Part shown: in pieces, positions 1 through 64,000 of the stretch
Numbering within the stretch: the first letter of the stretch is position 1
Layout of the letters: the number at the start of each line of letters is the position of its first letter
From: a virus
Lineage: Duplodnaviria > Caudoviricetes
IMG/VR virus record: IMGVR_UViG_3300021387_000535
Coordinates: 8,929-72,928 of that record
DNA: 64,000 nucleotides
Strand: one strand, 5' to 3'
Notes under the pieces: generated by a model
Seen by the model: the letters and a program-made list of their open reading frames with translations, nothing else
What the model was told of the DNA's origin: nothing
Database searches by the model: none
Program-made: the position numbers and the translations under genes

Positions 1-1947
1 CGAAAGGTTGTCAAACACATCGTCACGGTAAAGCTCGTAATCATTAGTGCTTTCCGCAAGAACCTTCGTGGATGTCCTAAGTGTTAGCTTAACGCTTAAG
101 GTAACGCCGTCGCTAAGTATTCTTCCGTATGCGCCAGAAGCGCTTTTCATGGCTATCACAAATCTTCCGCCTACACTTTGGCCTACTCCAAGTTGGAATC
201 CAATTTCCCCGTCTCTACGTTCAAGCGGGGTGTCCGCCCATATTGTAGCATTTTGCCCAACATTATATAAGTTCAATCCACGTCTTTCCCACAATGGATA
301 TTCCTTGTCTTCTTTCGGCTTTGTTACATTCCTTGTGCTCATACGAACCCGCTCGTTATTATTGGTGTCGTACACAACAACGCCATCTTCTCCCTTGATT
401 GTAACGTTACCTTGAATATCAGCACCAACACAAAACATCCTTCCGTTAATATCAACATAGAAGTTCGTGTTCGGGTCAATGGCGGTTTCGCCGCCAAGCC
501 ACAACGGATAAACCATATCACCCGAAACATTGCCGTCGGCATAGCCAATACCACCCATTACCTTATCTAACGAAGGGTTGAGTAGTAGGATTTGATTCGT
601 TTGTAAGTATTCTATAAGCGCACGTTGCGCATACAACAAAGGTGTCATTATAGGTGCACCTTGTATCTCGAACTCCGACCAATAATAACGCCACGCCGTG
701 CTAATCCCAGGTCTATTGCCGTTGTTGCCGTCGGAACTTATAACACCATTATGTGTTGCTTTTGCATTATACCACACGGCACTACCGCCTTCCGTTACAC
801 TTACAATATCAAGATACCGATGCCCATCATCGCTTAACATGTTTTCGTCGTAAACATCCTCGTCGTTACGGTAGTATTTACCTACCTCCCATTCCGATAC
901 ACGTAAAATCAAGCCCTCGTATCCTTGTGGGCCAGTATCACCTTTGAGACCATCGCTAATAACGGGAATATCTTCTTCATCGTAGATTCCACCATCGGCG
1001 TTGTCAATAAGACGAAGGCGAAGAGATGTCTCGTTGCCAGTTAGTGGAACACCATAGTTGTCAAGGATAGCACCGCCAACAATCTGTCTACTACAGTTAC
1101 TCCATGTCGTGCCACCATCCTTGCTATACTTGGCCATCACTTTCACTCCCGAGCCAATCATCACCAAATTACTCACCGTTCCGTCGCTAATCTTTACCGC
1201 GCCTACTTCAAGGAACACCGTCGGGGTGCGAACACCGTCCTTGTCAACCTTTATGACATTAAAAGATGGGCGTAGTTGATACACCTCACTCTTTCGGCTT
1301 TTCGTCACCGTGGCCGTGCATGCGCGTGTACCATTCAACGATGTGAGCGTTACAACAACCTTTATAACATCCGAGTCGGAAGCCGTAAGGTTTTTTACGG
1401 TTAACGTTGCACTTTGCCGATTGTTGGCTATAACAATCGTTGCTTTGTTTGTTGTTCTACCATTGATGGTTGCCGTCGCGGAAGTTATCGCGTCTGGGTT
1501 AACGCCATAATACAAACTGGCTATAGTAGTCCAAGTCCAACCAGATGGCGGCGTACCATCACCGTCGCAAATGACCATCGTCATGTCATCATCAAGAGAT
1601 GCGACAAGGGAAGTATCACCATCACTACCTTTAGCACCAGTGATACAAGTGTAGGTTGCATCTCCAGCTACATAGTCTTGTATCGAATCATTCCACGTTT
1701 GCGGTATGCTACGCATCCACACATAAGGTTTCTCGCTTGTCGGAGACGGCAACGAAGGAGACCATTGGGTGCAATCTTGAGGATAATCACTTGAACTACC
1801 ACCAATGATAGCACCAATACTCGAAAGGCTAAAACGTATTTCAGTCCAATCGCCACCTCTTCCGTCGTCGCCTTTGTCGCCCTTATCCCCTTTTTCTCCG
1901 TCGTGTATGGCTACCACGCTAAACGGTGCAGATACTCTTGTTCCCAT
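1..1947 (-). CDS. Tail fibre/adhesin-like virion protein, 3' end beyond window (>649 aa)
   Basis: Absent from the ORF track because it has no stop in the window. I translated it from ATG 1947 (MGTRVSAPFSVVAIHDGEKGDKGDKGDDG...) open to base 1. It has collagen-like GxK triplets and lies in the tail module. Confidence 0.75.
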   Translation of the reverse strand, partial: MGTRVSAPFSVVAIHDGEKGDKGDKGDDGRGGDWTEIRFSLSSIGAIIGGSSSDYPQDCTQWSPSLPSPTSEKPYVWMRSIPQTWNDSIQDYVAGDATYTCITGAKGSDGDTSLVASLDDDMTMVICDGDGTPPSGWTWTTIASLYYGVNPDAITSATATINGRTTNKATIVIANNRQSATLTVKNLTASDSDVIKVVVTLTSLNGTRACTATVTKSRKSEVYQLRPSFNVIKVDKDGVRTPTVFLEVGAVKISDGTVSNLVMIGSGVKVMAKYSKDGGTTWSNCSRQIVGGAILDNYGVPLTGNETSLRLRLIDNADGGIYDEEDIPVISDGLKGDTGPQGYEGLILRVSEWEVGKYYRNDEDVYDENMLSDDGHRYLDIVSVTEGGSAVWYNAKATHNGVISSDGNNGNRPGISTAWRYYWSEFEIQGAPIMTPLLYAQRALIEYLQTNQILLLNPSLDKVMGGIGYADGNVSGDMVYPLWLGGETAIDPNTNFYVDINGRMFCVGADIQGNVTIKGEDGVVVYDTNNNERVRMSTRNVTKPKEDKEYPLWERRGLNLYNVGQNATIWADTPLERRDGEIGFQLGVGQSVGGRFVIAMKSASGAYGRILSDGVTLSVKLTLRTSTKVLAESTNDYELYRDDVFDNLS

Positions 1948-2023
1948 AGTTTACTTTTTTTTAAAACATAAGCTAAGAACGCCGTAGGCATGCGGCTTTA
2001 CACGCCCACGGCATATCGTTCGT

Positions 2024-3181
2024 TTAATTGGTCGCAACCAATATGCCATCCAATTGCCCGCCACAAAGCTCGACCAAATCAAAGCTAATAGGCGCAGAGA
2101 AGTGGTTGCTTCCACTTGCCTTGCTACTATCCTCGGCGTTTGTCGTTTGGTTATAGTAGCCGCCACTACGTGCATTCCAGTTTGGAATACTTGCCGTGTA
2201 TTCACTACCGTCGGTCTTGTATAGCTTGCACTTGAATTGCCAACCATCAATAACGGAGTCTGGGTCGTTTGCGTTTGCCGCCCAAGCGAATAGTGTAACA
2301 ACTTGACCAGCACGAAGCTCGGCGTAACTTGATAGGCTATCAGAACCACTAACATCGCCGTTGTCAACCTTTGTTGCAAAGAACACTTCGTAATCATCGG
2401 AAACATCATCGACAACCTCGATGGCGGTTGCGTACACTTCGGTTAAGTCTTCGCTATTAAGGAAATCACACCTAACGTACAACTTGTCATCAACCTCATC
2501 CGCAGTAATTGTAATTGGGTTTCCAGTCTTCGACAATTCCTTACCCTCAAACGTCCACCTTGGAGTAAAACCAACCGTAGTTCCTTCGTCACTTCCGTTA
2601 TACAACCTTGCGGTTAGTTGAACACTTTGATTTTCGGAATCGATAACGGTGTTGTTTCCGAATTGAATCATACCAGTAAATCCAGCACCTTTTAGCTCCG
2701 TGAATCGTATTGGCCGCGACATATTGAAACTCATGGAAGACGAACTAAGGAGAACGGAGCCAGTGAACGTTATCACGTCGTTATCCGTATTGTTACCCAT
2801 TGCACTACCACCAAGATTATCGTATATGATAAGCGATGGTATAACCTTTCCACCTACGGTGTGTGTACTCCTTTTGAACTTACCAGCAAGTGCACCGTTT
2901 GTAGAAACATCACTTTCTCCTTTGTAAGTACCAAACACTATCGTAGTGCCATTGTATTGCCACGACCAATTGCCAAGTGATTCTTGACCAATACGCGTCC
3001 CGTCCCTATAGATGTCGGGATAGATAATTGGATTACCGCTTTTGTTTGTACTCCAATCGGGAATCCATACGCCAGTACCGTAGCTTTGCGTTAAAGAACC
3101 GTTTAGGTTTCTAAGCGTACCGCTTATTGTTACACCATCCTTGATGTTAACAACGGAAAACCTTGATGATACACTACTCAT
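2024..3181 (-). CDS. Virion/tail structural protein (beta-rich, Ig-like segments)
   Basis: 385-aa ORF in the tail operon, Gly/Thr/Ser-rich, YRWTF-like motif (PRWTFEG). Confidence 0.6.
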   Translation of the reverse strand: MSSVSSRFSVVNIKDGVTISGTLRNLNGSLTQSYGTGVWIPDWSTNKSGNPIIYPDIYRDGTRIGQESLGNWSWQYNGTTIVFGTYKGESDVSTNGALAGKFKRSTHTVGGKVIPSLIIYDNLGGSAMGNNTDNDVITFTGSVLLSSSSMSFNMSRPIRFTELKGAGFTGMIQFGNNTVIDSENQSVQLTARLYNGSDEGTTVGFTPRWTFEGKELSKTGNPITITADEVDDKLYVRCDFLNSEDLTEVYATAIEVVDDVSDDYEVFFATKVDNGDVSGSDSLSSYAELRAGQVVTLFAWAANANDPDSVIDGWQFKCKLYKTDGSEYTASIPNWNARSGGYYNQTTNAEDSSKASGSNHFSAPISFDLVELCGGQLDGILVATN

Positions 3182-3443
3182 TGCTCATTTCCTCCTCTTT
3201 TGTTTCTTCTTTTTCCTTACTACCAAGATTGTAACCACCATCCTTAATGGCTTTCTCGGCTTCTTTCTTTGTCATTCTAATTGCATCAACGCCATTTACA
3301 TACTCGTCTGGCGTTAACATAAGCCTTTGCATTTCGCGTGAGGTGACAATACTACGACCGTCTTTCGTTTTGTACGTTGTATCCACTACACCACATCGTT
3401 CGGCTATGTCTTTAGATACGCTAAAATAGATGGATTCTTTCAT
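3174..3443 (-). CDS. Hypothetical protein (89 aa, MKESIYF...)
   Basis: ATG at 3443 follows the stop of the upstream gene; its stop overlaps the next start. Confidence 0.6.
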   Translation of the reverse strand: MKESIYFSVSKDIAERCGVVDTTYKTKDGRSIVTSREMQRLMLTPDEYVNGVDAIRMTKKEAEKAIKDGGYNLGSKEKEETKEEEMSNE

Positions 3444-3456
3444 ATATCTTTTGCTT

Positions 3457-4725
3457 TTATTGTGTATATCTGCTTTTGTATACGCCGTGACCGTCGTATT
3501 CAACACTATCTCCGCTTGGGGAATATAACACCACATCAACACCATCGATGACTATTTGTTCGAGCTGACCACGCATCGTTACCTCGGGCATGATTAACAC
3601 GCCATTATTTCCAAACCTACGTAGGCTATCGGCAGTAACTTCAACCTCTTGTCCGTACCCTATCGTAGCCTTATTTTGGCCGTTGGTGTCCTCCCTTTTC
3701 CATACAGTTTGGAACATATCACCTGCCTTTGACGAGTCTATGTCATTTGTGCGTGTGCGGAGCATTAGGCGGAACTTCTTGTTTTTATCCCCATAACGTA
3801 TAGCACGACCATTCAATGGCAATATATCACCCTTTACTTTTGGTATGTCCCATATTATCGTTCGGACTGCGGTACAAAGCGGGTTTTCGTCGCTATCCGC
3901 ACTATGGAATACATACGCTTGGATTTTCGTTTTTTTGTCGTAACGAGCGTCCCACTTCAAGGTAGACCCGCCTTGTCCCACCATGTAGCCAGGATGGTCG
4001 CGCGTATATTCATACCCTATCATAGCTTCTTCGTCGCTAATCATCAACATTTTGTCTGGATACAATGCACTACTCGCCCACCACTCGATATAAACTTCAT
4101 CCGTGCATATCTCGCCATTCTTTCGCACAACTGCTGTAAAATTAAATTCCGAGCCTGCATCCTTTGGGTCGTCTGCAAGAAAGTCGCCGTCAAGTGGGTT
4201 GTATTTTACAACGTTCTCGGTGAGTATTTCGACCGTGTATTTGTCGTTAGGTTTGTTTACGCTCGTAAGAAGCACATATTCGTCTTTTGTTATTGGACGG
4301 CCACTATGCGGGTCTGTATAACTTGCGCGCAACAACAATGTCACGGGGGAATTAGGTGAAACGTTTTTTCTAACGATAAGGTTTCCGTTATTGTCGATAG
4401 CGTAATCATGTGGCGTTGAGTCATACGCTTGTGTTATAAGCGTAAGAATTTCAGTATCACCATCCCTACCAAGTTTGTATGTTACATGATACCACATAAA
4501 CGTAGGGTTCAGCGTCACCGATTGCCCACTTTCCGTATCTACGGCGGTAAGCATAGGCGACAACGTTAATGGGCTTATTGTTCTATCTGGCTCCCATTCG
4601 TTTTCGGTTTGATTAACGCTTTGGGTTAGTGGCGAAGCACCGACTTGTGTCACGCTCAACAAAGCACTTATAGGCTGATGGCTTGTCGAGATAACAACTG
4701 GCTTTGATATTCTTCCTATTTTCAT
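3457..4725 (-). CDS. Tail/baseplate structural protein
   Basis: 422-aa ORF, tightly coupled in the tail operon. Confidence 0.6.
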   Translation of the reverse strand: MKIGRISKPVVISTSHQPISALLSVTQVGASPLTQSVNQTENEWEPDRTISPLTLSPMLTAVDTESGQSVTLNPTFMWYHVTYKLGRDGDTEILTLITQAYDSTPHDYAIDNNGNLIVRKNVSPNSPVTLLLRASYTDPHSGRPITKDEYVLLTSVNKPNDKYTVEILTENVVKYNPLDGDFLADDPKDAGSEFNFTAVVRKNGEICTDEVYIEWWASSALYPDKMLMISDEEAMIGYEYTRDHPGYMVGQGGSTLKWDARYDKKTKIQAYVFHSADSDENPLCTAVRTIIWDIPKVKGDILPLNGRAIRYGDKNKKFRLMLRTRTNDIDSSKAGDMFQTVWKREDTNGQNKATIGYGQEVEVTADSLRRFGNNGVLIMPEVTMRGQLEQIVIDGVDVVLYSPSGDSVEYDGHGVYKSRYTQ

Positions 4726-4738
4726 AACCTTATCTATC

Positions 4739-7700
4739 TTACATTATTATACTATTAGTCTGCGTTGTGCCATCTTGGAGATAAGCTGTACATGTAAACA
4801 CAACCGTATGTCCTTGATGCCAACTTAACGGCATGTCATTGTCCGTTATGCGAATGATACGACCAGCACCGTAATGCGTCGTATTCCACCCAGTGTCCGC
4901 CTCGGCGTTGTCGCTTTCTCGCGTCCATCGCCAAACAACCACATCATTGGAAATATCGGTATAGCCAAAAAAGACATATGGGGTTGCTGGAATGTCAACA
5001 TAGCCGCTACGCGCCGAATATATTCCTTGCGTATCTATTTCCATTGTTATATTGGTGTTTCCCTCAACCAATATCCAATATTGCGAATTCCACGACGGTT
5101 CGTGGCCTATATTGTTCTTTGTGATATTACGCCAACGGCAACCGTTATGCCACACATCGGATGTTTCGATTATCGGGTTTCCAACAATATCAATAACATC
5201 TTCGTTTTCTTGTTCGAAAAGATACGTCGTTATTGAGTCCCATTCGCCGTGGTCTACGTATGTGATAGCTGGCTGTTGTTCCTTTTCCGCAATTATGATT
5301 TGCGAAGCTATGATACCATCGGCGGCAATATAATCACGGCCATCAATTAGGCGGCGTTGCACCGAGCTATCGGTGTATAGCGATTCTGGATTACCGCCAG
5401 CAACCCAACCGTACATATACGCCTCTATTATTGGCTTATTTACCAATTTTAATTTCATTATCTTACCATCGGCGGTAAGATACAACGTTTGTTGTCTACG
5501 CAAGTGTTCTGCCGCGCGTATTCGCTTTTCGGCGATTTCTTGTTCCGTATCGCCTTCGTCTATAACGGTGTCGGCATCGGTGTATCCCGCGTTACCCCAA
5601 CGGGCGATATTCATCATTGGGCACGGCTTGTAGTTCTTTCCGCTTGGCACTTGTTCATCGGCATATAATACTACCTTTACCCAGTTGTCACCAGCAACGG
5701 CGTGAACACCATCTTCTTCGTCGCTAAGAATACGCATCCATGATGTGTAGTACGAATTACGACCTTCACGCTCGGTGGTGTCCTCTACATCAACATCGCT
5801 TATACCATCCATCTTGGCGGGTAGGGTGTTGAATATTCCTCTTAGAATATTGTGCTCGTATTGCGCGGTGAAATAGCCATCGTATTTGTCTTTCAAGTGT
5901 AGCTTGTATACATTGTTCCCCAAGTCTTCTACACTTGTTATAGTATCACTTTCGGAACGGATTTCATCGCCCTCTATCGCGGCAAGTCGGTTAACGATAA
6001 GCTCCATCACCTCCATCGATGAACGGACGCGTAGGCTTTCCAACTCGGCGTTCCCAAGGTTGTCAATACGACCACCACGACCCGTGTATATTCCCTCGAT
6101 AAAGTTTCCGAATTCCGCGTCATCCATTGACACTAATCCGCGAACGAATGTTATTAACCCTTGTGCGGAATCACTATTAACCCTTGAAAGCTTCTTGTCA
6201 AGTTCCGACCATACGTTTCTCGAATATTCTTGTCTAAGCGCGGAAATAAGCGACGTTAAATGCTCAACATCTTCGCTAACCTTTCCTATTTGATTGATGA
6301 CGGCTTCGACATTATCCGTTAGCGTAATCTCGTATTCTGGCAACGGACTATTACCAAACTTTACCGTAAGTTGCTTTACGTATAGTTGCAATTCTTCGTT
6401 GGCGAACATGAACCTAACAACGCAATTTGGTTTTAACTGCGCCAAGATGCTTGTGTGTGTTGCAAGGAAAAATTCGTCGAACTTCAACGGGTAGTCGAAG
6501 TAATACACGTTGTTCTCCAACATGTACGATTTCATTTCATCATCAAGACGAGATTCCGCGTTGCTAATGTACTCTATCGGCAACGATATACCCAACACAA
6601 CAAATTCGTCACCCGTGTGCGGTTGTTGGTATATGTTTGGCATTATAGTACCAAACGTAGAATATTCCTTTTGTAGAATAAGGTTTATGCTAACCTCGTT
6701 TGACTTTGGATATTTGTTAAGGTCGCGTTGTTCGCCGTTCGGAACAAAGTTTCCATCGGCATCGTAGAAATTCTTTCTATAATCATCCCAATCCACTTGA
6801 ACGGGGAATGTACATCCAATACACGCGCCGCTACGCATGTTGATTTGCATTTCCTGTGTTATTGCGGCACAAGCGTATATGTCAAACGATAAAACGGGTA
6901 GCGTGATTTGGAAATAGCTTTGCACGTAGTTTCCATCATCATCTATTGTATCATCCCATTCTTCGACTACTTGGCGGTGATTATCTACGGGAACACATGC
7001 AACAATAGCTATTGGGCTTTGCCCGTCGTTCATTTCTGGCTTTACGTTCTCGAACTCATGTATCTCGTATGATGGCGCAACGGGATTGATTTCGTTCGGG
7101 TATGGATAATCCAATGTTGCAATAGCGTCATAGTAATCTACAAGTTCAACCGTTGGGTCATAATCTTGTGCATACGGGTTTACCTTTTTGTTCACCGACA
7201 TACTATACACCGACGGCATGAGATGCGTGCGTGTAAACGGGTGCTTGATAAGCTTTACGTATGCGCCGCCAACAATACCCATGTATAGTGGGTATGCACT
7301 TTCGGTAGGTGTTCCGTGTGGCTTGTTGTCTTCACCAATCATCGGGTCGTTGTTAACGTATGCGGTGTACTCCCAACGCGCATCACCCTCCCAAATGATT
7401 TGCGGATAACCGTAAGGTATGTTGTTCTCGCTACCGTATCCAGAAAGACGGGTTATTATCTTGTTGTTCCTTGGCGTGCGAGAATTATTTTTCAACCCTA
7501 CACCCTTACCCATTTGGAACACATAGTTTTGATTGTACCTATCTACAATCTCATTCGATGGCAATCCAACAACAACCTTAAAGCGTTTTCCGCTATTGTA
7601 ATAGTTCTCCCCGTTTTTTATAACATCAACGACGTATGGTATGCCCCAAGTGTCATACATCGTCTTAAGGGCATCGGCAATCGTGTTGTTGTCGAACGAT

Positions 7701-8242
7701 AAGACATCACTCAATTCATTGTCTTTGTCTATAGGAAAACGCTCACTCTTTACAACTATCCATTCCGTTCGTTCTAAGTTCTTGTTTAACTTAGCAATGT
7801 AGTCGTTCGGATTTCCTATCCAATGAAACGATTTATTCTCGGACAAGTAGAGTTGTTCGTTAAGCGTAACAGCAACATCGCTAAACGGGAAATTGCCAAG
7901 CATGTACATCGGGTGATAGAATTCAAACGAGTATTTCGTCATACCGTTCAAATCCCCATTGCTTGACACAATACCCTCTCTGACTATCGTAGGTGGATTT
8001 ACAAGAACATATCTTACGGCTTGCTCGTTTGCGTCATTAGGGTTTCTTTTGTATTCGATATACTCTTGCATCGTAACGGCAAGCGTGTTGTCCTTGTAGT
8101 ATACATCACCAGTAATCTTGTCACCAAGCGACATGATAACGCTATCTACGGTCGCCTTTTTCATCCTTAATCCATGAAAAGGCGTTCCGTCCGCATTGTA
8201 TATCTGGAACGTTATGTTACGCCCTAACGTGTTCGTAGCCAT
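4739..8242 (-). CDS. Large tail protein (baseplate hub/tail spike-like)
   Basis: 1167 aa; motifs IITRLSGYGSENNIPY and GKGVGL typical of phage tail hub proteins; operon context. Confidence 0.7.
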   Translation of the reverse strand: MATNTLGRNITFQIYNADGTPFHGLRMKKATVDSVIMSLGDKITGDVYYKDNTLAVTMQEYIEYKRNPNDANEQAVRYVLVNPPTIVREGIVSSNGDLNGMTKYSFEFYHPMYMLGNFPFSDVAVTLNEQLYLSENKSFHWIGNPNDYIAKLNKNLERTEWIVVKSERFPIDKDNELSDVLSFDNNTIADALKTMYDTWGIPYVVDVIKNGENYYNSGKRFKVVVGLPSNEIVDRYNQNYVFQMGKGVGLKNNSRTPRNNKIITRLSGYGSENNIPYGYPQIIWEGDARWEYTAYVNNDPMIGEDNKPHGTPTESAYPLYMGIVGGAYVKLIKHPFTRTHLMPSVYSMSVNKKVNPYAQDYDPTVELVDYYDAIATLDYPYPNEINPVAPSYEIHEFENVKPEMNDGQSPIAIVACVPVDNHRQVVEEWDDTIDDDGNYVQSYFQITLPVLSFDIYACAAITQEMQINMRSGACIGCTFPVQVDWDDYRKNFYDADGNFVPNGEQRDLNKYPKSNEVSINLILQKEYSTFGTIMPNIYQQPHTGDEFVVLGISLPIEYISNAESRLDDEMKSYMLENNVYYFDYPLKFDEFFLATHTSILAQLKPNCVVRFMFANEELQLYVKQLTVKFGNSPLPEYEITLTDNVEAVINQIGKVSEDVEHLTSLISALRQEYSRNVWSELDKKLSRVNSDSAQGLITFVRGLVSMDDAEFGNFIEGIYTGRGGRIDNLGNAELESLRVRSSMEVMELIVNRLAAIEGDEIRSESDTITSVEDLGNNVYKLHLKDKYDGYFTAQYEHNILRGIFNTLPAKMDGISDVDVEDTTEREGRNSYYTSWMRILSDEEDGVHAVAGDNWVKVVLYADEQVPSGKNYKPCPMMNIARWGNAGYTDADTVIDEGDTEQEIAEKRIRAAEHLRRQQTLYLTADGKIMKLKLVNKPIIEAYMYGWVAGGNPESLYTDSSVQRRLIDGRDYIAADGIIASQIIIAEKEQQPAITYVDHGEWDSITTYLFEQENEDVIDIVGNPIIETSDVWHNGCRWRNITKNNIGHEPSWNSQYWILVEGNTNITMEIDTQGIYSARSGYVDIPATPYVFFGYTDISNDVVVWRWTRESDNAEADTGWNTTHYGAGRIIRITDNDMPLSWHQGHTVVFTCTAYLQDGTTQTNSIIM

Positions 8243-8631
8243 ATCAAAACTTTTACAATTGCAAAGATAAGAACAATTATTGAAAACGCAAAAGCAAACT
8301 TGTAAATTTTAGGTATTTTTACAACTTCCTTTATATTTTCCTTGTATTGAATAGCTATACTATCACGCCAACATGTGTCACGGCGCTCAACAACATGGTC
8401 ACGCCAACGTATCTTCGTGTTGTATTTCTCTATAAACACGGTGTCGCCTTTTATTCGCGTATACACATATACACTATCCGTTGACCTATCAATAAGCGTG
8501 TCGTGGACGGTATTCGTAATGTAATGATTAACATCACGGTCACGATATTCTATTTTCATCTTTGTAGCACAAGATGAAAGAAGAAGGATAAAGGAAAATA
8601 ATATGACACGCAAACAATTCTTTTTCTTCAT
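8224..8631 (-). CDS. Unimolecular spanin candidate
   Basis: From MKKKNC: lipoprotein signal (FILLLSS-C), beta-rich middle, C-terminal TM helix (FAFAFSIIVLIFAIVKVLIW). This is u-spanin architecture. Confidence 0.7.
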   Translation of the reverse strand: MKKKNCLRVILFSFILLLSSCATKMKIEYRDRDVNHYITNTVHDTLIDRSTDSVYVYTRIKGDTVFIEKYNTKIRWRDHVVERRDTCWRDSIAIQYKENIKEVVKIPKIYKFAFAFSIIVLIFAIVKVLIWLRTR

Positions 8632-8771
8632 TGTGAATCTTTCTTTTATGTTAGACAAAAAAGATACATAATACAAAGGCATGTTATCTCCGCCCAAAAC
8701 GTGCTTCCTTGTAATGGAAGAACCTTCCGTGTACCACTCATGTGTGGTAGAATTGTAGTATCTCTTCATCA

Positions 8772-9455
8772 TCAAAATCGTTTCATGTCAATATTGTAGT
8801 TCTTCGTAAGCTCCTCCTGCGAAAGTTGCTTGTCATAGATACGGATAGAATGGATTTTACCAGTCAAGACCATACCAATGAGGCCATTAAAACTCCTTGC
8901 GCCGAAGAGTGTCTGGTACTTGTTATTTTGGGACACACCATTAGTTGTACTTTTCGTTGTACTTCTGATAACACCATCAACAGACAGCTTTCTATTAGGC
9001 AATGCAGATGCAGTATGGAGTGCTGGCGGGACAAAAGGGGTGCCTTGATAGTCATTCGCACCTGTTCCTTTTGTTGCGACAATTAAGCGTCCACTTCCAT
9101 TATATCCCATATAGTAGGAACCAGAGAACTGAAACGTCATCCAGCCATTGCTTCCAGTCATCGTTGCACATATCTCTACAGTTTGGAAGGTGCCAAAATA
9201 TGGCAATGCGCTTAAATATGCAACACTATTACTTCCGTTATATATTGCGCCATCATCTCCCCATGTAATATTCTCCAACAGCAAGTCGTTATCACCAACC
9301 AAATCCTTCCATTGCTCAGGACTTCCATGAACACCTACACCAGCATTCTCTATTCCGTCATACTGGCCAATCAATCCGTCTTGAACATAGGAAGAAGCAG
9401 TATAGCTTTCTCCGCTGTCTCCCATCACCCTTCGCCTGTTCAGTAGTGTTCCCAT
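8772..9455 (-). CDS. LamG/concanavalin-like receptor-binding or tail-associated protein
   Basis: MGTLLNRRR start; YDGIENAG...WKDLVG and GKIHSIRIYDKQLSQEE LamG-type motifs. Confidence 0.6.
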   Translation of the reverse strand: MGTLLNRRRVMGDSGESYTASSYVQDGLIGQYDGIENAGVGVHGSPEQWKDLVGDNDLLLENITWGDDGAIYNGSNSVAYLSALPYFGTFQTVEICATMTGSNGWMTFQFSGSYYMGYNGSGRLIVATKGTGANDYQGTPFVPPALHTASALPNRKLSVDGVIRSTTKSTTNGVSQNNKYQTLFGARSFNGLIGMVLTGKIHSIRIYDKQLSQEELTKNYNIDMKRF

Positions 9456-9462
9456 AACCTTA

Positions 9463-11496
9463 CTAACTTGATGCAACTAATTTCAACATACCAATAATCC
9501 ATCCAATGCCGTTCCACAATGCGCTAACCTCATAGGTAGAATCAGCAGCAATCTCAAACCCATCAGAGTAGTAGATGGAATGTGTAGAAGAGAAGGTCAC
9601 AGCAGGAGAAGACCCAGATGAAATATAGAAGCTCACCGTCTGAACCTTGGTGTTACCTGATGCAATAGTAGGCAAGGTAATAGCCAGCGTGCCTACGGAA
9701 GAAAGAGTGTAGTACTTGCCTACCTCTGCTGTTAAGGTAGCCCCGCTTGCAGAAACAATATCCACCTTATCCTCTTTACCGCTGACATCCTGATGCTGTG
9801 TCAGATACCCCGCATCATTATTAAACGCGCTCACATTGGTAGGAACCACAGGAATATGCGTCGTGTCAGGCAGTGCCCCTACATCCTCCGCTGAGAGGTT
9901 CACATTAGAAGATAGCGCCTTCCCATTGATAGTAGTCGTCTTGTCCACTTTCCCCGACACATCAGTAACAACAGTACCAATGTCCACCACCCCGCTTGTC
10001 CCCTTGGAAGTACCATTCATGGTAATCCCCGTGATAGTACCCGTGTTCTTCGTAAAGCCCCAACCTGCAACCGTTGACTCGGTTACTTCTGATGGTATCG
10101 TCGGCTTGTTCTTAATGAAAGAACTTTTCGTGTTGTCCGTTTCGTTCCAATCGCTTTGCTCTTGTTCAAAACTTCCGCCGTCCCATCTTTCCTTTTCTAC
10201 GTCCGTAACTGTCCTATGCGTCGAGTCGGAGGTTAGTTGCGAAAGTTGTGTGGGGATGGTAGGCTTGTCGGTAAGGTCAAGGTACGAACCAGTGCTTGCT
10301 ACGGTCGCAAGTGCACTTATCGCATCCTGTATGCTTTGATTTAACTGCGTTATCGTTGCATAGTTGCTTAAGTCTATATCCGTAGAACCAATCTTCTCCC
10401 AAATATATACGCCCGCGTTTTGTATGGTTATATATTCGTCTTTTATATTTCTACGTACTTGCGTTTCACTTGGAACAAGGTAGATTTTCTTTGTCGTATT
10501 GATAGACGCTGGAGGCAACGTACTAACATATACAAAACTAAACGTTTGCATCGCGGCAAGCAATGCGTTTACCTCATCCTTGTTATACGAATGGTTCTTG
10601 TCGTAATAATTTGATTTAAGATGGCTATTCGTTGCGGTTATTTCGGCACGAATCGCGGTGTCATCATAGTTTTCAAGTGTTCCAAGCTTACTTTTTTCCT
10701 CATCCGTATAGTCGTTGGCAGACAATCCCATTCCATTTTCTTTGTCTACCTTTTCGTCTAACACGGAACGGATGTACCTATCATCGTAGTTTTCTAAGCC
10801 ATCAAGCTTTTGCTTATCCGCATTCGTGAAATCATTTGTGGATAACCCCTTTCCCGTTTCCTTGTCAACTTTAGTATTGATAACGCCGCGTAACTCGGTG
10901 TCGTCGTAATTCACGAGGCCGTCGAGTTTTGCTTTATATTCGTTTGTGAAGTCGTTTTCCGAAAGCCCTTTGCCGCTTTCTTTCTCTTGGTATATCGTAA
11001 GGTCTGGTTTGTTCCTTATATACGAACGCGCTTGGTCTAATTCCTCCGCCCAGTCGCTTTGTATTTGTTCAAACACGCCACCGCCATAGGAAATAAACAC
11101 ACCGCCGCCAACAAGAGTATAGTCTTCGCTATCGAACTCTATACCCGCTTCTATACCCGCATCGATGGTTGCATCAACAATTTCTATCACCGCACGAACC
11201 ATGTAGCGATATGGGTTTCCGAGGTCGTCGTTACATTTAACCTCGACCTGATATTCACCTACCGTTAACGTGCCGTCATCTTGCATAGATGCAACATTGT
11301 CTTCCACCTCGGCAACATAACTTTTCGTTAACCCAACGTCTTTTTTGAGGTTTATATACGTTGGATAATAAGGACTTGGTATGAAGTCCTTTTCTTCCTC
11401 CGTTATCTCGCCGTCTATAAGACGCTTAATCTTTACGGTGAGTGGAACGTGCAACCGTAGAACGTTACCCTTTACATGTTTTATTCTTACTGCCAT
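9463..11496 (-). CDS. Tail fibre protein with internal repeats
   Basis: Start MAVRIKH; three 40-aa KVDKExGKGLSxNDFT repeats, QSDW...IKNKP motifs, variable C-terminus. Confidence 0.75.
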   Translation of the reverse strand: MAVRIKHVKGNVLRLHVPLTVKIKRLIDGEITEEEKDFIPSPYYPTYINLKKDVGLTKSYVAEVEDNVASMQDDGTLTVGEYQVEVKCNDDLGNPYRYMVRAVIEIVDATIDAGIEAGIEFDSEDYTLVGGGVFISYGGGVFEQIQSDWAEELDQARSYIRNKPDLTIYQEKESGKGLSENDFTNEYKAKLDGLVNYDDTELRGVINTKVDKETGKGLSTNDFTNADKQKLDGLENYDDRYIRSVLDEKVDKENGMGLSANDYTDEEKSKLGTLENYDDTAIRAEITATNSHLKSNYYDKNHSYNKDEVNALLAAMQTFSFVYVSTLPPASINTTKKIYLVPSETQVRRNIKDEYITIQNAGVYIWEKIGSTDIDLSNYATITQLNQSIQDAISALATVASTGSYLDLTDKPTIPTQLSQLTSDSTHRTVTDVEKERWDGGSFEQEQSDWNETDNTKSSFIKNKPTIPSEVTESTVAGWGFTKNTGTITGITMNGTSKGTSGVVDIGTVVTDVSGKVDKTTTINGKALSSNVNLSAEDVGALPDTTHIPVVPTNVSAFNNDAGYLTQHQDVSGKEDKVDIVSASGATLTAEVGKYYTLSSVGTLAITLPTIASGNTKVQTVSFYISSGSSPAVTFSSTHSIYYSDGFEIAADSTYEVSALWNGIGWIIGMLKLVASS
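10630..10990 (-). repeat. Three tandem ~120-bp (40-aa) repeats within the fibre gene
   Basis: EKESGKGLSENDFTNEYKAKLDGLVNYDD / DKETGKGLSTNDFTNADKQKLDGLENYDD / DKENGMGLSANDYTDEEKSKLGTLENYDD; coordinates approximate. Confidence 0.85.
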
Positions 11497-11509
11497 ATAT
11501 TCTCGCGAG

Positions 11510-12118
11510 CTAAATGTTTCGATATTCTTTTGTTGCGTCAAACGACGGGCATGCTTTTATTGCAAAATCCCGATGACCGTATATCTTAGCATTTGGATAA
11601 AGTGCCTTTAGCCTTTTAAGCAAGGACAACAACGAGGCTTTCTGCTTGTCCGTTCGCGTATCTTTCGGTGTCTTGCCATCCGACGCAAGGCCACCTATGT
11701 AGCAAACGCCAATAGATATGCTATTGTGGTTTGTGCAATGCGCGCCACTAACATTCACATCACGCCCTTGGTGTATTGCACCGTCGCGGTATACTACATA
11801 ATGATACCCTATCGTCGAAAAACCACGTTGCTTATGCCACCGTGTAATGTCGCCAACGGTATAGTCCTTTCCCTCTTTTGTGGCGGAGCAATGGACGATT
11901 ATCTCCTTTATGTTCCTACGGGACTTAATTAGACCACCATTTATCGCTTGCCACGTTTTTTCGCCGACAATGCCGTCTATCGTGAGGTTGTTTTCACGTT
12001 GGAACTCCTTGACGGCTTCCTCGGTAAGTGCGCCGAATATTCCATCAACATATAAGTGCAAGGCTCTTTGTAACACCTTGACTTCTTCTCCTCTACATCC
12101 TTTTCTTAATACCATCAT
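11510..12118 (-). CDS. Endolysin: PG-binding domain plus N-acetylmuramoyl-L-alanine amidase (Amidase_2, T7 lysozyme-like)
   Basis: LRKGCRGEEVKVLQRAL...DGIVGEKTW; IIVHCSAT, IGYHYVV, GHRDF, KACPSF zinc motifs. Confidence 0.93.
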   Translation of the reverse strand: MMVLRKGCRGEEVKVLQRALHLYVDGIFGALTEEAVKEFQRENNLTIDGIVGEKTWQAINGGLIKSRRNIKEIIVHCSATKEGKDYTVGDITRWHKQRGFSTIGYHYVVYRDGAIHQGRDVNVSGAHCTNHNSISIGVCYIGGLASDGKTPKDTRTDKQKASLLSLLKRLKALYPNAKIYGHRDFAIKACPSFDATKEYRNI

Positions 12119-12480
12119 TTTCTTTTCCTTTCATTTGTTAATGATTGTATTTGTCTACCTTGCCGCGCAATATCATTCTTAAGTTCGTTGATTTGCTCTT
12201 CAAGCTTGATAATCTTGTTACGCAAAGCGCTGTTTTCCTCGCGTAGCTTTTCATTCTCAACTCTTAGCAAATCCCTATCATTCCGTATGTATTCGCACGT
12301 ATTCTTAAGGTCTTCTATTGTTTGTTGATAGACATCTTGCTGCGCTTTCCACCCATCGGCCTCAGCTTGTGTTGCCTCGCCGTTTGCCTTGCGCTTATAT
12401 GCGCGGTACGTAAACAACCATCCCGTGCCAAGTATTAGTGTGGCTACGCCCAACAAGAACTCCATCCATCCCATAACCAT
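12115..12480 (-). CDS. Holin-like protein (N-terminal TM plus coiled coil)
   Basis: Single TM helix then long coiled coil; overlaps the endolysin start. Confidence 0.55.
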   Translation of the reverse strand: MVMGWMEFLLGVATLILGTGWLFTYRAYKRKANGEATQAEADGWKAQQDVYQQTIEDLKNTCEYIRNDRDLLRVENEKLREENSALRNKIIKLEEQINELKNDIARQGRQIQSLTNERKRK

Positions 12481-14012
12481 TAGCTATTTATTTCTGCTTG
12501 TTCAACCTCCATTTTATCCTCGTTGTCACGGATGATGTCGTTTCGATTAGCCGCCATTGATGCAGCCTTTTCAGCCGTCGAACTTATTGTTTGGTCGTTA
12601 CGACTTATCAAGCTACCACGTTCAGCTATTATTCTATCAACCTCATCTGGTGCAGCATCAGGGCAACGCTCGACTATTGTCTGCGTCGAAAGATACGGAG
12701 CTTCCATGCCAAGGTTCAACAACTTCGTATTGTTCGTTTCAAGCGACCAAGGAATAATCTTTGCGCCAATGCGAACATCGGTATATTTCGTCGTGCCGTT
12801 GTTTTCCAATTCAAGCCCCTCTTGGTGCAAGTATACCATTTCATTGATGAACCTACGCCAATCAACGGCGGATTGAACGGCAAGCGAGTAGTCGTTCGAC
12901 ATGGCAAGCGCAATACCGTTACCACCGCTATTCGATGTTGTTATGTCTTTCGGCGTGATAAAAGACGTGGATGAAAATAGTGATATTTTTTCCTCAAGTG
13001 TCTTAAGGTACTTATCCATCGTTTGCGGTTCTGGGAAATCCAAAACTTTCGCCTCTTGCTTTCCATTTGTCGTATCACTTGAAAGATTGATTATAAGCGT
13101 GCTTGAATCGCGTTTAAACGAATCGGTGTCCATTTCACCAGTAAACACCAAGGCGAACGTTCCAAAGCGTTTTAGCGCTATATCTTGTATGTTCGCCATA
13201 AGTTCCCACATTTCAATTGAACTTTCGGCGTATTCCCAAGCCACCTTTCCTCGTTTATGTAACAACGGACAACGACTAAAGCCGTGGTTTTCCGATTGAA
13301 CCTCCCATCCGTTAGCGGTTTGTGTGCAACGATAATGGTTGGTCGCGTCGTATGTGTCTATTACAATATTCTCGTTTACTTGGTACGCCAAAGAGCGGGC
13401 TATCTCTATTCCGTATTCATCGTAATTGGGTATGATTTGATAACCATCCTCGTAGCTATAATTTGTTACATCGTAGCGTTGGCGCTCTTTGTCAAAACTA
13501 AACAATACGCCACAATTACCAAGTTGCTTGCATGTGTTTATTGCTTGGTACTTGTTCCATTCCATGTCACGCCACATCCATTCTTGCTTGATAACGCTAA
13601 AGACCTTTCTTTCACTTTCGTCTGGAGTTTCGTTGCAAAGATTGAATTCAATCGGATTTGCGGTGAGATTCCTTACGTGTGCGGAATGAATTAGCTTTTG
13701 AAAGGATGCCGTTTGCGTAAGTTCCATCGTTCCGTTAGGCAACGGACAACCATCAATCGATATTTTAATGTGTGGTATTGTACGATTTAGAATGATGTGA
13801 TGAAGGTCTGGTCTATACTCCGTGATGTACGTGTCTTGCGATATTGGATGCAACTCAAGGTTTGCAAACCCCGTGTCTATCGTATCGTTGTTTAGTATTT
13901 TTTGGTTCTCAAATCCATGCGAAGACATCGCGCCGCCGCGAGTAAAAGGCTTCATTAGTAGCAACCGCGTCGGGTCATCCAAAAACCATCGTATGTTTCT
14001 TTCTCTTATCAT
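12480..14012 (-). CDS. Portal protein
   Basis: 510 aa directly downstream of TerL; SGxALxL-like motif (SGGNGIAL) and helical portal-like C-terminus. Confidence 0.75.
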   Translation of the reverse strand: MIRERNIRWFLDDPTRLLLMKPFTRGGAMSSHGFENQKILNNDTIDTGFANLELHPISQDTYITEYRPDLHHIILNRTIPHIKISIDGCPLPNGTMELTQTASFQKLIHSAHVRNLTANPIEFNLCNETPDESERKVFSVIKQEWMWRDMEWNKYQAINTCKQLGNCGVLFSFDKERQRYDVTNYSYEDGYQIIPNYDEYGIEIARSLAYQVNENIVIDTYDATNHYRCTQTANGWEVQSENHGFSRCPLLHKRGKVAWEYAESSIEMWELMANIQDIALKRFGTFALVFTGEMDTDSFKRDSSTLIINLSSDTTNGKQEAKVLDFPEPQTMDKYLKTLEEKISLFSSTSFITPKDITTSNSGGNGIALAMSNDYSLAVQSAVDWRRFINEMVYLHQEGLELENNGTTKYTDVRIGAKIIPWSLETNNTKLLNLGMEAPYLSTQTIVERCPDAAPDEVDRIIAERGSLISRNDQTISSTAEKAASMAANRNDIIRDNEDKMEVEQAEINS

Positions 14013-15784
14013 ATCGAACTTAGTACATTTAATATTTCGCTTGCGTTACGTATCTTTCTTGGACGGCGAATACGCGTGTCGTTTTCATCGTCCGTGTTTA
14101 TGTTTAGCATCGAAAGCATGTCGTCTGATTGTATCTTCTTTCGCATAACGCCAGCATCATCGCGTAGCATGCGATAACAATCATAAATCTGCCCACCACA
14201 TAACAATATAATGTTATCCGTAAGGTCTGGCGACATACCCTTTAACAACGACTTCATTGATTCTTTTGCCATCATCGTGATACGCCCGTTCGGTGTCTTG
14301 TCGAATTGGAAAATCCTACTTTCAAAAAGCATGTGCTTAAGGATTGTTGTCCCACCCTCGCGTTTCATGTTCTTATGATTGTAGTGCGCATTGGCAAGGC
14401 GAGGTTCATAGTGTATGAGGCCAGACTGAATCATTTCCATCGCGACATGGCCAGCCTCATCTTTAAACGACTTAAATTGCGACTTTCCACGGTTGGATGT
14501 CACACCCGCACCACTAAAAAGTATTGCACGTGGAAAACAATCTTTCAAGAAGCCAAAACCTTGCACGTCGATAATCATATCCCGTTCTTGTAGGTTGTGC
14601 TTATCCCTAAATTGTATTGCCATCATTACGGCCTCACGGTTTGTATTGTGCATGGAATACTTTATATCTTTGCAAATGAACCCGTAATGTGACCATTTCT
14701 CCCAATACTTGAGTATAAGGTTGTCAAAACCAGTGGATGCCATGTCGATTGTCATAAGCCGTTTCTCCAAGACGCTATCATTCGGGATAGACATTGGGCG
14801 AAACATGCGCTCTATGTCAACCTGATTAAGTTCAACGCGCGTTAGGTCTTCTACAAACACATCGCTATCGGTGATGGAATAGTTCCAATTCTCGTTATAC
14901 GCTGATGCAGCCGTTGATGCGTTCGCCGCAAGGCCACGGTATCGCTTGTTCTTTGCAAGCATCTTTTTGTTGTCACGGACACTAAACGTGAAGAACACCA
15001 TCGAAAGAATGAAATCTTCGTATGTCATATCTGGGTCTTGTGCGATTAAAGCGTCTATATGCGGCTTGCATTTCTCGTAGACCTCTTCTTTCGTCCTACC
15101 CCAATATGTCTTTTCAATATCACCTTCCTCCATATTGAAGTACATGACAACGCCATCCATGTCCTTGTCAACACTTCCATCGTCGTTTATCCAACCACCG
15201 CCATGTATACCTTTGCCGCAAAGCTTTCGCAAGAAGCATTCGCGCTCTGGGTTTTGCGCAAGATATATTTGAGCCTTTCCCGAACTATCTGAACGCAAAC
15301 GCGGCATGAATGCCGTTATTGTGCGCCAATCAAACTTGTTACATTCGTCGAATATAAGCTTTTTTGCTTGCAATCCCTTTGCAATCTTATCGATGATGAC
15401 TGGGCTTTCGTTATCCAACTGCTGAAACTTTATCTCGCTACCGTTGTAAAGCTTCATACCCATGTCTTCTTGTCGCCGAATAATCTCGCCAATCGGGTCG
15501 TGTGGTTGTTTTTTCACGGAACGGTCTATAAGCGGATACATTTTCTTTAACGTATCACTAACCTTACCCGCACCCCAAAAGTCCGAAATGTTACGCATGA
15601 AACATACAATCTTCGCATTGTCGTTCATTGCGAGGTATTCTATAGGCGCATAATAAAGGGCGTAAGACTTGCCGCCACCCGTGCCACCAGTGAACACGAC
15701 GATGTCGGCATTGGAACGAATGGCATATTTTTGATTACCATCTTCCAACGGAGCAAGCACCGAGTCGTTTCTTTTTCCCGCCAT
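14009..15784 (-). CDS. terL: Terminase large subunit
   Basis: Walker A GGTGGGKS, Walker B LIFDE, coupling motif AQNP, nuclease acidic motif TIDMA. Confidence 0.9.
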   Translation of the reverse strand: MAGKRNDSVLAPLEDGNQKYAIRSNADIVVFTGGTGGGKSYALYYAPIEYLAMNDNAKIVCFMRNISDFWGAGKVSDTLKKMYPLIDRSVKKQPHDPIGEIIRRQEDMGMKLYNGSEIKFQQLDNESPVIIDKIAKGLQAKKLIFDECNKFDWRTITAFMPRLRSDSSGKAQIYLAQNPERECFLRKLCGKGIHGGGWINDDGSVDKDMDGVVMYFNMEEGDIEKTYWGRTKEEVYEKCKPHIDALIAQDPDMTYEDFILSMVFFTFSVRDNKKMLAKNKRYRGLAANASTAASAYNENWNYSITDSDVFVEDLTRVELNQVDIERMFRPMSIPNDSVLEKRLMTIDMASTGFDNLILKYWEKWSHYGFICKDIKYSMHNTNREAVMMAIQFRDKHNLQERDMIIDVQGFGFLKDCFPRAILFSGAGVTSNRGKSQFKSFKDEAGHVAMEMIQSGLIHYEPRLANAHYNHKNMKREGGTTILKHMLFESRIFQFDKTPNGRITMMAKESMKSLLKGMSPDLTDNIILLCGGQIYDCYRMLRDDAGVMRKKIQSDDMLSMLNINTDDENDTRIRRPRKIRNASEILNVLSSI

Positions 15785-15971
15785 ACGTTCCCTTTCTTTT
15801 TTGCAAAAATACACACATTTATTCGCGCGTTCATTTCTATTATATGGAAAGGTTGTTTATTTTGATGTAGTTTCAACAACTAATAAAACGCACGTTGTTT
15901 TCGCCTTGTCTTTTTAATCTTAAATTTGCGCAAACATTTGTTTTAAATTCACGTTTTAATAGGAGAGAACT

Positions 15972-16604
15972 ATGACAAAAGAAGAGGTTTTGCAGAGAGC
16001 AAACGACTATTGTAGCGAGAGAAGCTACGACGAATCAACCCTTACATTAGAGTTTAAAGACAAGTTCGCTGATTTCTTTGCGAAAAGAAACCCAGAAGGC
16101 GACATTAACGATGAAGCCATCATTGCGGACTTGAAGTTTAACCTTGACACGGCAAGAAGCGCTGCGTTGCGTGGTATAGCCACATCAAAGAATGAATTTG
16201 AAACCAAGGAAAACGAATTAAAGGCTCAAATTGAAGAGTTGAACAAGAAAATTGGCAAGAAAACAACACCGAAAGTAGAGCAGGTTATCCCGAAAGAGAT
16301 ACAAGAGCAGCTTGACGAGTTGAAGATGTTTAGGAACAACGAAGCGAAAAAAGAGAAGTTTAAAAACATCATGGGAATTGCCAAGAAAGGTATACGCCAA
16401 GATTTGCACAAGTCGTTCGAGACATTTGCTGCCGATTATAGCGTAGATCTTGATAAGGACGACAAGGAACAAGCAACGGCTATGGTATCACGATTCCAAG
16501 AAATCTTTAGGGATTCTATCGGTGACATTAAGCCACTTGCACCGCAACAAATTAGAAAGCGTGACGCGGAAGCCATGTCGGCCTTGAAACCGATGAAAGT
16601 TTAA
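15972..16604 (+). CDS. Capsid scaffold protein
   Basis: Charged coiled-coil protein preceding the capsid genes. Confidence 0.6.
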   Translation: MTKEEVLQRANDYCSERSYDESTLTLEFKDKFADFFAKRNPEGDINDEAIIADLKFNLDTARSAALRGIATSKNEFETKENELKAQIEELNKKIGKKTTPKVEQVIPKEIQEQLDELKMFRNNEAKKEKFKNIMGIAKKGIRQDLHKSFETFAADYSVDLDKDDKEQATAMVSRFQEIFRDSIGDIKPLAPQQIRKRDAEAMSALKPMKV

Positions 16605-16621
16605 TTTTTAATTAAGTAATT

Positions 16622-17320
16622 ATGTCACAAGTTACAAACTTAGCTTATTTTTACGAAATTTCGCGTAAGGTACGCGGAGGTCGTTCGGTTTGGGTGAAAG
16701 ATAGTAACGGCGAGAACCGCAAGAACGTTCTCCTTGGTGGTACTATTCTTAATCCAAACAAAGGCTTTGGGCATTTGTGGGCAGCACAGCTTGTGCAATA
16801 TGACCCATCCGTAGGTTGTCTTATCTTCCGTTCGTTTGAGGTTAGCACGGCTTCTGGTTCAAGTGCCACAACGATTAAGATTAAGGGTGACGGCTTTAGT
16901 GATGCACCCGAGGTCGGAATGTATCTCATGAAAGCACCGAGCGCAGCTACCACATCGGGCGCTTATGGCCAGGTAACAGCCGTTACATACGACGCAACAA
17001 CCGAAGAGTTTACGGTTACTATTAGTGCTGCCGTTGGCGCACTTTCCGTTGGCGACATCCTCGTGGAGGCTGACGCAGCCGCCGATGCAAGCGCACAATC
17101 GCCCACGGGTTCTGCAAAGGTTCTTGTTCCCAACCCCAACACATTTGTTGAAGCGGATGCAGACCTTATGCCGACCGAAGGCTACGGTCTTGTTAGCAAC
17201 GCAAACTACTCGATTAGCACGGTTCACGACAAGGAGGCTTGGATTGCAAAGATGCAACCACTCCCAACCTATGTTCTTGCAAAGAACCGTTCGCACATCA
17301 ATGGTATTTTCTGGATTTAA
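16622..17320 (+). CDS. Head decoration/cement protein
   Basis: Ala/Thr/Gly-rich, lies between scaffold and major capsid gene. Confidence 0.55.
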   Translation: MSQVTNLAYFYEISRKVRGGRSVWVKDSNGENRKNVLLGGTILNPNKGFGHLWAAQLVQYDPSVGCLIFRSFEVSTASGSSATTIKIKGDGFSDAPEVGMYLMKAPSAATTSGAYGQVTAVTYDATTEEFTVTISAAVGALSVGDILVEADAAADASAQSPTGSAKVLVPNPNTFVEADADLMPTEGYGLVSNANYSISTVHDKEAWIAKMQPLPTYVLAKNRSHINGIFWI

Positions 17321-17340
17321 AGTAAAGGAGGAATAAAAGT

Positions 17341-18639
17341 ATGCCAAACGCACTTAAGAATTTTTGGACTCCCGACGAGACGCTTGATAGACTTTTCACC
17401 AAGCTCTTCGACACCGATAATGTTGGTTATCTTCAGCAACTTGTAGATACCATCGAACTTGACGAAAACGCCAACTTCTGGACTGAGCACTTCCAAGTAG
17501 AAGGTAACGAGTACGACATTGATATTTCGGATACGCACAAGAACCCCGCATGGACTGTTCGCCAGCGCGACATCCGCGTTGTTCCTATGGCCGACCCGAT
17601 GGCTCCCCTCTCGGAAACCCGTCAGCTTGAAACCGAGGGCTACACCGAGAAGACTGGTTCTATCTATGGCTATGGCCGTGGCCTTTTCAACACAAGCATG
17701 TCTAAGCTTGAAATGCAGGCACGCCTTGCTCAGATGTCGCCCGAGGATAGAAGTCTTGTAACCGCAATGCAACGCGGCGTTGCCGACCTCATCAAGACAC
17801 ACAACCTCCGCCTTTCCAATATGGCCGCAATGACGCTTTCTTACGGCGGTGCGTATAACACCACTACCGCGCAGAATATTGTTCCCGCAGGTCAATCTCC
17901 GACACTCACATCACAAGGCTTTAGTGGTGTTACCGTTAGCCAAAGCCCATATATCCCGCTTGCGAACTTCAAGACCGCTGGCGTAAAGGCTTGGACGGAC
18001 ATGACCTCTGGTGCCGAATGTGACATCCCGTCGCAGATGCAGAAGATTGAGTACGACTTCAAGGTTGCCAATAATCTTGACGAATCAACACCGTTTGAGT
18101 GGGACATCCCCTACGACATCGTTGTTAACGTCCTTTTGCCCAACCCGTACTTTATCGCCGAGGTTAACCGTTATATCCGTCTTGAAGCACCCGACAAGGT
18201 TGTTATCATTAGCAACTCGCAGTCGGCTATCGATACGACAAGCATCACATGGGAGCAGCTTGTGGCTTACACTCGTTCGAGCATTAGTAAGATTTCACCC
18301 ATCCGTGTCGTTCGTGAGCAGCAAACGGTACAAGGTATCACCACGTACTACACCGTTCGTGGTTGGAAGCCCAACACCGCCGTTCTCCGTCCTCTCGGCC
18401 ATGCGGGTGTCGTTGTACACGCCGTTCCCGAATGGGTTAAGTTGATGCGTAGTGGAGAGGTTAACAACAACGTGCAATGGTCACTTGCTAAGTGGAACAA
18501 CCTCATCTACATCATCAACAAGATTGTGCCCAACGGCATGTTGAAGTCTTATCACACCGATGCTATTGGCCGTTACGCAACCGTGCTTAACGAAAGCCAG
18601 TACCATGTATGTGTTGACATTTCGACGGCAGATAATTGA
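17341..18639 (+). CDS. Major capsid protein
   Basis: 432 aa, strong high-expression codon bias, position in the head operon. Confidence 0.75.
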   Translation: MPNALKNFWTPDETLDRLFTKLFDTDNVGYLQQLVDTIELDENANFWTEHFQVEGNEYDIDISDTHKNPAWTVRQRDIRVVPMADPMAPLSETRQLETEGYTEKTGSIYGYGRGLFNTSMSKLEMQARLAQMSPEDRSLVTAMQRGVADLIKTHNLRLSNMAAMTLSYGGAYNTTTAQNIVPAGQSPTLTSQGFSGVTVSQSPYIPLANFKTAGVKAWTDMTSGAECDIPSQMQKIEYDFKVANNLDESTPFEWDIPYDIVVNVLLPNPYFIAEVNRYIRLEAPDKVVIISNSQSAIDTTSITWEQLVAYTRSSISKISPIRVVREQQTVQGITTYYTVRGWKPNTAVLRPLGHAGVVVHAVPEWVKLMRSGEVNNNVQWSLAKWNNLIYIINKIVPNGMLKSYHTDAIGRYATVLNESQYHVCVDISTADN

Positions 18640-18697
18640 TTGGTTTTCATAAGTGTTTTAGTTTTTGGGGTAGTTAGATTGTTTTAGGATTGTTAAG

Positions 18698-19084
18698 ATG
18701 ACGGTATTAGAATGGTTAAAGGCTTCGACGCGATACACGTTTGATACGGTAACGTTTGAAAAGATTGCATTGGACAGGGAATGCGACCCGAATGTTGATG
18801 TTTACGGCGACGAGGTAACGAAGCGCCAACGGGAGTTGATGACAGCAGACATTATATTCACCGCCGTTCTCCTTAGTCCTTCTAATACCGCATCTTTGCA
18901 TCAAGCCCACAACGGTTATCAAAAAACCATTGGACAAGAGCAAGATTTCTACCAAGACGAAAAAATTAAGTACGCTATAAGAATATACAATCGATACGAA
19001 GATGATAGGGGTGACACGTTAGAAGAGCTTGCAAACTCAAAGAAAATTCGTTTTGTTCCAATCGTTGATGTTGATAGGGTATGA
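18698..19084 (+). CDS. Head-tail adaptor
   Basis: Size and synteny after the capsid gene. Confidence 0.5.
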   Translation: MTVLEWLKASTRYTFDTVTFEKIALDRECDPNVDVYGDEVTKRQRELMTADIIFTAVLLSPSNTASLHQAHNGYQKTIGQEQDFYQDEKIKYAIRIYNRYEDDRGDTLEELANSKKIRFVPIVDVDRV

Positions 19085-19416
19085 TACGCGACGAGATTCT
19101 TGAATATCCGTATACGGGAACTATAACCCGCGTAATCGCTGGTAATGGCATGCAAAGAGACCAAGTGCTTACGATTTACGAAGGCATGATGGACGAACAC
19201 ATGGCTACCGACGAAGAGGGGCGCACAATGCAAACGGCAAGCTATATCATATCTATTCCTTTAACAAAGGATGAAGATGATAATTGGATTGTACCACGCA
19301 AAGGCGATAAGATTTCCTTGACACGCTACGGAGAAACATTCTCGTTAACCGTTGACAATGCCGACCCGTCGCAAATCGGCGGTGTAAGCATCTACGCATC
19401 ACGTAATAGCTGGTAA
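19081..19416 (+). CDS. Head closure protein
   Basis: Beta-barrel pattern (PRKGDKISL), synteny. Confidence 0.5.
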   Translation: MIRDEILEYPYTGTITRVIAGNGMQRDQVLTIYEGMMDEHMATDEEGRTMQTASYIISIPLTKDEDDNWIVPRKGDKISLTRYGETFSLTVDNADPSQIGGVSIYASRNSW

Positions 19417-19423
19417 TGTCTCT

Positions 19424-20068
19424 ATGATTAAAGGTAGGATAGTCGGTTTTGATTCAAAAAAGATGGCGGAGCAAATGATGAAAGTCGTCATCGAAGAGCA
19501 GAACCGTCGGCTTATCGAATACGCGAAAGAGAAGATTGGTAAAATCGGTGATAGGATACGCGAATACCATAGCCGCAACAACATGGATAGAACAGGCAAT
19601 TTGCTTGATAGTCTTTGTTGGGGCGTTTCCTATAATGGGAAGTTGGTTGAAGGCGGTTTTTATCGGCAAGCAAGCGCAAGTAGAACATCGTATCTACACG
19701 AATGGTTTTCTGGCGACGTAAAATACCTTATACCAGTTAGTGGGCATCAATTGGCTGAGTCTTACATAGAAAAGTACGGGAACAATGGCGCGCAGGGTTG
19801 GCGTGTTTTCTTTGCAATTCTCGCACCGTATTGGGGTTATTGGGAAAAAGGATTTAATATGAAGCGTGGCGGTGGAATACTAAGAGTTGGCTCAAAGCCG
19901 TTCAAAGTCCCACAAACGACACGGTTCATGCAATTCGCCGTAATGACGCAATTCTACGACGAAATAAAAGCAGACCTTAAACCCGCACGTGTTCGTTTCC
20001 GTACAAGTGTTGCAAAGTACGAACGGCAAACCCTCGAGAAAAGGTGGCATAAAATTTCTGGTCTATGA
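19424..20068 (+). CDS. Neck/tail completion protein
   Basis: DRTGNLLDS motif resembling HK97 gp10-type proteins; synteny. Confidence 0.55.
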   Translation: MIKGRIVGFDSKKMAEQMMKVVIEEQNRRLIEYAKEKIGKIGDRIREYHSRNNMDRTGNLLDSLCWGVSYNGKLVEGGFYRQASASRTSYLHEWFSGDVKYLIPVSGHQLAESYIEKYGNNGAQGWRVFFAILAPYWGYWEKGFNMKRGGGILRVGSKPFKVPQTTRFMQFAVMTQFYDEIKADLKPARVRFRTSVAKYERQTLEKRWHKISGL

Positions 20069-20089
20069 TCGCGTAATACAACAAAGGAT

Positions 20090-20527
20090 ATGCTTAACAA
20101 GTCACGAATCGATATATATAATTACCTATATAACCTTTTCTTTGAAACGGTTACGGAGAATGTGTATTCGATGAACGAGCCACAGGAACTCACTCCAGAC
20201 GACACTAACGATGGATTTATTGTTATTCGTGTTGGCGATGTTATTGACGATAGTGAGTTTAGTGGTGAGGCTTATGGGCATGTGCGTTGTTACGTTGAGG
20301 CTTTCGTTCCCCCGATAAGTCGTGGTAGGCTTGATGTCGAAAAGTACAAGGCTTTTGAAGATAGTATTAACGATGTCATTGCGGTTGCTACGATGGAAAC
20401 TGGTGGTGAATACCACGTTCGAGAGGATAGTGTCATTTCTATGGATGGCGACGTTGCAAGCACGGCTAACAATACCTATTTTTCTTTTATCAAATCATTT
20501 ATCGTAGATATTACACAAATAGAATAA
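20090..20527 (+). CDS. Tail terminator protein
   Basis: Acidic 145 aa directly before the tail tube gene. Confidence 0.5.
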   Translation: MLNKSRIDIYNYLYNLFFETVTENVYSMNEPQELTPDDTNDGFIVIRVGDVIDDSEFSGEAYGHVRCYVEAFVPPISRGRLDVEKYKAFEDSINDVIAVATMETGGEYHVREDSVISMDGDVASTANNTYFSFIKSFIVDITQIE

Positions 20528-20570
20528 GTAATTACAATAAGTTTAACAACTAAAGAGAAAGGGAAATAAA

Positions 20571-21062
20571 ATGGCAAAGAAAACCACATTGAAGGCTATT
20601 AGCCTTGGTTATCGCGCAGTTGGTGCAACCACTGGCGACTATACTCCTCTTATGGGTGTTCTTAAGGGTCTTACCATCGCACAGGATGACCCCGATAGCA
20701 CCGAGATTGAGGCCGAGTTCTATGATGCTCCGTTTGATATTCAGTACGAAGGCAATCCCGTAACTTTCAACTTCGAGCTTGCAAACTACGACCTTTCGGA
20801 GCTGCCAGCAATCTTTGGCGGTACATACGATAGCCAGAACGACACCTACGAGGCTGCGCCAAGTGCATTCACATCCGAGCACGAGTGGAAGCTTGACTTC
20901 CAGCGCGGAAACGCTTCGCTCATCATCTACAAGGGGCTTACCGTTGGTACGGTAAAGAAAGACGAAGACGGAGCATTGAACTTCGCTGTTACCATCTCGT
21001 CGCTTGTTTACACCGACACGAATCAGGTCGACCACATGTACAAGATTGTTGGTGGTTCATAA
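20571..21062 (+). CDS. Major tail tube protein
   Basis: 163 aa, beta-rich, high-expression codons, precedes chaperone and tape measure. Confidence 0.7.
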   Translation: MAKKTTLKAISLGYRAVGATTGDYTPLMGVLKGLTIAQDDPDSTEIEAEFYDAPFDIQYEGNPVTFNFELANYDLSELPAIFGGTYDSQNDTYEAAPSAFTSEHEWKLDFQRGNASLIIYKGLTVGTVKKDEDGALNFAVTISSLVYTDTNQVDHMYKIVGGS

Positions 21063-21091
21063 TGTAGCGATTCTTTTGTTTTCGTGAACGT

Positions 21092-21133
21092 GGGGAGCGT
21101 TTATAGGGGTGTCCCCTGTGACGCTCCCCTTTT
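21092..21133 (+). terminator. Intrinsic terminator after the tail tube gene
   Basis: GGGGAGCGT...ACGCTCCCC 9-bp stem, inner ATAGGGG/CCCCTGT stem, followed by TTTT. Confidence 0.75.
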
Positions 21134-21189
21134 GGTTTCACGTAGACAACAATAAATACTATTACAAACAAGAAAAACGTTCACGAAAT

Positions 21190-21774
21190 ATGGCAATAGA
21201 AAAAAAAGAAACAAAGGTGGAAGAGGACGGGCTAAAGGAGTTCCCGATAGATGTCAAGCGCGACATATTAGACATAATAAACGATGCACCGTCACTTGTA
21301 AGGCTTGGTTCAAAGGAATACAAGGTTAAGGGTATGCGTTTCTATAGTGTCTATCGTATAGCGCGCTTGTGCTTGGATATGAAAGAGGCTGATGAGTTAA
21401 TGGTAAGTGACGACAATAAGATTGTAACCGCGCTATGTACGGATTTAGATGCCATGTGTGAGATTATGGCTATAATCCTTTGTAATCACTTGTTTACGCC
21501 AGATGGTGTATCAAGTAATGAAGAGGCTAACGAAAGGAACGAACGGCTTATTAGCACGATGAAAATGAAAGTTATGAATAGCACGTTTGAACCTAACGAA
21601 TGGGCGGCAATCATATTGGGCGCATTGAAGAGCATCGATTTATCCGCTTTTTTTTTACTCAAAAAATCGGTGAGTACGGCTACGGATTCACTTCTGATGC
21701 GGAAGAGGAAATCACAGGAGACAGTATCACAGTTTATGGAAGCACTATCGTTGCAGACGCGGCAGACTTCATAA
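21190..21774 (+). CDS. Tail assembly chaperone (gpG-like)
   Basis: ATG 21190 (MAIEKKE); lies between tail tube and tape measure; contains a 9-T slippery run. Confidence 0.7.
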   Translation: MAIEKKETKVEEDGLKEFPIDVKRDILDIINDAPSLVRLGSKEYKVKGMRFYSVYRIARLCLDMKEADELMVSDDNKIVTALCTDLDAMCEIMAIILCNHLFTPDGVSSNEEANERNERLISTMKMKVMNSTFEPNEWAAIILGALKSIDLSAFFLLKKSVSTATDSLLMRKRKSQETVSQFMEALSLQTRQTS

Positions 21775-22040
21775 GGGCATTTCCACAATACACCCTCAAC
21801 GACTACCTTTTCACATTAAGTTGTGCGCAGATACAATTCATGGCGGTAGATAACACACACACGAAATACCTACGTGGTACGGATAAGAAGGCGTGGAACA
21901 ACTACGCGGAGGCGTTAAAGGCGCAGAACAAGCTTGGTAATTTCTTGGGCGGGCTTAACATGCCAAAGCTAAAGAAAGGCGAGGAGTACGAAGTTCCGAT
22001 TAGAAAGCGGGACAACAAGAAAGTGAAAGATAAGAAATAA
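21648..22040 (+). CDS. -1 frameshift extension of the tail chaperone (gpGT-like)
   Basis: The -1 frame is open from before the T9 run to 22040 and has no convincing start of its own. Confidence 0.65.
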   Translation, partial: FFFTQKIGEYGYGFTSDAEEEITGDSITVYGSTIVADAADFIRAFPQYTLNDYLFTLSCAQIQFMAVDNTHTKYLRGTDKKAWNNYAEALKAQNKLGNFLGGLNMPKLKKGEEYEVPIRKRDNKKVKDKK

Positions 22041-22058
22041 CTTCTAAATCATATACGT

Positions 22059-25000
22059 ATGGCAACAAACCCAACCGTTGTTGTTGGTCACTTGAACGAC
22101 CAAGAGTTAAAGAACAACATTAACGCCCTTGTTCAACATGTGAATGAGGGTATGAACAAGATTGTTCAAAGCACGAATACAGCCGTTGAGAACATAAAGA
22201 ACAAGCTAAAAGAGCTTGGTAACATAAATGTTAATGAACCGTCTTCAAAAAGCGGTTCTAATCGCGTGAGAAAGCAGAAGGAGGAAACCGAAGCGGTTAA
22301 AGAAACAACGAGGGCACGAAAAGAATTAAAGGTTACATTAGACCAAGAAGCAGCGGCTATGCAGAAAGCTTCTGCACCGAAAAGTGCGCGCGATAGCTTC
22401 TACGCCTTTGCTCAGGCATTTAAAGAAAGACGCGATGCGCTTGCACAACAAATTTCCGCGTTGGAAAAAACCGTCAATATGGCTATAGAAAAGAGAACGA
22501 ATAATATAAATAGGCAAATAGACGAAGCGCGTAGAAAGATAATAGGGCTTAAAGACGAGTTAAACAAAGCAAATGCTACAAATAATACCGCATGGGCACA
22601 GCAAGCAACAAGGGGTATTGAACAAGAAACGAACCACATTAAGAATCTTAAAAAAGAGCTTGCAAACGTAAACAACGAGTTTGCAATACAGAGATTACAA
22701 TTAGCGATGATGGCCGCGGAACATCATAAGGTCGCAAACGCAATGAACGAAAGTGTGGCTATTTCCGCAAAAAACACATCAGAAGCAAGAAGGAGAGCTT
22801 CTGCTGAAATGGATGCAACAAACGAAGCAAGGAAGCATACTGATGAAATAAGTCGTCAAGCTGGCGAGTTAAGAAAAGTTGTTGCTGCAGAAACACAAGA
22901 AATACAAGATTTGGAAACTATAACCAAGCTCGCAAAAGAAGCGCGACAATACATGAAAGAAACTGGTCGCACGGCTTTTGATATTCCATATCTTCGTACC
23001 AATAGTGGTCTTACGTTTATTTACGCAGAAAACGACGAACGCGCAAAGGGTCTTACAATAGAACAACAAATTGCGAATCGTCTAAAAGAAAATAGTTCTT
23101 TATACCAAGAAAACGCGGTTTCTGCATCCAAGGTCGTTGACGAAGAGCGTAAAATAACGCAAGAGTTAGACAAAAGAAAGACATACAAAACGCCGACTAC
23201 GGAAATCAACGAATCTTTCAAAAGGCTCACCGCAAAAGCTATTGGTATAGACCCATCTAATATGGTTAGTGGCGCAAGCACTGAAATTTCCAAAATGACA
23301 GCTTATGTGCGCCAACTTGAAACGGCATACACAAATCTTACCGAACGCGAAAGAAGAACACCATTTGGTCTTCAGCTTAGACAAGAAATACAAGCCACTT
23401 CGCGCACAATAAAAGGATTGCGTGCAGAGATGTCTCGCCCAATCAACTTAAAGGATGCTCTTGCTGGCTCGGAAAAAACATTGGACGATATTGCCTACAA
23501 AATACAACGTCTAAATGACTACAAGCGCGGTTTGAATATCACCGACCCAAAGCAAGTTGCGGAAATGCAACAAGTGGATAATGAGATAAATAGGTTGAAT
23601 AAAGACTTGCAAAAGTACATGAGTAACACTAAGCAAGCCACACAATTGAACAACGCGCTATCCCGTTCGTGGAACTACATGAAAAACCGTCTTGCTTTCT
23701 ACTTTACCGTTGGTGCAAGCACACAATTCGTGAAGAACCTTATCGACATTCGTTCGCAATACGAAATGAACGAACGTGCGTTGGGCATTCTTATCAATAG
23801 CGCGGAGCGTGGTACGCAGATATTTAACCAACTTTCGCAGATGGCGCTTGTATCGCCGTACACACTTATTGAATTGTCTGCCGCAGCAAAGCAACTTGTG
23901 GCATACGATGTTGCCGCCCGTGATGTTGTGGATACTACACGTCGTTTGGCAGACATGGCAAGCGCCGTTGGCGTTCCAATGGAGCGTCTTACATACGCAC
24001 TCGGTCAAATCAAAGCTTATGGTTATCTTAACTCGCGTGATAACCGTATGTTTGCTAATGCTGGCATTCCACTTGTCAAACAACTCGCCGATTATTATAC
24101 CGAGTTTGAAGGTAAGCTTGTTAGCACCGCCGATGTGTACGATAGAATTAAGAAAAAAGCCGTAAGCTATGGCGATGTGATGCAAGTCATTAACAAAATG
24201 ACGGACGAAGGTGGAAAGTTCTTCGATTTCCAAGCGAAGATGGCAGATACGCTTAAAGTTCGCCTTGCTAACCTTACGCTTGCATGGAACAACATGCTTA
24301 ATGACATAGGTAAGGAAACGCAAGGGGTTTTAACTTTCGGCATCGGTGCACTAAAACAATTATTCTTAAATTGGAAAGCCTTTGATAAGGCCATAAAAGA
24401 CGCAGCGATTGCTGGAGTAATAGTTGTTGCGTTTAGAGCTTTGAATGTAATGCTTGTAAAATCGGGGTTACAGTGGCGTATTCTTAGCAAGGAAATGACA
24501 ACCGCTGGAATTGCAGGCGCTGGCGTCGCAAACAAAATGAATTTACTTGGCCGCTCGCTTGCGGGGCTTGCTAAAAATTCACTTACATGGTGGTCGTTGC
24601 TTGTTTTTTGGCTTGTTGAAGTTTTTCATGGTATATCCGACGCAAATGCAGCACAACGCGAATTCAATAAATCCATGCGTGACGGTGCAAAAGACAACTA
24701 CGACAACATTACTAAGTACCTTGACCAATATAAAAAGATACGCAATAGCTTATACAAAAACGAAGAATATTCCTTTGTAGACCCAGGCGGAATAGAGCGA
24801 ACGCGCGTAAGGACTGTCGAGCAAGATATAGATAAAGGCGAAGCGTCAAAGGTTTGGGAATCAATGCGCGAGCAAATAGAGCTTACAACAACGGCAAGTA
24901 ATGCTTATGTAGGCCAACTATTGCGCATAGATAACATTTCCGAAAGATTAAGGCGTGGATTTGCCATACTTGATAATATACAGGAAGTTAACGCTGCTCT

Positions 25001-28000
25001 AAAAGATGTTGACGAAGATACAATAGAAGTAAATGGCGATTTGTCGTCTTGGTGGAATCTTTGGATGTTACCAGACGGTTTAATTGACAACCTTAAGGAC
25101 TATAGAAAACAAATAAAGTTGGTTACTGATTCGTGGGGGAGTGTTCAAGAAGCAAGCAAAAATGCAAGCGTAGCAGCCGCAGACGACTTAGCCAACCTTT
25201 CTACGCAAGCAAGGAGGTTTCAATCCGACTTGAAAGATACAACAGATTCCATAATTGAGTTTATAAATTTAAAAGGGTGGGGTAATGATGAAAATAAAAT
25301 TAATGAGGCTTTTGAACAAATAACAAATAAAATAGTAACCGAAAACCAACTAAGCCCGCAAGAAGCATTCGAACTTCAACTTGGAGTGGAAAACGCACGT
25401 TCTCAAGCCGCAAAACAAGCGTTAGAAGCACGAATAGAAGACGAGAAAGCCGCACTAAAGGTAGCGTATAGCGATGAGGTTGCCGAAGCGTTGAAAGCCG
25501 ACCAAACAAGGCTTGCCAATTGGGCTAAGTTCAACGGTGAAAGCCGCGTGTATTGGGATAACTTCACGAAGTACATCAAGGAACGCCACATAAGCGAATT
25601 GCAAGCCGCCTATAACAAGATGACCGAGAACGGTACGGTTGCAATGAACTACCAATCGCAAGAATGGTTCGAATTCGTCCGTAGTTGGGCTAACAAGTAT
25701 GAAAAAGAAAACGGTTACGCCCAAGATAGCGTTTTCAATAGGTTGCGTAATTGGATTAACGACGCGAATAATTGGAAGGTGTTTATCAAGCTTACGATTA
25801 GCACCGAGGACGGCAAGTCAGTTTATGATGTACTAACGGAGGCCGACACCGCCGCGAATGATGCTTATAAGAAGATTGAACGCCTTAAAAGACGTAGAGG
25901 TGAATTAGAGAAAATGGGTGGTGCTGCTTCATCAGACCTTAAGGTTGCAACGGAATATCGTAATACGGTCAAGGAGATAGCTACCGCCGAACAACATTAC
26001 AACGACGCACTTGCGAAAGGTGGCCACTCGCAAAAAGAAGATACCGAGAACAAGAAAGCGGGAGCAAGGGCAGCACGCGAGGCGGCAAAAGCACAACGCG
26101 AGGCCGAATCGGAATTGCAACGCGCACTTAAAGACGAATTGTCCTTGATTGACAAGGTGCGTAGCCAATACAAGAAGCTAACCGATGCGGGCGTGTCAAA
26201 TACCACCGCCTTAACGATGGTTACAACGCAGTTCAATAACTCAATAGAACATATTAACAAGGTTCTTGGAAAGAACGGTTTGCCGTTGTTTAACATCAAA
26301 ACGTTTGCTGGTACGGACAATCCGCGCGAAATCCTTAACATGCTTAAGGCTCAACTCGAAGCGGCAAAGCTCGCAAAGAATATCAAGCCAGCGGAAATCA
26401 AAGACCTTGAAATCAAGTATGGCGAAATCGTTATAGACGCGAAAGCTTACGATACTAAAAAAATCGCCGATGGGCTTAACAATGAACTTGGCAAGATTAA
26501 GGACGAATACGAACTTGCCGTGGAATTGGATGCAAACCCAGAATTGGGCGGTTTGTTTGAGGACATGCTCGGCATAGACATGAGGGATTTGCCACAAACA
26601 TTCGGCGAGGCTTTTGATAAGGCTAACGACATAGCAAAAAAGAAGCTTTCCGAACTAAAGGTCGATGTTCGCGACTTTGACTTGATGCGTACCGTTATAA
26701 CGCCCGATGAAAACAACATGTGGGAGGGGCTTACGTTCGATAGCGAATTTGTTAAGAACCTTACAAAATGGCAAAAGACATTCCGCGATATGTTCCAAAA
26801 GAACATTGCAGATACGGAAAAGATGCTTGACGACTTTGTTAAAAAGTACGGCGACTATTCGGATAAGATGGCGGAAATCGAGGCCAATAGGCTTAACGAA
26901 ATTAAGCGATTGAATGAAGCGTATTACACGGAGGAAATGCGCACACGCCCCGAATACCTCGCAAAGCTCAACGCGATAGAGGCAAAGGCGAATAAGGAGC
27001 GTGGGCGTGTAAAGCTTGACGAGTTCAAGAATTCAAGTCTTTACGTCGCAATGTTTGAAAACCTACAATATGCCGCCACCGAAACGCTTGTTGCTATCCG
27101 CGAAAAGCTTGATACGCTTAAGAAGGAAATGGGCGAGTTAGACCCCCAACAACTCAAATCGATACAACAACAGTTTGAGAAGATAAACACGGAACTTTTG
27201 CGGCGTAATCCGTACAAAGGGCTTATAAAGAACGCGAAGAACTACATTAAAACGTTGGGCAAGAGTAGAAAGATTGCGCAACAAGACTTTAAGATTGCAC
27301 AAGACAAATACGACGCGCAACTTGAAATCGTTACAAAGAAGAAAGAGGAACTTGAGCAAATAAAGGCGCAAGAACCCTTTAACAAATTTGCCATAGCAAT
27401 AGTTGCCGCTCAAGTTGGCAAGGAGGACGAAAAACTCCAAAAGCTAAAAAAAGAGCTTGAGCTTGCCAACGAACTCAACGACCAGTACAACTTGATGACC
27501 AAAATCTTCAAGGAACAAGCAAACGCAATAGCAACCGATGTTCAGAAAATAGCGAACAACCTACAAGCCCTTGGTGAGTTCCGTGATACACTTAACGGTT
27601 TGTTCGGTATTGACGCATCGAAAGGAGAAACGTTGCTTGGACACAACATCGATGGTATTGTTGATGGCTTGACGAAAGTCGGCGACGGGCTTAACCAAGT
27701 CGTTTCATCCGCGCAAAGCCACAACGCGGTTGGTGTTGCTACTGGCGTTATCAATACCGTTGCTGGTATCGGTGATTCTATCGCAAGCGTGTTTGGTGAT
27801 GGTTCGGCACGCACGCGGCGCTTGAACCGCGAGATTTACAAAAGCAAAGATGCGGTGCGTGAACTTAACCTCGCGTACAAAGACCTTGAGCGTGCCGTTG
27901 AGCGTGCCACGGGTACTGAAGAGACTTCCGCACGGCGAATGGAAATCGCGAACAAGGAGGCCGAGATGGCCGAGATACAACGCCAGATGGAACTTGAACG

Positions 28001-28763
28001 TAGAAAGCGCTCGAAAGACCGCGATAACGACGCGATAAAAGAGTACGAGGAAACGATTCAAGATTTGCGTAATGAGATAGCGGATTTGAAAGACGACCTT
28101 GTGAACAACCTACTTGGTAGCGACGTGAAATCCGCCGCCGAAGACTTTGTTGACACTTGGGTTGATGCTTGGCGTGCGGGCGAGACCACGCTTGATGCCA
28201 TAACAACGAAGATGGATGAAATGATTTACAATCTCATCAAGAAGGCGGCAACATCAAAGATTGTAAGCGTGTTGTTAGACCCGTTGTACAAAGCCGTTGA
28301 TAGGTTCACGCAAACAAGTTCGGAGGGTGGCTACGACTTAACGACGAACGAGTTGAGTTCCATCGCACAGTTGGCTGGTGAACTTGGCATTAAGATTAAC
28401 GATGCACTTGGTGCTTTCTACGGTAATCTTGCCAACCTTAATATTATCAACAAGAACATTGAAAACGGCGACGACGAGTTGTCGGCACTACAAGCTGGCA
28501 TACAAGGTATCACCGAAGACACCGCTGGCGCTTTGGAAGCCTACATGAATAGTGTATCACAACAAGTGTACCTACAAAGTGACTTGCTAACACAAATCCG
28601 TGATGCGGTCGTGATGTTCAATACGGATGTGCAGGTCGCTACGATAAGTCAGATATTGCTTCAACTACAAAGTAGCTATCAAGTGCAAATGTCGATACAA
28701 GGTATTCTTGAAGGATGGTCAAATGCAAGTGGCCAAGCAATGCGTGTTGAACTAATGAACTAA
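22059..28763 (+). CDS. Tape measure protein
   Basis: 2234 aa, helical and Ala-rich; tape-measure motifs (ALVSPYTLIEL, AAVGVPMERL, YALGQIKA). Confidence 0.92.
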   Translation: MATNPTVVVGHLNDQELKNNINALVQHVNEGMNKIVQSTNTAVENIKNKLKELGNINVNEPSSKSGSNRVRKQKEETEAVKETTRARKELKVTLDQEAAAMQKASAPKSARDSFYAFAQAFKERRDALAQQISALEKTVNMAIEKRTNNINRQIDEARRKIIGLKDELNKANATNNTAWAQQATRGIEQETNHIKNLKKELANVNNEFAIQRLQLAMMAAEHHKVANAMNESVAISAKNTSEARRRASAEMDATNEARKHTDEISRQAGELRKVVAAETQEIQDLETITKLAKEARQYMKETGRTAFDIPYLRTNSGLTFIYAENDERAKGLTIEQQIANRLKENSSLYQENAVSASKVVDEERKITQELDKRKTYKTPTTEINESFKRLTAKAIGIDPSNMVSGASTEISKMTAYVRQLETAYTNLTERERRTPFGLQLRQEIQATSRTIKGLRAEMSRPINLKDALAGSEKTLDDIAYKIQRLNDYKRGLNITDPKQVAEMQQVDNEINRLNKDLQKYMSNTKQATQLNNALSRSWNYMKNRLAFYFTVGASTQFVKNLIDIRSQYEMNERALGILINSAERGTQIFNQLSQMALVSPYTLIELSAAAKQLVAYDVAARDVVDTTRRLADMASAVGVPMERLTYALGQIKAYGYLNSRDNRMFANAGIPLVKQLADYYTEFEGKLVSTADVYDRIKKKAVSYGDVMQVINKMTDEGGKFFDFQAKMADTLKVRLANLTLAWNNMLNDIGKETQGVLTFGIGALKQLFLNWKAFDKAIKDAAIAGVIVVAFRALNVMLVKSGLQWRILSKEMTTAGIAGAGVANKMNLLGRSLAGLAKNSLTWWSLLVFWLVEVFHGISDANAAQREFNKSMRDGAKDNYDNITKYLDQYKKIRNSLYKNEEYSFVDPGGIERTRVRTVEQDIDKGEASKVWESMREQIELTTTASNAYVGQLLRIDNISERLRRGFAILDNIQEVNAALKDVDEDTIEVNGDLSSWWNLWMLPDGLIDNLKDYRKQIKLVTDSWGSVQEASKNASVAAADDLANLSTQARRFQSDLKDTTDSIIEFINLKGWGNDENKINEAFEQITNKIVTENQLSPQEAFELQLGVENARSQAAKQALEARIEDEKAALKVAYSDEVAEALKADQTRLANWAKFNGESRVYWDNFTKYIKERHISELQAAYNKMTENGTVAMNYQSQEWFEFVRSWANKYEKENGYAQDSVFNRLRNWINDANNWKVFIKLTISTEDGKSVYDVLTEADTAANDAYKKIERLKRRRGELEKMGGAASSDLKVATEYRNTVKEIATAEQHYNDALAKGGHSQKEDTENKKAGARAAREAAKAQREAESELQRALKDELSLIDKVRSQYKKLTDAGVSNTTALTMVTTQFNNSIEHINKVLGKNGLPLFNIKTFAGTDNPREILNMLKAQLEAAKLAKNIKPAEIKDLEIKYGEIVIDAKAYDTKKIADGLNNELGKIKDEYELAVELDANPELGGLFEDMLGIDMRDLPQTFGEAFDKANDIAKKKLSELKVDVRDFDLMRTVITPDENNMWEGLTFDSEFVKNLTKWQKTFRDMFQKNIADTEKMLDDFVKKYGDYSDKMAEIEANRLNEIKRLNEAYYTEEMRTRPEYLAKLNAIEAKANKERGRVKLDEFKNSSLYVAMFENLQYAATETLVAIREKLDTLKKEMGELDPQQLKSIQQQFEKINTELLRRNPYKGLIKNAKNYIKTLGKSRKIAQQDFKIAQDKYDAQLEIVTKKKEELEQIKAQEPFNKFAIAIVAAQVGKEDEKLQKLKKELELANELNDQYNLMTKIFKEQANAIATDVQKIANNLQALGEFRDTLNGLFGIDASKGETLLGHNIDGIVDGLTKVGDGLNQVVSSAQSHNAVGVATGVINTVAGIGDSIASVFGDGSARTRRLNREIYKSKDAVRELNLAYKDLERAVERATGTEETSARRMEIANKEAEMAEIQRQMELERRKRSKDRDNDAIKEYEETIQDLRNEIADLKDDLVNNLLGSDVKSAAEDFVDTWVDAWRAGETTLDAITTKMDEMIYNLIKKAATSKIVSVLLDPLYKAVDRFTQTSSEGGYDLTTNELSSIAQLAGELGIKINDALGAFYGNLANLNIINKNIENGDDELSALQAGIQGITEDTAGALEAYMNSVSQQVYLQSDLLTQIRDAVVMFNTDVQVATISQILLQLQSSYQVQMSIQGILEGWSNASGQAMRVELMN

Positions 28764-28773
28764 TCATACGTAT

Positions 28774-29358
28774 ATGGATAAAGAATTTTTCGGTTTCCTT
28801 AAGGACGCTTACGAAAGTGGGCTATGCAACGAATATAGGGACGAACTACGGCGATGCGGCGATGACAAGCTCCTACTTATGGGGCTTGCCATGCGCCAAC
28901 AATCAATCCCGTATATCGCAACAAAATTGCACGATGGTGTACTTACTAAGGAATGGGTGCAAAATGCGTTTAGCGGCTATTTAAACGGCTTTATATTGAA
29001 TGATTGCGATGGCGTTGATGGCTACAAGTACACATGGTACATCGATTACGATTACGCAAATGATTTGTTGGTTGATGTTGATGTTATGCACATATCATTC
29101 ACAAAGGGGGCTTACGTGAACGTTCCGATAACACGTTGCCCGATTATCTATGTGAGCAATGATAGCGACATACGGTTGTCTTGCGATGGCTTTAATAACA
29201 TAAAGCTATACATGTTTGACACATCAAAGGTAACACTTGACGATATTGATAGCGACACGCAAGTAACTATATACAAATATAGCGATAGTGCTTGTGTCGA
29301 CTACGGTAGATTTTGTTTTGGTAAGATTAAAGAATTCAATAAAGAACTACGATTATGA
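28774..29358 (+). CDS. Hypothetical protein (tail module)
   Basis: 194-aa ORF coupled to the tape measure gene. Confidence 0.55.
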   Translation: MDKEFFGFLKDAYESGLCNEYRDELRRCGDDKLLLMGLAMRQQSIPYIATKLHDGVLTKEWVQNAFSGYLNGFILNDCDGVDGYKYTWYIDYDYANDLLVDVDVMHISFTKGAYVNVPITRCPIIYVSNDSDIRLSCDGFNNIKLYMFDTSKVTLDDIDSDTQVTIYKYSDSACVDYGRFCFGKIKEFNKELRL

Positions 29359-29837
29359 ATGACAGTAGGAATAGGTATTATGTCAAGAAGGAAAGCGGTG
29401 AACAGTTTACCGATATTACAGAGCTTTTCGACGGCGTTGCCGTACTTAAGATGAATGGATTGCTTGCAAAGGGAAAGCCAGTGAACATTTACACGGCGCA
29501 ATGGATTGACGAACAAGAAGAAGACTTTTTGATAACAACAATCGATGAGCACAACACACCCGTTGTCATCCGCGAGAACGTTGACATAGAGCTAACGTTT
29601 ATCATCCGCGAGAAATATGCGGTAGGTAATATCGATGTACAAACCGTACACGACAACTTTGTGTCGTATATGACCGATTCGGACGTATGGCTTAAAACGT
29701 CGTACCTTGGGAACAAGTATGCGCATTGTGTTTGTCTCAAAGAATATCAACCGACCACGATTAAGCTTGACCGAGGTGAGAAATCATACATCATGGGAAC
29801 TATTACCTTACATTGCTTGGATACACCGAAGCTTTGA
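29355..29837 (+). CDS. Distal tail protein-like
   Basis: 160 aa beta-rich protein after the tape measure gene. Confidence 0.5.
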   Translation: MNDSRNRYYVKKESGEQFTDITELFDGVAVLKMNGLLAKGKPVNIYTAQWIDEQEEDFLITTIDEHNTPVVIRENVDIELTFIIREKYAVGNIDVQTVHDNFVSYMTDSDVWLKTSYLGNKYAHCVCLKEYQPTTIKLDRGEKSYIMGTITLHCLDTPKL

Positions 29838-29883
29838 ACATATTGCTATTATACGTGCTACTATTTTCTTATTTGTAAGAAAC

Positions 29884-29915
29884 AAAGCCCGACATCCGTG
29901 AGGACATCGGGCTTT
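29884..29915. terminator. Bidirectional terminator between convergent late and replication operons
   Basis: AAAGCCCGA-CA-TCC-GTGA-GGA-CA-TCGGGCTTT hairpin. Confidence 0.8.
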
Positions 29916-29936
29916 ACCCATTTAACCCTTGTTATC

Positions 29937-30182
29937 TTAATCCCGTTTGAATAGTCGGGCGTACCAAGGTTTTTTCTCCGACGCGTCGCTACATGTGGCA
30001 ACGCTTGCAATTTGGCTATCCAAGCGGTCTTGCATGTTCTTGATAACACCTTTAAGCCTTTCGTTTTCCGCGATGACGGAATCAAGCTTGTTTTGCAATG
30101 TCGTGTTCCGCGACTTCATTCCAACAAGACGTTTCTTTAGATGCCTTACGTCTTCAATCTTGTTTTCTTGTTCTTCACTCAT
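29937..30182 (-). CDS. Hypothetical coiled-coil protein
   Basis: 81 aa; C-terminal KKPWYARLF motif. Confidence 0.6.
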   Translation of the reverse strand: MSEEQENKIEDVRHLKKRLVGMKSRNTTLQNKLDSVIAENERLKGVIKNMQDRLDSQIASVATCSDASEKKPWYARLFKRD

Positions 30183-30215
30183 TTTTTTAAACGTTTAAAA
30201 AGTAAATATATATAT

Positions 30216-30623
30216 TTAGAAATCAGGTCTATTATAGTCGTCCAAGTTCGGTTGCTCGGTGCTATTCCCAAACGACTCGGCTATCATTTTTTTCTCAACC
30301 TTTAACGACTTCCTTGGGTATGCCGCGATGTTTATCGCTTGTATTAGCACGCTATAGCCATCCACCATGCGACCTTGTTCTATCGCGTATGGCATAATCT
30401 CGCCCTTCACTTGCACCAACATGCCACGGCTAAAATACTTGTTGATATATCCGCGCTTCTTTTCGTTTCCGCTATAGATACATTTCCATGATATTACCTT
30501 ATCATCGATTATCTCGCCATTAGCCTTACGGTAGCCTTTCTTATATTCATCAACCCATATCAAGATACATTCTTGTTGGTATTTGATGTTTGTTATATGT
30601 CCCAATACTTGAAAGTCCGCCAT
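30216..30623 (-). CDS. Single-stranded DNA-binding protein-like
   Basis: OB-fold pattern (GMLVQVKGEI), acidic tail ending PDF. Confidence 0.65.
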   Translation of the reverse strand: MADFQVLGHITNIKYQQECILIWVDEYKKGYRKANGEIIDDKVISWKCIYSGNEKKRGYINKYFSRGMLVQVKGEIMPYAIEQGRMVDGYSVLIQAINIAAYPRKSLKVEKKMIAESFGNSTEQPNLDDYNRPDF

Positions 30624-30629
30624 AACATT

Positions 30630-30992
30630 TCATTTAAGCCCGTTTCCGCGCGTTCTAAGCGATTTTCTACCCGCGTGTGGGCAAGTTATCGGCTCACCAT
30701 CAGAAACGCCGTTAGAATCGATTTGCGTGCCTTTGTCGATTTCCACAACTGTCATCACGCAATATGTGGCTATATCAAGTAGGTTATCGCGCATACTTTC
30801 ATGGTATTTCATTTTCTGCCCCTTTAGCATGTTCTTGATGCGATTGAGCTTGTCGTTGATGCGCGCAACGGCTGGAACATAGCCAAACTCCGCGATGGTG
30901 TCGCCAAAGCTATTGCCATAGTCGGAATTCTTGGCTTCAAACGTTTGTAGCATTTCCTCCAATACGATGTCAAATGATTCAATACTTGCCAT
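30630..30992 (-). CDS. DUF1599/nucleotide-modification-associated all-alpha (MazG-like) protein
   Basis: KNSDYGNSF...RINDKLNR...ESMRDNLLDIATY motif. Confidence 0.7.
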   Translation of the reverse strand: MASIESFDIVLEEMLQTFEAKNSDYGNSFGDTIAEFGYVPAVARINDKLNRIKNMLKGQKMKYHESMRDNLLDIATYCVMTVVEIDKGTQIDSNGVSDGEPITCPHAGRKSLRTRGNGLK

Positions 30993-30995
30993 AAC

Positions 30996-31418
30996 TTAAC
31001 CCTTTCCTTTATTTTGTTTTTCGTAATCGAATAATATGCCGACTATTGCACGACAAATATCATGTGTTGACCTTTCCGTCGGTTTGGGAATCTTGTCGTA
31101 GTTGTGACATAGCCAATCCGCGAGTTTTTCCATACCGCCAAGCTTGGCTAATGAAACATCTTGTATGTCACTCGCCTTTTGGCACATGAACATATCACGT
31201 AGATACATTCCCCTTGTTATCGAACGCCCGTAAGTATGCTTTGCGACTACCCATACGCCCTCGTCGAGCGTGTCGTACAAACGCATGCTTATAGGCTCGT
31301 AGCAATACTTTTTACCACGGCGTACCTTTCGATACAACGCATTGTTGTAAGGAGGGCTTGGCTCAACGTACTCGACGTATCGTCCTTTTTCATTCTTGTA
31401 ATAAAGTTTTCTTTCCAT
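30996..31418 (-). CDS. Hypothetical protein
   Basis: 140-aa ORF downstream of the promoter at 31446. Confidence 0.55.
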   Translation of the reverse strand: MERKLYYKNEKGRYVEYVEPSPPYNNALYRKVRRGKKYCYEPISMRLYDTLDEGVWVVAKHTYGRSITRGMYLRDMFMCQKASDIQDVSLAKLGGMEKLADWLCHNYDKIPKPTERSTHDICRAIVGILFDYEKQNKGKG

Positions 31419-31445
31419 TTTGTGAACGTTTTATTTTTTTGTTTG

Positions 31446-31477
31446 CAAAGATAATTACTTAATTTCGATTCCGCAAA
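31446..31477 (-). promoter_or_regulatory. Bacteroidetes-type promoter
   Basis: TTTG-N20-TATCTTTG on the minus strand. Confidence 0.7.
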
Positions 31478-31497
31478 GATTTTTCGATATTTAACCA

Positions 31498-33570
31498 TTA
31501 GAACGGGGCTTCGTCGTATGTTGTTGCGGCGAAAGGCATTCCATCATCCGCGACCGCATTATCAAAAGCAACCACCGTTTGTGTTGCTTGTCTTTCCCAT
31601 CCATAGTGCACGTTTTCTTCTACCGTGTTCTTAAAGCGGCGGCTTTCAATTTCATATTGCATACCTACCATAAGGTCAACAACACCATAAAGTCTTTCTT
31701 TGCACACTTCAATGACATTTCCGAAACCTTGAAAACGCTGGATTTCGCTTTGCCCGAAAAACTCCGCACCAGCACGGAAAAAGTCATTATTCACACGATG
31801 GATTATAAATATTTTATCAACCGCATTTTGCAAATCCGATGTTCCGCTTATATCGTTTTTTCTAAGGAACGTGGTCACTTTCCTGGGGTGTGCAACCAAT
31901 ATGATGTGGACTTGGTTCTTTTTCGCAAAGTCCTTTATTTGTAAAATCAATTCACGTTGTTTGCTATTCTTGTCACCATCAAGAATGTCAATATCAAGGC
32001 TAAACAAATTATCCAAAGCAAAAACTTTTACACCAGCCTTTAACAACAATTCCATGTCGTGAAAGATTTGTTGCCATTTTGCCCCGTAATCGTTGTTGTA
32101 CAAGAAAAACTTTCCGTCTAACCATTGGTCTATACGTTCGGCTATATTGTTCGGCACATAATATTTTCCGTCACCATAGGTCGATTGTCGTAGGTTATTC
32201 TTACCTGCAGCAACCATTTGTACCCACGTTTTAAGAATGTCTGGCCGTAATTCTCCTGACCATAGCGCAACCTTTGCTCCTTGTTGTATTATATTTAGCA
32301 ATAATGTATTCAACCACGATGATTTACCACTTGCATTACTACCAGATAATATGGTTACTTCGGACATATAAAGACCGATTATGTTCTTGTCAAGTTCGGT
32401 AAAGCCAGTAGCATAATGTTCCAACTTTGACAAATCCACTTTTTGTATAGATGACATGGAAAGCCATTTTTCTCCAAGTTCTGGAATTTCTTCTTTTATT
32501 TCATACCTTGGTTTTTGTGGCGCATATTGACGTGGTGCATATTGCGGTTGATACACAGGCCTGTCATAAGCATTAGGCTCGTAGAACAAACGAAAATCTT
32601 TCCATCGTTTATCCTTACAATGCGAATGGGCGCACGTATATGTTATTTTCCCATCGGCATCTTGGAATAATGCAGATGAAAATGGATTGTTTGATGAATG
32701 AGTTTCGTGCCAAGGACACGTCTTTATTTCGTATTTTGTCGATGTTCCTTCTTGTTTTTTGCGATATTCTATACCATGTGACACCAACCAACTTTCCAAA
32801 TCAAAACGTTCGCCTACACGCAACATTTTTGCCATCGGTTTAGGCTCTTCTTTCTTTGGCAACAAGTCCGCAAGTTCCTTGAATTTCTCTATCGGTGTAA
32901 GATTCAATTCCTTTGGAACGTATATTATTTCCGACATACGCCACGGTCTATCTTGTAAGTTTGCACCCTTCTTTGCCATTGTTCCATACAACTTACAAAG
33001 ACGCGCAAGATTGAAAACCTTTGTGTCTATATCTACTTTATCGTCCGTATATACACTTGCAAGATATTCGTAGAACCGTTTCAACGTTTCCGTTGTTTCA
33101 ACATCGTTCGGCATATCCACCTTGTAAACAAGATGTAATCCGTTACCGCTCTTGCATATTATAGGCTCACTAAAACCACAACCACGAAGAAAGACAAATA
33201 CTTGCTGCGCTTTCTTGTGCGCGTATTCAAATTCTTCATTACTTGCGTTCGTGCCAGACTTTCTTACTGGGTCAAAATCCACAAATACAAAACAACGCTT
33301 AACTATATCGTTGTCGTTTGTCGTTATCTTTGGTGACTTGATTATTTTCTCACTTTGTTGTCTGCCATAACAAGCCGCATCAATTTTATTAAGAACAAAA
33401 TAAATTTGTTCGTCATCCATTTCGGCGTATGGCTTTATCGTGTCGATAAGTTTTTCAACGTTGCTAAAGTAACCGCTATATTGGAATCGCCCAAGAACAC
33501 GTACCTCGGTAAAGCCGTTTTCCTTAACAAATAAATCCCACCACTTTCGTATAGTATCTTCGTTTATCAT
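31498..33570 (-). CDS. AEP-type primase fused to DnaB/SF4 helicase
   Basis: FVDFD, SGNGLH and ARLCKLYGT primase motifs; CPWH...CAHSHC Zn site; Walker A GSNASGKS, Walker B ALDN, LVAHPRK, DISGT. Confidence 0.88.
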   Translation of the reverse strand: MINEDTIRKWWDLFVKENGFTEVRVLGRFQYSGYFSNVEKLIDTIKPYAEMDDEQIYFVLNKIDAACYGRQQSEKIIKSPKITTNDNDIVKRCFVFVDFDPVRKSGTNASNEEFEYAHKKAQQVFVFLRGCGFSEPIICKSGNGLHLVYKVDMPNDVETTETLKRFYEYLASVYTDDKVDIDTKVFNLARLCKLYGTMAKKGANLQDRPWRMSEIIYVPKELNLTPIEKFKELADLLPKKEEPKPMAKMLRVGERFDLESWLVSHGIEYRKKQEGTSTKYEIKTCPWHETHSSNNPFSSALFQDADGKITYTCAHSHCKDKRWKDFRLFYEPNAYDRPVYQPQYAPRQYAPQKPRYEIKEEIPELGEKWLSMSSIQKVDLSKLEHYATGFTELDKNIIGLYMSEVTILSGSNASGKSSWLNTLLLNIIQQGAKVALWSGELRPDILKTWVQMVAAGKNNLRQSTYGDGKYYVPNNIAERIDQWLDGKFFLYNNDYGAKWQQIFHDMELLLKAGVKVFALDNLFSLDIDILDGDKNSKQRELILQIKDFAKKNQVHIILVAHPRKVTTFLRKNDISGTSDLQNAVDKIFIIHRVNNDFFRAGAEFFGQSEIQRFQGFGNVIEVCKERLYGVVDLMVGMQYEIESRRFKNTVEENVHYGWERQATQTVVAFDNAVADDGMPFAATTYDEAPF

Positions 33571-33749
33571 CACAAATTTGCTATTTCGTTGTCAATTTCA
33601 ATAATTGTTTTCTTAGCAAGCGAAACCGCAGCATCAAGAATTATCCCGTTGCTTGTAAATATCGTAAAGTCGCTAACGTATATAAAGTTCGCAAGTTGTT
33701 CCCTACGTTTTATAAGCGCATTATATTTTTGAACTTGTTGCTCTGTCAT
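33570..33749 (-). CDS. Hypothetical protein (59 aa, MTEQQVQK...)
   Basis: Translated by hand; overlaps both neighbouring genes at its start and stop. Confidence 0.55.
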   Translation of the reverse strand: MTEQQVQKYNALIKRREQLANFIYVSDFTIFTSNGIILDAAVSLAKKTIIEIDNEIANL

Positions 33750-34585
33750 TGCTTCTTGTATTTTTCGCTAATTATACAGGGGATAGCGTTTTCCCATTTA
33801 ATTCTATGGTGTAATCTTTGAATATGACTACCCATTGGTGCGATTTGAACACATGATGGTGCAACCATAACTGTATAAAATGATTTAACATAAGTCCCAA
33901 CATCTTTGTAAAGTTCCGTTATACCTCCCTTGTTTTGTTGTGTATCTGCTTGGTCTAATTGAAACGGCAAATAAGTAAGGAAAATATCTCCAGTTGCTCC
34001 AAGACCAACATAAGTATTTACAACTTCATTAAGAATACCCCTAAACGAAAATGGTCTATTTGTTAGGCAAATAAAACTATTCATTGCTTTACGTTTCCAA
34101 ATTACAGTTTCGTCATAACCGCCTATATGGTCTCCACCTTGACTAAAAGCGATAGTTTTTACATTTTCATTTGTGTTTAATAAAAACTCAACAAACCATC
34201 TAATTATAAGATTATAAGAACAAGTTTTTTTTGCACGTTCTTTGCGATGATGCCCAAAATAATAATAATCGTCATCCAATTCTTGAAAATAATCATATCC
34301 CAATTCCCTTGCTATATCAAAACACACATTTCTTGCAAATAAAATTGCATTTCTCTTTCCAAAATTATTCATGGAATCTACATGTCTTGATGTTTCAAGT
34401 TTGTCAAATACATAAACATTTTCTTTTCCGTATTCATTGTAATACTCGTTTATTGTAGAATCTTCGTTATCACAAACCACAATTATTCTACCAGTATATC
34501 CACAAGAACGCAGTAAATCATAAGTATCTCTAAGATGTGGTCTTCCGTGTGAAAGTATAAAAACCACAAATTTTCTAAAATCCAT
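33746..34585 (-). CDS. GT-A fold glycosyltransferase (TET-associated/GREB1-like type)
   Basis: VFILSHGR start motif, ARNVCFD, ELDDDY DxD motif, AFSQGGD, KAMNSF, NEVVNTY, KSFYTVM, RLHH. Confidence 0.7.
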   Translation of the reverse strand: MDFRKFVVFILSHGRPHLRDTYDLLRSCGYTGRIIVVCDNEDSTINEYYNEYGKENVYVFDKLETSRHVDSMNNFGKRNAILFARNVCFDIARELGYDYFQELDDDYYYFGHHRKERAKKTCSYNLIIRWFVEFLLNTNENVKTIAFSQGGDHIGGYDETVIWKRKAMNSFICLTNRPFSFRGILNEVVNTYVGLGATGDIFLTYLPFQLDQADTQQNKGGITELYKDVGTYVKSFYTVMVAPSCVQIAPMGSHIQRLHHRIKWENAIPCIISEKYKKQ

Positions 34586-34586
34586 T

Positions 34587-34985
34587 TTAAGCAAGTTCGA
34601 GTTCATATAATTTCTTCATTTTATCATTCAACGAAACAAAACCTAATTCAATAGCCTTATCAAAATCTATTATCACAAGTGCAAGTTTTTCCATAAGTTC
34701 TTGCATTTCGCTGCTTGCGCTTGCGTAATAATCGGCTATTGACTCATAATTAAATTCAATAAACCTTGAAGCAGCCCTTTGCAAAAATATCTTTTCCTGC
34801 TGTGTTATATTAGCATTCTCTATTTGCCTAATAAGCCTCAGATATTTTTGGTCGTCATAACAAGCGTGAATATTCCCCCCATTTTCTCTTGGTGTATAAA
34901 TTGGGGTTTGTACTTTGCGAGAATATTTCTTTTCGGTATCGCTTAATTCAATTTTTTCGTAGCCAAATAAATCTTGTTGTTTCAT
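34587..34985 (-). CDS. Glycosyltransferase partner protein of unknown function
   Basis: 132 aa coupled to the GT; KYSRKVQTPIY and FNYESIADYYA...LALVIIDFDKAIELGF motifs. Confidence 0.6.
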   Translation of the reverse strand: MKQQDLFGYEKIELSDTEKKYSRKVQTPIYTPRENGGNIHACYDDQKYLRLIRQIENANITQQEKIFLQRAASRFIEFNYESIADYYASASSEMQELMEKLALVIIDFDKAIELGFVSLNDKMKKLYELELA

Positions 34986-34997
34986 AGCTTTATATTT

Positions 34998-35876
34998 TTA
35001 TATTTTATTCCACATTTTGTTATTACTATCCCAAACAATAAAACCGCCACCATTTCCAAGAAACACCTTTGCGCCGTTAGGACGGTTTTCATCGGTATAT
35101 CCATCCGAAACATGGCCATAGTACATTCCAACATAAACATAGCAATTAAAGTAATCGCTCCATGATAAAGCACCGTCGCATATTGGCGTGTATTCGTCCG
35201 TTTTTATATCCTCACCAACGGTAACGTATAATTCCCATGCACGTTGTTTGCCAAGATAGGTTTGTAGCATCTTTGGTTCTGGAAAGAATTTCTTTTGTGC
35301 TTTTGCTTGATTACGTGCCTTTGTTTCGCGTTGTACGGCCAATTCAAGATACGGCAATACTTTTTGCCAATCCTTATGTCGTTTGGTAAAATCTTTATAT
35401 TCCGTATCAATGCCACGCGACTTTCCTCCCATTTTCTTGTATGCGGAAACAAACTCGGCAAACTTTTCTTTATATTCTTTTTCTTCTTTCTTTATTTCTT
35501 TATCAAAGATATTCTTAGTATTACGAATAATATTATTATTAGTATTTATTTGTGATTGATTATCCACATTAAGGTTTTCCATATTTGGGTTTTCGTAAAA
35601 AGTATAGTCGTTTCCTAAAATCATTCCCTTTTCGTTTCTATTAGTTACAACCTTGCAATATCCGCGTTCTTTAAGTTCATCTATTGCAGAATAAACGGCG
35701 GTTGTTCCTTCCTTAATAGTCGCACAAATCCCCTTTATTGAAAAATCCCAATTTTCTGGTAAAGACAAAATAGTAGCCAACAATCCCTTCGCTTTCAATG
35801 ATAGTTCTTTGTCGCGCAAGAACACGTTGGATATTGTCGTGTAATTGGCATTTTTAATTCTTGTTACTTTGTTCAT
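34998..35876 (-). CDS. Replication initiator / replisome organizer (N-terminal winged HTH)
   Basis: NYTTISNVFLRDKELSLKAKGLL...SAIDELKERGY. Confidence 0.75.
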   Translation of the reverse strand: MNKVTRIKNANYTTISNVFLRDKELSLKAKGLLATILSLPENWDFSIKGICATIKEGTTAVYSAIDELKERGYCKVVTNRNEKGMILGNDYTFYENPNMENLNVDNQSQINTNNNIIRNTKNIFDKEIKKEEKEYKEKFAEFVSAYKKMGGKSRGIDTEYKDFTKRHKDWQKVLPYLELAVQRETKARNQAKAQKKFFPEPKMLQTYLGKQRAWELYVTVGEDIKTDEYTPICDGALSWSDYFNCYVYVGMYYGHVSDGYTDENRPNGAKVFLGNGGGFIVWDSNNKMWNKI

Positions 35877-36030
35877 ATAGCAGTTTTATTAAAAACCTAA
35901 TGGGCAATACTACTCGTTGCTGCTATTCAACTTTCATATCGCCCATTTCGGCAAAAATAGTTATAACTTTATATCTTTACGTCTTTGCGTCTAAATAGCA
36001 GACAACGCATCAACGATTAAATTCTTTGTG

Positions 36031-36062
36031 CAAAGATAACACATCTAACCTATATATGCAAA
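36031..36062 (-). promoter_or_regulatory. Promoter for the initiator operon, with hairpin leader (AATGGGC/GCCCATT, ~35899-35947)
   Basis: TTTG-N20-TATCTTTG on the minus strand. Confidence 0.7.
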
Positions 36063-36075
36063 TTTTTAACCTACA

Positions 36076-36819
36076 TTAACCAAATAGGCTCGTTTGCACT
36101 ATGGTTTGCCCGTTTTTATCTTTTATAATGCCGTGGCATAACCTTTCAAATCGCTCATTGCCCTTGTTAAAATATAGCGGCTCTACCTCGCAACCCACAT
36201 AATCAAAACCCATCTTATAGGCGGCAACCCTACTCGATTGGCTACCCATCATAGGGTCGAATATCAAATCACCATCATTGGCATAGTTCTTCAATATCCA
36301 CGCATACAAATCGACTGGCTTTTGCGTGGGATGGAAACGAACATCATCCTTCGTGCTTTGTTGCCTAAACTCGACAATCTTTGCATTGCCTTGGAACGAC
36401 GTCCAAGCATACTCACACATCGCCATAGAGAAATTCTCTGGTATGTGCTTCTTCCATACTAAAAAACATCGCGTAGGCGGCATGCCGCTAAAATAATTAG
36501 CACCCCATATAATCTGGTTCTTGCTAACACGGAATAATTGCTCAAAGAACTCATCACTAGGCGTTTTATCCCACTCGTTAATGTCAATGGAAACGCCATC
36601 GATATTGCGATAACGATTAAAACGCCCCTTGTGGAAACGACCGCCCTTGATGAATGCTTCACTATTGTCATGCGAGTACGGAGGGTCAGCTATCGCCAAA
36701 TCAAAGTAATCGTCTTTTAGTGTGCGCATAAAAGTTACACAGTCAACATTATAAACATCCGACTTAATTTCTTTCTTCGTATTTCCATTCATATCCTTTG
36801 TGATGTTTTCTTTTTCCAT
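36076..36819 (-). CDS. DNA amino-methyltransferase (m6A/m4C, beta class)
   Basis: ADPPY catalytic motif, HPTQKP, IFDPMMGSQSS SAM-binding motif. Confidence 0.9.
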   Translation of the reverse strand: MEKENITKDMNGNTKKEIKSDVYNVDCVTFMRTLKDDYFDLAIADPPYSHDNSEAFIKGGRFHKGRFNRYRNIDGVSIDINEWDKTPSDEFFEQLFRVSKNQIIWGANYFSGMPPTRCFLVWKKHIPENFSMAMCEYAWTSFQGNAKIVEFRQQSTKDDVRFHPTQKPVDLYAWILKNYANDGDLIFDPMMGSQSSRVAAYKMGFDYVGCEVEPLYFNKGNERFERLCHGIIKDKNGQTIVQTSLFG

Positions 36820-37252
36820 TACAACATTTTGCTATTAGTTGGTTGGTGAAACCGTCTTTTTCCGCTTCTCTCGCAGAGCGATAACGCTTTATAACAACTC
36901 CGTTGAGTAACCTTTCAACGGGTCGCTCACGTTTGTTTAATCCATTTCTATATGCGTGTATTAAATTCTCGCTATAAGTACACCATTCGAGATTGTCAAC
37001 GCGGTTATTTTGCTTGTCCCCATCTTTGTGATTTATACACGGATATATGTTTGGATTTTGTATAAAATGTTCAGCCACAATTCTGTGTATATTATAAGTT
37101 CTACCATCAATTTTCACATTTAGATAGCCACTCTTTTGTAGTTGAGGGATAATTTTCCTGCCGCTACGCAAAGAATAAACATTCCCGAAACTACTTATGC
37201 GGTATCTATCCTCAAAGTTTTTTATAGGTAGCCATTTTTCAGTATCTATCAT
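36764..37252 (-). CDS. NUMOD4-HNH-NUMOD1 homing endonuclease
   Basis: WLPIKNFEDRYRISSFG; HRIVAEHF; INHKDGDKQNNRVDNLEW. Confidence 0.9.
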   Translation of the reverse strand: MIDTEKWLPIKNFEDRYRISSFGNVYSLRSGRKIIPQLQKSGYLNVKIDGRTYNIHRIVAEHFIQNPNIYPCINHKDGDKQNNRVDNLEWCTYSENLIHAYRNGLNKRERPVERLLNGVVIKRYRSAREAEKDGFTNQLIAKCCNGKRKHHKGYEWKYEERN

Positions 37253-37366
37253 TGTTTTATAAAAAAATCCCCAAGTGTTCAGAGTATGGGTCGAGCATAC
37301 ACCTACTTACAAGGGAATTAAGTATTTCTATTCGGATTCTCGACCAATCCAATCAACTTTCTTATG

Positions 37367-37398
37367 CAAAGGTACTAATAATTCCGCATATAGCCAAA
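37367..37398 (-). promoter_or_regulatory. Promoter upstream of the HNH gene
   Basis: TTTG-N20-TACCTTTG on the minus strand; GGTCGAG/CTCGACC leader hairpin downstream. Confidence 0.65.
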
Positions 37399-37451
37399 CG
37401 AACAAATTGCATTTTACTTATATTTGCAAAACGAAATCAATATTGTAAACT

Positions 37452-37847
37452 TCACTTCTTAATTCTTTCATCTTTCTTTTGTTTCGCTGCATACAACATC
37501 GCACTAACCTTGGAATAAATACCAACGTGCCGTAGCTTCTTTATCTTATCAAAATCACCGTCATCATTCGCTTGACGATAAGACTTACAAAGCATCTTTG
37601 GGACATCCAAACGCGATATTCGCTCATCATCACACAAACGACTCAACATGCTTACTTCTTTCTCCGTCGCCACACACTCTCCGCGCATGTTGTCGGATAT
37701 GATGCCATCAAGCCAAGTACCTAAACCGTGCTTCGTCGCCATGTGCCGCAGCCGTGATAGATAACTACGGCACATGGCTTGAAGAGATTCGTTACGAAGA
37801 TAATCCATAAAACCCTCTTTTGCTTTCGTAAACGAACATAACATCAT
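37452..37847 (-). CDS. Hypothetical protein
   Basis: 131-aa ORF coupled to DUF3127. Confidence 0.55.
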   Translation of the reverse strand: MMLCSFTKAKEGFMDYLRNESLQAMCRSYLSRLRHMATKHGLGTWLDGIISDNMRGECVATEKEVSMLSRLCDDERISRLDVPKMLCKSYRQANDDGDFDKIKKLRHVGIYSKVSAMLYAAKQKKDERIKK

Positions 37848-38200
37848 TAGAACGGCAAACCGTCGTTAGAAGCTTGAGGACTCACCACCTGCGGTTGTGG
37901 CTTCGACGGCGGAGCTACCTCTTGATTTACTCCGCCAACCAACGACACACGATAGGCCACGACATCGTTGAACCACTTGCCATTCCACTCACGCGCACTT
38001 ATGTCAAAAAACACTTGCACATCCTTTCCCGTCATAATACCCATCTGCGACCATTTCTCTTCACCGAAGACTACAAACGCACACTTCTTCGGGTACTCAC
38101 CTCGCGTCTCTATCACAAAGCCGTTTTTGACAATCTCACCATTCTTGCCGTTGAAACGTTGCGTCTCCAAGACGGCAATAACTTTTCCTGTAATATCCAT
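37847..38200 (-). CDS. DUF3127 family SSB-like protein
   Basis: GEYPKKCAFVVFG, FDISAREWNGKWF, tail ending DGLPF. Confidence 0.8.
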   Translation of the reverse strand: MDITGKVIAVLETQRFNGKNGEIVKNGFVIETRGEYPKKCAFVVFGEEKWSQMGIMTGKDVQVFFDISAREWNGKWFNDVVAYRVSLVGGVNQEVAPPSKPQPQVVSPQASNDGLPF

Positions 38201-38284
38201 AAAACTATATTTTAAAATAAACTTAATTGTTGCTTTTCTAACATGATTCTTTTGTTTGCCTTTTCATAATATCCTTTGCTCAAT

Positions 38285-38506
38285 TCAAAGCCGCCGCATC
38301 CGCTTGTCGAAGATGCGCGTAAAAAACAGGTAGCGGATGCGACGCGGCGACGTGTAGTCCGCCCAGTGGAAGACGGGCAGCCGCCTCGCCTTCAGCACCG
38401 GCCGCCGCAGCGTGTCGAGGTGGTGCCGCCACCAGACGGTGGCCGTCTCTCGGTCGCGCTCCAGTTCGGCATACACCTCCGCGTGGGTCATGGTTTGTGT
38501 GAGCAT
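38285..38506 (-). pseudogene. Probably truncated hypothetical gene at the edge of the GC-rich block
   Basis: GC-rich ORF stops abruptly where composition turns AT-rich. Confidence 0.4.
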
Positions 38507-38513
38507 GATTCTA

Positions 38514-38548
38514 AGTTAAGAGTTAAGAGTGAAGAGTGAAGAATTTGC
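38514..38548. repeat. Heptamer tandem repeat AAGAGT(T/G) followed by AAGAATTTGCTACCGC
   Basis: aagagtt-aagagtg-aagagtg-aagaatttgctaccgc. Confidence 0.7.
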
Positions 38549-39204
38549 TACCGCACCAGCTCGAAGGTGTAGGCGAATACCCACGGGTTGCTGTTCCATG
38601 TACCACGCTTGCATACTTTATCAATGAGCGACTGAAAAGCGAGCCGTGGAGTCTTGAACGTGATATGGTTTGGAACGTCACCCCACTCGTCGAAGTAATA
38701 CTTATCCCATGTATTCATGAACTCGCCCTCATGTATGCCCTCACGCATGATGTCGGCCTCGCTGATGCTTTGCAAGCGTTCAGCCTTGATGCTCTTAATG
38801 CGGATACGGTTCGGGCAGTAGTAGGCACTCACAAACATCTTGTTTTCCCAACCGCCTGAATCCATGAGTTCTCCGATATACTGACCATTCGCCTCCAGTT
38901 GAGAGTCAAGCCATTCTCGGTTCTGCTGAGCTGTCACCTTGTAGGGCTGTGCGATGGCTATTTCTTCCCCCACCCTGTAGGCAGGCTGATTATCCTTTGG
39001 CACCAGGTAGCCGTTGCGCCCTATCTGGAACAGAGCCGTGCCGTCGCTCGCTATAAACATATCGTCGGGCTCTATGGCTTCCATTGTGCCGTTCTCTAAC
39101 TTGCGGTGCAATGTCAGCGTACAAATGCGCCGCGTCATGTCCTTTGTCCCATCGAGCACTGACTGCTGGAGTCCGAAGTGCTCGTTAAACATTATCTTCT
39201 TCAT
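38548..39204 (-). CDS. ASCH/PUA-like phage protein
   Basis: VLDGTKDMTRR, YRVGEEIAI, IRIKSIKAERLQSISEADI, WNSNPWVF. Confidence 0.65.
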   Translation of the reverse strand: MKKIMFNEHFGLQQSVLDGTKDMTRRICTLTLHRKLENGTMEAIEPDDMFIASDGTALFQIGRNGYLVPKDNQPAYRVGEEIAIAQPYKVTAQQNREWLDSQLEANGQYIGELMDSGGWENKMFVSAYYCPNRIRIKSIKAERLQSISEADIMREGIHEGEFMNTWDKYYFDEWGDVPNHITFKTPRLAFQSLIDKVCKRGTWNSNPWVFAYTFELVR

Positions 39205-39206
39205 GG

Positions 39207-39545
39207 CTATTCAAGCTTGATAAATTCCTCGAACTCCTTTTGCTCTATCTCGTCGAGTCTTTTTGCAAGTTTCTCGCCTACGCGGATAGCCTGCTCGATG
39301 ACTCTATCTTCGGCTTCCTCATCATTTACAAAATAATGAGCGAAATGCCCATTGATGACAGAGTTCGCCACATAGAAACGACGGTCAATCATTGCCGCCT
39401 TTCGCCCCATATCGTAGGCAAGCACGGCTTCATTTACGGCATTCATCATCGAAACGACTTCCATTCCGCACTCCATCTTGGCGGCAGGTATAGCCATTTT
39501 CTTGATGCGAGCCACAATCATGTTAGTGTCACTTGTCAGTTTCAT
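39207..39545 (-). CDS. Hypothetical protein
   Basis: 112-aa ORF in the operon. Confidence 0.55.
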   Translation of the reverse strand: MKLTSDTNMIVARIKKMAIPAAKMECGMEVVSMMNAVNEAVLAYDMGRKAAMIDRRFYVANSVINGHFAHYFVNDEEAEDRVIEQAIRVGEKLAKRLDEIEQKEFEEFIKLE

Positions 39546-39640
39546 AGTTCCTTGAAATTCGTGTAAATCCGTGATAATTCGTGTTCAAAAAAGTGAAATC
39601 GGCGGCAAAAACCGTTGCCTGTCGCCGATTCCGTCAGGGT

Positions 39641-40123
39641 TCACTCAGCCGTGTCGGTGTCCGGCTCCTCGATGTCGATTTTGAGGTTCGCCTCCTTCGC
39701 CTCGATGCGGAGCCGCTGTGTCAGCACGTCCAGATAGTCGTGCATCGCCTGGTGCTGACGGAAGAGCAGCGTGCGGCTGGTCTCCGACAACAGCTGGCAC
39801 TTGTCCGACGCCAAGAAGTCCGACATCCGCTCGTACCTGCCGCGCAACTCGTCCTCACCGTGTCCGAGGGTGATGGTGCCCTTGCCGTCCTTGACGGTCA
39901 GCGTGGCGGGCACGCCCTTGGTCAGCTGCTCCAGCAAACCGATGACCGCCTTGCCAGTCCTGTCCGCCATGCGTCCCAACTGCCCCACACGATAGAGCGC
40001 GTAGGCCATCAGCGCACCGAAGCTCGCCATCAGCACGTCGCCCATGCAAAAGTTAATCACTGCGACCGTGTACATCGCCACGGCCAGAACCGAAAGAAGA
40101 ATAATCACTGTCTTGTTCTTCAT
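39641..40123 (-). CDS. Membrane-anchored hypothetical protein with C-terminal helical hairpin
   Basis: Two N-terminal TM segments; LLFRQHQAMHDYLDVLTQR helix. Confidence 0.55.
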   Translation of the reverse strand: MKNKTVIILLSVLAVAMYTVAVINFCMGDVLMASFGALMAYALYRVGQLGRMADRTGKAVIGLLEQLTKGVPATLTVKDGKGTITLGHGEDELRGRYERMSDFLASDKCQLLSETSRTLLFRQHQAMHDYLDVLTQRLRIEAKEANLKIDIEEPDTDTAE

Positions 40124-40154
40124 CTTGCTTGTTGTTTTTTTAATTGTTGAAAAA

Positions 40155-40943
40155 TTAGAATAATGTGAGTTGTCTTTGTTCCCAGTCGATGCGCTTGCAA
40201 GCCATATCGTAGTAGTCTTTGCTCAATTCAAAGCCGACGAAATGCCGCTTTTCCTTGATGCAAGCGATGGCCGTCGTGCCGCTGCCCATACAGTTGTCGA
40301 GCACCGTGTCGCCCTCGTTGGTGTAGGTGAGAACGAGATAGCGCAACAGGTCAACGGGCTTTTGGGTGGGGTGAAACTGCTTGTTTACATCGTGCTCTTT
40401 TTCGATGTCGATAATTGACAATGGGAACTTCTCAGTCGTAATGACATCGGAACGTGCCCACGGGTCGAACTTGCCATAGCATCCGTTCTTCAACTTGCCG
40501 CCACCATGACCGCGTGTGTGGTTCGGGAATCCCGTTCGCATTTGCGGATTGTATGTCGGCAGCTTGTCGTAGAAGATTACGATGTCTTCATGGTTGCGCA
40601 ATGGCATTCGGTTGGCATTGAGGAAACCGCTTGCCCTATCGCCTTTCTTCCATATCAGATTGTATCGCCACATCTTCCGATTGCTGTGCATGAGATCAGC
40701 CGTGAACATTCCCTGAGCGAACAGCACGATTGCTGCAGTAGGCTTGCATACTCTGCGATATTCAGCCCATAGCGGTTCAAACGGGATTATCGTGTCCCAT
40801 GAGCCGCCCTCGCTTTCGCCATTCAGCACCCCATACGGCAAATCGCAAATCACCGCGTCAATCGTTCCGTCGGGAATGGCTTTCATCCCCTCCAGGCAGT
40901 CCATGTTGTATATCGTATCAAGCTCTATCATAAAACTAATCAC
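40155..40943 (-). CDS. DNA amino-methyltransferase (beta class)
   Basis: CDLPY, HPTQKP, VLDNCMGSGTT. Confidence 0.9.
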   Translation of the reverse strand: MISFMIELDTIYNMDCLEGMKAIPDGTIDAVICDLPYGVLNGESEGGSWDTIIPFEPLWAEYRRVCKPTAAIVLFAQGMFTADLMHSNRKMWRYNLIWKKGDRASGFLNANRMPLRNHEDIVIFYDKLPTYNPQMRTGFPNHTRGHGGGKLKNGCYGKFDPWARSDVITTEKFPLSIIDIEKEHDVNKQFHPTQKPVDLLRYLVLTYTNEGDTVLDNCMGSGTTAIACIKEKRHFVGFELSKDYYDMACKRIDWEQRQLTLF

Positions 40944-41247
40944 TACTATCTACACTATAAGATAAACCTAACTCGGAACAATAATAATGATGGTCGGTTC
41001 GACGATAACCCGTATCCCAACCCTTGTCAAACCTAAAACCTTGACAACCAAAAGCGTGCACGACTGCCTTCTCCATGTCACCATACATCCAACCACTACA
41101 ACCGTCGGTATTCCAATACCAACCGTTCGCGTAACCTAAATCACCAATAGGCGACAAACGACGTAAATCACTAAGGCCAAACAAACCAATCTTACGCACT
41201 AAATCACGCTTCCATGAAGGAACACGACTAAAATCCTTGTACTTCAT
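40936..41247 (-). CDS. Hypothetical protein
   Basis: 103-aa ORF overlapping the MTase start. Confidence 0.5.
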   Translation of the reverse strand: MKYKDFSRVPSWKRDLVRKIGLFGLSDLRRLSPIGDLGYANGWYWNTDGCSGWMYGDMEKAVVHAFGCQGFRFDKGWDTGYRRTDHHYYCSELGLSYSVDSSD

Positions 41248-41292
41248 AATAATAACAAAATTAAATAAAACAAATATTATTTAATAAACACA

Positions 41293-41853
41293 CTAAGCAT
41301 TGTTCTTGCCGTAATTCGGGTCTTCCTTGCGCTTGCGCATGATAGAACGCGCCTTGCTCTTCATTAAACCGTACATGTTGTCACACTTGTCTGCCCAAAC
41401 CAAATCACGCATGTAACCCGTGTTCTCCTGCAAATAACGTAACTTGTCCTTAGACAAAGACATCACATCACGAATGTCATTGAACATCTCTATGTACATC
41501 GACTTGTCATAACGATGCAAGATGTCATCCATGTCCATCACCGACGTCTCAATAATATCAGCACACATGAAACATACCAATAACAACGACATCAATTCCT
41601 CCTTGGCCAACAACGGTATATCCATCGTAGCTATCTCAACCCTTTCCACCTCACAAGCGGCATTGGAAACATACTCGTCAACAACCTGGGCAAACAACGA
41701 CTCTATATCACGAGACAACGACAACGCCTCACGAAACTTCATTTCACGCTTGAACATCTCAACACGAACACGCAAAGAACGAACACTCGGGTCAGACTCA
41801 AAACGCTCACGTAACTTACTTAATAAGTCATTCGGTAATTCACTAACTTTCAT
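41293..41853 (-). CDS. Hypothetical protein
   Basis: 186 aa downstream of the promoter at 41890. Confidence 0.6.
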   Translation of the reverse strand: MKVSELPNDLLSKLRERFESDPSVRSLRVRVEMFKREMKFREALSLSRDIESLFAQVVDEYVSNAACEVERVEIATMDIPLLAKEELMSLLLVCFMCADIIETSVMDMDDILHRYDKSMYIEMFNDIRDVMSLSKDKLRYLQENTGYMRDLVWADKCDNMYGLMKSKARSIMRKRKEDPNYGKNNA

Positions 41854-41889
41854 AAATATATTTCTTTGTTTTCATTGTAAAACGTAATG

Positions 41890-41922
41890 CAAAGATAATA
41901 TATTAAATCACTAAATTGCAAA
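41890..41922 (-). promoter_or_regulatory. Bacteroidetes-type promoter
   Basis: TTTG-N21-TATCTTTG on the minus strand. Confidence 0.7.
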
Positions 41923-42043
41923 TTTATTAACAAACTACAACATATTTAACTTATTTAAATGTATTTACTAATTTAAACTATACACTTATTAAATAAGTAT
42001 TATATTTATACACACATGCGCGTGTGTACGCGCGCGAGAAAAT

Positions 42044-42919
42044 CTAAAAATCCAAACCTATACCAAAATAGTTTTCTAAATATACCTTGCAATCAACACT
42101 CGCACCAAACAAATCACCATCACCACGGAAACGACGAAGAAAATCATCGTAATCCTTACATAATACATCACTAACAAACCATTCGTATACATCACGATAA
42201 CGACTACGAACGGAAGAATCTTGATGACTATCCCAATATACTAAACCAGCACGAAGATAAAAACGAACCATACGAGGGTTCTCCATAAACTCACTTATAC
42301 GGTGCTTGAACGAAGACAAAGGACAACACATGCAACCTAAACGACGCTCTACATGAAAAACACCATCGGCATCATAATACAACGGATGACACTTGATACC
42401 ACGCCACTCTATAAATTCACGAACATCATCGTTAGACCAATCCAATATGGGATAATACTGTATCGCCTTGCCACGACCATTGTATGTGCGACACTGCTCT
42501 GGCTCTAAATATAACTTCCTACGACTAACACTCTCACAACGACGAATACCTAATAAAGCATAATCCTCAACGGCATACTCCTTCAACTCACCACAACAAT
42601 GACGAATATAACGATTCGGAAAACCACTACGATGTATACAACCACGAAAATCTAAACGAGGACGCAAAACCTCAACACCAAGAGACTTGACATGAGATAA
42701 CGTACCACGAGGGTCTATCGACGTACTCTTGTGTAAAGGACGCAACCACTCTCCACCCCAAACACCCGACATCTTACATAACTCTATCAATACATCACTA
42801 TCCTTACCACCACTAATACATACCTCTAACTTACTACGACGATGACGACAATGACGATACGCCTTACGTATCAATAAACAACTACGAGTAATCTTCTTAT
42901 CTAATTCTTCACTAATCAT
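42044..42919 (-). CDS. PAPS-reductase family (PP-loop) protein with Fe-S cysteines
   Basis: Start MISEEL; SGGKDS, RHCCGELK, LGIRRCES, YPILDWS, RLGCMCCP. Confidence 0.8.
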   Translation of the reverse strand: MISEELDKKITRSCLLIRKAYRHCRHRRSKLEVCISGGKDSDVLIELCKMSGVWGGEWLRPLHKSTSIDPRGTLSHVKSLGVEVLRPRLDFRGCIHRSGFPNRYIRHCCGELKEYAVEDYALLGIRRCESVSRRKLYLEPEQCRTYNGRGKAIQYYPILDWSNDDVREFIEWRGIKCHPLYYDADGVFHVERRLGCMCCPLSSFKHRISEFMENPRMVRFYLRAGLVYWDSHQDSSVRSRYRDVYEWFVSDVLCKDYDDFLRRFRGDGDLFGASVDCKVYLENYFGIGLDF

Positions 42920-42947
42920 AAAATAACTAATATAAAATAACAATACG

Positions 42948-42979
42948 CAAAAGTAAACATATTTAAGCATTACAACAAA
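42948..42979 (-). promoter_or_regulatory. Promoter for the PAPS-reductase-like gene
   Basis: TTTG-N20-TACTTTTG on the minus strand. Confidence 0.6.
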
Positions 42980-43009
42980 TATTTTATCACAAAAATACAT
43001 AAAACGCAT

Positions 43010-44520
43010 TTAAACGCGCTACAAACGATTATCTACACACTAGACTAATAAGTACCCACAACACACAAAAGAACGCGCCAGAACGGCTTAAAACGCGCTT
43101 AAAACGAATTCTACATAACTAAACACATAAGAACAAAACACAAAACAACGACGAAATACAAAATACATAAGAAAACACAACGACGAAAAACACGAAGTGA
43201 AGAAAAAAATTTCAGAAAAAAATTTTTAAAAAAAGAAGGGGAGTTGCACCATATAACTTCCGCCGACCTATTATCCCCCCCCCCTCCCCCGTTTTTTGCT
43301 TATGTGGCCAAACGTGGCGTTTTTCCGATTTTATATTTTTTGCATGTGTTCGTTTGAAAAAAATATGTAAAAATCTTTACAAAATTATATGTTTTCCCGT
43401 TTTCCCGTTTTCCTTATTTTTTCCCGATCTTTCGTTTTCGGCCTAAATAAAAAAATCATGTTGTTTGCAATATGTATATGTATATATATTTATTTTTCTT
43501 TTTCTTCATTCTTTCATAATTACGTACATGTTTAAATGTACTTTGTTTATGTACTAAATAAATAGTGTACTATTAAAATAATACACTAATATATTATTAC
43601 ATAATATTGTTTATATATAATGTATATTGCGCGTAATTTTTACGCAATACTTTTAGGCCATATTGATTTTTTGCACATTTTAGCCCGTTTTGTGCAATAT
43701 TTTCCCGTGCTTGTGTTATTTTGTTCTTTTTGCGAAATAAATTATTCTAAAATACGGGAAATAACACAAATATCAAAAATTATAGTTTTCGTATCAAAAA
43801 TTAAAGTTTTCATGTCATTTTTCATATTACTTTTGCAAACGAAAAACGGAGGGTGGCCGTTTCAAAAATACCCAACAAGTTCTTTGACATATTGAAAAAC
43901 GAAAAAAGCAAATAAAGGAGTGTTTTCTTTGTGTATTGCTAAAGAGTTAACGGGAGTCGGGAGTGCCGACATAAAAAGCACTTTTTTTAAGTGTTATAAA
44001 AAGGTTGAAAAAGTTATTTATACATGCTTACCTCTCCGTCAAAAAACAAAGATTTATTGCTTTTCTAAAAGTAAGAAACAAAAAACATGTGACAGATGTA
44101 AATTGTATTTTAGATGTAATTGGCAAAACAGACATTCGTAGTAATTTTCTTTTTTCGGCAAATATACCTAAATGAAGGTGACGCCCACACATTTACGTAT
44201 AATTGATACAAGCAAGTCCTATTTTTTTAGGCTGCAAAAAAAGATAGTTTAAACGGCAGTCCATCTGCCTATCTTTGCACTATAAACATTTTGTACTTTG
44301 TGACATGTTATATGTTTAGTTTTGATTAAAAAGAGTAGCTTTTGACAGTGAAAAACAAAGGTGCAAAAGAAATAAACAAAGGTTTTTTGTATATGTGTTT
44401 ATTTAACAAATGTGCAGAAAAGCGCAGGCCGCAGGGTAGGCGCAGACCTCGGGAGTTTTCGCGACTTTTGCCCGAGGCGCTATTTATAGTAACTATTTAT
44501 TTAATTAACTTAAAACAAAA
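43010..44520. other. Divergent AT-rich control region; candidate origin or packaging site
   Basis: No credible ORF; skew switch; C-run at 43265-43280; TTTTCCCGT repeats; several palindromes. Confidence 0.55.
44270..44277 (+). promoter_or_regulatory. -7 element of the early-operon promoter
   Basis: TATCTTTG upstream of the first + strand gene; the -33 element is weak. Confidence 0.5.
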
Positions 44521-44538
44521 AAATTGGAGGTCAAAATT

Positions 44539-45120
44539 ATGACAAAGAAGAATGAAAACAACAGCAAGAGAGTAAACGAATTCGCAGTAATTAACAATTT
44601 GCGCACAAAGTGTGCACCTGTCCACAAAAGTGCAGGCACATTCAACCAGGCGCTGAAAGCACTTCAGGGTCTGGAGAAGCAATACGAAGAGGTATGTGAG
44701 GCGCTCCATGTGGATAGCTTCAAATTTAAGTCTATCTGCGCAGGCTGGTCAGACGAGCTCCGTCTGAATGTAGACGGGAGGGACGTTATGGGTCTGTATG
44801 TGGACGAGGCTGCAAAGATCACCGTCACGACCGAGAAGGGCGAACAGAAGGAGGTGAACATATACGAGCGCACTGTCAATAAGAAGGGCGAGGTCAAATT
44901 CCGCGCAGTGAAGAGGCGCGTGCTGGCTACTCCCGATATGTGGGATGACGGGCTCATTCTCGAAGGTCTCATTCAGTCAGCCATGTTAGGTCTTGCAAAG
45001 AAGGAGGCAGAGGTAGCAGAAAAGCATTATAACGACCTGCTGGCCTCTGGCGAGGTGTACATTAAGAAGACCGAGCACGCCGCAGACGGCAGTAGCAGCA
45101 TCACCTTCGAGCAGGTATAA
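44539..45120 (+). CDS. Hypothetical early protein
   Basis: ATG 44539 after a ttaacttaaaac initiation region. Confidence 0.65.
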   Translation: MTKKNENNSKRVNEFAVINNLRTKCAPVHKSAGTFNQALKALQGLEKQYEEVCEALHVDSFKFKSICAGWSDELRLNVDGRDVMGLYVDEAAKITVTTEKGEQKEVNIYERTVNKKGEVKFRAVKRRVLATPDMWDDGLILEGLIQSAMLGLAKKEAEVAEKHYNDLLASGEVYIKKTEHAADGSSSITFEQV

Positions 45121-45266
45121 TTATAGCCATGTGGAAAATGTGCACGACCGAGCGTGCAGTGAAAAGCAATAAATAGGCGTCAGGCTCGGTGCGTTATTAC
45201 GGGTGCAGTGTGTGCGCGCTGCATCCGTTTTAGGTCGCAAAATTATTAACTAAAAGCATAAAGAAA

Positions 45267-45455
45267 ATGAAAGCATTTTTGTTTAAGGTTACACTTGTCA
45301 GCGGGCTGGCAGTGTTACAGAGTGGGATCGGTTATAATGTTAACGAGGCTCTTATGGACGCCTGTGATGTGATGGCTCAGTGTGGCGAATTGAATGAGGA
45401 CGAAGTCCAGAGTGTCGAATTAGTAAATACGGAGGAGGAGCGTCATCATGCGTAA
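45267..45455 (+). CDS. Hypothetical acidic protein
   Basis: 62 aa with typical initiation region. Confidence 0.55.
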   Translation: MKAFLFKVTLVSGLAVLQSGIGYNVNEALMDACDVMAQCGELNEDEVQSVELVNTEEERHHA

Positions 45456-45660
45456 CTGGTTTGCAATAATAGTGCTGAGCGTTATCGGCTTCTTCATGTG
45501 TGTGTTGTGTTTGGCGCTCGCAGCCATGTTCGCGCGAGCAGGTCAACAGTGGTGCGCAGGCGGATGCTTTTTAGCTCTTGTGTGCGTGATGTTTAGCACG
45601 GCCACAGTAGTGATGGACGTCTATTTCTATAACGAAAACGTGGATTTTTTCTTAAAGTAA
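45448..45660 (+). CDS. Small membrane protein (2 TM)
   Basis: Two hydrophobic helices. Confidence 0.55.
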   Translation: MRNWFAIIVLSVIGFFMCVLCLALAAMFARAGQQWCAGGCFLALVCVMFSTATVVMDVYFYNENVDFFLK

Positions 45661-45701
45661 GCAAACAATAATTATTAACTAAAAACAAAGGAGATTTTAT
45701 T

Positions 45702-47126
45702 ATGAAGTTCAGAAACATTAGTACGGGTGAAGTATTCAACGTGTCAAACCTTAAGATGCGCGACGGTCGTATCTTCTTCCAGGTGCGCGGCAAAGGCTGT
45801 GGCACGAAGTTTTTCAACAGGAATGTGTGCCTCGTGCTCGACGAGCATGTAAGTGACGGTACGTACCTCAAGGTCGCTGACGGCTGGGAGCTGGCCGAGG
45901 AGCGCAAGGAGCGCAAGCCGCGTGCACCGAAAGCACCGCGATCACCGAAAGCAGAGTCGAAGGAGCAGGAGTCCGCGTTCACACTCAACACGCCGCCCAC
46001 CGAGCCGTCCGTTGAAGCGGTCGAAGTGAAGTCCATCCCAGCAGAAGAAGCCGAGGCGATCGCAAGCGAGCTCAACGCTGGCGTTGACGCGGAGGCTTTG
46101 CGCGCAGAGCTATCAGCAAAGTATGGCACGATGGGCGAGGACATCTTTGTGTATGCAAGTCGTTTGGCTGAGATTATTCGTCCCGAGGCGAAGGTGAGTG
46201 AAGAGGGCTTAAAGAAGGCTGCCGAGGAGGCCGCAGAGCGCGTTGTGGAAGTCAAAATGACCGAGTGGTCTGAGCGTGGCCGTTCGTTCGGCACGAAGAC
46301 TATCGAGGTCGTGTCTCCGCAGGGTCGGCACAAAGTGTCGGGTGCAACGGCAGAAAATTTCGACATATATTGTAACTTAGTTCAGGCGGGCAAGCCGTTG
46401 TACATGTACGGCCCAGCGGGTTCGGGTAAGTCGTACACAGCGAAGCAGATTGCCGAGGCGCTCGGTCTTGACTATTATGAGACCTCGCAGGCGATGTTCG
46501 CCCACGAGTTGAAGGGCTATGGTGACGCAGCGGGAAAGTTTGTAGAAACGGCATTCTATAGGGCTTTTGCCAACGGTGGCGTGTTCTTCTTGGATGAGGT
46601 GGATGCAAGCGCGCCAGAGGCGTTGGTTGTATTAAACAATGCAATTGCCAACAAGCGTTTCGACTTCCCCGTTATCGGCAACATCGAGGCACACGAGAAT
46701 TTCCGAGTGATTGCAGCGGGCAACACCCGTATGACGGGTGCAACGTTGGAGTACACCGCGCGTCAGATGCAGGACACATCGTTCAAGAACCGCTTTTTCT
46801 TTGAGGTGGTGACCTATAGCCGTGACGTCATGATGGAGATTGCGGGCGGTGACGAGGAGATTGTCAACTTTGGCGCAGACCTCCGCAGGGCAGCACGCGA
46901 AACGGGTATTTCCCAGCTATTCTCATATAGGCAGTGTGCCGACCTTGCAACGTTGCAGGCCGCGTGCAATAACGATGACGCACACTTGCTGCGTGGTAGC
47001 GTGTTGCAGGAGAAGGAGGTCGACGATGCGCTCAACCTTTACGAACACCTTGAAAACAAGCGTAACCGCTGGGCAAAGGCGATGAAGAAGTGCATCGAGC
47101 ATATGAAGACCGAGGAGGTGTGGTAA
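45702..47126 (+). CDS. MoxR/CbbQ-like AAA+ ATPase with extended N-terminus
   Basis: GPAGSGKS, FFLDEVD, FRVIAAGNT, SFKNRF. Confidence 0.88.
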   Translation: MKFRNISTGEVFNVSNLKMRDGRIFFQVRGKGCGTKFFNRNVCLVLDEHVSDGTYLKVADGWELAEERKERKPRAPKAPRSPKAESKEQESAFTLNTPPTEPSVEAVEVKSIPAEEAEAIASELNAGVDAEALRAELSAKYGTMGEDIFVYASRLAEIIRPEAKVSEEGLKKAAEEAAERVVEVKMTEWSERGRSFGTKTIEVVSPQGRHKVSGATAENFDIYCNLVQAGKPLYMYGPAGSGKSYTAKQIAEALGLDYYETSQAMFAHELKGYGDAAGKFVETAFYRAFANGGVFFLDEVDASAPEALVVLNNAIANKRFDFPVIGNIEAHENFRVIAAGNTRMTGATLEYTARQMQDTSFKNRFFFEVVTYSRDVMMEIAGGDEEIVNFGADLRRAARETGISQLFSYRQCADLATLQAACNNDDAHLLRGSVLQEKEVDDALNLYEHLENKRNRWAKAMKKCIEHMKTEEVW

Positions 47127-47174
47127 AAACCACACTTCCTTAAATACTAACGTAACGAAAGAAAGGGAAATACA

Positions 47175-47951
47175 ATGTTTAAGAAGTACGAAAGCATTGA
47201 TGCTATGGTGCGCGACCTCAACCGAATAAGCGGTGGGTACGAGAGCAACTCCACGTCCAACCCAGAATGGTACGGGTCGGCGAGTTATGACGAAGCCGTT
47301 GACCGCATAAAGCGTGGTGACGATGAACTTGCAAAAAAGCTCAAAGGTAGTGAAAAGCTCGACATACACATTCCGTCAGCGGGTGTAAAGAAAAAGATTG
47401 TCACGCGGGTTGCAGGGTTCGCGCCACATGTTCCTAACTACTTGGCTGGCGTTCCGAATAACATGCTATGGTGTGTCGAGAAAAAGATTAACAAGAAAGT
47501 GTTAACCGTCATCTATGGTTGCAATACGTGGGCATACGAGTCTGCTACCGAGATTGCTCATGTGAGCGCAAGGGTTGTGTCGTGCATCATGTCGTTGGAG
47601 CGCAAAGGCTATCGGGTGCAGTTGTACGCAAGCAACTGCGCCACAAGCGGAAGAAAGGAAACAGGGTTCATAACAAAGCTAAAGGACGCAGGGCAACACA
47701 TTGACGTGTTAAAGATGGCGTTCCCATTATTGAGTGCATCGTGGAATCGTAGGTTTGGTTTCCGTTATCGTGAAATGTGCGGATGGCACTCGGTGGGTTC
47801 AAGCATGGATGGGTACGATCTTAGGGAGTATCTGAGGAGAAACAACGTAACGTATGACGTTGCGTTGAGCTTCTATGATGCAAAGAACATCAAGACGGTC
47901 GAGGAGCTTGAAAAACTCTTCATCGATAAGTCGAGTAAAATAACAAAGTAA
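47175..47951 (+). CDS. vWA-like partner of the AAA+ ATPase
   Basis: GFAPHVPNYLAGVPNNM, LERKGYRVQLY, KLKDAGQHIDVLKMAF; directly follows the ATPase. Confidence 0.6.
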   Translation: MFKKYESIDAMVRDLNRISGGYESNSTSNPEWYGSASYDEAVDRIKRGDDELAKKLKGSEKLDIHIPSAGVKKKIVTRVAGFAPHVPNYLAGVPNNMLWCVEKKINKKVLTVIYGCNTWAYESATEIAHVSARVVSCIMSLERKGYRVQLYASNCATSGRKETGFITKLKDAGQHIDVLKMAFPLLSASWNRRFGFRYREMCGWHSVGSSMDGYDLREYLRRNNVTYDVALSFYDAKNIKTVEELEKLFIDKSSKITK

Positions 47952-47978
47952 ACAAAACATTTAAAAACATTAAAAGCA

Positions 47979-48416
47979 ATGAAAACAATGAATGCAAAAG
48001 ATTTGGAGTATTTGAAGGAGATAACGGGTCTTGTTAGTGAAGGTGAGACCCAAGTGACTAACAACACTATGGCGGTTGCTACACCAGACGACGAAAACCT
48101 CAAGGTGTGGGTAGGTAAATTTGTCGATGTGACGGACAAGACGGGCACACACACAGGCATGATTGACCGCGTACATGGAACTCGGTTGGGGTTCGTGTTC
48201 GCCACCAAGGATGGATGGACGGCGAGGTTGGTATGGCCAGCAAACGTGCGCGTTGCATCGGACGAGAAAAGGGCAAAGCGTAGTGCCGAGACTTACTACA
48301 ACGAGGAGAGCACAAGCCTCCGTTGCCGCATCCGTCGCAACATCGTTGGTGACGACAAGGTTATGTTGAACAGGATGCTTGCGAACTGCGAGTCTTGGCT
48401 TCGTAAGCTCGTGTAA
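47979..48416 (+). CDS. Hypothetical protein
   Basis: 145-aa ORF. Confidence 0.6.
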   Translation: MKTMNAKDLEYLKEITGLVSEGETQVTNNTMAVATPDDENLKVWVGKFVDVTDKTGTHTGMIDRVHGTRLGFVFATKDGWTARLVWPANVRVASDEKRAKRSAETYYNEESTSLRCRIRRNIVGDDKVMLNRMLANCESWLRKLV

Positions 48417-48448
48417 AAAGTTGTTCACAATCAACGGGCGGTTCACTT

Positions 48449-48500
48449 GTGGCGTGGCGACAACGCGTGTTGTCGGGCGGTTCGACTCCGCCGCCGCTAC
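48449..48500 (+). ncRNA. Minimal tRNA-like structure (T-arm, one hairpin, closing stem)
   Basis: GGCGG-TTCGACT-CCGCC; GACAAC-GCGT-GTTGTC; GTGGC..GGC/GCC-GCTAC. Confidence 0.45.
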
Positions 48501-48530
48501 GAATTTTATTAACTTAAAACACAGTGAGAT

Positions 48531-49693
48531 ATGAGTAAGATTAGTGAAAAGCGTATGATGTACGCCAAGGTTCTCACCGAGAATGGTGTTGACCTTACAA
48601 AGAGTTACTACGCACAGCCAGACAGTCAGTTGCGCGTCGTCTTCAAGTCGTGTGAAATATTCAAGTTCAAAAGCACAAACCCGTGTCGCACGAATGCCGA
48701 GCAGTTCTATTATGCGGCGCAGGCAGGTTTCAAACTATTAAACAAGTAAGATTATGACAGTATTATCGAGCAAGAACTTTTCGTTCTATGAGATAGACGA
48801 AGAGCTTAAAGAAAACTTCAAGGCTGTGTTATGGGATGAGCTTTCTTCGTATCATGCCGAATGCTTGAAGTGGGTTGGCAATGCTATTCGCCCCGTTGAC
48901 TCCCAATGGTTCTGGTCGGGTGGCGCGTATTGTTGGTATGATAAAACACAAACGCACGAATATCGCGTTTGGCAGACCGTTAACGGAAACCTCATGTATG
49001 AGGATTGCACTAATGATAAATTATATGTGGTTCATTTTAATTGATAGGAGAAAAGGATTATGACATGTAAAGAATATTGGAACAACATAGTATGTGAGTT
49101 GAATAAGAAAAGCCTTCCGATTCGTAGTTTTGGTTTCGGCGAGTTCTACACAGAGGTTCAGTACGTTACACTTGACGCGCTTAGACGAGAGGATTGGCCG
49201 AATGGGATTGCGGAAAACAGTGTGTACGTTACGTTCGGAATAGACATGGCAATGATGACGGTTGAATGCGCATCTTGCGGCCATATTTGGTTGACGAATG
49301 AAGACAAAAGAAAGTCCAACCTCGCCATGTGTAGCATCAAGAAAGCGCACAAGGCTATCGGAAAGACTTGGATGAGGAAGTCTAAGTTTAAGAATACCGA
49401 GGACTTGGCTAAGAAAATCGACAAGTTCTGGTCATCAGTTCTTGAAACTCTCAATGAAGTTACGGGTGGTTATCCATACAAGGAAATGAAAATAAATATT
49501 TATTGATATGATAAGTTTTGAAGTTCATGTTATCGGCTTTAATGTCGATACATTTATAACGAGATACGCTTGGTATATCAAATCATGGACGCGTAGCTGG
49601 TATGATGGTAGAATATTTAATCTAATTGCACCGCAAGAGGTTTACAACGAGATTGACTCCTTAACCGAAGAGTGTATTGAAATCCTTAAATAA
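48531..49693 (+). CDS. Four small hypothetical genes (48531-48749, 48754-49044, 49060-49506, 49508-49693)
   Basis: Tightly packed co-directional ORFs with AT-rich initiation regions. Confidence 0.6.
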
Positions 49694-49721
49694 AAAATGA
49701 CAAATGGCAAAGTTTAATTTT

Positions 49722-50335
49722 GGAAACTATATACCTGTTGACTTAAGAGTTTTATAAACTTTGTGATATTTATTATTATAATAACGAAACAAACATATAT
49801 AAAGAAATATGAAGAGAATAACAAGATTAACAGAAAGTGACCTTCGTAGAATCGTGAAAGAGTCTGTAAAGAAGGTATTAAAAGAAGGAGTTTTTGATAG
49901 TAAACGTATACAAGTGGAACTTGATAATTCTTTAGGTGGTGGGGCGATGGTTGCCGATTTTTATTCAAGTGACGATATGGTAACAATTATCACACGTGGT
50001 AATGGGGTTAATTTACACGAACTTGATACTGTTATGAATGAATTAGGGTATGAGAAATTTCGAATGATTCCAAAGGCTTGCGATGAACACCTTTTCATCC
50101 ATAAAGATAGTTTAGGGAAGTATTATGATGACGAAACCACAAATAGGCTAAAAATGGAACACGGTTTTGATGTTTAAGCAACCTTACACAGCCTTAATTA
50201 ACTCCAAGTAACAATCACTCCAATGGACTTGTTGAACATATCCTCAAAGCGTTCCAATCGGGACGCTTTTCTTGTGTTCCAACAATACATGCTTTTATTG
50301 ACATCTTCACTTCAGTCAACAGGTATATAATTCCC
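49722..50335. mobile_element. Non-autonomous transposon / mobile insertion cassette with IS1595 (ISNwi group)-like ends
   Basis: TIR-L GGAAACTATATACCTGTTGACTTAAG versus reverse complement of TIR-R GGGAATTATATACCTGTTGACTGAAG (23/26 identical). Exact 8-bp direct repeat TTAATTTT at 49714-49721 and 50336-50343. No transposase. Confidence 0.85.
49809..50177 (+). CDS. Passenger protein with LTESDL N-terminal leader
   Basis: MKRITRLTESDLRRIVKESVKKVLKEG...; the only credible ORF inside the cassette. Confidence 0.75.
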   Translation: MKRITRLTESDLRRIVKESVKKVLKEGVFDSKRIQVELDNSLGGGAMVADFYSSDDMVTIITRGNGVNLHELDTVMNELGYEKFRMIPKACDEHLFIHKDSLGKYYDDETTNRLKMEHGFDV

Positions 50336-50606
50336 TTAATTTTTCAATCACGGCGCACGTTAATAATGGCGCTATGGTTATTTATTCAAAAGACTATGTC
50401 TTCAATGTAACGCAGTTAGTTCGGTTTTGACATTAGCCGAATTTTGCATGCCGTTTAGACATTGGTCTATTGATGATGGCGATGATGTTGTAGGTTGCAC
50501 TTATTGTCAATATGTGTCTTATGATGACAACAAAGAGGACTACCTACTTGCATCGTGGTACGAGGTCGACGAAGATGATTGTATAATACTTTAACACTAC
50601 AATGAT

Positions 50607-51093
50607 ATGAAAAACGTAGAATTAAACAAGATGATTGAAGAAATGTGTGCTTTTGTAAAGGAGCACACAAGCGACGACATGAGTGAGCAGATCAAGCCGT
50701 TCGTGGATGAGTTTGGAGGTCATGCGGTGTTCGCCTATGCACATTGGTACGAGCGTAACTTCGAACGCAATTTGCGTAGTGACTACAAGCGCAAGACAAC
50801 CTACACGTCGGACTTCTCTATCGCCGAGTGGCGTGTTGGCGTTGAGGGTATGTCGGCCATTGCAGACACATTGCGCAATGCACTAACGAATTGGCATGAC
50901 GACATTGAGTTCTTTGCGGAGATTATTATTGTGCTAAATATGAAGGCTTGGGAACATTGCGCGTGGTAATTACAATTACGCAAGGATGTATAGCACGCTC
51001 TACCTCGACGCGAAATGCTTGTACTTTGATTGGTTTGATGAGTCTCATAAAGACCACAACAAAGCAATGGAATATTATTTACAATTATGTTGA
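50607..51093 (+). pseudogene. Hypothetical gene with apparent frameshift near 50960
   Basis: ORF stops at 50969; the +1 frame continues RGNYNYARMYSTLYLDAK... to 51093. Confidence 0.45.
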
Positions 51094-51098
51094 CTAAT

Positions 51099-51536
51099 AT
51101 GAAATACAAAAAAGAATTACAAAGATTTATCGGTATCGTTAATGAATTAGGCGAATACTATATTCATGACGCTTCGATTAAATATAATTTCGAGAAGTGG
51201 GTTATGCTTCCGTCTTGTGGTCGTAGATTTAAGATGAACGAAGAGCAATTCAAAGAGTTTACGGATAAGACGACGGCAAAGTTTCTCGGGTATTGTACTT
51301 ATGGACAAGGTATAGGTTTAGACAAGTTATAAAATATGAAGAGTGTAATTAATTATCTGGTTTGTACGGCGGTTCTCTTTGTAGCCACCGTACTTACTTG
51401 CAGTGGCGGTTGGTTGTCGCTTGTGGGTTTGTGTTGGTGTGGCTTGCTTTATGCAAGCGGTAAGCTATTTCCTAAGTTTTGGAAATCTTTCTGGGTTAGT
51501 AACATCAAAATATTGTCTTATTTTAATTGCTTATGA
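51099..51536 (+). CDS. Two small genes (51099-51332 hypothetical; 51336-51536 membrane)
   Basis: ORF track; hydrophobic helices in the second. Confidence 0.55.
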
Positions 51537-51630
51537 ATACGACGGAAATACGAAGGCGCGTAATGATTCATAACGGTCTTTAACGCGCACGCACGGGTAA
51601 TAAATAATTATTAAATATAAATAATAAACA

Positions 51631-52422
51631 ATGAAACAATATGTAACCTATCTTCGCGTCTCGACTCAGCGTCAAGGCGCACAAGGACTTGGTATCTCTG
51701 CACAGAGGAATATGTGCGAGAACTTTATCAAACAAAACAAAGGAAAGCAAGTCCAAGAATTTATGGATGTAGAAAGTGGTACGCATCGTGACAGAAAGGG
51801 TCTATGGCAAGCGATTGACTACTGCAAGAAGAATGGTTGCAGCTTAGTAATTGCGAAGTTGGACAGAATGAGCAGGGATGTGGAGTTTACTTTCAAGGTA
51901 ATTAACACAGGCATAGACATTCACTTTACGGATATGCCCGTTGTCAATTCAATGATACTAGGTGTATTTGCCGCCGTTGCTCAATACGAGCGGGAAATGG
52001 TATCAGATAGAACAAAGAAGGCTCTCGCGGTCAAGAAGGCGCAAGGTTGCAAGATGGGTGCTGCAAACGAAATATACCGTCTTAATTACAAGAACAAAAC
52101 CGAAGAAGAAAAGGCGAAAGTTCAGGCGGCAAAGGGGACATCAAAGAGGAATGGCCATCACGCTTCTAAAGACGTGCAAGGTTTCATTAAGGTTGTGCGT
52201 AAGGAGTTCAAGCAACTTAAATCGGACAACCCGAGCGAATGGAATTGGTCTATCGTTAATTGCAAAAGACCGCATCTTAACAACATGCTTGAAAGAATGC
52301 AAGAGTATCAGATGTTTGATTCATCTTTGTTTGAGAGATGGGACTTCAATGCGCCGAACGTTGAGCAGAAATTTAGGAGTTACATGCAGGCGTTCAAGAA
52401 GTCTTATTATAGTGTGTGTTAA
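51631..52422 (+). CDS. Serine recombinase (resolvase/invertase family)
   Basis: YLRVST catalytic Ser motif, DVESG, IAKLDRMSR, YEREMVSDRTK. Confidence 0.9.
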   Translation: MKQYVTYLRVSTQRQGAQGLGISAQRNMCENFIKQNKGKQVQEFMDVESGTHRDRKGLWQAIDYCKKNGCSLVIAKLDRMSRDVEFTFKVINTGIDIHFTDMPVVNSMILGVFAAVAQYEREMVSDRTKKALAVKKAQGCKMGAANEIYRLNYKNKTEEEKAKVQAAKGTSKRNGHHASKDVQGFIKVVRKEFKQLKSDNPSEWNWSIVNCKRPHLNNMLERMQEYQMFDSSLFERWDFNAPNVEQKFRSYMQAFKKSYYSVC

Positions 52423-52456
52423 ACTTAACCAAATAACAACTTAAAACAAAATCATT

Positions 52457-53548
52457 ATGGCAATAATCGTATTTATCGGATTCTTTTTCTATCTTATTGG
52501 TGGTTGCTGGAACAAATAAACTGTTAACAATCAACACGGAGGCGCGGATGTGCCGATAAGAAATCAAGTAATAAACTAAAAACAAAGAAAGATTATGAAA
52601 TACTATAATTACGAACAGTTCAAACAAATGAAAAAGAAAGCCTTCAATTGGAAGATTGACGGCATTCTAAATAAATATTTTGACGACACATTCGGTGCTG
52701 ACGTATTGTGTGACATGAATGGAAATGTTGATACGATTGAGATATGCAAGCTTTCCGATGTCTCGGTCAATTCGGAAACATGGACACATTATGCTAATAT
52801 CGTTTTGTGGGATGATGGAACGTGGGAAGTTAACTCGCAGTTCAACGGAGAACGCGAGGACGAAATGTGGGTGTACGTATACTACAAGCGTTTTGCCGAT
52901 GCTTGCAAATGTGTAGCTAACGGAAAGTTTGAAAATATGAAACCTATCAAAATATATTGACTATGAAGTATTATGATGCACAAGGTAACGAGGTTAGTAA
53001 GTCAAGGTACTACTACCTTTTAGGTAAGACAAAGAAAGGGGAATTCTATCTCACTTATGAAGTCAAAGAAGATGGCTATCGTGAGTTGTTACATTCAATT
53101 TAAATTAAAAAAATATGGGGAAAGAAATAGACGTTGCAAAAGGCGTAGGGATGTCCGAACGCCAATTTGCTATGATAACTGGTTATAGGTTCGGATTAGA
53201 TGTTTCACGTTACCAAACGTCGCTTGCTATAGCAAACGAAATACAAGACGACAAGGTGATGTGGACAGGATACAAGGCAAAGGTCGTTAAGGATACACTT
53301 AAGAAAATCATCCGATTTCTTGGTGGTTCTACCGACGTTAAGATGAGTGATTATTTCGACACTAATGCGAGTACGATTGATTGTTTTACAAAATAATAAT
53401 TAAAATGAAAGAAAAAGTATGCTGCATTTGTGGTAAGTCGTTCACTGGCTATGGTAACAACCCTTGGCCGATTATGAACGAAGGTGAGTGTTGTGACGAA
53501 TGCAATAAAAAAGTTATTGCAGAACGTTTATTATTGTTGTACAAATAA
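52457..53548 (+). CDS. Small genes: 52457-52519 (20-aa hydrophobic), 52595-52960, 52963-53103, 53115-53396, 53405-53548 (CxxC...CCxxC zinc finger)
   Basis: ORF track plus hand translation of the short ORFs. Confidence 0.5.
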
Positions 53549-53557
53549 GACTATAGT

Positions 53558-53791
53558 ATGGTTAACGTTAACGAGAACAAAGAGCAAAGCATGTCGCAGT
53601 GCAACATGATTGCCGAGTGGTTGAACAAGGGTTATTCCCTTACGAGTCTTGATGCGTTGCGGTTGTTTGGATGCATGCGGCTCGCATCCCGCATCCACGA
53701 CCTTCGTGAACGTGGTATGAACATTAACGCCTGTAAGATTAAAACCGAAACGGGCAAGTATGTAACCGAGTATGTATTATCTTCTAACTAA
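53558..53791 (+). CDS. Winged HTH protein
   Basis: LTSLDALRLFGCMRLASRIHDLRERG. Confidence 0.75.
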   Translation: MVNVNENKEQSMSQCNMIAEWLNKGYSLTSLDALRLFGCMRLASRIHDLRERGMNINACKIKTETGKYVTEYVLSSN

Positions 53792-53798
53792 AACGATT

Positions 53799-54089
53799 AT
53801 GGAAACAAGAGTATGTGAGACATGTGGTCGTGAACTCACCATCGACCACTTTGCAAGAAACAAGTATGGCATGGCTCGTTCGTGCAAGGAATGTAACGGA
53901 AGAAAAATATCCGAAGGACGCGCTTTCAAGAACAAAGTCAGTGAGCTTGAGAAGGAACTAATTGAGGCAAAGAATATTCGCCTTAAGGATTTCACACCGC
54001 GTGAGCTTATGGAAGAGCTTGCAAGGCGCGGCTATCGTGGCAAGCTAACGTATACACAAGTGCACGAAATCGATTTAAACAACATCTAA
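53799..54089 (+). CDS. Zinc-ribbon protein
   Basis: CETCGR...CKEC, then coiled coil, then FTPRELMEEL. Confidence 0.6.
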   Translation: METRVCETCGRELTIDHFARNKYGMARSCKECNGRKISEGRAFKNKVSELEKELIEAKNIRLKDFTPRELMEELARRGYRGKLTYTQVHEIDLNNI

Positions 54090-54200
54090 GGCATTCTAAC
54101 GGCGTTTCTTTGTTGTTGTGGGATAACTACCCACCCGACAAAAGAAATGCGCTTACAGGCGTGATACAACAACGAATATAATTTTAAACAAAATAACATT

Positions 54201-54832
54201 ATGGATTACAAAATTGTAGACAACTTCATGTACTATGTATTTAACGACTGGTGCAGGGAAGAGGCTGTAAGGATTTATGGCGAGAATCTTGGCATGCACA
54301 TCTTTAAGAAATGGGAGGTGTGCAGGATAGACGGTGGCGACCAATTAGAATGGTATGCTAACCTTGACTCTGAATGTAGGCGAAAGCTTGTTGAACGTGC
54401 AAACGAAGTGTATAACAAATAATAGAATTAAGCTATGAACAAAGAAAGAAGAAATACTATTGACGGAATAATCGATAGCCTCAACAAAGTTAGTGATGAC
54501 CTTTATTTCGTACAAGAAGAAGAACAAAGTGCATACGACAACCTATCGGATGGCCTAAAGGAAACCGAACGTGGGGAGAGGATACAAGAATGCGCGGACG
54601 AACTTCAAGATGCTTTTGATAATCTACGTGATGTAATCGAAAGTTTGGAGAATATTATTAACGAGTATTGATTATGGACGAATATCAGTTAGACGAGTAT
54701 TGCCGTAGGCATCCGTATTGCGATTGCAAATGTCATTCGTGTTTGGCGTTCATACAACACATAAGGCACGAAATGGGTTGGGACGAATGCGAAGAAGACT
54801 ACGAAGTTGAAGACGACGACGATGATGAATAA
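54201..54832 (+). CDS. Three small genes (54201-54422; 54435-54671 acidic helical; 54674-54832 Cys/His-rich with poly-Asp tail)
   Basis: ORF track plus hand translation. Confidence 0.55.
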
Positions 54833-54925
54833 AGTTGTTCACAATCAACACCGCCGCCGCGCGTTCGTTTGAAATTTTAACAACGGGGCGGAATGAAAGG
54901 AAAAATATAAATATGCTTAATAAAT

Positions 54926-54956
54926 TTTGCATATCAAAAATAAATGCGTATTTTTG
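54926..54956 (+). promoter_or_regulatory. Promoter for the hairpin leader/tRNA-Gln transcript
   Basis: TTTG-N19-TATTTTTG. Confidence 0.7.
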
Positions 54957-55090
54957 CATTGATTTTTCATATTAAATTCTTGTGTTTTTAGTTAGTTACC
55001 TTGATTTGTCTGTGAAAGATAATAAATCATAGGAATAGTTTTAAGTTGATTTTTGCACCGCAAGGCTTGTGAAAGTAGTAGCGGTTTTTA

Positions 55091-55162
55091 TGGGACATGG
55101 TGTAATGGTTAGCACAATAGATTTTGGTTCTATTAGTAGGGGTTCGAGTCCGTTTGTCCCAA
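55091..55162 (+). tRNA. tRNA-Gln (TTG)
   Basis: TGGGACA/TGTCCCA acceptor; D-loop TGTAATGGTTAGC; ATAGA-TTTTGGT-TCTAT anticodon arm; TTCGAGT T-loop (one T-stem mismatch); no encoded CCA. Confidence 0.88.
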
Positions 55163-55178
55163 CAATAAATAATATCAG

Positions 55179-55773
55179 ATGGCGAGACCGAAAAAGAAAA
55201 GACAACAAAAGAAACGTGGACGGATAAAGTTCAAGCAGAGCGCAAGACTCGTCCACAAGAACGACGCTACTCGTGTTGATAAGTCTGGTATTGACACGAT
55301 ACCACGGATGAAAGCACAAATGCCACGTTCTGCAGCACCTGTTTTAAAGGTAAAAATTAAACGCAAACATGATTAACAAATTTAGAAGAATACTCATACG
55401 ATTAGGTAAAATTCTTCCTTTTGTTGTTTGCGGAATAGTTTTGTTGAATTATATAGAATGTTGTTTTGCGTTGTTATTCGACAATTACGTGCTATACGAT
55501 GACTTCGTTATATTGAATACTAAAATATCTTTCCTTATAGGAAGATATGTCGAATATGATATACAAATGCTTGTTGTGTTATCTATAATAAGTATCGCAA
55601 TCGAAACGTGCATCTACAACAAACTAACGTGCTTCTACCTCGGAATAAATCTATTCGAAAAATCATACTTTGACTTCGAATTAGAACCGACGGCAATATA
55701 CGTTATATGTGTATGTAATATAGTCGTTGCATGCTACTTGATATACAAAGGAATCAAAATAATAATAAAATGA
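55179..55773 (+). CDS. Basic 65-aa protein (55179-55376) and multi-TM membrane protein (55369-55773)
   Basis: ORF track; Lys/Arg-rich and hydrophobic patterns. Confidence 0.55.
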
Positions 55774-56141
55774 ATGATTTAGCTTACACATTACATTTTG
55801 GAGACGAAGTAAAGAACGACGGACGATTTAAAAAGGGAAACAGACCGTGGAACAAAGGAAAGTCTTGGAAAGAGCAAGGATACACGGAGGAAAGGCGAAA
55901 GAAAATGATTTCCATACTAATGGAGAACCGAAAGAAGAACGATTACAAGAATTGTTATAACCCAAATCAACGCCCAGTGATTCAAATGGACGAAAACGGG
56001 GAACGGCTACATTGGTACAAATCAAGCGCAAGTGCCGCGCGTAAACTTGGAATCATAGCAAGGAACATACGCAAAGTATGTGCGGGCGAAAGGAACTTTT
56101 GCGGTGGTTTTAGGTGGCGATGGGATGAAAGATTTTTGTAA
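55770..56141 (+). CDS. NUMOD1/NUMOD3-type DNA-binding protein
   Basis: FKKGNRPWNKG; RPVIQMDENG...SASAARKLG...IRKVCAGER...GGFRW. Confidence 0.75.
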   Translation: MNDLAYTLHFGDEVKNDGRFKKGNRPWNKGKSWKEQGYTEERRKKMISILMENRKKNDYKNCYNPNQRPVIQMDENGERLHWYKSSASAARKLGIIARNIRKVCAGERNFCGGFRWRWDERFL

Positions 56142-56162
56142 ACATAAAATATATATAACAAT

Positions 56163-58121
56163 ATGAAATTAGATATTAGAGACGTAAAGTCGGTACAAGA
56201 CCCCGAGTTCCGCATATTAAACAATCGCGTCGGGCTATTTAATCAAAGTTTTCAAGACTTCAAAAGACTTGGATTGCCGAAAGCGCAACTTATACTCACA
56301 GATATTCCATATTGTTATGATGTGGAAACAGAATGTTTTACTCGCAATGGGTGGAAACATTACAATGAAATCACAATGGATGATGAAGTTTTGTCGCTTA
56401 ATCACGAAACACAAGAAATGGAATATAGCGGTATTGAAAACATAATAGTGCGTGATTGCGATGAACCAATGATAAGTTTTAGCACTCCCGATTTGAATTT
56501 ATTTGTATCATCAAAGCATCGGTGTTACACAATAGGGAAATTTATCCCAAACCTTAAATACGGTGAACGAATGCGCAATAGAAAAAGAATATATGTTGAG
56601 AATATACGTATTGCAGAAAATATAACGGAGGCTTCTTCAATCCCACGAAGCGGTTATAAGTGGAGTGGTGGAAACATTGTGGATTATGTGGAAATTCCAA
56701 GCGTTAAAATAAAACACAATGGGAAAACACAGAAGTACCACATGACGCAAGGTGTAAAGGTCGATACAATATCATGGTTGCGTTTCTTTGGACTGTGGCT
56801 TGCTGATGGTTGTACTACAAAATCGGGGTCAGGCTATATTGTTAGTATAAAGCAACATAACAATAATCGTGATAAAGTTATTGAAATCTTAAACGCTTTG
56901 CCATTTGATTATTCCGAACACCAAAGCATTGGTGAAAACACGGCTAATTATAACATATATTCAAAGCAACTTTATTCTTATCTCTCGCAATTTGGGAAAA
57001 GCAGGGATAAGTTTATTCCTCGTTGGATATTAGATTTGCCGAAAGATTATCTAACCATTTTTTGGGAAGCATATACGTTTGGTGATAGTCATCCGAATGG
57101 ACAAGGAATTAGGATAAGTTCTATGTCTAAAAACCTTATAATTGGACTTCAAGAAGTTGCACTTAAACTTGGAACAATATGTCAAATACGCACACAAGAA
57201 ACAAAAACGGGAACACTTTATTATTTTCAATATAATCCAAAATCACGCAATATAAAATACGGGAAAAGAAAAATCGTGGATGGATATAACGATTTGATGT
57301 GGTGTTTAACACTCAAAAGGAATAGTGTTTTTTTAGTGAGAAGAAACGGCCTTATATGTTTTAGTGGGAATTGCATTGGTGCTAATGCTTACGGTAGCAA
57401 CCCGACTTGGTATAAAAATGGGGATAATAAAAACGGCGAAAGCGACAAGGCTGGCGAGACATTCTTTGTGACGGACGAAAACTTCAAGCCTGCAGAGTTT
57501 ATGCACTTTGCAGCACAAATGTTAAAGCAAGAGCCAAAAGAGCGTGGAGGACGTACAAAATCATCATCACCATGTATGATTGTTTTTTGCGAGTTTATGC
57601 AGCAATTCTACCTTATCGAACTTGCAAAGCGATATGGATTCAAGCACTATATCAATCTCGTCTTCAGAAAGAATTATTCAGCGCAAGTCTTAAAAGCTAA
57701 TATGAAAGTTGTTGGGAACTGCGAATACGGCCTTATTCTCTATCGTGACAAACTTCCAAAGTTCAACAATAATAACCAGATGGTTTTTAACTGTATGGAT
57801 TGGGTGCGTGATTTAGGAATGGAACGCATACATGAAACGCAAAAACCCATACCGCTATTACAACGGCTTGTGGAGCTTTTTACCGACCCAGATGATGTTG
57901 TTATCGACCCGTGCGCGGGAAGTGGTTCCACGCTTATTGCAGCGGCTAATTTGGGGCGAAAAGCTTATGGCATGGAGATTAGTAAGCGTTTCTTTTCGGA
58001 TGCTTGCGAAGCACTACGAAAAAACATACACCCAGATTTGTTTAGCATGGCACAATCTAAGTATTATACAAGGAAAAACGCGGAGCAAGTTATAGTACAT
58101 AAAGAATTGTTTGATGTGTGA
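56163..58121 (+). CDS. DNA amino-methyltransferase (beta class) interrupted by an intein
   Basis: TDIPY, HETQKP, IDPCAGSGST; about 299 aa after splicing. Confidence 0.9.
   Translation: MKLDIRDVKSVQDPEFRILNNRVGLFNQSFQDFKRLGLPKAQLILTDIPYCYDVETECFTRNGWKHYNEITMDDEVLSLNHETQEMEYSGIENIIVRDCDEPMISFSTPDLNLFVSSKHRCYTIGKFIPNLKYGERMRNRKRIYVENIRIAENITEASSIPRSGYKWSGGNIVDYVEIPSVKIKHNGKTQKYHMTQGVKVDTISWLRFFGLWLADGCTTKSGSGYIVSIKQHNNNRDKVIEILNALPFDYSEHQSIGENTANYNIYSKQLYSYLSQFGKSRDKFIPRWILDLPKDYLTIFWEAYTFGDSHPNGQGIRISSMSKNLIIGLQEVALKLGTICQIRTQETKTGTLYYFQYNPKSRNIKYGKRKIVDGYNDLMWCLTLKRNSVFLVRRNGLICFSGNCIGANAYGSNPTWYKNGDNKNGESDKAGETFFVTDENFKPAEFMHFAAQMLKQEPKERGGRTKSSSPCMIVFCEFMQQFYLIELAKRYGFKHYINLVFRKNYSAQVLKANMKVVGNCEYGLILYRDKLPKFNNNNQMVFNCMDWVRDLGMERIHETQKPIPLLQRLVELFTDPDDVVIDPCAGSGSTLIAAANLGRKAYGMEISKRFFSDACEALRKNIHPDLFSMAQSKYYTRKNAEQVIVHKELFDV
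56313..57371 (+). mobile_element. Intein with LAGLIDADG homing endonuclease (353 aa)
   Basis: N-terminal CYDVETECFTRNGW; block B SSKHR; FFGLWLADG and AYTFGDS motifs; C-terminal LVRRNGLICFSGN followed by +1 Cys. Confidence 0.92.
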
Positions 58122-58211
58122 TATATATAGATATTGTACTTATAAATAACCGCGAAATGTTAAAGTTGTGTTAAAATCGCATTAAATCCATTGCGGAATG
58201 AAAAATAGTTC

Positions 58212-58219
58212 GTATCTTT
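58212..58219 (+). promoter_or_regulatory. -7 promoter element of a long structured non-coding leader
   Basis: TATCTTTG with ATTG 18 nt upstream. Confidence 0.65.
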
Positions 58220-58225
58220 GTGGCG

Positions 58226-58810
58226 TTGAAACAAGATAGGCGGACTTGTAGTAAACGAAATCTTACGGATAAAGTTAGGTTTAAAAGCTGAACACTATAT
58301 CAAGAATTTCCAACAAGTGCCGCCTCACGAGTTGGATTTTTCTTTTATAGATGTTCGGCTTTTTGTTTCACTCCAAGCCAAAAGCAAGAAACCAGTCTTA
58401 GGCTGACGGTATTGTAAGGCGAGGGCTTTGACTACAGAGTTAATTGTAGTGTTCGCTGGGAGTTTCCAAACTACGTGTAGTTACAGGAGGGCTTGACGGT
58501 AGAAATTGAACGCTCGACCTCTATAATGCGAACTAAAACAAACAAACCCTTCGAGGCAGTTCCGTAAAGTCGGAACGGGGAAAGCGCGAAAAAGGGAGGA
58601 TAGGTGGAATAAGAAGTCCTGCGCAGGGGTGGCAACGTACCCGAAGATTCTGAAAGCAAGTTGCATTTGCCACAATGCTAACGAGCCGAGTTAGGAAACC
58701 TCTGAAAAATCTGGCATAACTCGAAATAACTCCCCAATCCCATCAAGTAATTAAGTTTACTTGTGGGTAAGGGGAAATTATGGAATCACGATATTGTTTC
58801 CTTTCCCCCA
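58226..58810 (+). ncRNA. Candidate long structured RNA or leader
   Basis: About 600 nt without a credible ORF; more than 10 stems identified by eye. Confidence 0.5.
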
Positions 58811-58875
58811 CAGGCATGATGTTAAACAAGGAGAATGTAAATGATATATATATGATTATAAAGACCAAAAAAAAT

Positions 58876-59244
58876 ATGACAAATATAGAAATAAAACTTG
58901 AATTGGCAAAAGCATTGTTGCTAAGTAAAAGAGAATGCCATTCTTCTTTAGGCGAAATCTATAAATGGGTAACAACGGAGGAAAAAGAATCAAGTGTTGT
59001 AGAACCTTATTCGTTTTTCAACGACAAGCCGATAAGTTTAATTTTAGACTACCAACGCGGACATTTGGGTGTTAGGAAGCTCGAAGAAGTATTTGACAAA
59101 TACAACGTGAATACGATTGGTGATTTGTTACGTATTGGCCGCGCAAATTTTATTGCGATGTGTGATGGTAAGAAAAATTCTATTGTTAAGATAGACGAGG
59201 CGCTTGATAATCTTTACGGAATGCTTAGTTGGAACAAACAATAA
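58876..59244 (+). CDS. Protein with RNA polymerase alphaCTD-like C-terminus
   Basis: LGVRKLEEVFDKYNVNTIGDLLRIG...GKKNSIVKIDEAL resembles alphaCTD. Confidence 0.55.
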   Translation: MTNIEIKLELAKALLLSKRECHSSLGEIYKWVTTEEKESSVVEPYSFFNDKPISLILDYQRGHLGVRKLEEVFDKYNVNTIGDLLRIGRANFIAMCDGKKNSIVKIDEALDNLYGMLSWNKQ

Positions 59245-59465
59245 TATAAAAACATTAAGATTTATGGAAAGATTCATTTTATCAAAACAACGGCAACCTA
59301 CATTGCCCCGTGTTTGAAACACGCGAAGAAGCGGAACGAACGTTTAACTATCAAGTCCGCATGGAACATGTTGTAACTCTCGACTTGCCAGACGGCTATG
59401 TTTGTGAAGAAAAAAGATGTAAGAGTTGTGACCATTGTTGTTTAACAAGAAAAGATTAGTGTATT

Positions 59466-59648
59466 ATGATTACATGGAAAGCTACAATCAAGGAAAAGAA
59501 TAACGAGCATATACTAACGCCAGAATACTTAGTACCAGATGACGTCGCGCATGATTATATAGACGAAAAGTATTTAATAGACTTCTGGGGTTTAGAGAAT
59601 GATGACGTTGAATGGTATAAAATAGAAAAAAGTGTCTTGAAGCTTTAA
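59466..59648 (+). CDS. Hypothetical acidic protein
   Basis: YLIDFWGLENDDVEWY. Confidence 0.55.
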   Translation: MITWKATIKEKNNEHILTPEYLVPDDVAHDYIDEKYLIDFWGLENDDVEWYKIEKSVLKL

Positions 59649-59683
59649 TCGTTTATTTAAAAGAAAAGAAAGGAAACAAAAGA

Positions 59684-60163
59684 ATGGAAGAACAAGCAAA
59701 AAAGATTGCCAATTATTTTAATCCGAAAGTGTATTATAGTGTCGATAATGTTTATGATGACAAGTGGATAGGAACGTTATCAATCGGCGAGTATTATTAC
59801 GAGACAAATCCATACGATAAGAAGGAAGATGCCATATCGGATATTAGTCAATGTATGTTCAATATCAAAAGGCAAATAGAAACGGCATTAAAATCTTTTG
59901 TCGAAGAAAACACTACCGAGAAGAATAATGCACAATCGGATAATTCAATAGAAGTGTTTATTACAAACAACAATGCAAGCATTAGACTCCGTAGTGCTAT
60001 TGCACGCATATTAAGGGACAACGAAGGTGGTCGTAATATTTCCGTGACCGAGTTTACAAATAAGTATAAACGTCGTTATTTTCGCTGTTGTCGTGGTGTT
60101 GGAAACTACACGTTAAACGAATTAACGAGTTTGTTTGAAGCAAACAATATTACATGGGATTGA
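59684..60163 (+). CDS. Protein with alphaCTD/HhH-like C-terminus
   Basis: SIRLRSAI...SVTEF...FRCCRGVGNYTLNEL. Confidence 0.5.
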   Translation: MEEQAKKIANYFNPKVYYSVDNVYDDKWIGTLSIGEYYYETNPYDKKEDAISDISQCMFNIKRQIETALKSFVEENTTEKNNAQSDNSIEVFITNNNASIRLRSAIARILRDNEGGRNISVTEFTNKYKRRYFRCCRGVGNYTLNELTSLFEANNITWD

Positions 60164-60183
60164 TGTTAAAAATGTTAATATAC

Positions 60184-60214
60184 TTTGTGCAAGTAAAAAT
60201 TATAACTACATTTG
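60184..60214 (+). promoter_or_regulatory. Promoter for the hairpin leader/tRNA-like transcript
   Basis: TTTG-N19-TACATTTG. Confidence 0.7.
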
Positions 60215-60414
60215 CATTCAATATCGCATATTGTTTTTTTAGATTTTGTTTTTGACGACACGCCTGTGAAGGTACGTACATCTTTTATTTCAATTTATTT
60301 TTTTAGTTAGTAGTTTTGTTTACTGTATTTAATTTTTCTACAACCCGTGAGGGCAACGTTTTTTTTATTCATCTTATTAAAAATTCAACATTAGCCCTCA
60401 GCGGAGGGCAACTT

Positions 60415-60484
60415 GGGAGAGGGATTTACTATCCGATGGCTAAACCACTATGGTGTAGGGTGTTCGATTCACCTCCTCCCACCA
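60415..60484 (+). ncRNA. Non-canonical tRNA-like RNA with encoded CCA
   Basis: GGGAG(A)G/CCTCCC-A-CCA; T-arm GGGTG-TTCGATT-CACCT; aberrant D and anticodon arms. Confidence 0.5.
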
Positions 60485-60513
60485 ATTAGTATTAACAATT
60501 AAAACAAAGTGAT

Positions 60514-62933
60514 ATGAGAAAGATAAACATCAATAATCCAGATGAACTTAAGAAGTTCAAGATGGAAACAAGTGGCTTCGTGTCAACTTATGGCTTTCCA
60601 TACAGGCTTGATGACCTTACGGAAAAGGGTGCTAATTATACTATTTTCTGCCCTCTCAGATGGAAGTCAGCTTTCTCTCCTGCTAAATTACATAAGTTAT
60701 TACGGGAAGATGTAGATGCTGACGTGATAAAAGTTGAATATATTGATTTTGTCAAAGAAGAAATAACAAAAGATAAAGCAAATGGAATATGGAACGTAGA
60801 TTATTTTTAATCCTATTAGCACTTTCCGCCTTGATGATGGTGGGGTGCTATCAAGTAAAGGCTTATCATAATAAACAAATAGACCTTGTTGGTGATTATA
60901 AAATAAAAACCATAGTGTATCAAGGTTGTGAATATATTGTAATGGACAGTCATTACCAAATGCGTTCAGTTATAACTCACAAAGGCAATTGCCGATTCTG
61001 CAAGGAGCGTAGACAAAAGGAATTGAAAGAACTTGTTGAACAATTAAAAATAAAAGATAAGGAGAAATAAGATATGATTATATTTTGGATTATTTACATA
61101 TTAGGCATTATAGCAACAATATGGACTTTCTACCATAATTTAAGTAGCGGGTATGAAATAACTATATCTGAATTATTGTTTATTATAATAGGTTCTTTAT
61201 TTTCGTGGATTGGTTTCGTTATATTAATAATGTCAATATACGGAGATGAAACGATGTTTAAAAAGAAATGACTATGATTAAAGAAGCATATTGTTCTTTT
61301 GAAGTAGCAAAGTTACTTAAAGAAAAGGGATTTAATGAGGAAGTCATAAGTTATTATGATACTGACGGACAAGGGTATTTTATTTCACCAAGAGAATGTA
61401 ATATTGGTACAGGAAGCGTATATGCTGCACCAACTCACCAAATGGCAATGAAGTGGTTGAGGGAAGTATATGGTCTTTTCATATCTATAAATCTTGACGA
61501 CTTGGATTGGAGTTTTCAAATGTTTGACATAAAAAACAGAAACGAAAATATGGAACCAACATGTTTGTCTGATAGTTATGCTTGTCACAAATGTTACGAA
61601 GATGCCGTCGAAGCAGCATTAAAGTATACACTTGAAAATTTGATTTAACTATGACACAATATATAGATAAAGTCGTTGTAACAAAATTACGACAAAAAGT
61701 ACAAGATGCTTTATTGAAATCCGCTATTGATTATTATGAAGCAGAAAGGGCTTGTTGTGAGATAGCAGCTCCTCAACAATGGGAAGAAGATAGAAAGAAC
61801 GCATACGATGAATTTATCTGGAGATGTCAAGACTATCAGATTGTTAATGAATCAGACAATATTGATTTAGAAGATTTAAATTACGATTATTTATGAAAAA
61901 ATATATTGATAAATCTGCTTTAGTAGCAGAGATAGAGAAAAGATTATCTCTTCTTGAAAACGGTACAGGTGATTCCGAAGTAATGAAAAGAGTTGAGGGT
62001 GTAATAAAAGGATATAAGAGTATTCTTTCTTTTCTTAACACTCTTGAAGAAAAAGAGTTGGACACTTGGCATTTACAAGAAAAGGAAAATATATATGATG
62101 CAGTTAAAGATTGGAATCTTCACACATTTGCGTGTATAATGAAAGATGGAACAATCCAAAGATTTAGTGGAATTCTTGATGAAGATTGTGAAGGTCACAT
62201 TAGTGTACATATAGATGGGGTTAATGATGATTATGACAATGTTGATGATATTGTAAAATGAATAGAATATACTTAAAGTACAGAAAGGAAAATAAGTTAT
62301 GAAAGCAAATGAATTAATGATTGGAGATTGGGTAAGATGTGGTAAACGTCGTTATATGAAAGTTACTCAATTAGCAGAAAATATGGATTGTGATGATATT
62401 AACCCAGTTCATCTCACACCAGAGATTCTTGAAAAGAATGGCTTTGTAGCTAATAAACACGTTTATCCTTATCCCTATTATGAATTTATAAATAAAGAAG
62501 ATAAATTAAAAGTTGGATTTGCATTTCCACAAGGAAATAGAACATCATATAAAGACCCTTGGGTTTATATTGATTCAGAACGTGTTTTTGTTGAACATCT
62601 ACCTTGTATGTTTGTTCACGAACTCCAACACGCATTAAAACTTTGTGGAATTGAAAAAGAGATTGAATTATGAAAGCAAACGAAGCACCAGAGAAGATTT
62701 ATTTATACCCAAGTGATAGATCAGGTGAAGAATATGAAGACGAGTGGGGTACTATGCCTTGGGGTGAAGATTATGTTGAATACACCCGCACTGATGCCTT
62801 TATTGAGAAAGCTTGTGTGAAACTAAAGAAGTTAATGTATGATAACCTTATGTTTCAAGGCAGATTGCATCGTGAAGAAGTTATTGACAATTTTGTTGAA
62901 AAATTTCAAAAAAACTATATGAAAGGAGAATAA
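60514..62933 (+). CDS. Eight small genes (60514-60810; 60789-61070 lipoprotein MVG-C; 61074-61271 membrane; 61268-61648; 61651-61896; 61893-62261; 62299-62673; 62670-62933)
   Basis: Overlapping, coupled ORFs in an AT-rich module. Confidence 0.6.
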
Positions 62934-62937
62934 AATT

Positions 62938-63672
62938 ATGAAGAGTTATACTGACGAAATATGGAAAGATGTTGTTGGGTGGGAAGGACTTTATAAAGTA
63001 TCTTCTTACGGAAGGGTTAAGTCTTTTCGTAAAAAAGCGCCACATATTTTATCCTCTTGCGTTGGTAAACATGGATATAATGTTGTATTGTTGCATGATG
63101 GTAAAGGGAAAAGAAAAAATGAAAGAGTACACAGATTAGTGGCACAGGCCTTTATTCCTAACACCAACAATTATCCATATATTAACCACAAAGATGAAAA
63201 TAAAACCAATAATTGTGTAAACAATTTGGAGTGGTGTACTGCCGAATACAACTCAAACTATGGCACATGCAAAGAACGTATTGCAGATAGTAACAGTAAA
63301 GCAATTTTAAAATATGATTTGGAAGGAAATTATATCCGCGAGTATAAAAGTATGGCAGAAGCAGAAAGAGTTGAAGGTATAAATCACGCTGCCATAAGTA
63401 TATGTTGCAGCGGAAGAGTATCTTACCAATGCGGATATATTTGGATATATAAAGGAGACGAGAATACATTGCAAGAAAGGGTTCAAAGAGTAAAAAGAGT
63501 ATATAAACCAAGAAAGGTTGCTATGTATGACTTGAAAGGAAAATATATCAAAACTTATAGCTCTGTCTTGCAAGCATCAAAAGATACAGAGGACTCTTAC
63601 ATACAAATTGATAGACAACTAAAAACAGGAAAAATAACAAAAAACATTAAGCATATATGGAAACAAGTATAA
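62938..63672 (+). CDS. NUMOD4-HNH endonuclease with two NUMOD1 repeats
   Basis: WKDVVGWEGLYKVSSYG; HRLVAQAF; INHKDENKTNNCVNNLEW. Confidence 0.9.
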   Translation: MKSYTDEIWKDVVGWEGLYKVSSYGRVKSFRKKAPHILSSCVGKHGYNVVLLHDGKGKRKNERVHRLVAQAFIPNTNNYPYINHKDENKTNNCVNNLEWCTAEYNSNYGTCKERIADSNSKAILKYDLEGNYIREYKSMAEAERVEGINHAAISICCSGRVSYQCGYIWIYKGDENTLQERVQRVKRVYKPRKVAMYDLKGKYIKTYSSVLQASKDTEDSYIQIDRQLKTGKITKNIKHIWKQV

Positions 63673-64000
63673 ATAACAAATGCAAGGCTTTTACTTCGCT
63701 TGAACAGTCAAAGAAATTAGCAGAAATTCTGCCTCTTGAGAGCGCGGATATGCACCTTACGAACTCTTCTATAAAAGGGGAGATGTACGTTGATGAGTTC
63801 AAGCCAGTACTAGTGCAGTATTTACGAGCAAAGGATTCATTGGATGCCTATTCCAAAATCGTCAATAACATGATAGCATGGGAAGTAATCCCCTGTTGGA
63901 GTCTTGCAGCATTGCTTGGTGTTTTACCGGAAATTCAAGGTAGCAAACCAGTAATAGCACTTGATGACAATTATATTACATATCCACACATGAGTGGTTT
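63657..64000 (+). CDS. Hypothetical protein, 3' end beyond window
   Basis: ATG 63657: METSINNKCKAFTSLEQSKKLAEILPLESADM...PCWSLAALL; open to the window end. Confidence 0.65.
   Translation, partial: METSINNKCKAFTSLEQSKKLAEILPLESADMHLTNSSIKGEMYVDEFKPVLVQYLRAKDSLDAYSKIVNNMIAWEVIPCWSLAALLGVLPEIQGSKPVIALDDNYITYPHMSG

Follow-up and report, generated by a model that had tools for sequence, protein, structure and literature searches.

To our knowledge, phage genomes are generally regarded as poor in transposable elements, and the acquisition of phage morons, the extra promoter-gene-terminator units described by Hendrix and colleagues, is usually left to unspecified illegitimate recombination. The locus described here, at which a small phage gene is split by a 614-bp segment carrying a gene of its own, raises the question of how such a segment arrived and what it brought with it. 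It lies in a 64-kb stretch (64,000 nucleotides, hereafter the window) of a 72.9-kb IMG/VR record, which is that of a tailed phage with terminase, primase-helicase, tail fibre and methyltransferase genes. An initial annotation, made from the letters of the window alone, had proposed that the segment is a transposase-less cassette with IS1595-like ends that is mobilised in trans and moves between phage genomes.

A 614-bp segment with inverted ends splits a small phage gene

Read directly from the sequence, the element spans 49722-50335 (614 bp) and has inverted ends at 49722-49747 and 50310-50335. The left end (26 bp) is GGAAACTATATACCTGTTGACTTAAG and the right end, in reverse complement, is GGGAATTATATACCTGTTGACTGAAG; 23 of the 26 positions are identical between them, among these a 16-mer core, TATATACCTGTTGACT, that is perfect in both. 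An independent repeat search recovers the same pair of inverted arms, and all of these dimensions agree exactly with those of the initial annotation. Even with two mismatches tolerated, the core occurs exactly twice in the window, in inverted orientation, against a chance expectation of 0.03 per window (at least two copies in 0 of 100 shuffles). The octamer TTAATTTT abuts both ends as an exact direct repeat (49714-49721 and 50336-50343), again as first described. The element is 60% coding, and its sole plus-strand open reading frame of at least 60 aa (49809-50177) encodes a protein of 122 aa that has no match in Pfam, which bears out the description of one passenger gene and no transposase. 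Throughout the 72.9-kb record the element is single-copy. The locus is composed of the following features:

49704-49721, plus strand: start of the target gene, first six codons (MAKFNF), whose last eight bases are the left target-site duplication (TSD) TTAATTTT; uninterrupted homologues in phages L094, L095 and L096
49722-49747, plus strand: left terminal inverted repeat (TIR), 26 bp, beginning GG and holding the core TATATACCTGTTGACT
49751-49808, plus strand: region upstream of the cargo, with the promoter-like motif GATATTTAT (putative function) at 49765-49773
49809-50177, plus strand: passenger gene, an open reading frame of 122 aa; N-terminal helix with RLTESDLRRIVKESV, then a small alpha/beta domain
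50246-50279, plus strand: intrinsic terminator with a 10-bp stem, a 4-nt loop and a T-rich tail
50310-50335, minus strand: right TIR, 26 bp, from the sequence and the repeat search
50336-50343, plus strand: right copy of the TSD TTAATTTT, 8 bp; a single copy stands at the homologous place in L096
50344-50594, plus strand: rest of the target gene, which encodes about 86 aa in relatives, with a 10-bp deletion between 50414 and 50415

Related phages carry the uninterrupted target gene

Deletion of 49722-50343, that is of the element and one copy of the TSD, fuses the stretch from the ATG at 49704 to TTTAATTTT with TCAATCACGG, giving MAKFNFSITAHVNNG. The junction reads through, and excision thus restores an in-frame gene start, as had been described. 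The resulting open reading frame of 34 aa has continuous homologues in three related phages (L094, L095 and L096), which were located through the neighbouring genes (44-64% amino-acid identity). In all three, the target gene is a single open reading frame of about 86 aa that immediately precedes the counterparts of the next two genes, gene order being conserved. Empty-site alleles of the kind sought by the initial annotation are therefore at hand: L096 is a textbook case, reading ATGGCAAAG-TTTAATTTT-TCAATTACGG with the octamer TTAATTTT present once, and L095 differs from it by one base. DNA alignment with the three intact relatives further reveals that the copy of the target gene in the window has suffered a frame-breaking deletion, the 10 bp missing between 50414 and 50415, and that its 3' part (50427-50594) stays open. 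The deletion is consistent with decay after inactivation of the target gene. A blastn search of the locus against 50,697 GenBank phages returned no match.

The IS1595 transposase domain (PF12762) was not found in the 72.9-kb phage record, which is 92% complete, and this argues for the mobilisation in trans that had been put forward from the sequence alone. The trans partner of this particular copy is hypothetical, no transposase having been found in its genome.

Copies of the cassette occupy two other sites, including one in an unrelated phage

A second, 571-bp cassette with both ends and the TSD TAAAATAA is found on L102, a 131.5-kb scaffold, and its cargo is 99% identical to that of the window. 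In the alignment of the two loci, identity extends from the first base of the left end to the last base of the right end and the flanks are unrelated; within the cassette, the copies differ by a 43-bp indel in the 3' region and by a variable stretch before the ATG. Neither blastn nor tblastx detected any match between the window and L102 outside the cassette. The neighbouring gene in L102 encodes a tail sheath (phrog_23, E 5e-44) and, since nothing else is common to the two sequences, L102 represents an unrelated, contractile-tailed phage. The same L102 insertion was recovered in another assembly as L267, and L280 provides a third site, with the TSD TAAAGAAT. The cassette is thus present at other loci with other duplications, and its occurrence in L102 supports the suggested movement between phage genomes. 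The orientation of the cargo relative to the two distinguishable ends is identical in all three copies.

Two side observations concern these sites. In L102, the right end of a second element with L282-like sequence (L102:2388-2408) lies 506 bp upstream of the cassette, and the adjacent insertions suggest a hot spot. L281 shares the cassette and the left flank with L280 and has a different right flank, which points either to recombination between two differently located copies or to a chimeric assembly spanning the repeat.

The ends define a family that includes IS1595 transposase-bearing elements

Viral contigs were scanned for the 16-mer, viral contigs and prokaryote genomes were then scanned for GGRAAYTATATACYTGTTGAC, and the ends were subsequently paired. 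The matches in prokaryote genomes come overwhelmingly from rumen and gut Bacteroidales MAGs (Prevotella, Prevotellaceae, Paludibacteraceae, Muribaculaceae). Pairing gave about 30 non-redundant elements, 131-4,688 bp in length, which have these ends in common and are flanked by perfect 8-bp duplications with an A+T content of 96%. The consensus of 66 ends is GGGAAC-TATATAC(C/T)TGTTGAC, with a G at position 1 in 62 of the 66 and at position 2 in all of them. Members of 131-259 bp qualify as MITEs and enclose no gene, and other same-ended shells contain TnpB, a Panacea antitoxin or GIY-YIG-like proteins, so the expectation of the initial annotation that the same ends would be found with other passengers was borne out.

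Several members deserve separate mention. A 3.1-kb transporter element (L072:4482-7628) carries a gene with a SocA/Panacea antitoxin domain (E 5.5e-20) and an adjacent gene for a 145-aa partner, and a GIY-YIG homing-endonuclease-like gene (phrog_7168) lies beside TnpB at L036:10765-11517. At least three family members (L018, L020 and L036) are located on one 69-kb viral contig, IMGVR_UViG_3300028886_000088. In a Bacteroidetes MAG (L068:394-890), five TIR-like 21-mers follow one another on one strand about 119 bp apart, forming a tandem array with transposon-end sequence. The TSD of L069 is also TTAATTTT; an insertion into the same target gene was considered and rejected, as L069 interrupts a different, bacterial-looking gene, and the octamer common to the two reflects target preference.

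The family includes elements that encode a transposase. Four loci (L034, L060, L069 and L072) and about ten more viral loci combine GGGAAYTATATACYTGTTGAC ends and perfect 8-bp AT-rich duplications with an IS1595-type open reading frame. In the four, this frame is 307-341 aa long and features Zn_ribbon_IS1595 (PF12760) and DDE_Tnp_IS1595 (PF12762, E 1e-37 to 1e-46); the four proteins are about 60% identical to one another and score 174-208 bits with the NCBIfam model NF033547, 'IS1595 family transposase', against a cut-off of 75. Such transposase-bearing elements occur in Bacteroidales MAGs as well as in viral contigs. With a transposase profile, relatives were detected in 78 viral contigs, of which about ten have the same ends and perfect duplications; these elements measure 1.7-4.7 kb, a size at which most must carry passengers, and some reside on contigs of 340-412 kb. 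The 8-bp AT-rich duplications that had been named as typical of IS1595 are found on same-ended elements that encode IS1595 transposases, and transposase-bearing elements sharing the ends of the cassette do exist (L034, L060, L069, L072 and L282, besides the viral loci).

The transposases of this lineage are less than 45% identical to any annotated plasmid-borne IS1595 member, their nearest named match is an ISPepr2-family transposase (37%), and they are almost unrepresented in 50,697 GenBank phage records. The ends of the window element, GGGAAYTAT, fit ggnnatTAT, which we take to be the consensus of the ISNwi1 subgroup; the IS1595 subgroup names are reportedly those of ISfinder and of Siguier et al. 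2009. In L282, a homologue of the cargo (74% identical) adjoins an IS1595 transposase (69% identical to that of L069), followed by a right end, and L282 is likely the full-length parent type of the window cassette, as judged from this gene arrangement. A comparable pair is formed by L069, with a transposase and three passengers, and L022, which lacks a transposase and has both ends of L069 together with a related cargo. These pairs indicate that internal deletion of transporter elements is the most likely origin of such cassettes.

The family bears directly on two other accounts of the locus. In the first, the gene would be an ordinary moron, swapped in by phage recombination, and its inverted and direct repeats would be fortuitous products of AT-rich DNA. 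Small accessory genes do form a mosaic in this region, AT-rich octamers are easily repeated, and members of the cargo family are also found outside such ends; however, the two copies of the 16-mer core, so far above the expected number, fall exactly at the boundaries, homology to the L102 copy stops to the base at the TIR termini, and the perfect 8-bp duplications recur in the approximately 30 non-redundant elements. We regard such a coincidence as very improbable.

In the second account, the 26-bp repeats would be the sites of a serine DNA invertase that flips the gene in the manner of Hin or Gin. Inverted repeats of about this length around a short segment are what such a system requires, and a serine recombinase gene (51631-52422; PHROG 'DNA invertase', phrog_125, E 1e-29) lies 1.3 kb downstream of the cassette, although no link between this gene and the element was found. 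Inversion, however, neither creates an 8-bp direct duplication nor leaves empty-site alleles. The same ends bound dozens of elements with their own duplications in unrelated genomes, many with an IS1595 transposase, the called neighbours of the L102 copy include no recombinase, and the constant orientation of the cargo in the three copies speaks against flipping. An invertible segment thus has hardly any likelihood left.

The passenger gene and its putative signals

Homologues of the cargo comprise nine full-length proteins (48-99% identity) and two with the leader alone. Since some of them have no detectable ends (L103, L104-L108, L268 and L283), the gene is not exclusively transposon-borne. 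The AlphaFold model of the 122-aa protein (pLDDT 73.7) consists of an N-terminal helix and a small alpha/beta, ferredoxin-like domain. Besides the empty Pfam search, PHROGs gave only a hit at noise level (E 0.26), Foldseek found nothing in the PDB at E 1e-3 or better, and comparison of the model with BFVD returned nothing. VIA-align wide placed an uncharacterised jumbo-phage protein first (best Z 6.2, inside the stated noise range of the tool), and the ESM Atlas gave unnamed clusters below 0.9. As a tentative working guess, one that we hold at somewhat less than even chances, the cargo may be an accessory protein of host interaction or anti-defence.

The only open reading frame of the element, of no recognisable family, might itself be an unconventional transposase or excision factor that makes the element autonomous, but this is highly implausible given that the same ends enclose unrelated cargo or nothing at all, that homologues occur without ends, and that the model, a small ferredoxin-like domain, has no nuclease or recombinase match.

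The motif GATATTTAT is found 44 nt before the ATG of the cargo, at the same position in all three copies of the cassette (window, L102 and L280), and in the window it occurs once, inside the cassette only. It also stands about 30 nt before tnpB in sister shells (L029) and before a cargo homologue without ends (L104). Its placement and its single occurrence suggest a promoter-like motif that travels with the cargo; a weak sigma-70-like match spans 49751-49779. The terminator at the other end of the unit has a fold energy of -15.9 kcal/mol (z = -4.6), and none of 200 shuffles was as good.

The N-terminal part of the protein contains a leader, RLTESDLxxIVKESV (49824-49868), which occurs once in the window, in the cassette only, and recurs in many small open reading frames in or near these transposons, sometimes internal to longer frames. 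On a 360-kb contig (L103:1700-3700), small genes with the leader stand in tandem and transposon ends are absent. The family of the 122-aa gene is common in large rumen and gut phages, and from these sequence comparisons the passenger gene looks to have been drawn from a multi-copy family of large phages. A literature search for the LTESDL motif found no mention of it; as speculation, the (L/V)-x-E triplets of the leader recall prohead-protease sites.

TnpB in sister shells

Transposase-less IS1595-type shells with TnpB were found at L011:5003-6440, L029:11438-12810 and L036:9438-11553, as well as in the viral contigs L187-L205. The TnpBs of the first three are 58-68% identical to one another. 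In most relatives with at least 52% identity, such ends lie about 110-130 bp away from the open reading frame, on one or both sides; more distant relatives are without them. Two loci are deletion derivatives of the TnpB shell and have perfect 8-bp duplications: L018:5851-6088 is a 238-bp MITE in which the promoter side and the 3' RNA block are kept and no open reading frame is left, and L035:8073-8574 is a 502-bp element with a 95-aa remnant of the TnpB C-terminus.

A conserved block of about 120 nt 3' of tnpB has the properties of a structured RNA, with 88% of cells paired compared with 77% in shuffles; none of 500 shuffles reached the observed pairing, and slid controls collapse. In the first hairpin of this block, the loop GGGAA base-pairs with the final five nucleotides (TTCCC) of the adjacent inverted repeat, and one pair of this loop-end helix covaries, being found as GC, UA, AU, CG and UG. 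Where the two ends of a shell differ, the hairpin loop follows the adjacent end. As the loop both pairs with and follows this end, the TnpB guide scaffold seems to finish at the transposon boundary. Rfam gave no family for the TnpB-bearing shells, and no conserved TAM was evident beside their duplications at about ten sites.

Altae-Tran et al. described six DDE-associated TnpB branches with inverted terminal repeats, in which the 3' end of tnpB lay within 250 bp of the element end in most examined cases, and solo TnpBs inside the same ends that are mobilised in trans; IS1595 is not named in the main text (Altae-Tran et al., 2023; PMC10691335). We had considered TnpB inside DDE-type inverted repeats as an unreported arrangement and dropped this, the principle having been published in 2023 in that work. 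TnpB in IS1595-type shells is a further partner family, with structural detail, of the published principle.

Discussion

The ends, the 8-bp duplication, the AT-rich target preference, the empty site, independent insertions, cognate transposases and the lack of a transposase in cis are established for the cassette. They lead us, with high confidence, to interpret 49722-50335 as a non-autonomous derivative of the IS1595 family, namely a mobile insertion cassette composed of two ends and one passenger transcription unit. The label of gene-delivery cassette given by the initial annotation is a fair one, any advantage of the cargo to the phage being hypothetical.

For this cassette, a DDE transposase encoded elsewhere would have bound the two 26-bp inverted ends, its source being either the chromosome of a Bacteroidales host or a co-infecting phage with a full-length 'transporter' copy. 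It would have cut at the ends and joined them to nicks staggered by 8 bp in an AT-rich target, with gap repair producing the TTAATTTT duplication. The IS1595 reaction may be either cut-and-paste or replicative. The insertion split the small phage gene after codon 6, the 10-bp frameshifting deletion having probably been acquired since. With a promoter-like motif, the 122-aa gene and a terminator on board, from which the cargo may be expressed, the cassette would behave as a transposon-delivered 'moron', and the cargo, being co-oriented with the flanking phage genes, could also be read through. Three of the 26 positions differ between the two ends, and the cassette may no longer be active.

How does the cassette relate to systems already described? 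The family criteria for IS1595 include 8-bp duplications, terminal inverted repeats and a transposase with Zn_ribbon_IS1595 and DDE_Tnp_IS1595 (PMC8101967). The lineage resembles the family in its 8-bp TSDs, in ends that begin with GG and in passenger genes between the ends, and its full-length members resemble it in encoding one transposase with an N-terminal Zn_ribbon_IS1595 and a C-terminal DDE_Tnp_IS1595. In contrast, the window copy encodes no transposase, making it a non-autonomous derivative and not an IS, and the lineage differs from the family in that it is found largely in phage genomes and carries cargo of phage type.

Mobile insertion cassettes (MICs) such as MIC231 of Bacillus cereus are mobilised in trans by IS231A, and ISsaga reportedly also uses the MIC concept. 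The window element is like a MIC in having IS ends with a duplication, a passenger open reading frame and no transposase, in being present as copies at several sites with different duplications, and in that a cognate autonomous IS exists. It differs from MIC231 in belonging to IS1595 rather than IS4, in residing on a phage replicon, in being common to unrelated phages, and in that its mobilisation in trans is deduced from sequence. The kind of element is already known, and the element is a mobile insertion cassette that belongs to a new lineage of IS1595.

The phage morons of Hendrix and colleagues offer a further parallel, since the window unit, which the related phages lack, has a strong terminator and, in the conserved motif, a putative promoter. 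It differs from morons in that its acquisition is legible from the ends and the duplication, and in that it interrupts a gene instead of lying between genes. MITEs have been reported in bulk as common to prokaryotes and their viruses, including Bacteroidota/Prevotella, and have been proposed as host markers, in a text that contains no occurrence of IS1595, passenger or cargo (PMC11602168). Our family is alike in consisting of non-autonomous TIR elements in Bacteroidota/Prevotella genomes and phages, with its 131-259-bp members; the window element differs, for it is 614 bp long, coding and a full transcription unit, and is therefore not a MITE.

The significance of the locus lies in an acquisition that can be read to the base, from an IS1595-bounded unit with its duplication and empty site to a copy in an unrelated phage and a full-length parent type. 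Through the shared ends, the phage is linked to Bacteroidales of the rumen and gut (Prevotella and Paludibacteraceae MAGs), which gives a hint of its host. The transposase of the lineage and its ends form a compact system that is a candidate for gene delivery into Bacteroidales phages, and the cargo family evidently represents an exchangeable phage accessory function, as yet uncharacterised. A more far-reaching possibility, to which we assign perhaps one chance in a handful and which we therefore consider doubtful, is that IS1595-type shells are a principal route by which ready-to-express units are exchanged among unrelated rumen and gut Bacteroidales phages, including those of 340-410 kb, and their hosts. 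The units in question would be LTESDL-leader proteins, TnpB with its guide-RNA scaffold, toxin-antitoxin pairs and homing-endonuclease-like genes. If this were true, there would be a concrete explanation of how morons are acquired; the LTESDL leader would act as an address tag, one that might for instance direct proteins into the virion, and the cassettes would deliver effectors that any recipient phage could use.

Follow-up and report, generated by a model that had tools for sequence, protein, structure and literature searches.

The gene for a 122-aa protein in a siphovirus-like phage was found to lie within a small element that its sequence identifies as a transposase-less mobile insertion cassette (in other terms, a MITE with cargo) of an IS1595-family transposon, and the origin of this cassette from a jumbo phage is well supported by sequence comparison. 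The overall explanation that we favour, with reasonable but not high confidence, is that a cargo unit of a jumbo phage, headed by a leader peptide resembling the capsid targeting sequence (CTS) of phage T4, travelled on the cassette into the smaller phage, where it would now be a near-neutral hitchhiker without its partners. The window referred to below is the whole 64-kb stretch of DNA that was analysed, and positions are those of the window unless a contig is named.

Results

The Gene and Its Home Phage

The window forms part of a virus record of 72,928 bp, which is classed as linear in IMG/VR and for which CheckV estimates a completeness of 92%. The siphovirus-like home phage (G000) encodes a large terminase (14009–15814), a 2234-aa tape measure protein (22059–28763), a primase-helicase and a methyltransferase. 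The 122-aa protein is the product of the plus-strand ORF 49809–50177, with the N-terminus MKRITRLTESDLRRIVKESVKKVLKE quoted in the first-pass annotation of this DNA. A leader search of the entire 72,928-bp record returned this ORF as the single copy, in agreement with the earlier statement that no other protein here carries the leader. Promoter, gene and terminator all fall within a 614-bp element at 49722–50335 (Table 1).

Table 1. Positions of the cassette features and of the duplicated target site in the window
Feature	Position	Strand	Remarks
Left 8-bp target-site duplication	49714–49721		TTAATTTT; identical octamer directly outside both ends
Left terminal inverted repeat	49722–49747	+	GGAAACTATATACCTGTTGAC...; pair I1, 84% complementary; identity with contig L081 starts exactly here
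Promoter-like motif, GATATTTAT(n4)AAA type	49765–49784	+	GATATTTATTATTATAATAA; resembles the jumbo-phage late type
Leader	49809–49886	+	Residues 1–26, MKRITRLTESDLRRIVKESVKKVLKE; LTE, VKE and LKE are possible cleavage sites
Body	49887–50177	+	Residues 27–122 and stop codon; predicted small alpha/beta domain
Intrinsic-terminator-like hairpin and T tail	about 50246–50279	+	Part of the cargo
Right terminal inverted repeat	50310–50335	-	Identity with contig L081 ends about here
Right 8-bp target-site duplication	50336–50343		TTAATTTT; same octamer as left

A resolvase-type serine recombinase (PF00239; DNA invertase according to its phrog) is encoded at 51631–52422, 1.3 kb 3′ of the cassette. It was considered as the mobilising enzyme and rejected, because the inverted ends and the 8-bp duplication suggest a DDE transposase instead. 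The G+C content of the window is 0.49–0.55 at 38000–41000 and 45000–49000, compared with 0.30–0.40 in the adjoining stretches, and this mosaic suggests further foreign segments. An AAA ATPase (45702–47126) and a DUF7192 protein (47175–47951) fall in the high-G+C block at 45000–49000.

A Cassette Derived From an IS1595-Family Transposon

The inverted ends of the element are 26 nt long, and the insertion site is an intergenic TTAATTTT. The family end, GG(G/A)AACTATATACCTGTTGAC, also bounds elements on contigs L088, L144, L156 and L160, and perfect, AT-rich duplications of 8 bp flank nine elements, namely that of the window and those on L081, L087, L088, L092, L144, L156, L160 and L178. A 307-aa ORF on L088 encodes a transposase with PF12762 (DDE_Tnp_IS1595, E 5e-45) and PF12760, and family members of 2.3–3.1 kb encode a transposase of this PF12762 and PF12760 kind together with passengers, the passenger being a leader gene in two cases. 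The whole 72.9-kb record of the home phage contains no PF12762 transposase and only this one pair of element ends, and the 122-aa gene is the sole ORF of more than 60 aa on the cargo strand of the element.

The element end recurs in another 16 stretches of IMG/VR and in 53 from bacterial MAGs, which by their record titles are mostly Prevotella, Prevotellaceae, Bacteroidales and Paludibacteraceae from rumen or gut; some of these MAG-filed contigs are probably jumbo-phage sequences binned as bacteria. Element ends are held by L134 (ONBK01000001.1, a 408,014-bp scaffold of a "Bacteroidales" MAG) and by L156, from a Prevotellaceae MAG. The leader-bearing IS on L156 was considered as a bacterial chromosomal copy and rejected, as its neighbours match phage families, and L156 is probably a phage contig binned as bacterial.

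Individual members of the family differ in their arrangement. At L088:2822–5154, on a 235-kb phage contig, an autonomous IS1595-type element with the duplication AATTAAAA carries its transposase at 4132–5055 together with two passengers, a 137-aa ORF and a leader gene, and its insertion point is the loop of a terminator-like hairpin. A TnpB/OrfB_IS605 gene (374 aa) lies between two same-family ends at L098:11438–12885, where a target duplication is missing, and this arrangement may be a nested insertion or a recombinant of two elements.

Conservation and Spread of the Leader Peptide

The protein search with the 122-aa protein retrieved nine full-length relatives and many proteins that match residues 1–27 only and are wholly divergent thereafter. 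The leader has the 26-residue consensus MKKxIRLTESDLHRIVKESVxRILKE, with nearly invariant residues. An alignment-based scan of IMG/VR gave 142 confirmed places, from which 78 loci were kept; these contain 95 leader ORFs, of which 81 are distinct and 80 are additional to that of the window, so that the recurrence of the LTESDL...VKESV leader in other phage genes, which had been noted earlier, holds on a broad scale. The ORFs in these 78 loci range from 65 to 318 aa and are frequently arranged in tandem. None of the papers searched contains the leader string.

Codon use at the fixed leader residues varies, Leu being written with 5–6 codons and Ser with both TCN and AGY. Fixed residues with free synonymous codons indicate selection on the peptide and not on the DNA or RNA, and a DNA- or RNA-level cause of the conservation was rejected on these grounds. 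Against the homologue on the 360-kb contig L080, which is one pair only, dN/dS was 0.16 for the leader and 0.67 for the body. Residues 9–25 are predicted by AF2 to form a helix, at low confidence, and this modelled helix would be amphipathic with a net positive charge. Glu occupies the last leader position in 74 of the 81 sequences, with L or I two residues earlier ([ILV]-x-E). The similarity among leader proteins stops at this conserved Glu, and two more such sites, LTE and VKE, lie inside the leader, [ILV]-x-E being a short pattern that is easily met in a charged helix.

A 143-aa ORF at L081:5388–5863 ends in a leader-like stretch (...SVLRRIVEKSVRKVLKE...) and adjoins a further right end of the element family, an arrangement that suggests leader-mediated recombination or stacked insertions at a hot spot. 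In the jumbo genome G003 (loci L103–L120; e.g., at 67811, 117465, 155080–156774 and 189756), other recurrent N-termini stand behind ATATTTAT, among them MLDxYYDSYGY..., MNxLNSYGY... and weaker leader variants such as MRIIINESQLD..., each heading several genes. The leader may be one of several tag families in this genome.

The Leader as a Hallmark of Jumbo Phages

A leader profile was run over 40 IMG/VR records, and CheckV completeness was used to read their sizes. The six records of at least 96% completeness, 295–412 kb long, contain 8–32 leader copies apiece, compared with one copy in the 73-kb home phage. Leader-bearing records of 50–240 kb are 15–80% complete according to CheckV and thus represent fragments of larger, jumbo-size genomes. 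The leader is absent from two complete mid-size phages that had been chosen for carrying the transposon end. Among the bacteria, 10 of the 301 species genomes of the sampled family gave a leader match (E <= 1e-5). The search by profile and genome size that the first-pass annotation had proposed therefore places the leader in jumbo genomes; a leader common in small phages or bacteria, which would have spoken against its view, was not found in this sample, the smaller contigs being incomplete and bacterial matches few.

Upstream Motif and Promoter Class

The motif ATATTTAT begins 43 nt 5′ of the ATG of ORF 49809–50177, and TAnnTTTG does not occur within 80 nt 5′ of this ORF. This Bacteroidota-type sequence stands within 80 nt 5′ of 9 of the 93 called genes of the window, typically at operon heads (terminase, head modules), and the upstream region of the cassette gene is thus as distinct as had been described. 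Exact GATATTTAT occurs once in the 64-kb window; with one mismatch allowed there are 39 occurrences versus 30 ± 6 by chance, which is no enrichment, and the special feature of the window is the exact motif at this position and not a genome-wide excess.

Exact ATATTTAT was present within 70 nt 5′ of 40 of the 80 leader genes elsewhere, mostly at -25 to -45, which agrees with the earlier remark that both motif and leader recur in jumbo-phage genes, and TAnnTTTG preceded none of the 80. A G stands just before ATATTTAT in 33 of 42 aligned sites, and AAA follows 12–14 nt downstream. The T4-type late box TATAAATA was found 5′ of three of the 80 leader genes, and the window has GATATTTAT instead. A single T4 gp55 query, run with no positive control, gave no match to a gp55-type late sigma in G000, G001, G003, G005 and G007.

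G003 is a complete jumbo genome of 348,671 bp with terminal repeats, in which 453 genes were called. Although intergenic DNA makes up 9% of this genome, 63 of its 96 ATATTTAT sites are intergenic, and the motif precedes 53 genes, including those of the portal, major head protein and head maturation protease. TAnnTTTG, in turn, stands before other genes in G003, the largest of which encode an RNA ligase, a DNA helicase, two exonucleases, a clamp-loader-like ATPase and an SSB. Because ATATTTAT stands before head genes and TAnnTTTG before replication genes, ATATTTAT looks like a late promoter of the jumbo clade; the split is what early/middle and late promoter classes would give. The late-promoter role suggested in the first-pass annotation thus gains support by association with head genes in a complete jumbo genome.

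A Second Copy and the Direction of Transfer

Two ENA contigs of 131.5 and 127.5 kb (L081 and L082) encode the same protein with one substitution, V36A, the gene differing by one base. Their neighbouring genes, which include one for a 1129-aa sheath-like protein, are quite different from those of the window, and the similarity is confined to 49722–50339. This 618-nt block is 90.6% identical, because of a 43-nt deletion and 24 rewritten nucleotides before the ATG. The L081 copy is flanked by the duplication TAAAATAA, different from TTAATTTT, and it splits a native GATATTTATTATTAAAATAA promoter from a native 101-aa leader gene. The L081 sheath protein is 68–78% identical to proteins of IMG/VR records (89–242 kb, 24–75% complete) that contain several leader genes, and hence the L081 carrier belongs to the jumbo clade. 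A search for the cassette junction recovered only the two phage backgrounds already known, that of the home phage and that of L081/L082. Sequencing runs from a sheep-rumen study contain both phages.

Traces of the cargo were also found beyond the cassette itself. A homologue of 74% identity lies on the 360-kb contig L080 in a tandem array of leader genes, where inverted ends are missing and a CTATTTAT box precedes every leader gene. The terminator region (50223–50283) shares 92% identity with the sequence that follows another leader gene in the jumbo fragment L042, and the promoter stretch of the cassette has an exact 27-nt match to G003. The G+C content of the cassette is 0.338, close to the 0.349 of G003, whereas the flanking 5 kb have 0.483 and 0.396. 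The origin from a jumbo phage, which had been proposed earlier, is accordingly backed by leader and motif of jumbo type, a transposon cassette, a copy in the jumbo clade and a jumbo-like G+C content. From copy number, context and composition, we infer that the transfer ran from the jumbo phage to the small phage.

The Body Domain

The structure prediction envisaged at the outset gave an AF2 pLDDT of about 80–88 across body residues 27–122. Searched alone against 1.84 billion representatives, the body retrieved four clusters, all of its own small family. The 122-aa protein had no match in Pfam and a single weak one in PHROGs (E 0.26). Foldseek against PDB and BFVD returned nothing at E <= 0.001, the top hit of a VIA wide fold search (a 201phi2-1 protein, Z 5.5) was at the noise level for unmatched models, and the ESM Atlas gave no usable match to the body. 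In 50,697 deposited phage genomes, neither leader nor body was matched by tblastn, and the window section 47–53 kb had no blastn match among deposited phage genomes.

Discussion

Considering the above results, we propose a plausible route for the cassette. The donor would be a clade of about 300–410-kb rumen/gut phages with T4-type heads, and the vehicle an IS1595-family transposon that circulates in Bacteroidales, mainly Prevotella-type, genomes and their phages. A gene unit of the jumbo phage would first have come to lie between IS1595-type ends and would then have entered the small phage by transposition, presumably in one cell that held both phage DNAs and the cognate transposase, the cassette being mobilised in trans by a transposase of the host or of the co-infecting jumbo phage. 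The cargo is a complete expression unit with a late-type promoter (GATATTTAT), a leader-tagged small-protein gene and a terminator.

As regards the leader, a role as a virion-targeting signal is plausible by analogy with T4. The internal proteins of T4 are diverse save for a shared capsid targeting sequence, which brings them into the scaffolding core (PMC3012670). The prohead protease gp21 and its giant-phage relatives cleave on the C-terminal side of Glu, as at ITE-6 and LTE-619 of T4 Alt, and several cuts per propeptide are common (PMC5694885). An S77 (T4 gp21-family) prohead protease was present in all seven leader-rich jumbo records tested and absent from the home phage and from the leader-free mid-size phages G039 and G040, and leader genes adjoin protease, portal and head genes in G003, G005 and G007. 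A CTS-like head-loading tag that is removed by the protease is, on these grounds, the most likely function of the leader, and we hold it with moderate confidence. In the donor phages, the leader would bring unrelated cargo proteins into the assembling prohead alongside co-expressed head proteins, and the S77 (gp21-type) prohead protease would remove it after Glu at LTE, VKE or LKE. The leader might instead be a helix for docking or oligomerisation with another partner, such as a chaperone, DNA, or a factor of a membrane or compartment, or it might boost the translation of late genes. An amphipathic helix of net positive charge would suit such a role, as would a length of 26 residues, far above that of the T4 tag, and the number and diversity of the carriers, which reach 32 per genome and range from 65 to more than 300 aa. 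We consider this rather doubtful, since the S77 protease co-occurs with the leader, the leader genes are interleaved with head genes under the same promoter motif, the conserved similarity ends at the Glu of [ILV]-x-E, and free synonymous variation speaks against a role at the RNA level.

The presence of the cassette in the small phage can be explained in several ways, and its assembly has to be considered as well. A chimera built through a repeat common to phages of one metagenome could be suspected, because the short-read contigs L122, L125, L179 and L180 break at element ends; however, both junctions are spanned in at least three independent assemblies (a 32-kb ENA contig, a 2-kb JGI contig and the IMG/VR record), a chimera would not yield a perfect 8-bp duplication flanking the element, and we regard an artefact as exceedingly improbable. 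The ORF is present and intact in all three assemblies that cover the site. An exact-match search of IMG/VR did not find an empty site, and the insertion could therefore be fixed. The cassette is co-directional with a long plus-strand gene array, and no terminator separates it from the 61-aa gene that ends at 49693; lying within such an array, it could be transcribed by read-through or from a host-type promoter, and its own terminator could dampen the genes downstream. Since an S77 protease, further leader genes and further copies of the promoter are all missing from the recipient, tag and promoter are probably without partners there, and any expression would come from read-through of the surrounding plus-strand operon. 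The gene in the recipient would thus be best described as a recent, near-neutral hitchhiker, and the two cassette copies are too similar to reveal selection in the recipient. We rank this reading above a benefit to the recipient, and the latter above a device for co-infection.

A benefit to the recipient would mean that the body protein helps any phage of the host, for instance by anti-defence like IPI* of T4, and that it is made by read-through with its leader irrelevant or tolerated. The co-directional insertion behind a 61-aa gene with no terminator in between and the intact ORF in each assembly agree with this, and T4 internal proteins do inhibit host defence (PMC3012670). Nevertheless, one substitution relative to the jumbo copy leaves no time for selection to show, the dN/dS of the body is 0.67 in the single pair measured, and Pfam, PHROGs, the fold searches and the atlas give no functional hint. 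An internal protein, moreover, acts after injection, which the home phage probably cannot arrange, and such a benefit appears unlikely to us. A further reading is that the gene is silent when the phage is alone and becomes active when a jumbo phage co-infects, through the late transcription machinery of the latter, its product then being loaded into jumbo heads, which it harms or rides. Promoter type and leader both have their counterparts in the jumbo clade and none elsewhere in the home genome, and transposition implies that both phages or their DNAs met in one cell with an IS1595 transposase. Nevertheless, the same cassette occurs in a genome of the jumbo clade, where such a role would be senseless, and a single recent insertion has the look of a neutral hitchhiker, so that we judge it very improbable. 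The same low probability attaches to the broader idea that IS1595-type transposons shuttle units of late promoter, head-loading tag and cargo, with the copy in the small phage acting as a weapon or stowaway upon jumbo co-infection.

The cassette provides a clean record, at the level of sequence, of how a whole gene unit was moved by a transposon between very different types of phage, with the target duplicated at either site, and it offers one concrete way in which the mosaic "moron" content of phage genomes can arise. The same tagged gene occurs with and without its presumed partners (late transcription, S77 protease and T4-type prohead), and this natural experiment allows the function of the leader to be examined by comparison. 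Should the leader prove to be a head-loading tag, its 26 residues would form a portable address by which proteins are packed into large capsids, and its cargo, hundreds of uncharacterised small proteins, would be a likely source of injected factors for host takeover or anti-defence.

Comparison With Known Systems

Like the CTS of T4 (IPI–III, Alt), the leader is a short N-terminal peptide common to unrelated, fast-evolving small proteins, its carrier genes often stand in arrays, and it ends in [ILV]-x-E; the jumbo donors encode an S77 (gp21-family) protease, and the leader genes carry the upstream motif of the head genes. Unlike the CTS, which has about 10 residues, it has 26 and differs in sequence, is found on 8–32 carriers per jumbo genome versus about 4 in T4, and goes with the late promoter GATATTTAT and not with the gp55-read TATAAATA. 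The tagged gene of the window, furthermore, sits in a phage that has no S77 protease.

Mobile insertion cassettes have a passenger gene and no transposase and are kin of MITEs and transporter ISs (PMC3129680). The cassette of the window is built in the same way, and it resembles the transporter ISs and mobile insertion cassettes of the IS1595 family (e.g., MIC231 of Bacillus cereus) in having an 8-bp duplication and in sharing identical ends with elements that encode a PF12762/PF12760 transposase. It differs from them in residing in phage genomes, at two sites in two unrelated phage types, and in carrying a leader-tagged phage late-gene unit and not a bacterial accessory gene. An 8-bp duplication is reportedly usual for the IS1595 family (ISfinder; Siguier et al. 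2009).

The elements MPME1/2 of mycobacteriophages, described by Sampson et al. (2009), are reported to be about 440 bp long, with a small ORF of their own and a 6-bp duplication. They share with the cassette a small size, inverted ends with a target duplication and a scattered occurrence among unrelated phage genomes. We know of no link between MPMEs and a known IS family, nor of a promoter-gene-terminator unit of another phage lineage within them, whereas the cassette of the window has IS1595-family ends, an 8-bp duplication and such a unit. The PeSL cassettes of T4-type phages, described by Arbiol et al. (2010), likewise carry promoters and redistribute small novel ORFs from one phage genome to another. 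They are reported to shuffle via recombination between repeated promoter and stem-loop sequences, but the cassette of the window bears the marks of DDE transposition (inverted ends and an 8-bp duplication). The components are of known kinds, IS1595-derived cassettes on the one hand and, by analogy, CTS-like tags on the other; what appears to be new is the cargo of the cassette and the record of its passage between two phages, one a jumbo phage and the other a siphovirus of 73 kb.
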